A stretch of DNA of 24,000 bases from Acidianus sp. HS-5 (GTDB taxonomy: Archaea > Thermoproteota > Thermoprotei_A > Sulfolobales > Sulfolobaceae). The position numbers and the translations under genes are program-made. The notes below the pieces were generated by a model, which did not search any database, had not been told where the DNA came from, and was given only the letters and a program-made list of their open reading frames with translations. Location of the stretch: positions 181,132 through 205,131 of the forward strand of contig NZ_AP025245.1 in NCBI RefSeq assembly GCF_021655615.1. The letters run 5' to 3'. How positions within the stretch are numbered: position 1 is the first letter of the stretch; the number at the start of each line of letters is the position of its first letter. Shown one piece after another: positions 1 to 24,000 of this stretch.

Positions 1-1315
1 TTCCAACATACGGAACACCAGAAATCGACAAACCAAGGACTGTCTGCAACTGGAGGATTAACTGATCTTTAGAGGCTGTGTTATCTCCTGTCCACACGAA
101 TGCAAACTTCTGTATTCCTGCATAACCAGACCTGGAGAGTATGAATACTTCCTTATCCTTAAATCCCTCAAAGGTAGCCATTGCCTCATAATAAGGATAA
201 GCGTTTCTAACCTTACTGTGAGGAACCTTCTTTCCCTTTAACTCATGAACTACGTCTTCAGGGAAAGTGTAATACATCCTATCGTCTTTTAATGTAAGAG
301 GTGTTGAACCCAGAACTTCCTTATTTTCTATAACCCTTGTAAAGTCTGTAGGCTCATTCATGTCTAGCCAAATTCCATCAATTCCTTGAGAGAGCCACTC
401 TGAAATTACGTTAATCCACCACTTCCTAGTATCTTCTCTAAAGAAGTCAGGATAAACGCAATTACCGGGCCAAAGTTTACCAACAAATAATTCGCCGTTA
501 GAGGTTTCGCAGAACTTACCTAAACCGGAAATGAAAACGTCGTAGCTCTGGTCAGCTTTAACACTGTGGTCTACTATAGTAATTACTTTTACACCTCTGG
601 AGTGAACTTCATCCAAGAACTTCTTAGGATCAGGAAACCTCTCCTTATTCCAGGTAAAAAGCTTGAAAGAATCCATGTAGTCAATGTCCAAGAATAACCC
701 CATCACCTTAAATCCTTGGTTTCTTAACTCGTCTAAGAGTTCTATTATCTTATCTTGGGGGAAATAAGAATATCTAGAAATCATGTAACCGAAAGCCCAA
801 TATGGAGGAAGGAAAGGCTTTCCCGTTACTTCGCTGTACTGCTCAAGGACTTTCTCTATAGTAGGTCCTTCAAAGAAGTATATTTCTACTGAAGGTTCCG
901 GAACCTTTATCTTTATTTTACCGTAGTCTTCAACGCCTATATCGAAGACTAGTTTAGAAGCTGAATTAACGAAAATCCCTTTTGCTACTCCTTTTTTTAC
1001 TGTTATAATGAATGGAATATTAAGATAGAGGGGATCGTCAAACTTATCGTAAGCTCCGGCATCTACGTTATACATTATGAACCTCCCTCTCCTCCTGTCT
1101 AGCTCGTAAGCCTTCTCTCCTAAACCTAATACGTGTTCTTTGACGTCGAGGTCTTTCTCTATAAGTAAGCCTTCTTTGTCCTCTTTGATATTTAAGGAGA
1201 AGTAAGAGAGGTCTTTTTCAGAATCTCTTCCATTAAAGGGGAAATCTACTGGAGGGAAAGGGTCGTTTACTGAGATTTTGCATATTCCTTTATTTTCTTT
1301 TATTAAAAGCTTCAT
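1..1315 (-). CDS. malA: alpha-glucosidase, glycoside hydrolase family 31 (MalA-like); the C-terminal part runs off the window start
   Basis: Minus-strand reading frame is open from the ATG at 1315..1313 to the window edge; it is absent from the ORF track because there is no stop in the window. My translation starts [22 protein letters not shown]. Around 360-440 it reads [27 protein letters not shown], the GH31 nucleophile block. It is collinear with Saccharolobus solfataricus MalA as I recall it. TATA-like ttttataaaa on the coding strand lies about 25 nt upstream (1336-1347). Confidence 0.85.
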
Positions 1316-1428
1316 ATGATGAGATTTTGCAATTTTTTATAAAATTTTCCCACTACAGTATGCTAAAATATTTATGTAAAACTGCCTTAAGCCTACGTTC
1401 TATAAAGTACATCCACGTAAGAAAAAGT

Positions 1429-1782
1429 TTACTTATTTTTCTGAGTTAAGGCTAAAATTCCTGCAATTAGAAGTAAAATAAATGAAATGCCGAAGAATCC
1501 GAAAAATACTGGAATGGAAAGAACTGCAGCTATGATTAGCAATATGCCTCCAGTTTGCCTATCTGAAATTAATGAACCTATTAAACCCAGCACTAATGCA
1601 GGAACGGCTATAATTGTAGGAAATACTAAAATCATTCCACCGTGCGGATATCCTCCCATCATTCTCCCCATCATTCCACCGTAATATCCTTCCATAAAGT
1701 AATATCCTATGTAAAATGGAATTATAAGACCTAACAATAATAAAATTGAACCAACTATTCCTAAAATTTGATAGTTCTCCAC
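1429..1782 (-). CDS. small integral membrane protein with a Gly/Met/Tyr/His-rich loop, function unknown
   Basis: 117-aa ORF with 3-4 hydrophobic segments. GTG start at 1782..1780 is preceded by GGTGA with a 6-nt spacer. The start is tightly coupled to the stop of the upstream small ORF. Confidence 0.5.
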   Translation of the reverse strand: MENYQILGIVGSILLLLGLIIPFYIGYYFMEGYYGGMMGRMMGGYPHGGMILVFPTIIAVPALVLGLIGSLISDRQTGGILLIIAAVLSIPVFFGFFGISFILLLIAGILALTQKNK

Positions 1783-1783
1783 T

Positions 1784-1957
1784 TTAACTCACCACGAGTA
1801 TTTTACCATATACTTCTGCATGGTTGGTATATGTGCCAGTAACTCTAGAAGATGAAATGAAGGCAATATAAGACTTAAACGTATATCTTGATGAGTAGTT
1901 TGCATTAGGTAATAATTGGGTCATTAAACAAAATACCCTATTGTAACTTTTCTTCAT
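1784..1957 (-). CDS. hypothetical small protein (57 aa from the ATG; the track gives a GTG start at 1969)
   Basis: ATG at 1957..1955 is preceded by GGAG with a 6-nt spacer. The stop lies 1 nt before the next gene's GTG. There is no recognisable domain and the composition is not strongly protein-like. Confidence 0.25.
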   Translation of the reverse strand: MKKSYNRVFCLMTQLLPNANYSSRYTFKSYIAFISSSRVTGTYTNHAEVYGKILVVS

Positions 1958-2003
1958 TATATTCTCCACTATTATAGTATTTTAACTTTTAACTTAAAAA
2001 TTT

Positions 2004-3437
2004 TTATTGTAAATTACTGAGAGATGATGGCGAAACATTCGGTAAACCTTTGAATACGCTATTAAATAATCCGCTTGTCATTAAGTATGAGAAGTGAAAT
2101 GCTATAACAGTTATTATCATTAGTATTCCTATAAAATACATTCCGGAATATATACTTTTACCGTAGGCTATAGCTATAGCTATACCGTTAGCGAATGATA
2201 TGACTATCAATATTATTAGAATAAGCAGAGAAATCAGTGAAATGTTTACTTTCCCAAGAGTAAATATATTGCTAATTACATCAACGCTAAATATTCTTTC
2301 AAATATCCCTAAGAGAGAGATTAAAGTGCCTCCAATAGCGGAACTAGAGGCTTGTAATGCATAAACCGAGGCTTCAAATGCCCTTCCGTTTTGCTCTCTT
2401 TTTGCTCTTATGTTAAGTAAAGAGGTTCCAACTCTTGCTAGTACGTCTCCTATATGTTTGATATCTCCTCCATATTCTATAGTGCTAGACAAGACCCTAT
2501 TCATCATTAGGATTAATACACTACCGCTCTCTTCGCCCATTAATTCGAATATTATGGATTTCTTTATTCCGAACTCTATTCTGTTATATGCAGACATTAC
2601 CAGTGGTCTCATCTTTCCAATATCTCCTCTTAATATACTTGTGAAAGCCTCCTTCAAGTTATTTACTATAGAGTATGTTCTAGAAAAATATGTTACGAAC
2701 GTTACATAATGCCTTTCTAATATGTCCAGTTTTCTCTCTTTAGATCTGAAATATATTCCTAAAATTAAAAACGTCAAGCCTAATATTAGTATTGAAATGA
2801 AATTATGTATTAAAATTATAAAAATTAATACGGCATTGATGATAACTAATGTTAAGTATTGCTCCTTTCTCCTATAAATTACATATGTTTCTGGTCTATA
2901 CGATATATATATAATTAGAGTCATCAATAGTATTACCATTACTAAAGAGATTGATAATAATTCTAAACTGTTTGTTCCCATGTTAAATAAGATTGATACT
3001 AAGGTAAGGTTAACCATTAGGAAGATTAGTGAACTACTTAAAGTTCCATAAATGGAAAGGAAATTAGCCATGGAGTCTATCTTCCTCATCATATTTGCTT
3101 CATATTCTGAGATAGCCATATTTATTTCTCTATCGAGATATGTCTCCATGTCATCGCCGTGAGATAGTGCTTGCGAAAATCTAATTAGAAAATCTCTTAA
3201 AGGCAATATTTTTTCCTTAGACGCAAGTATATTTATTGCTGTAGAAAATTTATATTTAAATCCATTTATAAGTGTATCCAATTTTCTAAATATCGAAGAA
3301 TATTCCTTAAGATAATCTAAGCTGGCCACTAAAGAAACTATTACTCCGGGAGGTAAATCTGCACTGAATAGCGCCAGAATATAAGATAACAAAAATATGA
3401 ATTTTGATTCCATTTCATCCTTAGATCTCAATTTCAT
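2004..3437 (-). CDS. arlJ: archaellum platform membrane protein ArlJ (FlaJ)
   Basis: 477 aa with many hydrophobic segments and cytoplasmic loops. It is the last gene of the cluster and overlaps the arlI stop by 17 nt. Size and position match FlaJ/ArlJ (PilC/TadC-like). An alternative ATG lies at 3413. Confidence 0.9.
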
Positions 3438-4953
3438 TCACCACTTCTTCCAATCCTGATTGTCTAACCTTCAAAATCCAACGCCATACATCAAAATAAT
3501 TAAAAATTTTCTTATTAACTAAATGTTCAATAAATTTAGCTCTAAGATTTAATTCATCGTATAACGTATTCATATTCTTCCTATCTATTCCTCTCCTTAT
3601 GGCTATTTTATTCTCTATAAGGTACGAAGCTCCTTTGCCTGCAAAAATTATCTTGTCATACACCGGATCGTAAGTAAACGAAGGAACGTAAATAACGTCA
3701 TTTGTAACGGGATCGATATCAATTATTTCATCAACCTCAATTACTCTTCTGATTAAATTCCCCTTCTTATCATAGAGTGCACTTTGAAATAGAGCAATGT
3801 TAAGATTATTTATATAAGATTTAGGAACTTCTATAGGATACCCGCTAAGTCTCTGAACCAATGTCCTAATGTTTGCAGAATGGAATGTTGCCATTACAGA
3901 GTGACCAGTCTGCATTGCTTGAAAAGCTACATTTCCTTCTCTATCTCTTATTTCTCCTACTAATATGTAGTTCGGCCTTTGCCTTAATGCAGCCTTAAGC
4001 AGATCAAATAGTTTTATTTCACCTTCTCCTCCAGTCTCTCTAGTTACTTCTGCTATCCAATTCTGATGAGGGACTGTCAATTCTGGCGTATCTTCGATTG
4101 TGACTATCTTCAAATTTGGAGGAATGAATGTAGCTATTGCATTAAGCGTTGTAGTTTTACCAGATGCAGTCTCTCCGCAAATAAAGACGTTCATTCCTTC
4201 ATCCAACATCATCCATAAATATGCTGCTAACAAAGAATTCATTGTGCCGAATGTAACTAATTGTGTAATACTTATAGGGACCTTTGTGAACTTTCTTACT
4301 GTCATATTTGAACCTCTTCTGCTGACATCTACGCCGTATACGAAGTTTACTCTAGAGCCGTCTGGAAGTGAAGCATCAATGATTGGTCTATTATGAGATA
4401 CGGGTCTCATGGTTTTTTCGCTTAAAGTTACTATAAAATCGTCAAGCTCTTGTTCATTAGAGATTTTAATTGATGTTATCATTGGACCAAAAATCTTATG
4501 TACTATGTATACGTTTCCTATGCCAGGTAAGCTTATGTCCTCTATATAAGGATCTCTTATTAAAGGTTCTATGGGGCCTGAATATAGTTTATCTCTAATA
4601 AAATGATAAATAATATAATCTCTAGTTCCCTTTATTTTAATCTTGTTAAGTATCTCTCTCATTTTCTTTTCCTTTTCTTCTATTGGGACGGGAACTTTTT
4701 CCTTATATTTTAGAGCCTTAGCGAATTCCATTTCTAAACGCTCTAGGATTTTCTGATCTGGCCTTGGAGGCTCTATAACTATATACTGATAATATCCGTC
4801 CTCAGATCTTTTACTTAGTCCATGAATATATATTAAATCTGATACTTTATAGATAATATTAAATACTTTAGAACCTTTATATTGTGTAGGATCACTTACT
4901 ATCTGCGGTTTTTCCTCAAGTTTGCTTATATACTCCTCAAGGAAATCCTCCAT
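3421..4953 (-). CDS. arlI: archaellum motor/assembly ATPase ArlI (FlaI), type II/IV secretion ATPase family
   Basis: 510 aa. Walker A is [10 protein letters not shown], an acidic Walker B-like box is [10 protein letters not shown], and the conserved block [15 protein letters not shown] is present. Position is between arlH and arlJ. Confidence 0.95.
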
Positions 4954-4955
4954 TT

Positions 4956-5636
4956 TTAAGCCCTCGAAAGACTGAGTGGAACAACTTTGATACCTAGCGT
5001 AGGATCTACGTTAAACGATATGCTATCTGCTCCTATAATTCCTTCACTTATCTTTACTTTTTCAAGAACCTTTACTCTAGTATTACCTATAGTTGCAGCA
5101 CTTAGCTTAAAGTAAACGTCTACTTCACTCTTTATTCTAGTCTGTAATTCCTCTGGGAAATTAGGATGGATAGTTATTATTATTGATTTTCCTTCAGTAA
5201 CGTAAACTCTTAATCCTCTAAAGAATTCCATCAGATCTTCTTCTGATGAGAATGTAGAAATAACAGTAAGACTATCTATTACAACAAAATCTTTAACTTT
5301 CCCAATAAAGTCATGAATTAGGTATAAAAGCTTTTTTGCAATTGTTAAGTTCCAGCTAAATCTAGGGGTATTAACTGGTGCTACTCCCAACTGTCCTTTT
5401 AAAAAGAAGGGTATTAAGTCTACCTTAATTTCGCTCATCTTCTTTAGGTACCCGTATGTCGATTGTTCAGTAGTTATAATGTAACCTTTCATTTTCGAAA
5501 TTAAGAGACCGTAAGCTATTTGCGCAGATATTACGCTCTTTCCAGTACCATGATCACCTTCTATCAGTATTAATGAAGGAAAAGGAATACCTCCAAGCCT
5601 TCTATCGAGTTCTTCGTTCCCAGTATTAACTATCAC
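4956..5636 (-). CDS. arlH: archaellum RecA/KaiC-like ATP-binding protein ArlH (FlaH)
   Basis: 226 aa. Walker A is GDHGTGKS within a RecA/KaiC-like N-terminus ([25 protein letters not shown]). It ends 2 nt upstream of arlI. Confidence 0.9.
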
Positions 5637-5645
5637 TTTTATCCC

Positions 5646-6131
5646 CTATAATATTCCTCTCCATACCGCTACAGTTCCATAATTAGTTGAAATTATAATA
5701 ACTGCATTAGTATCAGCATAAGGCGGATAAGGTAAAACTACAGTAAACTTTACAACGGAATCTGGATTTAAGATTCCTGAAGATGTCCACTGATATGTAG
5801 TTGGAGTTCTGGAATAATTGTATGAGGAAATTGTTAATTCTTCGCTTTCACTAACGTTAGCATAGTACTTTACTATTACTGCAAAGTGACAAAAACTCCA
5901 CAAAGTAACCGAACCATTATTAGCTACGTTTATGTAAATATCGTTACTATCGGCGGTTACAGAAAGTATTGTTATTCTAGAGCTTAATTGGCCTAAGTTA
6001 GTACTCTGTTTTAAATTTTCTGCATTATATATCAGATTAGCAGAAAATCCTAAGTTAATTAAAATTACTGCTATTAATGTTATTGCAATAACCGAAATCA
6101 ATGAAAATGCCATAATAGTTGAAAGCCCCAT
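5646..6131 (-). CDS. arlF: archaellum stator-associated protein ArlF (FlaF)
   Basis: 161 aa. N-terminal TM helix MGLSTIMAFSLISVIAITLIAVIL is followed by a beta-rich soluble domain. Gene order is arlG-arlF-arlH. It overlaps arlG by 1 nt. Confidence 0.8.
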   Translation of the reverse strand: MGLSTIMAFSLISVIAITLIAVILINLGFSANLIYNAENLKQSTNLGQLSSRITILSVTADSNDIYINVANNGSVTLWSFCHFAVIVKYYANVSESEELTISSYNYSRTPTTYQWTSSGILNPDSVVKFTVVLPYPPYADTNAVIIISTNYGTVAVWRGIL

Positions 6132-6586
6132 TACATCACCTCAAAGACGTAAGTTGTCTCATAACTATTAGGTGCAACAAACATTATTTCATAATATTGA
6201 TTCTGTTGTAACGTGCAGGATAGAGTAATAGTAACTTGTACGGTACTTCCAGGGTAAAGTACCATAGCTGAAGTACTCCAACCGGGAACCGAATTATAGC
6301 CTATCTGTTGTAGCTCGTAAACTTTACCGAAATACACTGTGGAAGATTTTATATAAATTGGAGTCTGGCCCACGTTCTGTATATAAAATACAACAGTATC
6401 CGACGATGTATTGGTAGCGTATACTATGGTAAGAGAAGTAGTGAGCTTCTGAGCCATGTTAACCGAAGCAGAATCAAATCCAGTACTAACGAAAGTTACG
6501 GCATAAAATATTGCACCTGCGAGAATTCCGGCAAGTATAATACTTGCTATTATCAAAATCGATTCACTGATTACTTCTCCCGCCAT
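6131..6586 (-). CDS. arlG: archaellum protein ArlG (FlaG)
   Basis: 151 aa. The N-terminus MAGEVISESILIIASIILAGILAGAIF is archaellin-like, followed by a beta-rich domain. It overlaps arlX by 23 nt. Confidence 0.8.
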   Translation of the reverse strand: MAGEVISESILIIASIILAGILAGAIFYAVTFVSTGFDSASVNMAQKLTTSLTIVYATNTSSDTVVFYIQNVGQTPIYIKSSTVYFGKVYELQQIGYNSVPGWSTSAMVLYPGSTVQVTITLSCTLQQNQYYEIMFVAPNSYETTYVFEVM

Positions 6587-7286
6587 TCAGATCACCCAGA
6601 ATTAAGGAAATGTATTTTACAACATCATTATCAACTGTATTGCTAACTTTGGCTATATCATAAGCAACTAATGCTAAATCTGAAGCGGAAATTTTAGCTC
6701 TATTTTTAGCCAAAATTTCCTCAATTTTTTCTATAGTCTCAACATCTTTTGACGAAAGAAGGTCAAGCCTAAATAACGATATTATTTTTTCCTTATCATA
6801 ATCCATCATAAACAAAAGAACTGATAACTGGATTATTTTCTTCAAATCGATATTATTAGGTAGGCTTTCGCCTATTACTGAACTCGTATTACTATTATTA
6901 TCTTCTTTTCTGATTACGCTCTCTATGTTAAAAGGAGACTCCTCATCACTTTTACTGGCCTTTATAGCCAAAGCTAATTCCTCTAAATTTTTACCTAAGC
7001 CTTGTATACTTTCTTTTATTTCATTATTGCTATCACTAATGACCTTGGATAGATCGTTCTGCATCTTATCTATTCTACCGGTTATTTTACTTATGTCTAC
7101 AGTTACGTTCTGTACAGCTTGTTGAGGAACTTGTTGTGGTTGGGGAATAGTTTGTTGAGTTTTAGGTTTGTTAAATTTGAACATGTAAAGGAACAACATA
7201 ACGAAAAACACCGCCAGAGGTAAACTTACCAATAATAATAAATTAAATATAGGATTTGAGGTAAAATTCAAAAACATTTTCATCAC
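6564..7286 (-). CDS. arlX: archaellum ring protein ArlX (FlaX), Sulfolobales-specific
   Basis: 240 aa. It has an N-terminal TM helix, a Q/P-rich linker (QTIPQPQQVPQQAVQ) and a long charged, coiled-coil-like region. Position is between arlB and arlG. The track start at 7286 is GTG; ATGs lie at 7283 and 7277. GGTGA at 7287..7283 with a 5-nt spacer favours 7277. Confidence 0.8.
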   Translation of the reverse strand: MMKMFLNFTSNPIFNLLLLVSLPLAVFFVMLFLYMFKFNKPKTQQTIPQPQQVPQQAVQNVTVDISKITGRIDKMQNDLSKVISDSNNEIKESIQGLGKNLEELALAIKASKSDEESPFNIESVIRKEDNNSNTSSVIGESLPNNIDLKKIIQLSVLLFMMDYDKEKIISLFRLDLLSSKDVETIEKIEEILAKNRAKISASDLALVAYDIAKVSNTVDNDVVKYISLILGDLNGGRSNQ

Positions 7287-7315
7287 CTAAAACAAAAATA
7301 ATAAAAAAATTACCT
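7287..7315 (-). terminator. T-rich tract in the arlB-arlX intergenic spacer (candidate partial terminator)
   Basis: The coding strand reads GGTAATTTTTTTATTATTTTTGTTTTAGGTGA directly after the arlB stop. Archaeal termination uses oligo-T runs. Confidence 0.4.
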
Positions 7316-8134
7316 TTACCCTATTACGCTAACGTTTGCTTCTGGTTGATACACGTATTGGCATAGTGTTAATGGAGCACCTATGTTAGGTATTACTTGT
7401 ATTGTAATTGTCTGATATTGGAATACTGGAGTTGATTGAGGGAATAGTATTATAACACCTACCGTAGAACCAGCAGGCGCTACATCGCTACCTACTAGAG
7501 GATCTCCTGCAACTGGGAACGTTATTGCTACAGGTTTACTTGACTTTACATATGCATAGTATTGAGTACCGGAGTAATTGAAAGTGAAATACTGCCCATT
7601 AGTTGGTTTAGTAGTTTCTATACATATATATTTACATCCAGTATTATAATGTAGAGCTAATAATGCTGCATAAGGACTAGAATAATAGTAATATGTTTGA
7701 GATCCTGCTTTTTGACTACATAAATATAAGTGGTCGCTTGTACAATTAAGTAATGTATATGCATATATGTTAGAACATGAAATTCCGCTTGCAGATGCTA
7801 GGAATGATATTGAAGTAGTAGCAGGCGATAAATACACGCTAGATACACCGGCGCTAGGTGATACTGTGAAATATATCCAATAACTAACACTGTCTTTAGG
7901 AAAGTTAGTTGCATATAATATGGAGCTACTTAATTGCAGCGCCGTAGAAGCTGTTTCATCACCCTTATTTATAGTAGTCTTTGCTTTCTGTGTTACGAAT
8001 AGTCCCATGTTTATTGCTACAAACGCCAGTACTGATGCAGTTATTATGAATGCTATTAATATTATTGCAGTATCCAGTCCTGCTAGACCTTTTCTCTTTA
8101 CTAATTTATTATATCTACGTATTATGTTTTTCAT
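7316..8134 (-). CDS. arlB: archaellin ArlB (FlaB)
   Basis: 272 aa. It has a class III signal peptide and the conserved archaellin N-terminus MKNIIRRYNKLVKRKG/LAGLDTAIILIAFIITASVLAFVAINMGLFVTQKA. The C-terminus reads PEANVSVIG. It is the first gene of the cluster. Confidence 0.95.
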   Translation of the reverse strand: MKNIIRRYNKLVKRKGLAGLDTAIILIAFIITASVLAFVAINMGLFVTQKAKTTINKGDETASTALQLSSSILYATNFPKDSVSYWIYFTVSPSAGVSSVYLSPATTSISFLASASGISCSNIYAYTLLNCTSDHLYLCSQKAGSQTYYYYSSPYAALLALHYNTGCKYICIETTKPTNGQYFTFNYSGTQYYAYVKSSKPVAITFPVAGDPLVGSDVAPAGSTVGVIILFPQSTPVFQYQTITIQVIPNIGAPLTLCQYVYQPEANVSVIG

Positions 8135-8150
8135 TTTCTCACTTTTCTAA

Positions 8151-8213
8151 AAGAAAGAGAGAAGTTACATTTTTTAAATATACTGTTTAGTTTCGATTAT
8201 CAGTCTCTTTCTT
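8151..8213. repeat. perfect 10-bp inverted repeat bracketing the arlB core promoter
   Basis: aagaaagaga at 8151-8160 is the exact reverse complement of tctctttctt at 8204-8213, with a 43-bp spacer that contains the TATA box. Confidence 0.7.
8171..8205 (-). promoter_or_regulatory. arlB promoter module: GACTGATAATCGAAACTAAACAGTATATTTAAAAA (read on the minus strand)
   Basis: TATA element TATTTAAAAA (8180..8171) ends 36 nt before the arlB ATG. That leaves a UTR of about 15 nt containing GTGAG. The upstream half, GACT-N4-ATCGAAA, is shared with two other promoters in the window. Confidence 0.6.
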
Positions 8214-8282
8214 ATATTTTTAAGTATTTTTATCTGATATTATATATTTATTGAGCAGAAATTTGCGTGATATCTTTTAGTA

Positions 8283-8317
8283 GACTTACAGTCGAAATTA
8301 AACGGATTATTTAAAAA
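8283..8317 (+). promoter_or_regulatory. promoter module of the divergent operon: GACTTACAGTCGAAATTAAACGGATTATTTAAAAA
   Basis: TATA element TATTTAAAAA (8308-8317) is centred about 26 nt upstream of the ATG at 8339, a leaderless geometry. By my count 28 of 35 positions are identical to the arlB module. Confidence 0.6.
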
Positions 8318-8338
8318 CATTAGCGTAGATGTGAACTT

Positions 8339-8785
8339 ATGTATTTCCTTGGATATGAAATTATTCAATATAATCATACTGCTCTTTACGTATTCTATAT
8401 ATTTACAAATACTAGTATATTTCATGTGATATGGATTAATCCTAATACACATACAATAGTTAATTGTACAGCTTATGTTTCATTATCAGTATTATTTTCA
8501 TATCCTAGAGGAAATTATACTAATTACTCATGTAATGGAATAAATGTATATGCTCTTAAAAACGGAGATCTGATAATAAGCATGAATGGTGTTATTCTGG
8601 AAAGGATGTGCAAAAATGAGATAATAAAATTGAAATACGCTAATTATCCTGGAATAGCTAGTGAAAATTTGCCTAATTTGTCCAAGTTGGCCGGCTATGA
8701 GAACATTTTTTGTATTAGCGCTTACCTTGCGGTGGGGATAATTCTGAGTCTAGTATTTTTCATTATACTGAGGCGATTTCTATGA
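8339..8785 (+). CDS. small membrane-anchored protein (paralog A), function unknown
   Basis: 148 aa. It has a C-terminal TM helix plus a basic tail (IFCISAYLAVGIILSLVFFIILRRFL), several N-x-S/T sequons and 4 Cys. A leaderless-type TATA lies at -26. Its stop overlaps the next start (ATGATGA). Confidence 0.6.
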   Translation: MYFLGYEIIQYNHTALYVFYIFTNTSIFHVIWINPNTHTIVNCTAYVSLSVLFSYPRGNYTNYSCNGINVYALKNGDLIISMNGVILERMCKNEIIKLKYANYPGIASENLPNLSKLAGYENIFCISAYLAVGIILSLVFFIILRRFL

Positions 8786-10227
8786 TGAGAATCAATAACT
8801 ATAGCTGGGTTTCCATATATTTCTCAAGCTTGGCTCTGATAGCCACTTTCGGAGTCAATTTTACATTAGGAAGAATAACTTATACCGGGTATTTCATTAA
8901 TTGTAATTTAGCTAGAATGTTTCTAGTATTTTCCGCAATATTTATGGCTCTAAATTACGGATATTACCTATTTTTAATTCCAATATCTCTTTTATCTTAC
9001 GTTATTCCTCCAGAATTCATAAGTCCTTTGATTTTTCTAATCTCTCTTACAACGCTAAAGAACGCTAGAGGATTAAAAACTATTTTCCTAATAGCCGATT
9101 CTTTAGGGATAACTTATCTTATATTTTATATTTTCCATATTTATGTAAATTACTTGGTATTACCTCTAATATTAATTCAAGACGGCTTTACACCAATTAT
9201 AATTCCGTTAATGTTCTTAGGTATAATATATGGTCTTGGAAGAAAGATAAAATATGATGCGTTAAGAATTCCGTGGTATTTTCCTTTTATTATAGTTTTA
9301 CTTATAGTAATGTTACCACTTACTCCGTTAAACATATTCCATTATCCGGAAACTGTTGACTGGAGGTTTTATTATCAATGGCTAATCAAACCTGAATTAG
9401 GATGGTTCTTTTACTCAAGGCCTTTATATCTTTCTTTATTATTTGCTCTATCCAAACTTGTTAATGCGCTCACGTTATCTCAACTGGAAATGATTCCATT
9501 ATCGATATTATACCTATTTTCAGCATATAATCTAGGAAATTCTTTACAAAAAGGTTTGGGTCCGTTATCCGCACTGATGGCAGCAGTATCCCCTTCATTG
9601 CTCACATTCTTATACTCCGGTTTGGACTCTAATTTATTTTCAATATCACTATTCTTTTTAAGTTTGAGTTATTTGATTAACGGTAAATTAAAGACTTCAA
9701 TAGCTTTATCTTATGTGGCTCTCTTATCTCATGTTTATGCGTGGGCGCAGTTAGAGGGCGGAGTAATACTTTACATAATTGCAGAACGTGTAATATTTCA
9801 CGACGTTAAAAAGACCTATCTGGATTATGTTAAATATACATCTCCAATGTTTGTAATAGGAATAGCTCTAATATTAACTGGAATTTTACCAGTACCATTT
9901 GGTGATTCTTTTAATAACATTTATTCTCAGTTATCAATATTAAGCTGGGGTACTGCTAACGCCTTCCTTTATTATGCTATATCAATTTATGGTCTAGATG
10001 GAACGCATAAGCTAATTTACAGTTTATACGTAACGTCTATACTTGCAATAATTCCGTTATCAGTAGTCCAAAATTTAATAATTGATATCCCGTTTTTCAT
10101 ACCTGCAGCTATAGGTATTTCTAAATTGAAAAATGTTGGAAGGTCTATACTCCTATTTTTTATCATATGGGGATTGTATATGAGTTTGAACAGTTTTCCA
10201 TATATTTACAAGGGTGTTAGCATATGA
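8782..10227 (+). CDS. polytopic integral membrane protein, function unknown
   Basis: 481 aa, hydrophobic over almost the whole length with at least 10 candidate TM segments. It shares ATGA start/stop overlaps with both neighbours. I recognise no catalytic motif. Confidence 0.75.
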   Translation: MMRINNYSWVSIYFSSLALIATFGVNFTLGRITYTGYFINCNLARMFLVFSAIFMALNYGYYLFLIPISLLSYVIPPEFISPLIFLISLTTLKNARGLKTIFLIADSLGITYLIFYIFHIYVNYLVLPLILIQDGFTPIIIPLMFLGIIYGLGRKIKYDALRIPWYFPFIIVLLIVMLPLTPLNIFHYPETVDWRFYYQWLIKPELGWFFYSRPLYLSLLFALSKLVNALTLSQLEMIPLSILYLFSAYNLGNSLQKGLGPLSALMAAVSPSLLTFLYSGLDSNLFSISLFFLSLSYLINGKLKTSIALSYVALLSHVYAWAQLEGGVILYIIAERVIFHDVKKTYLDYVKYTSPMFVIGIALILTGILPVPFGDSFNNIYSQLSILSWGTANAFLYYAISIYGLDGTHKLIYSLYVTSILAIIPLSVVQNLIIDIPFFIPAAIGISKLKNVGRSILLFFIIWGLYMSLNSFPYIYKGVSI

Positions 10228-10784
10228 GGATATTAATAACCGGATTAAAAGGAGGAAGTGGGAAATCGACAATAGCTTACAGTATAATTAAGGACTTCCT
10301 CAAATCTGGGATAGTCCTTGATTTAGATTATACTTTAACGTTGACTAAACTATTGAAGGATGAAAATTTCAAGATACTCTCTATAGGAAATAGTAAAATC
10401 GATAAGAAATACTTTGAGTTTATTTATACTAAATCACTAAGAAATGAGGATAATGTGATAATAGACTCCTCAAATCCTTTCAACGAGATTATTCCATTAG
10501 AAAATAAAGTATATAGTGAGAATAAAAGAGAGTCAATAACTTATGCTCTGTTTGTTACTCCTCCCCTCTTCATGGAGAAAACCTTAGACCTGGCAAAGAC
10601 TTATGATAGGTTTATAACATCTTTATCGCCAACCGAATTAAGAAAAATACTTGTAATAAATTTTGTTAAAGATAACGAAGATATTTCAATAAACGAAATA
10701 AATTATGTGAAAATACCCTTTTTGAGACATTATATGTATAAATATTATATACCTTTAGGTGATCTAAAATGGTTGAATCCATAA
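10224..10784 (+). CDS. short ParA/MinD-family (SIMIBI) P-loop ATPase
   Basis: 186 aa. It has the deviant Walker A MRILITGLKGGSGKST with the signature Lys. It also has VLDLD (Walker A-prime/switch-like) and NVIIDSS (Walker B-like hydrophobic-Asp). Confidence 0.7.
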   Translation: MRILITGLKGGSGKSTIAYSIIKDFLKSGIVLDLDYTLTLTKLLKDENFKILSIGNSKIDKKYFEFIYTKSLRNEDNVIIDSSNPFNEIIPLENKVYSENKRESITYALFVTPPLFMEKTLDLAKTYDRFITSLSPTELRKILVINFVKDNEDISINEINYVKIPFLRHYMYKYYIPLGDLKWLNP

Positions 10785-10969
10785 GAAAAATAAATGATCT
10801 GGAATATGAAATAGATTTCAACAATAGCGTAGTAGTAACTATGAAGATAGAGGAAGAATTTCTTGAGGAAATAGATAAGGCTACGACAGTTCTTGGGTTT
10901 AAGAACAGAAGCGATCTGATAAGAGATGCACTAAAAGAATACTTAAAAAGCCTTAACACAGAATCTTAA
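10769..10969 (+). CDS. ribbon-helix-helix (CopG/Arc/MetJ-type) DNA-binding protein
   Basis: 66 aa. A tail of about 20 aa is followed by VVVTMKIEEEFLEEIDKATTVLGFKNRSDLIRDALKEYL, which fits a beta strand, helix 1, turn and helix 2. The start overlaps the ATPase gene by 16 nt. Confidence 0.7.
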   Translation: MVESIRKINDLEYEIDFNNSVVVTMKIEEEFLEEIDKATTVLGFKNRSDLIRDALKEYLKSLNTES

Positions 10970-11324
10970 TGGCTTCATCAATGCCTTGATATGTATCATA
11001 TATCAGGACTTCATTACCCTTTTTTATTATACAATGTTTACCGTCGACTAAAGCTATATTATTACCAGTTTTAGAAGGGAAAAATCCGAAGATACTTAAA
11101 TCATGAGTATAAACTATTTTATTACATACTTCTTCTCCCTTTTTCTCGTATTTCTCTAGGAATTTGTTAACGTCTTCCTGACTTTTTATCCTTGGCATCT
11201 TAGTTATCATGTAAGTCATCATGATTAAGAGTATTGATGGTAAAAATAAGATGGGCTTAGAAAAATAGTATCCTAACGATGTAGATAATGCCGATAGTGC
11301 AATTGTAATTACTTCTTTCATCAT
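10953..11324 (-). CDS. small membrane protein (two N-terminal TM helices plus a soluble domain), function unknown
   Basis: 123-aa ORF. It is divergent from the arnR-like gene, and its 3' end overlaps the RHH gene 3' end by 17 nt. Confidence 0.5.
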   Translation of the reverse strand: MMKEVITIALSALSTSLGYYFSKPILFLPSILLIMMTYMITKMPRIKSQEDVNKFLEKYEKKGEEVCNKIVYTHDLSIFGFFPSKTGNNIALVDGKHCIIKKGNEVLIYDTYQGIDEAIKILC

Positions 11325-11462
11325 TATTTTCCCCTCATAACTTATATTTATATTTTGATATAATGAATACCCTTAACAAGTAGTTATTTTGTATAAAATA
11401 AAATTATAATCTTACATAAACAGCATAAGGATGATTTTAGCATTGTTTAAAAACCAATATTA

Positions 11463-11470
11463 TTTTTATA
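11463..11470 (+). promoter_or_regulatory. candidate TATA box of the arnR-like gene
   Basis: tttttata is centred about 29 nt upstream of the ATG at 11496, consistent with a leaderless transcript. Confidence 0.4.
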
Positions 11471-11495
11471 CCCGAAAAAGTATAATGTTTTTTAG

Positions 11496-12296
11496 ATGTC
11501 GCTTGTAAATTTCATTAATACACTTAAGGAACTAGACGAAAGTATAGATTTCGCAAAAGGAGTTTATCAATGGAAGATAGTGTTAATACTTTTCATAAAA
11601 GGACCTATGAGTACTTCAGAAATAGCAAAAGAAATTGGAGTTAACAAGAAAAGCGTTATAGATTCAATACGAAAGTTAATAGACAAAGGATTGGTCGAAA
11701 GAGTAAAATATGATATTTATACCTTGTCAGAAAACGGTAAAAAATTAATGGAAAAACTTAGCGGGATTTCAACGCAACAGTTGCAAGTAATCGATTTAGA
11801 TCCTACTGAAGATATATTGAATAATGTAACTCATTACTATTACTTTGTTGAAATAGTAAAGGCATCCACTTTAAATAATTATAAGGTTCCTATCAATTCA
11901 TTGTGTAGAGAATTGGGAGTATCTAAGAGGACATTAATAAATTACCTTGATATATTTTCTACAAAATATAAATATTTCAAGAAAATAACTAAAAAAGGAT
12001 TATTTAGAAATAAAGTAGAATATATGCTCACAGATGAGGGTAAAAAGATTGCATATAAGATTCCTGGAACGTATAAACTGAGACGTAATACATTCTTAAA
12101 GATACTAACCAAGGTTACGCTAAGTAATTCCTTAGAATATTCGATATTTAAGATTCTTGTTTCATTTTCAATTACAGCTCCATTAATATTTATGTTATCA
12201 AAATATCCTGAAGATAAAATAGTTGCGGCAATATGGTTATATTTTCTTGTATTCTTCGGTGTCTCAAGTGTTTTGGCTTATCTATTATCTAAGTGA
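11496..12296 (+). CDS. arnR: membrane-anchored HTH one-component regulator, ArnR-like (archaellum regulatory network activator)
   Basis: 266 aa. The first winged-helix region is MSTSEIAKEIGVNKKSVIDSIRKLIDKGLVERV. A second HTH-like region is INSLCRELGVSKRTLINYLD. There are two C-terminal TM helices (ILVSFSITAPLIFML and IVAAIWLYFLVFFGVSSVLAYLL). This architecture and the location next to the arl operon match ArnR of Sulfolobus acidocaldarius. Confidence 0.65.
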   Translation: MSLVNFINTLKELDESIDFAKGVYQWKIVLILFIKGPMSTSEIAKEIGVNKKSVIDSIRKLIDKGLVERVKYDIYTLSENGKKLMEKLSGISTQQLQVIDLDPTEDILNNVTHYYYFVEIVKASTLNNYKVPINSLCRELGVSKRTLINYLDIFSTKYKYFKKITKKGLFRNKVEYMLTDEGKKIAYKIPGTYKLRRNTFLKILTKVTLSNSLEYSIFKILVSFSITAPLIFMLSKYPEDKIVAAIWLYFLVFFGVSSVLAYLLSK

Positions 12297-12329
12297 CTAC
12301 AAGTCGAAAGTGAAACTCAGATTTAAAAA
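12295..12329 (+). promoter_or_regulatory. third copy of the promoter module: GACTACAAGTCGAAAGTGAAACTCAGATTTAAAAA
   Basis: It has the same GACT-N4-GTCGAAA-N11-ATTTAAAAA spacing as 8283-8317. The TATA centre is about 27 nt upstream of the ATG at 12352. The module begins at the arnR-like stop codon (12294-12296). Confidence 0.55.
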
Positions 12330-12351
12330 GAAGGCTTTAGAAGATGGCAAT

Positions 12352-12843
12352 ATGGATCTGGTAAATCAAACGTTATTTTACACTGTAATGCAAGGTCATA
12401 CCTTGCTCTATTTCCTTCTAATTAAAATAGTAAGTGTTCAAGGAAACAGTGTTTTAGTTAATATCACAAATATTGATACTAATGGTGTTGTATTAAATTA
12501 CACTGCAGCAATGCCCTTGTTTCAAATAATTTGTAATAATTCTAGCGGAAGGCCGATAATGTTTGATGGAGTTAATGCAGAAGCCGTATGTCATAACGAA
12601 ATGAGAATAATTGTTGATACTTATAATCATTTGGTACTATCTTACGTAGAAAATGAAGAGAACTTTACATTAAACGGCAGTACAATACCAATAGCTCCAG
12701 GAAAGATATTGCACATTAACTTACCTTTTTCAAAAAATCATAGTATTATCACTACTTATGAGTATCAAGCTTTAGCCTTGAGTACGGTACTTGTATTCTC
12801 ATTCTATGTAATGTTAAATAGGGTGGAAAAACGAGAAACCTAG
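12352..12843 (+). CDS. small membrane-anchored protein (paralog B of 8339-8785), function unknown
   Basis: The track ORF starts at a TTG (12223) inside the arnR-like gene. The first ATG is 12352, with a TATA at -27, giving 163 aa. It has a C-terminal TM helix plus a charged tail and several sequons. Collinear matches to paralog A are HTxLY, CN and (N/D)GVxxExxCxNE. Confidence 0.55.
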   Translation: MDLVNQTLFYTVMQGHTLLYFLLIKIVSVQGNSVLVNITNIDTNGVVLNYTAAMPLFQIICNNSSGRPIMFDGVNAEAVCHNEMRIIVDTYNHLVLSYVENEENFTLNGSTIPIAPGKILHINLPFSKNHSIITTYEYQALALSTVLVFSFYVMLNRVEKRET

Positions 12844-12857
12844 GAAAGGCAATAATA

Positions 12858-13001
12858 TTGACAGCGATTGTATTGTTGATACTTGCCGGAGTCTTTTACA
12901 ATAACGAAAGACTTTCCACGACATTAGGAGATTTTGCATATTATGAATTAATATTGGGAATAATTATAATATTAATAAGTGAAAAACTAGGCAAGAACTA
13001 G
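12858..13001 (+). CDS. possible tiny two-TM protein (TTG start)
   Basis: An open frame after 12843 reads LTAIVLLILAGVFYNNERLSTTLGDFAYYELILGIIIILISEKLGKN. There is no ATG start and no homology is recognised. Confidence 0.2.
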   Translation: MTAIVLLILAGVFYNNERLSTTLGDFAYYELILGIIIILISEKLGKN

Positions 13002-13071
13002 CACTATTAAATCCTCTTCGCTATTACAAGAAAAATACTTTTTGATCATATTACTAAAAAGAAAAATATCT

Positions 13072-13398
13072 TTAAATCGTTATTATCAAGTCCACGTCTC
13101 CTACTCCTGCGTAAAAGTCTGGAAAGCAACCTATCTTAGCTTCCTCAATTAAAGAGCCTGCTAGGTTTCTCATGTAAGTACATTGGTCACAGGCTTGTAA
13201 GTATATTCCTTTCTCGTGGAGTTTCCTTAACCTTTCTGCAGTATCTGTTCCTTTAGTCAGCATGTAAACGTTATCGTGGACAAAGAATATTCCCTTAACT
13301 TCAGCGTTATGTCTCCCTTCCTCTAGCTGAGGGATTGCCATGTTCACTAAGATATACTGAGCTAGGTTAGTTAACGCAATATAAGCAATCTTCTTCAT
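13072..13398 (-). CDS. DsrE/TusD-family sulfur-relay-like protein
   Basis: 108 aa. Blocks VKGIFFVHDNVYML, GIYLQACDQCTYMRNL and the C-terminal GDVDLIITI follow the DsrE/TusD pattern, including the conserved Cys region. The start overlaps the upstream stop (TAATG). Confidence 0.6.
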   Translation of the reverse strand: MKKIAYIALTNLAQYILVNMAIPQLEEGRHNAEVKGIFFVHDNVYMLTKGTDTAERLRKLHEKGIYLQACDQCTYMRNLAGSLIEEAKIGCFPDFYAGVGDVDLIITI

Positions 13399-13754
13399 TA
13401 CGATATCCTCTCAAAGACTTCGTAAACCAAGTTCTTCACGTCTTCAGTTAGTCTGTAACCTCTTATCTCGCTCAGTTTTTCTATTGCCTCTCTATAGTTC
13501 TTCACTTCTCCGTTGTTTATCCATTCGCATATTGCCTCCAAAGCGATCTTTGTAGTAAAGCAGGACGGAGAATAATACCTTACGTCTATTTTTCCTCCTT
13601 CCTTCTTCCAGAATATTTGTACCGTACCTTTTGGCGTTTTTATAATATCAACGTTGTATCCTTCCAGGTTTCTTCCTACGTATTTTTGGTTCATTAGGAA
13701 ATCTGAGGCTGAAACTCTTTTTCTTGGGTTACAACAGTCGTCAAATTCTTTCAT
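13398..13754 (-). CDS. hypothetical Cys-containing protein co-transcribed with the DsrE-like gene
   Basis: 118 aa with an N-terminal DDCCNP motif plus two more Cys. TATA-like tttttatacc on the coding strand lies about 30-38 nt upstream of the ATG (13783-13792). Confidence 0.55.
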   Translation of the reverse strand: MKEFDDCCNPRKRVSASDFLMNQKYVGRNLEGYNVDIIKTPKGTVQIFWKKEGGKIDVRYYSPSCFTTKIALEAICEWINNGEVKNYREAIEKLSEIRGYRLTEDVKNLVYEVFERIS

Positions 13755-14049
13755 TTAGGGTCACCCTAAATACTACTCTAAGGTATAAAAACTTTACTAT
13801 AAAAAGTTTGAATATGAGGCTAATACTCGATAATTATCCTACTGGTAAGTTATAATATTTTGAACAATGTATAAGTTGTATTAAGGGACTTTTAAACTCT
13901 ACATAGATATTTATTTGCTTCTTAGGTAGTTAGCTAAGACTGATTCCTTCCTCTAGCTTAAACTAGCTCACAAGGTATAAAGTGCAGTAATATCCATGAA
14001 TAAGATTCCCTACTAAGCAAAAAGGTTAATTAATGTTATTAACTTCTTT

Positions 14050-14083
14050 ATCCTAGCTTTCTTTAGTCTCCCTAAGCTAGGAT
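14050..14083. repeat. 10-bp perfect inverted repeat (stem-loop with a 14-nt loop) in a long intergenic region
   Basis: atcctagctt (14050-14059) pairs with aagctaggat (14074-14083). Confidence 0.7.
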
Positions 14084-14240
14084 TTCATCAAACATGGATA
14101 AATAGTCTACCTAAATCAAAGAAGATCTTATTTCTGGTTATAATAATTAAATTTTTAATTTTATCGAAATATTCGAGTATTTATACTGTAAAAGTATGAT
14201 TATAAATTACGAATATTACTTCCTTCGCGTTTAATTGTAT

Positions 14241-15914
14241 ATGCCATCTGTCGCAGAAGTAATAGTAAAAGTTTTAGAAGACGAAGGAATAGAGAGAATT
14301 TACGGAATTCCAGGAGATTCAATAGATCCGTTAGTAGATGCAATAAGAAGGTCAAAGAAAATAAAATACATTCAAACAAGGCATGAAGAAGGTGCAGCTT
14401 TTGAGGCATCTGTAGAGGCAAAAATAACTCATAAGCCATCAGCGTGCATGGGGACTTCCGGACCAGGTTCAATTCACTTATTGAACGGACTTTACGATGC
14501 AAAGATGGACCACGCACCGGTAATAGCGTTTACTGGACAAGTAGAAAGCGATATGATAGGCAGGGACTACTTTCAAGAAGTTAACTTAACTAGACTCTTC
14601 GACGACGTGGCAGTATTTAACCAAATATTAGTAAATCCTGAAAGCGCAGAATACATTGTTAGGAGAGCTATAAGGGAAGCTAGGAGTAAAAGAGGCGTTG
14701 CTCACATTAATTTACCGGTAGATATTCTTAGGAAAGATGCTAAATACGAGGAGAGTAAACAAACGCTAACTCCAGAGGTAAGCTATTTACCGGATTTCTC
14801 TAAGGCTGTTGAAATGATAAATGAGAGTAAAAAGCCCGTTATCATGATAGGAGGAGGAGCAAGGGGATCTGCAAAGGAAATTAACGACTTTGCGGAAAAG
14901 ATAGGTGCACCGGTAATTCATGCACTTAACGGCAAGGGTGTCCTGTCAGACAGCGACCCTAAAGTTATGGGTGGTCTAGGTCTTCTGGGGACAAAGCCTT
15001 CAGTAAAAGCGATTGACAACGCAGATTTACTGATTTTGCTCGGAACGTCTTTCCCTTACGTTAATTTCCTACCAAGTGGAGTTAAAGTGATCCAAGTAGA
15101 CGTGGATGAAGCAAATATAGGTAAAAGGATACCGGTAGATTTAGCTTTTCCAGTACCTGTAAAGGACTTCCTAAGGATAAACGAGAAGGTAAATGAGAAG
15201 GAGGAGAAATATTACGAGAATATGAAGGAAAGTAAGGAAGATTGGTTAAAAGAGCTTTCAGAACAGGAAAACGATTTATCTAAACCGATGAAACCTCAGA
15301 GAGTAGCATATCTAGTTTCTCAAAAATGCGATAAGGACGCAACAGTAGTAACTGATGTAGGTAATGTAACTATGTGGACTGCAAGGAATTTCAGGGCTTC
15401 CGGTGAACAAGTTTTTGCCTTTTCCTCATGGTTGGGTTCTATGGGGATCGGAATTCCTGGAGGAATAGGAGCTTACTTTGCGAGAGGGAAGCAAACTATA
15501 GTCTTTGCAGGAGATGGAGGTTTTACAATGACAATGATGGAGTTAATAACTGCAAAGAAGTATAATGTACCGCTTAAAGTCGTGGCTTATAATAATTCTA
15601 AACTAGGTATGATAAAGTTTGAGCAGGAAGTAATGGGATATCCGGAATGGGGAGTAGACCTTTACAACCCTGACTTCGTGAAAATAGCTGAGGCCGTTGG
15701 GTTTAAAGGATATAGGATGGAAGACCCTAAAGACGAAAGCGTTATAGACGAATTCCTTAATACTGAAGGAGGAGCAATACTGGAGGCAGTAGTTAATCCT
15801 GACGAGAGGCCTATGCCACCTAAGCTAACGTTTAAGCAAGCCGAAGGTTATGTATTGTCTATATTTAGAGAAAAATGGATTGAAATCACCGAAGATAAAA
15901 GTAGTAAAAGATGA
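14241..15914 (+). CDS. poxB: thiamine-diphosphate enzyme of the pyruvate oxidase / pyruvate dehydrogenase (quinone) PoxB family
   Basis: The N-terminus GIPGDSIDPLVDAI...TRHEEGAAFEASVEAK...GPGSIHLLNGLYDAKMDHAPVIAFTGQV...YFQE is collinear with E. coli PoxB as I recall it. The ThDP-binding motif is GDGGFTMTMMELITAKKY...NN. The track start at 14235 is TTG; the ATG is at 14241. Confidence 0.8.
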   Translation: MPSVAEVIVKVLEDEGIERIYGIPGDSIDPLVDAIRRSKKIKYIQTRHEEGAAFEASVEAKITHKPSACMGTSGPGSIHLLNGLYDAKMDHAPVIAFTGQVESDMIGRDYFQEVNLTRLFDDVAVFNQILVNPESAEYIVRRAIREARSKRGVAHINLPVDILRKDAKYEESKQTLTPEVSYLPDFSKAVEMINESKKPVIMIGGGARGSAKEINDFAEKIGAPVIHALNGKGVLSDSDPKVMGGLGLLGTKPSVKAIDNADLLILLGTSFPYVNFLPSGVKVIQVDVDEANIGKRIPVDLAFPVPVKDFLRINEKVNEKEEKYYENMKESKEDWLKELSEQENDLSKPMKPQRVAYLVSQKCDKDATVVTDVGNVTMWTARNFRASGEQVFAFSSWLGSMGIGIPGGIGAYFARGKQTIVFAGDGGFTMTMMELITAKKYNVPLKVVAYNNSKLGMIKFEQEVMGYPEWGVDLYNPDFVKIAEAVGFKGYRMEDPKDESVIDEFLNTEGGAILEAVVNPDERPMPPKLTFKQAEGYVLSIFREKWIEITEDKSSKR

Positions 15915-15940
15915 TGGTTGTTGTATGTCTTTTAAATAAA

Positions 15941-15947
15941 TTTTTTT
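15941..15947 (+). terminator. oligo-T tract downstream of the poxB-like gene
   Basis: A T7 run begins 27 nt after the stop codon. Confidence 0.35.
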
Positions 15948-16092
15948 GTAAGATTTATGTGAGAGTAATACAATCCGAATATAATTACAACGTATATATT
16001 TTAATTGATATAAAAAGATATTTGTATGATACAATTTTGTCTTAGTAAGGAAAAATCCAACTTTATATTTGAGAGTATAAAAATGGGAATAT

Positions 16093-16320
16093 ATGAGGGA
16101 CGAATACGACATTACAGTAGATGAGAGAGGAAGGATTACTATACCTAAAGAAGTTAGGGAGCAAATTAAAGTTAGAAAATTTAGACTAAAAGTTGAGCAA
16201 GGTAAAATAATCTTAAAACCAGTTAGTTCTAACCCTGAAAAATATTATGGAATTTTCAGGAAAGATATTGGAAATATCGACATAGACAAAGTATTTGAGG
16301 AAACTTTATTAAAGGAATGA
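16093..16320 (+). CDS. vapB: AbrB/SpoVT-fold antitoxin (VapB-like)
   Basis: 75 aa. ITVDERGRITIPKEVREQIKV...GKIILKPV is the swapped-hairpin AbrB motif. TATA tttatatt lies about 27 nt upstream. Confidence 0.75.
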   Translation: MRDEYDITVDERGRITIPKEVREQIKVRKFRLKVEQGKIILKPVSSNPEKYYGIFRKDIGNIDIDKVFEETLLKE

Positions 16321-16695
16321 AAGGTATTTTGATGTAAATATCTTTGTATATTATTTAGTTGGCGATAGCAATTTAGGTCCTATAGCTAAAAAGTGGCTAT
16401 ACGAGACAAGCAACGAGTATACTTCAATAATAACACCTTTCATAACTTCGATAGTCTTGAGTAAGTTATTAAATCGTTAAAAGACTCCTCTTTCATCAAG
16501 ACAGTCATTGACGCATTTAGGGCTCTGGATATTAATTTTATAGATATGCCATCTTGGAATGACATACTTAGGACTATGGACAAATATAAACTAGATTTGG
16601 AAGACTCGATACATATAACTACAGCCATTAAAAATAACCTATAAATTATAAGTAATGATGAAGAATTAAAGAGAAAGGTAAATGTAAAATTTTAA
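16317..16695 (+). pseudogene. vapC: decayed PIN-domain toxin gene (vapC)
   Basis: PIN-like segments sit in different frames. They are RYFDVNIFVYYLVGDS...ITPFITSIVLSKLLNR (frame of 16322), KDSSFIKTVIDAFRALDINFIDM...LDLEDSIHITTAIKNNL (frame of 16480), an in-frame TAA, then IISNDEELKRKV. The ATG at 16317 is out of frame with the first segment. Confidence 0.7.
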
Positions 16696-16894
16696 ATTTG
16701 GTTTATCTCCTTTTACGTCTGCTTTATCATATACTTTTGTAGATATTAAGTATCAAGTATTAAATTAAAAGTGAGTAGACCTATATCAAAATGGGCAGAC
16801 CTTATTAAAACTTCACAAGGCTTATTCTTTAAAAAGTTTTGTATCTAAAAGTTTGATTCCAAAACATTAAATAGTTAATAATCAAGATAAACTC

Positions 16895-18571
16895 ATGGAG
16901 TACAAGTGGGTTACCTTAAGTAACACAACAGTAGGAATTTTAATGGCAACGATAAACGGCACAATTACTATTATCTCCCTTCCTGCAATATTTAGAGGAA
17001 TTGACATAAACCCCCTCACTTCATTCCAGTATTTATTATGGATACTAATGGGATATAACATAGTAACTGCTACACTCCTAGTATCATTTGGAAGGCTTTC
17101 AGACATGTACGGTAGAGTTAGGTTGTATAATTTAGGTTTCTTAATTTTCACGATAGGGTCAATACTTTTGTCATTAACTCCCAATATGGGAGACTTAGGC
17201 GCAATGGAGCTAATAATATTCAGAATAATCCAAGGAATAGGAGGAGCCTTCCTTATGGCAAATAGTGCTGCAATTCTAACAGACGCATTCCCCTATAACG
17301 AAAGGGGAAAGGCTTTAGGGATAAACCAAATAGCTGGACTAGCAGGCTCATTGATAGGACTAATTCTAGGAGGTATCCTTTCTGTAATAAACTGGAGATA
17401 CGTATTCTTAGTAAGCGTACCAGTAGGTATATTCGGGACTATTTGGAGTTACACTAAGCTTAAGGAATTATCTAAACCTAGCAGGAACGAAGGGCTGGAC
17501 ATCGCTGGAAACGTGATTTTCGGTCTTGGGCTTATATTAATATTAATAGGAGTAACTTACGGTCTAATGCCGTACGGAAGTTCACAAACCGGTTGGGGAG
17601 ATCCTTGGGTTATAGCTTCAATGGTAAGCGGTGCTGGACTACTGGTTGCGTTCCCATTTGTTGAAAGGAGAGTAAAATACCCAATGTTCAGGATGGAGCT
17701 CTTTAAGATAAGGATGTTTGCTGCAGGTAACTTTGCAAGTATGTTAAGATCTTTTGCTTACGGCGGGTTAATGATTATGATAATAATCTTCCTGCAAGGT
17801 ATATGGTTACCCCTTCATGGAGTACCTTACTGTCAAACCCCCTTCTGGGCTGGAATATATACTATACCTCTAATGTTAGGATTCGTAACAATGGGGCCAA
17901 TAAGCGGTTGGCTTTCCGACAGACATGGTGCAAGAGTGTTAGCTACTTTAGGAATGGTAATCGTGGGCATAGGTTTTTTAGCGCTTACTACCCTTCCTTA
18001 CAATTTCAGCTATCCAGAGTTTGCATTAATAATATTCTTTATGGGTTTAGGCAACGGAATGTTTGCTTCTCCTAATACTGCGTCAATAATGAACAGCGTA
18101 CCTGCAAAGTATAGGGGAGTTGCCTCAGGAATGAGGGCAACATTGCAGAACAGCGGGCAGACCGCAAGTATAGCTCTCTTCTTTACAATAGTCATATTGT
18201 CTCTTTCCGTAGCACTGCCTCACTCCTTAACTCAAGCGGTAACACAAGCAGGAGCACCACAGTTAACTCCTCTTGTCCAGAAAGTCCCTGTTACCGGGGC
18301 ATTGTTTGCGGCTTTCTTAGGTTATGACCCAGTAAAATCAATACTGTCTACTTTACCTCAGAACGTCCTTTCTACGATACCACCTTCAGCAATAGCTACT
18401 ATGGAGCAGAGAACCTGGTTCCCCACAGCGATAGCCCCAGCCTTTATGTCTGCTTTAAGAGATGCATTTTACGTTGGTGCAATAATGTCATTCATTGCTG
18501 CAATAACTTCAGCACTTAGAGGGAGGATTCAAATAGCTGATTTAGAAGGTGATAGAAGTGTTAAAAGCTGA
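16895..18571 (+). CDS. MFS transporter, DHA2 (EmrB/QacA-like, 14-TMS type) drug:H+ antiporter family
   Basis: 558 aa. MFS motif-A-like [13 protein letters not shown] and a second [10 protein letters not shown] are present. The length and hydrophobicity pattern fit the 14-TMS DHA2 type. A MarR gene lies adjacent. Confidence 0.8.
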
Positions 18572-18992
18572 GGAAGATATACAAGTCTTCAGTACAATAG
18601 CTAAGATTTACAGGGCAATGCAGAGGGAATTAAACAGGCGTTTAGAAAGCTTAAACATAACTTACCTAGACTTTCTAATTTTAAAAGCTACGAATGAAGG
18701 ACCTATAACTATGGTCGGGCTGTCTAAAAGGTTTTACGTTACACAGTCCGCAATTACTTCTGCCGTAGATAGGCTTGAAAGCCAACATTTAGTCGAGAGG
18801 AAGAGGAGCGTAGAAGATAGGAGAGTAGTTGTCATTTCAATAACTCCTAAAGGAAAGAAGGTATTTGAGGAAGGGGTTAAAATATATAAGGAATTAGCAT
18901 CTGAAATCCTTGAAGGAATGGATGGGCTTGACAAAGTGTTAGTGGGGCTTAATAAAATCCTTGAAAGAATAAATGAGATTGAATCTAAATGA
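18549..18992 (+). CDS. MarR-family transcriptional regulator
   Basis: 147 aa. The winged helix is [50 protein letters not shown]. The start is GTG and overlaps the MFS gene by 23 nt; an alternative GTG lies at 18558. Confidence 0.8.
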
Positions 18993-19081
18993 TTTTTGTC
19001 AGATGTTAAAGAGTATAGGAGAAGGTAATTCGCTAACATAGAGTGTTAGATAATTAAAGTCATAAGGAGGGAAAACCCAAA

Positions 19082-20250
19082 TCAATCTGCACTCCTTTTT
19101 CTCACTTCTTCTGCGATTTCTAACAACTCTTTAGGACCTATACTTAAGTCACTAATTTCTTCAGGTTTTTCCTTTAAACTAACTAGCCCTACTTTTTCCG
19201 CAACCTTACTCATCCTTTTTATAGCCTCCTTAGCTTCTCCTCTGGTTATTTCTCCCATTTTTACCTCAAATGCCCAGATGGGTTTCTTCTTTTTAACTAT
19301 CACCACGTCAATGTCCTCCTTAGGAGAGTAATATAGCACTCCGCCAAAATATTTTGCTAATAACTCACCTACACTAAATTGCACTTCTCTCCCTATAGGC
19401 AACTCGTTTACCTTTACGTCTAGTTCGGAAACTCTATACTTAGCTTCGGCATATAAAGCTAAGGAGAGCTGAGGGGAATAAACCTTATAGTAATTTTCCT
19501 TGGAGAGCGTAGGAATCTTCTGTACAAGTCCCATCTTAACCAGTTTATTAACCATTGAGGAGATTGTCCCTTTCCCTCCTTTAGGTTGTATAATTCCTGT
19601 AATTTCTGAAGTTTTCCAAACGCCCTCTCCTAGAAGGAGTAACGTCTTGTAATATATTTCACTTAACTGCCTTTCTTCCTCTTTAAATACCTCTCCTATT
19701 AGCCCCTTTGAAACTAAGGAAAGTTCTTTTATCTTCCTAACAAAGTCGTTATAACTGTCTATAATAAGGAATTATCCAAGGGTCTCTGTAAAGCACTGAA
19801 AGAAGGGGGTCTCTTAACTGTGAAAGAACGTTCTCATAAGATATTATCCCTATTTCCATGGGCAGAAATAATCCAAGGAGTGGGGGCTATTCCTATCAAA
19901 TACCTTGTTAACTATTCCGTAACTAGAAGCCACAAGTACTAGAGTCCCTTCCCTTTTCCAATTGCTTATTATGCTCCAGTATACCTCGGCAATCTTTGGA
20001 ATTCATCGATTACTGCAGTACCTCCCTTAGACAGAGTTGATTTTACCTCCTTCATAACGTCGTCTATTTTCATTATATTATCGTTAAGGTCTATTGCGTT
20101 GTTAGAGTCAGCTATTAATGCGTAAAAGTCCATTTTTAGGTTGTTTTTTATAAGCGTTGTCTTTCCGGTTTTTCTCCTTCCGTAAACTAAAGTCCAACTG
20201 TTAATGTTCCTTATTTTCTCTTCTTCTCGTCTTCTAAGATATAGTCTCAT
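19082..20250 (-). pseudogene. frameshifted archaeal AAA-type ATPase (Arch_ATPase plus DUF234-like C-terminus)
   Basis: The N-terminal fragment has Walker A GRRKTGKTT and Walker B VIDEFQ (19969-20250). Middle fragments in other frames read SNWKREGTLVLVASSYGIVNKVFDRNSP and PLLGLFLPMEIGIISYENVLSQL. The C-terminal frame reads DSYNDFVRKIKEL...GKGTISSMVNKLVKMGLVQK and runs into the 157-aa ORF. At least three frame changes are present. Confidence 0.7.
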
Positions 20251-20626
20251 AGGACTAGTCTATAAGGTTTAAGAATTTAATTGAGGATTTTTCTACTAAC
20301 GGTGCTAAGTGAGTACTCACAAATACAAGACTCAGTATAATTTTGTTTATATACATACTTCCAGAGCTTTGACGCTCTTTTTAGAACTTTAAGACCTGTT
20401 AAGCCCTTTCCTCGGTGAAAAAACGTAAGCCTTTACTTTTTACTGTTTAATTCTATTATAAATAGAGGTTTTTATAGCTATATTACCGTTTAATGTCCTA
20501 AATCTGAACCAAGACTCTTTTGGTAGCTCTCCATCTTGGAATTATAGTTTGTAGAAGTAAGTAAAATAGCTCGGGAACCCGTTTCTCAAAATAATGTTGA
20601 ACTTTTCTCCTAATACGTTGTAAAGC

Positions 20627-21010
20627 TTAAGGGAAAGGCTTTTCGGCTTTAATTATAGCGATAAACTTCCTCCTATCCATTCTCTTATCTTCACTTGGAT
20701 TAAATACTATAGCCTGTGATACATTAAGGCTCTTAAGTGTGTTCCTAACTTCATCTAAGGTATCAAATGCTCCTATAAACTGGCCTTTAGCTATAACTAC
20801 GTATTTATTCCAATATTTAGATAAAATCTCTTTCTTCATATTCTCAAAGACACGATTATTAATTTCCCTTTCGTCGTCGTCTCTAGCTTTGTTTAGCCAT
20901 AAATCTATAGCCTGCTCTATTGCTTCTGACAGAGTTAATCCTCTCCTTATTGCCTCAGCCTTAAATTCCCTCAGTTTCTCCTCATTAATCCTCTTTATGA
21001 CTAAAGTCAC
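20627..21010 (-). CDS. RHH-like N-terminal domain fused to a small domain that appears Sulfolobales-typical to me (DUF5678-like)
   Basis: 127 aa. The N-terminus LVIKRINEEKLREFKAEAIRRGLTLSEAIEQAIDLWL has an RHH pattern. The C-terminus WNKYVVIAKGQFIGAFDTLDEVRNTLKSL resembles the short archaeal antitoxin-like domain. Confidence 0.5.
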   Translation of the reverse strand: MTLVIKRINEEKLREFKAEAIRRGLTLSEAIEQAIDLWLNKARDDDEREINNRVFENMKKEILSKYWNKYVVIAKGQFIGAFDTLDEVRNTLKSLNVSQAIVFNPSEDKRMDRRKFIAIIKAEKPFP

Positions 21011-21305
21011 CTATTTCACCTAGTTTATCTAGGTAATATAGGTTAAAAGCTAATGTGTATATATTTCGTAACCAAACTTTTTTAGATATGTTAAGGCAAT
21101 CAAACAAGTATGCACTTCAGTAAATTTCTCGTAATACTATATAGTTTATTGTTCTTTCTTGTCATCTTTTCTTCTTTATTTCGTGAAAAATTTTAACTAA
21201 TTTTTCTCATTCACTGAAATCTTTTCATATAATGATCGCGATAAGTATATATAATTAGTTTAAAAACAATTAATGTGAAGCTAAGTATAAAATTCTGCAA
21301 TTAGG

Positions 21306-22175
21306 GTGAAGTCATTGTTAAGATCCGTAATTCTGATTGTTGCATTAGCAATAATAATCCTTGACGGGCTCATTAATTTCATTCCCTTAGCTTATTACTA
21401 TTTTATCCTATGTCCTTCATACCCTCTTTATAAGATTAATAAAGGGGCTTATTTTACTTATGACATCTCCTGGGCATGTATTGAATTGACATGGAGGACA
21501 GGAGAAAACATTACTAAAACTTTAGAGATTTGTACTAGAGGTAAAGGAATCATAGTAAATATTACGGACGTGGGTAATTGTGAGTACAATATTACATTGT
21601 GCGGAAGACTATTTACGTGTCTCGTGACTGACCACTGTAAACGTAATGCAGTAGCAAATTATTATATACTGAATTCACAATTTACACTCCCCTCACCATC
21701 TCCTATAATTAAAATGCTCTTCATCAACTCAAGTTGTACTAAGATTACGCTAGGTAATTATACACTACAGTTATCAGGTAATTTACCTAGATCGTGTTCA
21801 ATATTTCCTTCAATTATTACCAAACAGCTCTCATATCGTACTAACTCTGTTACAGTTAAATATTTAGTACTTGCAAGTTGCCAAAAGACACTTGACTGTT
21901 TATACATTTCGTGTAACTCAAATTTCCTTGTATATGAATACGTTAATTCGATACTCTGTTTCTTTAGCCACGTAACACCTTACAAGGCATTAAGTAATGC
22001 TACAATTAGCTCTGTTAGCCTAATGTTATTTTTAGAACATAGTGACGTAAAGCCTTACGATATTTTATGCGTCTCTTCTTCCGCATTTATACCGCTCATG
22101 ATAAGTGCCGTGCTAATAATAATATACATAAAAACCTCCCCTGACTTGTTCCATCGCTTCTCTCGTAGATTTTAG
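21306..22175 (+). CDS. Cys-rich, sequon-rich membrane-anchored (probably extracellular) protein, function unknown
   Basis: 289 aa with a GTG start. It has an N-terminal hydrophobic segment, a C-terminal TM helix plus a basic tail (IPLMISAVLIIIYIKTSPDLFHRFSRRF), 14 Cys, and multiple N-I-T, N-S-S and N-Y-T sequons. Confidence 0.55.
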   Translation: MKSLLRSVILIVALAIIILDGLINFIPLAYYYFILCPSYPLYKINKGAYFTYDISWACIELTWRTGENITKTLEICTRGKGIIVNITDVGNCEYNITLCGRLFTCLVTDHCKRNAVANYYILNSQFTLPSPSPIIKMLFINSSCTKITLGNYTLQLSGNLPRSCSIFPSIITKQLSYRTNSVTVKYLVLASCQKTLDCLYISCNSNFLVYEYVNSILCFFSHVTPYKALSNATISSVSLMLFLEHSDVKPYDILCVSSSAFIPLMISAVLIIIYIKTSPDLFHRFSRRF

Positions 22176-22494
22176 TTTTATGATTGAAAACTCATGACAT
22201 AGTTATAAGAACTCTAAGTATAGTAAGTAATACTATCTTACTCAGTCAGTATCGTGCAAAATTCTAATAATGAACAACACTATAAGACAGATACTCAATT
22301 TTTACCAAGATGCAAAACTTACTTTTAATTATGAAATTTAATAAAAACTCTGCTTAGTATCTAAACAAAGTAGGGATTTAAGTTTTATTGAATTTTCATT
22401 AATTTACATAATCCTCAGCCCTTGGGCATATCTTGGAAGTTTTCAAGCATGAAATTTCGTAAATATTAAATGTTGTACCACAAAATTATATTGA

Positions 22495-24000
22495 ATGATA
22501 TCAGTAAAATCGATTATTGCTGAAGGGAAAAGATACTTCTGCCTAAAGGAGTACTATAATGCTTACTATACTTTCAATTCAGCAATAAACTTATTCCCCG
22601 GAAGTGAGGAGTCGTCAACTCCGGAAGGAAAGTATGTTTATGCCGACGCATTACGTTGGAAGGCTATTACTGAGATAAAACTAGGAATGTTAGATGACGC
22701 GATTTACACTTTCAATAGCCTATTGCAGAAATTAGGTAAAAATACTCCTGAAGTAATTTATTACCTATCATTAGCTAGATATTACTATTCCTTCTTCCTC
22801 ATTGACAAGAGAGAGCTGACGCTAAGGTCAGCTCTAGGTGACTTAAGGGCTATTTTGCCCTCTGTGCAGGTAGATAAGGACAAGTTTTTAGCACTAATGG
22901 CTTTAATTTATGCAGAATTAGACGATCTTGGTAACGCTTCAAACCTACTTACTGGGAATAGCGTAGTTTTGAACATTGCAAGGGCACATGTATATAGGAA
23001 GAAGTGGTGGTTAACTAAAGCTGAATTGGAAATAGACCAAATTCTGCAATATGAACCAGATAACGTTGACGCACTACTAGAAAAGTCCTTAATTTTACGT
23101 CAAGATAGGAAATATGCAGAGGCATTAGCGGTTTTAGACAACATACTTAATAACGTTGAGCCTACTAACATATTAGCTGTTCTCTTCAAGGCAGAAGTTC
23201 TAGAGACTGTAGGAAGGATAAAAGAGGCGTTCTCCCTCTATACAAGGATAGATAGGACGCTTTACAGTCCATTAGTTAAGTCAAAACTTAGCAAACTGGC
23301 TCCTTCATCGCAAACATCACCTACAGTGCCTCAAAGTTCTCCGCAAGTGTTTCCCCAGACTCACTCAAAGCTTTTAGTTCCTGCAAGGTTAAAGGCGTGG
23401 GATCCTAAGGTTTGGATTGGAAAGAGGTTCTCGATATACGAAGTTAAGGAAGTTTTAGGGGAAGGCGGTAACGGTTATGTAATAAGGGCTGAAACTCCTT
23501 CAGGGATAGAGGTTGCAATAAAAGTTCTGAAGATCTATTCCGGAGTCCCCGAGGAATACTTTGATAACCTAATGAACGAGGCAAGTAACCTTTCTTCTCT
23601 CTCAAAAAGGCCTAATGTAGTTGAAATATATGCCGTAAATGTGGATAAACTAGTTTTAAGCGAAATAATGTCAGGTAACCTATCATTTTACGAGAGAGAC
23701 CCTCCTAGAATTGTAATGGAATTCATGAAAGGAGGAACGCTTGGAGATTTGCTTCAGGACGACGTATTCTTTTATTCCTCGAAATGGGAGCACACAGTTT
23801 ATAGAGCAATATCTACAGTTGCGGAAGCTTTAGATTATATGCACATTTCCGGTTTCGTCCACATGGACGTTAAGCCACAGAACATATTCCTAAGTAAGAA
23901 ACCTAACGACCCTGATGACTTACAGCGCGTTAATTTTAAGTTGGGAGATCTTGGCAGTGCAATGAGGATCGGGAGTAAGATAACTCAACTTACTGTAGAA
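22495..24000 (+). CDS. TPR-repeat / Hanks-type Ser/Thr protein kinase, C-terminally truncated by the window end
   Basis: The frame is open for 502 codons from the ATG at 22495 to the window end. The N-terminal part, about 265 aa, is TPR-like helical repeats. An S/P/Q-rich linker follows (APSSQTSPTVPQSSPQVFPQ). The kinase domain has the G-loop LGEGGNGYV, VAIKVL, the catalytic loop HMDVKPQNIF and DLG. A TATA (aaatattaaa) lies about 28 nt upstream. Confidence 0.85.
   Translation, partial: MISVKSIIAEGKRYFCLKEYYNAYYTFNSAINLFPGSEESSTPEGKYVYADALRWKAITEIKLGMLDDAIYTFNSLLQKLGKNTPEVIYYLSLARYYYSFFLIDKRELTLRSALGDLRAILPSVQVDKDKFLALMALIYAELDDLGNASNLLTGNSVVLNIARAHVYRKKWWLTKAELEIDQILQYEPDNVDALLEKSLILRQDRKYAEALAVLDNILNNVEPTNILAVLFKAEVLETVGRIKEAFSLYTRIDRTLYSPLVKSKLSKLAPSSQTSPTVPQSSPQVFPQTHSKLLVPARLKAWDPKVWIGKRFSIYEVKEVLGEGGNGYVIRAETPSGIEVAIKVLKIYSGVPEEYFDNLMNEASNLSSLSKRPNVVEIYAVNVDKLVLSEIMSGNLSFYERDPPRIVMEFMKGGTLGDLLQDDVFFYSSKWEHTVYRAISTVAEALDYMHISGFVHMDVKPQNIFLSKKPNDPDDLQRVNFKLGDLGSAMRIGSKITQLTVE

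Follow-up and report, generated by a model that had tools for sequence, protein, structure and literature searches.

What is the function of two facing copies of one 35-nt sequence between the archaellin gene arlB of Acidianus sp. HS-5 and an operon transcribed away from it, and which regulator reads them? To our knowledge, no membrane-bound activator of a crenarchaeal archaellum other than ArnR is known, and arlB has so far been its only box-containing target promoter. A preliminary description of the 24-kb stretch of DNA analysed here (the window) reported the two copies, read them as a shared upstream activator element, and raised a match to the ArnR box as a possibility. From the sequence comparisons below, we consider it likely that the modules are ArnR-dependent promoters that co-regulate arlB, the divergent p148-p481-ParA-like-RHH operon, and p163, a further gene.

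A repeated module

Sequences, coordinates and identity count of the two arms proved exact as first described (Table 1): 28 of 35 positions are identical. A repeat search returned this pair as the top inverted repeat in the window (I1; 36 nt, 81% complementary, arms 75 nt apart), and TATTTAAAAA is present within the 24 kb only in the two arms. We shuffled the 204-nt intergenic region (24.5% G+C) 300 times with dinucleotides preserved. The best 35-nt inverted match in the shuffles averaged 20.4 (sd 1.1) with a maximum of 25, so that none of the 300 attained 28/35.

The count of two copies was too low. A search for GACT-N4-RTCGAAA gave an exact match at 12295, ~4 kb from the facing pair, revealing an overlooked third copy with the same spacing. 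The fuller pattern GAC-N5-RTCGAAA-N11-ATTTAAAA (18 bases) has 3 exact matches in the window, against none in 100 shuffles with 2 mismatches permitted. The original observation is thereby confirmed, and is stronger than first described. TATA-like strings are common at such low G+C, which is what could be said for a chance resemblance of two AT-rich promoters; that explanation is refuted, because both shuffle results and the conservation of the module in 4 further genomes contradict it, and we give it practically no weight.

The length and 81% complementarity of the inverted repeat could also be taken to mean that it works through DNA or RNA structure, as a cruciform, an insulator or a bidirectional terminator. 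We regard this as highly improbable. An interval of 75 nt separates the arms, both of which finish in a TATA box correctly spaced from a start codon, and an inverted partner is lacking for the third copy. A sigma-70 and terminator scan, in itself irrelevant to an archaeon, found no terminator-like site, and in S. tokodaii and Saccharolobus the arms collapse into one 15-bp palindrome.

An exact-module scan of metagenome contigs returned 60 loci. Single chance matches in unrelated sequence accounted for 59 of these; the sole relative was contig L022, whose modules occupy the same three promoters. The scan added no further members to the regulon.

Table 1. Features of the arlB-arnR region, with positions numbered along the window.
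Feature	Position	Strand	Sequence or size	Remarks
arlX	6564-7286	(-)		Pfam ArlX, E 1.6e-67; rest of arl operon then follows
arlB	7316..8134	(-)	272 aa	archaellin; Pfam Arch_flagellin, E 1.2e-18
TATA box, arlB	8171..8179	(-)	ATTTAAAAA	predicted start near 8149
Module arm 1	8171-8205	(-)	GACTGATAATCGAAACTAAACAGTATATTTAAAAA (minus strand, 8205..8171)	arlB promoter
ArnR-type box, arlB promoter	8193..8207	(-)	GAGAC-TGATA-ATCGA	TATA-proximal half ATCGA(AA); conserved in 5 Acidianus-clade genomes
Central spacer between the two boxes	8208..8280			AT-rich; sequence poorly conserved
ArnR-type box, divergent promoter	8281..8295	(+)	TAGAC-TTACA-GTCGA	conserved in L004, L005, L009, L022, L006 and Metallosphaera
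Module arm 2	8283-8317	(+)	GACTTACAGTCGAAATTAAACGGATTATTTAAAAA	divergent p148 promoter
TATA box, divergent operon	8309..8317	(+)	ATTTAAAAA	ends 22 nt before ATG 8339
Divergent operon	8339..10969	(+)		four genes
p148	8339-8785	(+)	148 aa	beta-rich ectodomain, C-terminal TM helix
p481	8782-10227	(+)	481 aa	polytopic membrane protein
ParA/MinD-like ATPase	10224-10784	(+)	186 aa	CbiA/ParA-like
RHH protein	10769-10969	(+)	66 aa	aCcr1-like, 39 bits, below cut-off of 60
arnR-family gene	11496..12296	(+)	266 aa	N-terminal winged HTH, two C-terminal hydrophobic helices
Third ArnR-type box, p163 promoter	12293..12307	(+)	GTGAC-TACAA-GTCGA	overlaps arnR stop codon TGA 12294-12296; conserved in L004, L005, L022
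Module copy 3	12295-12329	(+)	GACTACAAGTCGAAAGTGAAACTCAGATTTAAAAA	p163 promoter; same spacing as arms; overlaps stop codon of arnR-family gene; ends 23 nt 5' of ATG 12352
TATA box, p163	12321..12329	(+)	ATTTAAAAA	ends 23 nt before ATG 12352
p163	12352..12843	(+)	163 aa	distant paralogue of p148

Genes next to the modules

The ArlX of the window is 100% identical to HS5_02090 of Acidianus sp. HS-5, and a Logan contig matches the window identically. The 266-aa protein encoded between the copies matches the NCBIfam profile NF041016 (trans_reg_ArnR) over residues 6-266 with 245.7 bits (E 5.4e-73), against an equivalog cut-off of 400 bits; by sequence it is an ArnR family member, and not an equivalog by the NCBI criterion. 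Pfam HTH families match its residues 25-91. By BLASTP it is 38% identical to S. acidocaldarius ArnR over residues 8-266, including the hydrophobic C-terminus (E 2e-51), and a Metallosphaera homologue, named ArnR1 at NCBI, is 51% identical to it. Its coding sequence begins 3.4 kb upstream of where arlB translation starts, and this synteny recurs in orthologous loci L004, L005, L022, L011, L012, L013 and L010.

Genes p148 and p481 are found together, transcribed away from arlB, in Acidianus, Aramenus, Metallosphaera, S. tokodaii and Saccharolobus, as well as in a MAG of more distant affinity; S. acidocaldarius lacks them. Orthologues of p163 adjoin arnR in Metallosphaera, Aramenus, S. tokodaii and Saccharolobus. 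For S. tokodaii and Saccharolobus we think co-transcription with arnR probable, since the p163 orthologue abuts the arnR stop codon behind GGTGA and lacks a promoter of its own. By comparison, p163 has its own box and TATA in the Acidianus clade, and at least a half-box and TATA in Aramenus.

For p481, only 24 relatives were found at E <= 1e-3 among 1.84 billion representatives, and there was no match in sequence searches of Pfam, NCBIfam and the PDB, family profiles included. One distant relative has an N-terminal STT3 match at 24.0 bits, under the threshold of 24.5; as the sole hint of a GT-C enzyme this was too weak, and we set that assignment aside. A single-sequence AlphaFold model of p481, made with no alignment, was unusable (pLDDT 41.6). 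The p148 model, likewise predicted with no alignment, reached pLDDT 62, and Foldseek against the PDB gave nothing meaningful (TM ~0.25, best E 0.01).

In S. acidocaldarius, a small membrane protein, Saci_1179, is encoded divergently from arlB. No homology between it and p148 was detectable (hhalign probability 0.7%). It belongs to the ArnRAB iModulon of that organism (PMC8578740); this is the one expression result that bears on co-regulation, an indirect one, and it transfers to p148 by position only. Deletion of Saci_1179 gave no archaellation phenotype (PMC4307647).

Predicted core promoters and conservation among relatives

All three boxes end 15 nt before TTTAAA. In archaea, the TATA/BRE core promoter places an A/T-rich 8-mer ~26-30 nt upstream of the transcription start. 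Counted back from the ATG, the sequence TTTAAAAA begins at 29-30 nt for p148 and p163, and at 44 nt for arlB, where a GTGAG Shine-Dalgarno comes between; both arrangements are conserved. The mRNAs of p148 and p163 are predicted to be leaderless because the TATA-to-ATG distance is only 22-23 nt. Acidianus-clade relatives keep this distance (5 genomes for p148), which fits what would be expected of real leaderless promoters. For arlB, the start site was placed from TATA geometry, and the predicted leader of ~15 nt contains GTGAG at 8142..8138, invariant in relatives. The preliminary description had the conserved element at -36 to -52 from the predicted start sites; this was off by a few bases, and calibration on the published S. 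acidocaldarius numbering puts the box at ~-58 to -43.

Orthologous loci were collected through homologues of ArlX, ArnR and ArlI. The close relatives are contigs L004, L005, L009 and L022, whose ArlX proteins are 77-85% identical. Three of these (L004, L005 and L022) have all three copies at the same promoters; L009, which is truncated, spans the arlB and p148 copies only, and keeps both. When the 14 instances from 5 Acidianus-clade genomes are compared, only GAC, A(G)TCGAAA and TTTAAAA never change, and there is free variation between the half-sites. At the arlB TATA region, TTTAAAA and GTGAGAAA are invariant in relatives. Invariant columns in a four-genome alignment of the intergenic region amount to 78% for the modules versus 38% for the central spacer (Fisher p = 9e-7). 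Judged at the sequence level, invariant half-sites and TATA with a drifting interior are the signature of a protein-binding palindrome beside a TATA box.

The arlB and p148 boxes are 88-89 bp apart, centre to centre, in all 5 Acidianus-clade genomes, with the spacer sequence diverged. This constancy could reflect cooperative binding; such a constraint is not general, because the same distance is 355 bp in Metallosphaera.

Across the wider set, the orthologous arlB upstream regions have a box at the arlB promoter in 10 of the 10 loci examined, with GTCGA starting 19-21 nt before the arlB TTTAAA across all lineages. The Metallosphaera arlB promoter has the perfect consensus, TCGACTTTGGGTCGA, and the promoter of its p148 orthologue reads GCGACTTAAAGTCGA. 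S. tokodaii and Saccharolobus have one perfect palindrome, TCGACTGGTAGTCGA, with 6-bp half-sites TCGACT/AGTCGA, in a 122-bp intergenic region. It sits between two opposed TATA boxes, and appears from this placement to serve both divergent promoters. Every lineage with the p148-p481 operon conserves either a box at the divergent promoter or a single shared box.

The paralogy of p148 and p163 raises another explanation for the repeated module. Their family alignments match with an hhalign probability of 95% (E 3.7e-8, 144 columns; BLASTP E 0.064), and a promoter carried along by these paralogues, with one copy recruited to arlB, would leave a duplication relic with no present-day shared regulation. 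Consistent with such a relic, the Acidianus-clade arlB and p148 modules share AAACTAAAC between box and TATA, outside the published box. Even so, paralogues recognizable only at profile level could not hold neutral promoter DNA at 80% identity, and it is the half-sites and TATA that are conserved while the box interior and flanks drift. The box is moreover at arlB even in genera whose p163 has no promoter of its own. We consider a relic very improbable.

Correspondence to the ArnR box

The flaB (arlB) promoter of S. acidocaldarius has two 15-bp ArnR boxes within -84..-43, with consensus TCGAC-N5-GTCGA (PMC6396743); the element is also covered in PMC4307647 and PMC10117864. We mapped the oligonucleotides of Table S3 in PMC6396743, namely pflaB41 (ACGTCGATCAGCAGTCGAAAAATTGTGATTTTTGGTCGAAG), the proximal 'box 1' (ATTGTGATTTTTGGTCGAAG) and the distal 'box 2' (AACGTCGATCAGCAGTCGAA), on the S. 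acidocaldarius locus (L010). By this mapping the proximal box spans -59..-45 and the distal box spans -80..-66, while TTTAAAG lies at -28. The Acidianus boxes have the same 15-bp semi-palindromic frame and, like the proximal box, lie directly upstream of the arlB BRE/TATA, ending 15 nt before TTTAAA versus 17 nt in S. acidocaldarius. In both organisms the TATA-proximal half GTCGA(A) is the best conserved, and an arnR-family gene adjoins the arl operon. The p163 box GTGAC-TACAA-GTCGA closely resembles the proximal box GTGAT-TTTTG-GTCGA. The suggested link to the ArnR box thus holds on comparison with the published boxes, and the shared activator element gains support from this comparison as well as from the phylogenetic footprint.

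Scored on the 10 bases of the consensus, the p148 box has 9/10, the p163 box 8/10 and the arlB box 7/10. TCGAC-N5-GTCGA with up to 2 mismatches has 6 matches in the window versus 3.0 +/- 1.9 expected, and is not enriched; taken by itself, the 10-base consensus is not statistically informative in the window. Our putative assignment to ArnR therefore rests on position and orthology, on the conservation pattern and on the neighbouring arnR gene.

There are also differences. S. acidocaldarius has two boxes 21 bp apart, whereas each Acidianus promoter has one; the nearest other box is 88-89 bp off for arlB and p148, and p163 has a lone box. Since just one box is likewise seen in S. tokodaii and Saccharolobus, pairing may be specific to S. 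acidocaldarius. The distal half-site is TCGAC there, and degenerate here (GAGAC, TAGAC, GTGAC). Box and TATA form a fixed 35-nt module at three promoters here, two of which drive genes absent from S. acidocaldarius.

The S. acidocaldarius experiments bear on whether ArnR is the reader of the element. Fragments with a single box were bound by neither ArnR nor ArnR1; both boxes, 21 bp apart, were required, and the two-box fragment was bound with a micromolar Kd (PMC6396743). Promoter fragments of aapF and upsX, which have no inverted repeats, were bound by ArnR as well, so its sequence specificity is not fully defined (PMC6396743). These results leave some room for a genuine shared cis-element read by another regulator, such as the RHH protein of the operon, an Lrs14/AbfR1-type factor, or a repressor acting via the ArnA/ArnB pathway. 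In that case co-regulation of the three units would persist, by another protein and possibly with another sign. That the divergent operon itself encodes a DNA-binding RHH protein (Table 1) fits this alternative, as does the action of several further regulators on arlB in the model organism (PMC4307647). On the other side, deletion or mutation of the boxes abolished or strongly lowered flaB promoter activity, and ArnR and ArnR1 did bind when both boxes were present (PMC6396743). In all loci examined, moreover, the box is accompanied by an arnR gene, and it is still there in S. tokodaii, Saccharolobus and S. acidocaldarius, where the RHH gene is missing. We therefore rate another reader as unlikely, though it is the strongest of the rivals to ArnR.

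In S. acidocaldarius, the distal box is as far from the opposed TATA of Saci_1179 as the shared box of S. tokodaii is from the p148 TATA. We dropped the idea that the distal box serves only Saci_1179, as it is the published 'box-2', whose mutation strongly lowers flaB activity (PMC6396743). It may instead act in both directions, because it is placed like the shared box and its mutation lowers flaB.

A proposed ArnR regulon

Under the ArnR reading, each 35-nt module would be a complete regulated archaeal promoter, in which an ArnR box, the 15-bp semi-palindrome (N2)GAC-N5-RTCGA, is joined to a TATA box at fixed spacing. ArnR, encoded between the copies, would be tethered to the membrane by its two C-terminal helices, and its winged HTH would bind the box as a dimer or multimer; ArnR multimers have been described (PMC6396743, PMC12107092). 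Bound ArnR may then aid loading of TBP and TFB on the adjacent BRE/TATA, as recruitment of these factors has been proposed for ArnR box 1 of the S. acidocaldarius arlB (flaB) promoter (PMC5817253). Because box-to-TATA geometry is identical, the three promoters should respond together, and the three units would be switched on jointly whenever ArnR is active; in the model organism that is the case under nutrient limitation. The repeat with its third copy, the conservation pattern, the positional equivalence to the ArnR box and the ArnR-family membership of the regulator were obtained directly, and it is from these that we infer, for Acidianus, ArnR binding, activation, co-induction and the positions of the start sites.

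We regard this as an incremental step. The cis-element is of a known kind, the ArnR box; the literature already has the regulator as well, and has also raised co-expression of the divergent gene; new are the predicted extra ArnR targets and the predicted module and bidirectional architecture. The box-plus-TATA module, found at three promoters around arnR, sharpens the putative site to 6-bp half-sites TCGACT/AGTCGA, of which the half nearer the TATA box dominates and stops 15-17 nt short of TTTAAA. Our data further suggest that two divergent promoters can be served by one palindrome, and they nominate a conserved set of membrane proteins of unknown function as co-regulated with motility.

Considerably more tentative is a wider reading that joins several proposals. 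The ArnR regulon of most Sulfolobales might comprise arlB and an archaellum-linked membrane set, p148, p163 and p481, with the ParA/MinD-like ATPase and the RHH protein included in some lineages. The set would have been overlooked since the model organism S. acidocaldarius lost it. Its products would have accessory roles in assembling, modifying or placing the archaellum, and two divergent promoters would be controlled from a single palindromic ArnR box acting in both directions.

Relation to other archaeal activator sites

Three other archaeal elements invite comparison. The ARA box of arabinose-inducible promoters in Saccharolobus solfataricus and S. islandicus, as presented in PMC5817253, is likewise an upstream activating element at a fixed distance from BRE/TATA, and is likewise repeated at several promoters of one Sulfolobales regulon. 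That account proposes that it compensates for weak core elements (PMC5817253). It differs from the modules in sequence, in regulator and in physiology, sugar catabolism versus motility.

The EarA sites of Methanococcus maripaludis and Pyrococcus furiosus are, as described in PMC6396743 and PMC10665913, also located upstream of the fla/arl promoter and required for transcription. They consist of TACATA x4, 6-bp direct motifs and not a palindrome, and EarA is a soluble protein not homologous to the membrane-bound ArnR.

Archaeal Lrp/Ptr2-type upstream activating sites, as discussed in PMC6396743, are imperfect palindromes of 13-17 bp with an AT-rich centre. These share with the modules a dimer-type palindrome with a non-conserved centre, located upstream of BRE/TATA, and the proposed action is again recruitment of TBP and TFB. 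They differ in the protein family of the regulator, ArnR being a one-component winged-HTH protein that is anchored in the membrane and has no RAM domain.

Arrangement of ArnR-type boxes between arlB and its divergent operon

The facing boxes of arlB and p148, the 148-aa protein gene heading the divergent operon, lie at 8200 and 8288 in the window. Their centre-to-centre distance is 88–89 bp in all five Acidianus-clade genomes (the window, L004, L005, L009 and L022), and this distance is kept although only 38% of the spacer between the two boxes is invariant. The facing boxes of Metallosphaera are 355 bp apart, centre to centre. S. tokodaii and Saccharolobus have a single perfect palindrome, TCGACTGGTAGTCGA, halfway between two opposed TATA boxes; judged from this layout, one palindrome is apparently used simultaneously by arlB and the divergent p148-type gene. 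In S. acidocaldarius, the distance from box-2 to the opposed TATA box of Saci_1179 is the same as that from the shared box to the p148 TATA box in S. tokodaii, and box-2 may therefore drive Saci_1179, a member of the ArnRAB iModulon (PMC8578740), as well.

The box-plus-TATA module occurs a third time, as the predicted promoter of the 163-aa gene that follows arnR (12352-12843). The product of this gene and the 148-aa protein encoded behind the second module copy are distant paralogues.

Features of the window and of related contigs
Feature	Location	Strand	Remarks
p481, 481-aa polytopic membrane protein	8782-10227	+	constant partner of p148 beside arlB
ParA/MinD-like ATPase and RHH genes	10224-10969	+	end of p148-p481 operon; Walker A; sub-threshold family match
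123-aa protein gene	10953-11324	-	between divergent operon and arnR
Third box-plus-TATA module	12293-12329	+	overlaps arnR stop codon
Single perfect palindrome TCGACTGGTAGTCGA	S. tokodaii L012 6564-6578; Saccharolobus L013 6534-6548		122-bp intergenic region
Distal ArnR box-2	S. acidocaldarius L010 6521-6535		published
arnR and p148 homologues	Candidatus Aramenus sulfurataquae L002 5885-6499 and 8205-8667		each broken across several reading frames
ArlX, p148 and p481 homologues	L003 50-3502		Sulfolobales arrangement; contig labelled 'Methanobacteriota archaeon'

Genes between arlB and arnR

Searches of Pfam, NCBIfam and PDB with p481 returned zero matches, and only 24 relatives were found among 1.84 billion representatives. 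D193, R213 and H317 are among its invariant residues. A sub-threshold match to the STT3 N-terminal region came from a single distant relative. Further along the operon, the small ATPase carries the Walker A motif KGGSGKS, and the 66-aa RHH protein matched the aCcr1 cell-cycle regulator family below threshold. This pairing, which resembles a partition or positioning cassette, is found in the Acidianus clade; in other genera it is differently arranged or absent. The 123-aa protein is conserved in the interval between operon and arnR in the Acidianus clade, with weaker homologues in Metallosphaera, S. tokodaii and Saccharolobus.

Loci in other assemblies

The split arnR and p148 homologues of Aramenus point to either pseudogenes or draft-MAG errors; the arlB box and TATA on the same contig are unbroken. 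The 'Methanobacteriota archaeon' label of L003 looks doubtful. Its ArlX is 35% identical, and upstream of its arlB, GTCGAA stands 20 nt ahead of TTAATT.

Follow-up and report, generated by a model that had tools for sequence, protein, structure and literature searches.

In bacteria, FlhG/FleN sets flagellar number and placement, and FleN antagonises the activator FleQ. The archaellum has an activator of its own in ArnR, a membrane-bound HTH protein that is activated by starvation, and S. acidocaldarius swims normally. In the literature, flaB and arnR of S. acidocaldarius are separated by a single small gene, Saci_1179; it encodes a conserved small membrane protein, and its deletion did not deregulate archaella (PMC4307647). 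The same gene falls, beside flaB, in the ArnRAB iModulon (PMC8578740). The published ArnR box has the form TCGAC-N5-GTCGA, and the boxes of S. acidocaldarius work as a pair, both being needed for binding in vitro (PMC6396743). Among ATPases of the ParA/MinD family, one from Haloferax volcanii, MinD4, is responsible for positioning both the archaellum and the chemotaxis arrays (Nussbaum et al. 2020, as cited in PMC12488501).

We analysed a 24,000-nt stretch of the Acidianus sp. HS-5 genome (hereafter the window), in which the position equivalent to that of Saci_1179 is occupied by an operon of four ORFs (8339–10969, plus strand), divergent from arlB across an intergenic region of 204 bp (Table 1). 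According to the literature, S. acidocaldarius differs in having no counterpart of ORF2, the ATPase or the RHH protein between flaB and arnR. The literature that we searched contained no description of ORF1–ORF4, and the initial annotation knew of no ParA/MinD-family factor for the crenarchaeal archaellum. Its placement of the operon between arlB and an arnR-like activator was borne out by a profile match over the full length of the latter. Overlaps were present at every junction as it had described, comprising ATGATGA at 8782 with a 4-nt ATGA overlap between ORF1 and ORF2, ATGA at 10224 between ORF2 and ORF3, and 16 nt (10769–10784) between ORF3 and ORF4. Translational coupling of ORF1 to ORF2, and of ORF2 to the gene that follows, is kept in Metallosphaera and Saccharolobus, and the reading of the four genes as a single expression unit is supported. 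Compared with two Acidianus-like relatives, each of the four ORFs displayed a dN/dS of 0.06–0.15 (0.13–0.15 for ORF1), which signifies purifying selection and hence real genes. The predicted make-up of the unit, namely two membrane proteins, a ParA/MinD-superfamily ATPase and an RHH protein, also agreed with the membrane helices and the Pfam CbiA and RHH_1 matches; the GT-C glycosyltransferase-like character of ORF2, and its small partner ORF1, had been missed.

The genes on either side are those of an archaellum locus. ArlX follows arlB (PF24151, 227.8 bits), and ArlG/F/H/I/J were mapped to related loci by tblastn. ORF5r overlaps the 3′ end of ORF4 by 17 nt and is a member of the conserved neighbourhood that lies outside the operon. 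It matched no family in Pfam or NCBIfam, but homologs were present in Acidianus-like, Metallosphaera, Saccharolobus, L009, L013-type and L034-type loci, that of Saccharolobus being located directly after ORF2 on the same strand. The arnR ortholog is syntenic in related loci, as are homologs of ORF7, which adjoin arnR in most of them.

Table 1. Features of the arlB–arnR region of Acidianus sp. HS-5, numbered from the first nucleotide of the window
Feature	Position	Strand	Protein length	Remarks
arlB (archaellin)	7316–8134	−		Pfam Arch_flagellin, 68.4 bits; first gene of the arlBXGFHIJ operon
arlB promoter module	8171–8206	−		One inverted-repeat arm; ~36 nt upstream of the arlB start codon
ORF1 operon promoter module	8282–8317	+		Other arm of the inverted repeat; pattern match
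ORF1	8339–8785	+	148 aa	First gene of the four-ORF operon
ORF2	8782–10227	+	481 aa	Second operon gene
ORF3	10224–10784	+	186 aa	Third operon gene
ORF4	10769–10969	+	66 aa	Fourth operon gene
ORF5r	10953–11324	−	123 aa	Conserved membrane protein; convergent with ORF4
ArnR ortholog	11496–12296	+		NF041016 trans_reg_ArnR over full length, 245.7 bits, below the equivalog cut-off of 400 bits
Third ArnR-box-like site	12295–12309 (GACTACAAGTCGAAA)	+		Overlaps the arnR stop codon
ORF7 promoter module	12295–12330	+		Box plus TATA (~12321–12330); pattern match
ORF7	12352–12843	+	163 aa	Paralog of ORF1 by profile comparison; C-terminal membrane helix

Comparison across genomes revealed that the conserved core of the operon is ORF1 and ORF2, and not the ATPase. 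ORF1–ORF2 was divergent from arlB in all 11 of the ORF2-ortholog loci with usable flank, which comprised Acidianus-like loci, two Metallosphaera species, two Saccharolobus, Ca. Aramenus and two further Sulfolobaceae lineages; no ORF2 ortholog away from arlB was found among these. An arlB-centred metagenome survey, restricted to Sulfolobaceae-type loci whose upstream flank measured 1.5 kb or more, identified a divergent ORF1 in 16 of 17 loci, plus ORF2 where the flank reached it, and in L016, a metagenomic Sulfolobaceae-type lineage, both were absent upstream of arlB. A lack of conserved synteny, which the initial annotation had named as grounds for rejection, was thus not observed: ORF1–ORF2 has stayed beside arlB, whereas the exact quartet was confined to Acidianus-like genomes. 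The ATPase and RHH genes differ from one lineage to another, and in Saccharolobus, L013-type and L034-type loci ORF2 is not followed by an ATPase gene; the emphasis initially given to these two genes thus fell on the part that is not conserved.

A promoter module common to arlB and the operon, proposed at the outset, was found in the form of a 36-nt inverted repeat with arms at 8171–8206 and 8282–8317 that are 81 % complementary. Each arm consists of an ArnR-box-like site plus a TATA box, serving arlB in one case (8191–8205, GACTGATAATCGAAA; TATA box TATATTTAAAAA) and ORF1 in the other (8283–8297, GACTTACAGTCGAAA; TATA TTATTTAAAAA). The ORF1 box, TAGAC-TTACA-GTCGA, lies upstream of the TATA and matches the ArnR box at 9 of 10 consensus positions. 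The centre of this TATA lies ~27 nt upstream of the start codon (8339), a distance that would imply a leaderless transcript for the operon. The window contained three occurrences of the pattern GACNNNNNRTCGAAA, where 0.05 were expected, and copies of GACN5RTCGAAA were present before arlB, ORF1 and ORF7, each ~12 nt upstream of a TATA box. When 34 metagenome loci (327 kb) were searched, 17 of 18 GACN5RTCGAAA matches fell in such promoters, and the box-plus-TATA arrangement of the ORF7 promoter was also present in L001 and L015. Acidianus-like, Metallosphaera, L013-type and L034-type loci all have a conserved box ahead of their ORF1 homologs, the scored box being on the ORF1 side in the last two, and the same box/TATA arrangement preceded arlB in other genera. 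ORF1 owns a separate box-plus-TATA in Acidianus-like and M. sedula-type loci, with spacing as at arlB; Saccharolobus carries one box between the divergent genes, common to arlB and ORF1. The locus displays one clear box per promoter, in contrast to the pair described in S. acidocaldarius. On these promoter sequences, the operon very probably belongs to the ArnR regulon.

ORF2 is a polytopic protein of ~14 helices (AF2 pLDDT 79, pTM 0.79) for which no Pfam, NCBIfam or PDB sequence match reached threshold. The only Foldseek matches with a probability above 0.8 were STT3, ALG12, ArnT and PglB (0.85–0.99), with weak E-values of 0.06–0.4 and TM-scores of 0.28–0.43. Residues E190, D193, R213 and H317 are invariant and located in loops predicted to face outward (alignments A1 and A5; positive-inside rule). 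E190 and D193 (PETVDW) are invariant in ORF2 orthologs, D193 is also invariant in 35 distant homologs, and both D193 and H317 are retained throughout the wide family. The loop at 181–236, predicted outward by the same rule, carries short helices. The best fold matches of ORF2 are to GT-C enzymes (STT3/AglB/PglB, PMT, ArnT, ALG12), which are likewise polytopic. ORF2 carries an invariant acidic residue in a large, predicted outward loop with short juxtamembrane helices, and this loop may correspond to that of GT-C enzymes; ORF2 differs in its six extra N-terminal helices and is without the soluble C-terminal domain of STT3/AglB. Its acidic loop follows helix 7 rather than helix 1, and the loop that first emerges on the outer side, after helix 1, has no acidic motif. 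Sub-threshold PMT_2 or STT3 matches were detected in 4 of the 35 distant homologs recovered by exhaustive profile search, and the one that was localised, a PMT_2 match in P0046, falls after the big outward loop. Distant homologs were also found to sit in glycan-synthesis clusters with GT2, GT4 and Wzx-type flippase genes. Taken together, the modelled fold, the invariant residues and these gene contexts provide moderate evidence that ORF2 is GT-C glycosyltransferase-like.

The product of ORF1 carries the conserved motif ANYPG, and its predicted parts are a beta-rich N-terminal domain and one C-terminal membrane helix (approximately residues 121–147). It has no recognisable signal peptide and belongs to no Pfam or NCBIfam family, and its AF2 model is of low confidence (pLDDT 52). 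Alignment by hhalign of the ORF1 family (alignment A2, eight homologs) to that of ORF7 gave a probability of 97.7 % and an E-value of 2e-12, identifying the two as paralogs at the level of family profiles. The start of ORF7 was chosen from alignment and sequence as the ATG giving MDLVNQ, and its family displays invariant N-x-T sequons (alignment A3). Saci_1179, known here from its published description and not its sequence, probably belongs to the ORF1/ORF7 family. It resembles ORF1 in locus position, has been reported as a conserved gene of Sulfolobales fla loci and, as a member of the ArnRAB iModulon, is co-regulated with the arl genes.

ORF3 only marginally passed the Pfam CbiA/ParA/MinD threshold (26.8 bits versus a gathering score of 25.4), and scored 16.5 bits against NCBIfam ParA_partition, the cut-off of which is 180. 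All 15 relatives matched CbiA at E ≤ 0.01, however, the best at 1.4e-12. Residues 9–16, KGGSGKST, constitute a deviant Walker A with the signature lysine, and K9, G10, G11, G13 and K14 are invariant in the family (15 members, alignment A4), as are D33 of the Walker A′/switch (VLDLD), D81 of Walker B (VIIDSS) and N146 (VINF). By these intact motifs, ORF3 is a minimal P-loop ATPase of the ParA/MinD/FleN/Mrp superfamily. Comparison of its profile to the PDB matched CFD1 (6.8e-13), FleN (1.5e-12), MinD (5.9e-12 to 1.2e-10), Mrp (5.9e-11), CapB (2.6e-10) and Soj (6e-10) with no clear separation, and no subfamily is assignable because CFD1/Mrp and CapB match about as well as FleN and MinD. ORF4 matched Pfam RHH_1 over residues 23–60 (32.3 bits versus a cut-off of 20.5), preceded by a 22-residue N-terminal tail, and its nearest PDB sequences are NikR RHH domains. 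Assignment of ORF4 as an aCcr1 ortholog was rejected, as its 39.1 bits against NCBIfam aCcr1_fam fall below the cut-off of 60, and it is instead a related RHH protein. Homologs of ORF4 were identified in Acidianus-like and Saccharolobus loci. In Metallosphaera, where ORF3 has a positional ortholog, the ATPase gene is followed by an overlapping gene for a 124-aa protein with borderline RHH_3/RHH_1 matches, so that an ATPase gene and then an overlapping RHH-type gene are present in both genera, borderline as the match is in the second.

ORF3 resembles FlhG/FleN in its superfamily, in being a P-loop ATPase with a deviant Walker A and in its location among motility genes, and just as FleN is paired with FleQ, ORF3 is paired with the DNA-binding protein ORF4. 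MinD4 likewise comes from an archaeon, belongs to the ParA/MinD-family ATPases and has ties to the motility machinery, although its likeness to ORF3 is at superfamily level, the profile being unable to separate MinD from Mrp, FleN and CapB. ATPase, RHH and membrane proteins might by this analogy, first drawn in the initial annotation, position or count archaella, a role that we consider fairly unlikely even though several observations point towards it. The best PDB profile matches include FleN and archaeal MinD, the FleN alignment (positions 4–182) being one of the longest, and the residues of Walker A, A′ and B have all been kept. ORF3-type paralogs accumulate within 10 kb of archaellum loci (five in Metallosphaera, three in Saccharolobus), M. 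yellowstonensis-type loci carry one ATPase paralog with its own ArnR-box promoter, and, as a general observation, FleN/MinD-like ATPases have been noted in the neighbourhood of archaeal type IV pilus loci (Makarova et al. 2016). The same profile nevertheless fits the P-loops of Fe–S carriers (CFD1/Mrp) and tyrosine kinases (CapB) about equally, the ATPase is missing after ORF2 in the three lineages named above and hence not in all archaellum loci, and neither the window nor related loci had an annotated gene for a MinE, MinC, FlhF, FleQ or CheW-like partner. ORF3 is also much shorter than FlhG/FleN, coupled to a polytopic membrane protein and, by a crude measure applied to its sequence alone, without the C-terminal amphipathic membrane-targeting helix; its last 11–16 residues have a hydrophobic moment of 0.19–0.31 and contain Pro/Gly, and amphipathicity is strongest inside the protein (121–135). 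MinD4, for its part, is euryarchaeal, encoded outside the archaellum operon and active in rod-shaped cells with poles. A further resemblance is to ParF–ParG (TP228) and delta–omega (pSM19035), in which the gene for a small ParA-type ATPase likewise overlaps the next one, encoding a small RHH protein whose N-terminal tail is flexible, and ParF was matched by the ORF3 family profile at 1.6e-5. It is nonetheless very improbable that ORF3–ORF4 is a remnant type Ib partition cassette (small ParA plus RHH centromere-binding protein) of a plasmid or virus. Unlike type Ib pairs, these genes are chromosomal, syntenic across genera and in an operon with membrane proteins, and ORF3 is translationally coupled to ORF2, has a positional ortholog in Metallosphaera and shows purifying selection. 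A tblastn search of 72,556 plasmid and 50,697 phage records found no similar protein, there was no integrase or compositional break, and 8100–11520 contained only short, chance-like two-copy direct repeats and no iteron- or centromere-like array.

With respect to the core genes, ORF2 and ORF1 could be superficially GT-C-like but non-enzymatic, forming a structural platform or chaperone for archaellum assembly or S-layer passage. The weak structural match (TM-score at most 0.43), the lack of a sequence family at threshold and the absence of sugar-donor synthesis genes from the locus would all suit such a role, and the tight, conserved link to arlB fits any assembly role. We judge it unlikely, however, given that D193, R213 and H317 (plus E190 in orthologs) persist in very distant homologs, as is typical of an active site, and that distant ORF2 homologs are found in glycan-synthesis clusters. 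That the operon is merely a neighbour with a general envelope or membrane function, the motif reflecting divergent promoter architecture and not common control, appears quite unlikely. The single Saccharolobus box could serve arlB alone, and deletion of Saci_1179 left archaella regulation intact (PMC4307647), but ORF1 has its own box-plus-TATA in Acidianus-like and M. sedula-type loci, the L013-type and L034-type box lies on the ORF1 side, ORF7 also has a box, and the ORF2 orthologs with usable flank are all beside arlB.

The reading that we favour, and to which we give roughly even chances of being correct, is an ArnR-co-regulated archaellum accessory operon that combines an outward-acting GT-like enzyme with an ATPase/RHH regulatory add-on. 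Co-activation by ArnR is proposed because the ArnR-box-plus-TATA module is common to arlB and the operon; upon starvation, ArnR would switch on archaellin and the ORF1 operon together. We infer that ORF2 may then take a lipid-linked sugar and transfer it onto archaellin or another envelope component at the outer membrane face, in time with archaellum assembly, and that ORF1, along with its paralog ORF7, may be a small membrane-anchored partner or a substrate of ORF2. By analogy to FleN–FleQ and ParF–ParG, ORF3 and ORF4 could constitute a lineage-variable add-on acting as an ATP-dependent switch, either in feedback on the divergent arlB/ORF1 promoters or by coupling the membrane enzyme to a cytoplasmic cue. 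BcsQ is similar to ORF3 as a ParA/MinD-type ATPase that is encoded with, and acts on, a membrane glycosyltransferase machine, although it is bacterial and its partner is a GT2 glycosyltransferase as opposed to the GT-C-like ORF2; Pfam CBP_BcsQ matches were weak, far below threshold and present in 4 of the 15 ORF3 family members. The module is not essential for archaella, since S. acidocaldarius is described with Saci_1179 alone in this position and L016 lacks ORF1 and ORF2 upstream of arlB. With a control element common to arlB and a core conserved beside arlB, the operon represents a good, so far undescribed candidate for an accessory module of the archaeal motility machine.

Re-examination of the operon divergent from the archaellin gene arlB bore out the four overlapping ORFs of the initial annotation, whose coordinates matched, with junctions ATGATGA at 8782, ATGA at 10224 and a 16-nt overlap at 10769, as well as their position between arlB, first gene of the arlBXGFHIJ operon on the opposite strand, and the ortholog of ArnR, the membrane-bound HTH activator of the archaellum. 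Each of ORF1-ORF4 displayed a dN/dS of 0.06-0.15 against two Acidianus-like relatives (L001 and L015), indicating that all are real genes under purifying selection. The window lies on the chromosome of Acidianus sp. HS-5 (Sulfolobaceae), and the ORF3 protein was 100 % identical to a hypothetical protein of that strain. A PADLOC check of six proteins of the locus returned no defence-system match, and a scan for bacterial promoters and terminators found 23 vs 22.7 expected, which is uninformative because the model is bacterial and the host an archaeon.

Coordinates of features in the window and in the loci used for comparison
Feature	Sequence	Coordinates	Strand
arlB	window	7316-8134	-
ORF1	window	8339-8785	+
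ORF2	window	8782-10227	+
ORF3	window	10224-10784	+
ORF4	window	10769-10969	+
ORF5r	window	10953-11324	-
ArnR ortholog	window	11496-12296	+
ORF7	window	12352-12843	+
ORF7 with its promoter	window	12295-12843	+
36-nt inverted repeat	window	8171-8206 / 8282-8317	
13-nt inverted repeat	window	8148-8160 / 8204-8216	
AAA_14/DUF4143 ORF pair	window	19082-19555 and 19969-20250	-
RHH/ParG-like gene	window	20627-21010	-
ATPase paralog cluster	L004/L005	12972-18457	
ATPase paralog cluster	L008	13581-20761	
ATPase paralog cluster	L002/L003	15118-18973	
ATPase paralog cluster	L027	425-4282	
ATPase paralog cluster	L029	1135-5161	
Box at ParA paralog after arnR	L008	18107	
Box at ParA paralog after arnR	L025	720	
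Ca. Aramenus sulfurataquae ATPase/arnR fragments	L006	1617-1691	
Ca. Aramenus sulfurataquae ATPase/arnR fragments	L007	10052-10126 and 10311-10925	
Split arlB	L034	9436-10316	
Split arlB	L035	5057-5937	
Split arlB	L036	5038-5918	
Split arlB	L037	204-993	
Split arlB	L040	354-1242	
Peat-soil archaellum contig	L038	1-3685	
Pilin gene pair with flanking genes	A. hospitalis W1 NC_015518	145104-149748	

All loci with an ORF2 ortholog and its upstream flank showed divergent arlB followed by ORF1 and ORF2 homologs. They derived from an Acidianus-like contig, two strains of S. islandicus, two Metallosphaera species, Ca. Aramenus, a Saccharolobus MAG and two further Sulfolobaceae lineages. Starting from arlB, an archaellin alignment retrieved 34 metagenome loci; ORF1 was present in 16 of the 17 Sulfolobaceae-type arlB loci with at least 1.5 kb upstream, as was ORF2 wherever the contig extended to it. 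The single exception (L016) carried unrelated genes upstream of arlB, with arnR after arlJ. A scan of a genome collection with the ORF2 alignment gave six loci only and missed known carriers, and is not a census. The wider neighbourhood (ORF5r, ArnR, ORF7) was kept but rearranged. Directly 3' of ORF2, and overlapping it by ATGA, lay an ATPase gene in both Acidianus-like and Metallosphaera loci; one further locus (L009) had the ATPase gene adjacent to ORF2. Mutual best matches suggest that these ATPases are orthologous. The Metallosphaera ATPase was followed by an overlapping gene for a 124-aa protein with borderline RHH_3/RHH_1 matches, in loci with five ATPase paralogs, whilst Saccharolobus and the L013-type and L034-type lineages had no ATPase after ORF2. 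Saccharolobus instead carried three ATPase paralogs at a distance of 4-8 kb, and its ORF4 homolog stood alone. Given this variable placement of ATPase and RHH genes, the exact quartet is specific to Acidianus-like genomes (the window, L001 and L015) and the conserved core is ORF1-ORF2. The suggestion that the quartet as such accompanies arlB therefore holds for its first two genes, whereas the ATPase and RHH protein, on which the initial annotation laid stress, fall outside the core. The feature is real, and its core is more interesting than the part first emphasized.

Several contigs displayed disrupted genes. In MAG contigs of Ca. Aramenus sulfurataquae, the ORF3-type ATPase gene after ORF2 was reduced to its first 25 codons and arnR was seemingly broken into several frames, a pattern explained either by a decaying regulatory portion of the locus or by poor assembly. 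Several metagenome contigs had arlB split into two ORFs in different frames with a break point that varied between lineages, probably through sequencing error, though the splits recurred in contigs from several samples. Peat-soil contigs (L038 and L033) encoded a Sulfolobales-type arlB (52-58 % identity), with arlX in one; the 3.1 kb upstream in L038 held CBS-domain-like and unrelated genes but no ORF1, ORF2 or arnR. These contigs appear to represent a non-Sulfolobaceae lineage with a related archaellum. Elsewhere in the window, two separate ORFs on one strand, one matching the N-terminus of an AAA_14 ATPase and the other weakly matching DUF4143, resemble a split and probably pseudogenized archaeal ATPase gene; an RHH/ParG-like gene with a DUF5678 match lies nearby.

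The region between arlB and ORF1 contained a 36-nt inverted repeat (81 % complementary), with arms AGACTGATAATCGAAACTAAACAGTATATTTAAAAA in the arlB direction and AGACTTACAGTCGAAATTAAACGGATTATTTAAAAA in the ORF1 direction. The 5' part of both arms matched the ArnR box TCGAC-N5-GTCGA, as reported from the S. acidocaldarius flaB promoter (PMC6396743), which substantiates the proposed promoter module common to arlB and the operon. The pattern GACNNNNNRTCGAAA occurred three times in 24 kb vs 0.05 expected; the third copy overlapped the arnR stop codon and preceded ORF7, with TATA spacing as in the other two. TATA-to-ATG distances of ~27 nt suggest leaderless ORF1 and ORF7 transcripts. The same arrangement of box and TATA preceded arlB and ORF1 homologs in other genera, with one box common to the divergent pair in Saccharolobus and one ParA paralog with its own box in M. 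yellowstonensis-type loci; metagenome loci totalling 327 kb held 18 pattern matches, 17 of them in such promoters. Saci_1179, a small membrane protein gene beside flaB in S. acidocaldarius, groups with Saci_1172-1178 in one independent-component regulon (PMC8578740). Together, the recurring boxes and this regulon membership make predicted ArnR co-regulation of arlB and the operon well supported by comparative evidence. The gene after arnR in M. yellowstonensis-type loci was a ParA paralog with a like box; as a box right after arnR precedes either ORF7 or a ParA paralog, this seems a conserved design. A separate 13-nt inverted repeat (TAAAAGAAAGAGA / TCTCTTTCTTATA, 92 % complementary) flanked the arlB core promoter and leader and may be an additional operator, for instance one recognized by the RHH protein.

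ORF2 matched no Pfam, NCBIfam or PDB sequence, the last even at E <= 10. A model built from an alignment of 14 orthologs (pLDDT 79, pTM 0.79) gave high-probability matches among solved structures to GT-C enzymes only, namely STT3, ALG12, ArnT and PglB (probabilities 0.85-0.99), matches that were weak by other measures (E-values 0.06-0.4, TM-scores 0.28-0.43). Exhaustive search of 1.84 billion representatives with the ORF2 profile yielded 108 proteins at E <= 0.001, with orthologs confined to six full-length 50 %-identity clusters; the non-orthologous matches were proteins of 400-650 aa covering profile positions ~165-480. Sub-threshold matches to PMT_2 (3/35) and STT3 (1/35) were found among the distant homologs scanned, and in one of these, P0046, the PMT_2 match directly followed the counterpart of the large ORF2 loop. 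Two distant homologs were surrounded by GT2 and GT4 genes and genes for Wzx-type flippases. Across the wide family D193 and H317 did not vary, nor did E190 and R213 among orthologs. Loop 181-236 (PETVDW...) was placed outside by Lys/Arg distribution. A GT-C-like protein acting on the outer face is moderately supported, ORF2 being a putative rather than an established member of the GT-C family. Table S4 of Makarova et al. (2016), which shows A. hospitalis without an archaellum, lists in this organism a pilin gene pair flanked by genes for a DUF2029 protein with 13 TM segments and a 'predicted mannosyltransferase' with 12. Polytopic glycosyltransferase-like neighbours of type IV filament genes may recur across Sulfolobales.

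ORF1 had no family match; its homologs had in common the motif ANYPG and a membrane helix at the C-terminus. It was paralogous to ORF7 (hhalign 97.7 %, E 2e-12), and a low-confidence model (pLDDT 52, from a two-row alignment of these window paralogs) gave an all-beta domain. Profile-profile comparison linked ORF1/ORF7 to none of ArlF, ArlG, ArlX and ORF5r (probabilities 3.1 % or lower). ORF5r (123 aa) was a membrane protein without a match to any family and was kept in most related archaellum loci; its homolog lies directly 3' of ORF2 in Saccharolobus, and in the window ORF5r and ORF4, on opposite strands, share 17 nt at their 3' ends.

ORF3 scored marginally against Pfam CbiA/MinD/ParA (26.8 bits, threshold 25.4), carried KGGSGKST and shared invariant K9, G10, G11, G13, K14, D33, D81 and N146 with 14 archaellum-locus relatives. 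Its family profile matched solved structures of CFD1/Mrp, FleN, archaeal MinD, CapB kinases and Soj comparably (7e-13 to 6e-10), so that it is a bona fide ParA/MinD superfamily member with no subfamily assignable. The short protein (186 aa) had no C-terminal amphipathic helix. Its Tyr-rich C-terminus YMYKYY was considered as a BY-kinase-like tyrosine cluster and dropped, being conserved only within Acidianus-like sequences. ORF4 was an RHH protein (RHH_1, 32.3 bits) akin to aCcr1, yet under that family's cut-off. In Metallosphaera and Saccharolobus, 3-5 ParA/MinD-type ATPase paralogs (200-276 aa) lay within 10 kb of the archaellum operon, whereas ORF3 was the only such ATPase in the Acidianus window.

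We propose that upon starvation ArnR would switch on arlB and the operon together, and that ORF2 with ORF1 would act on archaellin or the envelope from the external side of the membrane, ORF2 probably being a glycosyltransferase that draws on a lipid-linked donor. The pair of ATPase and RHH protein would be a lineage-specific regulatory switch, comparable to FleN/FleQ or ParF/ParG, and not a universal positioning device. Positioning or counting of archaella by the operon, which the FleN and MinD matches of ORF3 would suit, is possible but unlikely, the ATPase being missing after ORF2 in several lineages. That the operon provides a non-enzymatic assembly platform seems rather improbable beside the polar and charged residues of ORF2 that stay invariant in very distant homologs and the glycan-synthesis clusters in which such homologs lie, and that it is a mere neighbour of the archaellum locus is more doubtful again, given its shared promoters and conserved linkage to arlB. 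An origin of ORF3-ORF4 as a partition-cassette remnant, which the ParA-type ATPase with an RHH partner might evoke, is highly improbable: ORF3 had no relatives in plasmid or phage collections and no centromere-like repeats were found.

An essential role is counted against by S. acidocaldarius, which reportedly has only Saci_1179 at this position and in which its deletion did not deregulate archaella (PMC4307647), and by the one Sulfolobaceae-type lineage without the genes upstream of arlB. A more far-reaching version of the glycosyltransferase proposal, which we hold only tentatively and think unlikely as a whole, is that ORF2 founds an unrecognized GT-C-type branch, a dedicated ArnR-co-regulated enzyme for archaellin or envelope at the archaellum site, and that the ParA-like ATPases and RHH proteins of the locus are a crenarchaeal FlhG/FleN counterpart, physically coupled to that enzyme, setting archaellum number or place in a coccoid, pole-less cell.

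Descriptions of the crenarchaeal archaellum usually comprise seven arl genes and the Arn regulatory network, a picture built almost entirely on S. acidocaldarius. Reviews list Saci_1179 as a conserved gene of unknown function, and Makarova et al. (2016) report arnR in archaellum loci of Sulfolobales and, for archaeal type IV pilus loci at large, FleN/MinD-like ATPases (arCOG00589) in the vicinity. In the literature covered, which includes few subscription papers, we found nothing on the ORF2 family, the ORF1/ORF7 relationship or an ATPase cluster beside Sulfolobaceae archaellum loci, and no ArnR box described before these genes; neighbouring S. solfataricus gene tags gave no match, and the genes go unmentioned in both a history of archaellation (2021) and a census of archaeal type IV filament systems (2026). 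The components come from known superfamilies; what is new is how they are assembled, how tightly they are linked to arlB and that ArnR is predicted to control them.

In most other sampled Sulfolobaceae, arlB is accompanied by this conserved gene set, probably under ArnR control, which suggests that the archaellum system as described lacks some of its parts: a candidate enzyme for surface modification of filament or envelope, a family of small membrane-anchored proteins (ORF1/ORF7) and ParA-type ATPases, with RHH partners, whose family has expanded locally. The ArnR regulon gains a testable extension, with genetically tractable targets in the S. islandicus REY15A genes adjoining ArnR (SiRe_RS00635). 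If ORF2 glycosylates archaellin, it would represent a new glycosyltransferase family, and if the ATPases control archaellum number or placement, they would be the first such system in Thermoproteota.

Follow-up and report, generated by a model that had tools for sequence, protein, structure and literature searches.

The 24-kb stretch of DNA analysed here (the window) holds an archaellum locus, in which the minus strand carries arlJ, arlI, arlH, arlF, arlG, arlX and arlB between 2004 and 8134, recognised through the Pfam families Arch_flagellin, ArlX, KaiC-like ATPase, T2SSE and T2SSF. Divergent from arlB lies a four-gene operon (Table 1), the first gene of which we call small1, and this gene order is kept in the window's close relatives (L004, L006 and L080) as well as in two Metallosphaera loci (L011 and L015). 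In searches of Pfam and NCBIfam nothing significant was found for small1, for the 481-aa protein of its operon or for small2, the gene that concerns us most here; a single Pfam match, on the transmembrane (TM) segment of small1, fell below the cutoff. A scan of the window at Rfam gathering thresholds returned no families.

Between the small1 operon and small2, 3.4 kb from arlB, lies a gene which a sequence-only reading of this DNA had called arnR-like, and the assignment stands. Its product matches the ArnR equivalog model NF041016 of NCBIfam from end to end (residues 6-266 against model positions 5-269 of 269, E 5.4e-73), although its 245.7 bits fall short of the curated cutoff of 400. Pfam HTH families match residues 25-91, giving the winged helix-turn-helix (wHTH), and TM or hydrophobic segments lie at 216-234 and 242-260, so that a wHTH, two C-terminal TM segments and a position beside the arl genes come together in one gene. 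Its identity to the Sa. islandicus and S. tengchongensis proteins that bear the name ArnR is 40-43 %. An ArnR-profile scan of the genome collection gave 3 loci, with S. acidocaldarius lying outside both the genome and the protein result sets.

The small2 family is a small one: when 1.84 billion representatives were searched exhaustively with its profile, only 7 clusters came up. Those members that have a name are Sulfolobaceae, and one of the seven, a match of 1346 aa, was set aside as a spurious hit to a low-complexity repeat protein. All homologues begin with M-D-L-(V/I)-N-Q where the window has its ATG (12352), and four N-x-S/T sequons are conserved across the family. The AlphaFold2 model, built on a 7-sequence alignment, is of low confidence (pLDDT 51.8), and a profile search of the PDB with the family gave nothing at E up to 1. 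A micro-ORF follows small2, and homologous ORFs of 55-85 aa stand in the same place in six other loci, from intermediate metagenome contig L013 to Sulfolobus sp. A20 (L008), Sa. solfataricus (L017), Sf. tokodaii (L018) and Metallosphaera (L005, L011); it is probably the second gene of the small2 unit.

The resemblance that had been noticed between small1 and small2 holds up as a distant homology, but one that is invisible to BLASTP (E=0.064). With alignments of 8 small1 and 11 small2 sequences as input, hhalign gave a probability of 97.3 % (E 2.7e-11) over 144 of ~160 columns at ~19 % identity, and both families have an LNYT..P.F stretch and a C-terminal hydrophobic TM anchor. As judged from these profiles the two are true but ancient paralogues, and their split is older than the divergence of the genera sampled.

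Table 1. Genes and putative promoter elements around the arlB/small1 intergenic region and small2
Feature	Position	Strand	Remarks
arlB	8134-7316	-	Pfam PF01917
Copy one of the module	8171-8207	-	box GAGACTGATAATCGA (GAGAC-TGATA-ATCGA) 8207-8193; TATA 8179-8171; predicted to drive arlB
Copy two of the module	8281-8317	+	box TAGACTTACAGTCGA (TAGAC-TTACA-GTCGA) 8281-8295; TATA 8309-8317; predicted to drive the small1 operon
small1	8339-8785	+	148 aa; first gene of the four-gene operon divergent from arlB
Polytopic membrane protein	8782-10227	+	481 aa; small1 operon
ParA/MinD-like protein	10224-10784	+	186 aa; small1 operon
RHH protein	10769-10969	+	66 aa; small1 operon
arnR-like gene	11496-12296	+	266 aa; winged HTH at the N-terminus, two TM segments at the C-terminus
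ArnR-box-like 15-bp inverted repeat	12293-12307	+	GTGAC-TACAA-GTCGA (GTGACTACAAGTCGA); left half holds the arnR-like stop codon TGA
Conserved AA flank, then variable spacer	12308-12320	+	GTCGAAA invariant; TATA offset 13-15 nt in other loci
TATA box	12321-12329	+	ATTTAAAAA; T-T-A columns conserved; 5' end 31 nt before the ATG
small2	12352-12843	+	163 aa; behind the module; C-terminal TM segment; predicted beta-rich
micro-ORF	12858-13001	+	47 aa from a TTG start; hydrophobic segments; conserved after small2

A putative ArnR box and a TATA box in front of small2

The sequence quoted earlier as a promoter module at 12295-12329 agrees exactly with the window. The true 5' limit of the element lies at 12293, 2 nt before the quoted start, and it overlaps the stop codon of the arnR-like gene (TGA, 12294-12296). 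With this upstream extension, the pattern over the copies becomes a 15-bp repeat, (T/G)(A/T/C)GAC-N5-GTCGA, to be set beside the ArnR box of the S. acidocaldarius flaB promoter, an inverted repeat of 15 bp with the consensus TCGAC-N5-GTCGA (PMC6396743). The box at 12293-12307 differs from this consensus at two positions, both in its weak left half-site (GTGAC versus TCGAC), and the box at 8281-8295 at one. Nothing in the module is new in kind: its upstream half had been described before as the ArnR box (PMC6396743), which the otherwise correct sequence-only reading did not recognise, and its other half is an ordinary archaeal TATA box; to judge from the sequence, this is one more occurrence of a known cis-element, coupled to an archaeal core promoter. 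By analogy with archaeal promoter architecture, a BRE may be placed immediately upstream of the TATA box, within the flank and spacer.

The geometry of the element is tightly kept. The end of the box and the TATA box are separated by 13 nt at 12293-12329 and by 13-15 nt across loci, and from the start of the box to the ATG there are 59 nt at the small2 of the window, and 58-59 nt at the small1, small2 and ParA-like genes which have a well-scoring box of their own. The two divergent small2 genes of Metallosphaera have 55 and 60 nt, and arlB has 71-75 nt. The distances given earlier from the end of the TATA box to the ATG, 22 nt at the third copy (12330-12351) and 21 nt at copy two (8318-8338), are correct, and the 5' ends of these TATA boxes lie 30-31 nt before the ATG. 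Measured from the 5' end of the TATA box, the distance is 29-31 nt at the box-carrying small1, small2 and ParA-like promoters, as far as a simple TATA pattern matched (15 of the 17; the two unmatched belong to divergent Metallosphaera small2 genes), and 43-47 nt at arlB, which has a leader with an AGTGAG-type Shine-Dalgarno motif (~15 nt long in the window, where the motif is AGTGAG). Before the ATG of the window's small2 no GGTGA-like Shine-Dalgarno motif was found.

A leaderless archaeal promoter has its BRE/TATA ~26 nt upstream of a start site which lies at the start codon, and the TATA-to-ATG spacing of the small1, small2 and ParA-like promoters is that of leaderless Sulfolobales transcripts. 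With a canonical distance and no Shine-Dalgarno motif, small2 has the features of a leaderless gene; as the 5' end of its TATA box lies 31 nt before the ATG, the start site is predicted at or next to 12352. Should the start site be the ATG itself, the box would lie at about -59 to -45, which falls within the published range: in the flaB promoter of S. acidocaldarius, ArnR/ArnR1-dependent activation and binding require two ArnR boxes located between -84 and -43 (PMC6396743, PMC4307647, PMC10117864).

Specificity of the box

Three well-spaced copies of the module had been claimed for the window, and this count is borne out. Allowing up to 3 mismatches, GACT-N4-GTCGAAA-N11-ATTTAAAAA occurs in the 24 kb only at 8171-8205 (minus strand, with 1 mismatch), 8283-8317 (plus) and 12295-12329 (plus), and none of 100 dinucleotide shuffles of the window contained any match (chance expectation 0). 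The arlB/small1 intergenic region holds two boxes, 88 bp apart, one for each of the opposite promoters. The same three copies stand out with a position weight matrix (PWM) built only from other genera and two experimental S. acidocaldarius boxes, chosen against circularity: they score 19.9 bits (8281-8295), 19.3 bits (12293-12307) and 14.3 bits, and the next position in the window scores 10.4. In shuffled windows this matrix found on average 0.24 matches of at least 14 bits, with a maximum of 2.

Another PWM, of 19 bp (the box with its AAnT flank), was scanned over 218 kb made up of the window and 16 related loci. All 37 matches of at least 16 bits lie before arlB, small1, small2 or a ParA-like gene after arnR, each of them ~13-15 nt upstream of a TATA-like A/T-rich element, and every other position scores 14.5 bits or less. 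Likewise, in ~260 kb of related Sulfolobaceae DNA the box is found only before arlB, the small1 operon, small2 or, in Metallosphaera, the ParA-like gene after arnR. Every detected box is within a few kb of an arnR gene, and one sits on its stop codon.

In metagenomes, the pattern GAC-N4-AGTCGAAA-N12-15-TTTAAAA matched at least 120 stretches, too narrow a basis for defining a regulon or excluding targets; among the matches listed, 117 are chance occurrences from unrelated environments, and L080, L037 and L042 are archaellum loci.

Conservation and rewiring across the Sulfolobaceae

The loci compared came from Metallosphaera (L001, L002, L005, L011, L012, L015 and L016), Sulfolobus sp. A20 (L008-L010), Sa. 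solfataricus (L017) and Sf. tokodaii (L018), together with the three close relatives of the window and the intermediate metagenome contigs L007, L013 and L014. The box is always present at arlB. Eight small2 upstream regions were aligned, some of them from loci in which small2 and arnR diverge instead of following one another. Outside the coding sequence, invariance is confined to G.C in the left half-site, to TCGAAA.T and to the TATA core.

The position of the box relative to arnR and small2 changes from lineage to lineage. In the lineage of the window and in the intermediate contigs, it stands in front of small2, on the arnR stop codon or immediately behind it. In Metallosphaera, the box at the arnR stop precedes the ParA-like gene, and small2 lies divergently upstream of arnR behind a box of its own (20.8 bits in L005/L001, 11.7 bits in L011/L012). 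Sa. solfataricus, Sf. tokodaii and A20 resemble the window in the arlB and small1 genes, the box and the TATA box adjacent to it, but instead of the one oriented box per transcription unit found in the window lineage and Metallosphaera, they have a single perfect palindrome, TCGACTAC(A/C)(G/A)GTCGA, in a 120-bp arlB/small1 intergenic region with a TATA box on either side, so that one box serves both directions. In these same loci (L017, L018 and L008) the start of small2 is 1-14 nt away from the end of arnR; the gene has a GGTGA Shine-Dalgarno motif before it but no box, and its expression appears to come from arnR read-through. A separate small2 promoter is therefore lineage-specific, and not essential for small2, given that in Saccharolobus, Sulfurisphaera and A20 the box is wholly absent from it and the gene is coupled to arnR through GGTGA.

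No box lies upstream of arnR in any of 12 loci (all below 6 bits), and an alignment of arnR upstream regions revealed no motif conserved across lineages. A boxless arnR suggests a cascade that runs in one direction, from arnR to the targets around it, and fits the report that ArnR does not regulate its own gene in S. acidocaldarius (PMC10117864).

Discussion

We consider it likely, at a probability of roughly 0.7, that 12293-12329 is a functional and activator-dependent ArnR-box promoter, a reading based on architecture, on statistical specificity, on conservation and fixed geometry across genera, and on protein homology. The predicted architecture is that of a single ArnR box (right half GTCGA with its AAA flank) at about -59 to -45, followed by a BRE/TATA core with the TATA 5' end at about -31. 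The ATG at 12352, or a position no more than 1-2 nt from it, would be the transcription start, and the leaderless mRNA would span small2 and the micro-ORF. As a dimer or oligomer, the membrane-anchored ArnR-like wHTH protein would occupy the box and help to recruit TBP/TFB, and may act in the same way at the arlB and divergent small1-operon copies. In this manner small2 and the archaellum filament gene would be induced jointly once ArnR has been made and activated, perhaps upon starvation, as in S. acidocaldarius.

How close is this to the promoter from which the box is known? Box-1 and box-2 of the S. acidocaldarius flaB (arlB) promoter were described by Bischof et al. in 2019 (PMC6396743) and, reportedly, by Lassak et al. 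in 2013. Likenesses to the window extend from the 15-bp repeat and its GTCGAA(A/G) flank to the BRE/TATA-proximal position, the archaellum locus and the arnR neighbour. Both boxes of the 41-nt probe pflaB41, ACGTCGATCAGCAGTCGAAAAATTGTGATTTTTGGTCGAAG (PMC6396743 supplement), have the same form and the same GTCGAA(A/G) right end as the copies in the window, and score 13.3 and 12.3 bits with the PWM; if the probe is written in the flaB sense, the proximal box ends near -45 in both systems. The S. acidocaldarius promoter, however, has two tandem boxes, and ArnR bound it in vitro only with both present (PMC6396743), whereas there is one box per promoter in the window: no second match was found within 130 nt upstream, and none is conserved ~21 bp upstream. 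Furthermore, the left half-sites in the window are degenerate (GTGAC, TAGAC and GAGAC), and boxes also stand before genes other than arlB, one of them overlapping the stop codon of the regulator's own gene.

The module could also be functional under the control of some regulator different from the ArnR-like protein, such as another wHTH protein or an Lrs14-type factor of the archaellum network, in which case the adjacency of arnR would be a matter of synteny only. ArnR had a weak affinity (Kd 3-5 uM) for the S. acidocaldarius promoter and bound promoters without inverted repeats as well (PMC6396743), whilst AbfR1 binds the arlB promoter too (PMC10117864); moreover, the right half of the box and its AAA flank are far better kept than the left half, an imbalance not usually seen where a dimer binds symmetrically. 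The S. acidocaldarius reporter assays speak against this view, since they link the boxes to ArnR/ArnR1-dependent activation (PMC6396743, PMC4307647), and so does the proximity of all detected boxes to an arnR gene. We regard a different regulator as unlikely, though deserving of a small share of belief.

It is rather improbable that small2 is transcribed solely by read-through from arnR, a refutation which the sequence-only reading had itself allowed for, with the box and TATA box at 12293-12329 being non-functional or serving arnR 3'-end processing. For the lineage of the window this refutation does not hold: the window's small2 ATG has no GGTGA-like motif before it and lies 59 nt from the start of the box, matching the 58-59 nt seen at purely intergenic promoters; box and TATA are the sole conserved non-coding columns; and the box in this position serves a different gene in Metallosphaera, while small2, located elsewhere, retains a box of its own. 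Read-through as such is another matter. The gap between arnR and small2 is only 55 nt and holds no obvious T-rich terminator, so that arnR read-through probably contributes to small2 as well, and the boxless arrangement of Sa. solfataricus, Sf. tokodaii and A20, where small2 so closely follows arnR, makes co-transcription an ancestral or alternative solution.

The sequence-only reading had also left two origins for the likeness of the modules, a joint duplication of promoter and gene or a common regulator, and of the two it is the second that the data support. The module precedes arlB and the ParA-like genes, which are not homologous to small1 or small2, and it is kept at small2 even where the position of small2 differs; as the small1/small2 duplication is so old, the likeness of the promoters must have been kept by selection rather than left over, which argues for co-regulation. 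A passive remnant of segmental duplication or a generic strong-promoter context without shared regulation is very improbable, for although small1 and small2 are paralogues and the TATA part ATTTAAAAA is generic for AT-rich Sulfolobaceae, unselected DNA would have drifted apart over a split that predates the sampled genera and leaves ~19 % identity, and the box, which also stands before genes that are not homologous, is missing from every other promoter in ~260 kb.

With an ArnR-box promoter as the favoured reading, the constant company of small2 and arnR is worth considering. To judge from the gene arrangements compared, small2 is linked to arnR everywhere, by three different wirings: operon-coupled, behind its own ArnR box, or divergent. 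The protein itself has, from its sequence, the features of an exported, N-glycosylated and membrane-anchored protein. Could small2 and the micro-ORF be a ToxS/TcpH-like extracytoplasmic partner of ArnR, forming a feedback loop, with ArnR in control of a clustered local regulon? The idea comes from a survey of transmembrane regulators, in which ArnR is listed without a known partner and ToxS/TcpH-like genes are noted as often flanking such regulators (PMC10269533). Like ToxR/ToxS, TcpP/TcpH and CadC, the ArnR system has a membrane-anchored one-component regulator whose detected targets lie beside its own gene, and the gene of a small single-pass membrane protein always adjoins that of the regulator. 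The DNA-binding families of ToxR, TcpP and CadC are, on the other hand, unrelated to that of ArnR, and the topology differs, both the TM segments of ArnR and the anchor of small2 being C-terminal. This analogy is speculative, and we would give it only a slim chance. If it were true, ArnR-controlled small2 would close a feedback loop on ArnR signalling, and the local regulon of ArnR would comprise arlB, the operon of small1, the membrane protein and the ParA and RHH genes, and small2, clustered as expected for a regulator tethered to the membrane.

A small membrane protein has been met at this locus before. In S. acidocaldarius, the conserved Saci_1179 is encoded between flaB and arnR, and its deletion left the regulation of archaella unaffected (PMC4307647); it belongs to the starvation-induced ArnRAB iModulon, Saci_1172-1179 (PMC8578740), an observation in favour of the ArnR-box reading, and we set it beside small1 and small2 by description only.

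To conclude, our results extend the predicted ArnR regulon and show that its promoters have been rewired between genera, and do so without calling for a new mechanism. To our knowledge, published work treats arlB as the box-containing target. From our analysis we expect that, in several genera, the archaellum operon is accompanied by another two to three transcription units with an ArnR box, and the targets that would be added are the Sulfolobaceae-specific paralogous small membrane proteins, the 481-aa membrane protein and the ParA/MinD-like ATPases. These are candidates for missing components of the archaellum accessory machinery or of ArnR signalling, and may thereby bear on the signal which ArnR senses, and on the full set of genes it controls, in crenarchaeal motility.

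ArnR boxes at the arlB and small1 promoters, and their absence upstream of arnR

The window lineage and Metallosphaera carry two oriented ArnR boxes between arlB, the archaellum filament gene, and the divergent small membrane-protein gene small1, whereas in Sa. solfataricus and Sf. tokodaii one palindrome, TCGACTAC(A/C)(G/A)GTCGA, lies between the two TATA boxes. The same single palindrome is found in Sulfolobus sp. A20, with one half degenerate. This palindrome looks like one box common to a bidirectional promoter. In the Metallosphaera locus L015 (arlB, 8618-9520), the annotated arlB start at 8618 precedes the gene's own ArnR box (8628), and so this public annotation probably extends the gene too far in the 5' direction.

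Upstream of arnR itself, the ArnR box was found at none of 12 loci (window 11325-11495 and 11 related loci), and these regions shared no other motif kept across lineages. At 9804-11364 of L033, a metagenome contig of 22 % GC that entered the sample solely through the pattern scan, TCGAC-N5-GTCGAAAC occurs three times at intervals and can be read on either strand. The contig is unrelated to Sulfolobaceae, and the copies represent a repeated palindromic element that matches the box by coincidence.

Genes accompanying the box-carrying loci

In all genera sampled, position two of the predicted box-controlled small1 operon is always occupied by the gene for a 481-aa polytopic membrane protein, for which searches of Pfam and NCBIfam returned no matches. 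A micro-ORF 3' of small2, the distant paralogue of small1, is likewise kept across all lineages. In the window lineage, the conserved N-terminal LGKAII falls in a reading frame other than that of small2 and upstream of TTG 12858, the sole canonical start codon, so that the start of the micro-ORF is either shortened or non-canonical.

Coordinates of features at the arnR/arl loci
Feature	Locus	Position
Single arlB/small1 palindrome	Sa. solfataricus (L017)	5696-5710
	Sf. tokodaii (L018)	about 7615-7629
	Sulfolobus sp. A20 (L008)	about 7468-7482
481-aa membrane protein gene	window	8782-10227
Conserved micro-ORF, 3' of small2	window	12858-13001 (plus 12831-12857)
ParA/MinD-like gene regions	window	10224-10969
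	Metallosphaera (L005)	371-7551
	Metallosphaera (L011)	1341-8290
	Metallosphaera (L015)	1149-6403
	Sa. solfataricus (L017)	13551-19036

ParA/MinD-like (CbiA) ATPase genes accumulate around the arnR/arl loci. Metallosphaera-type loci hold four to five of them within ~8 kb, one of which directly follows a promoter with an ArnR box, placed at the stop codon of arnR. In the window, a 66-aa RHH gene overlaps the ParA-like gene, which gives an arrangement reminiscent of type Ib partition cassettes.
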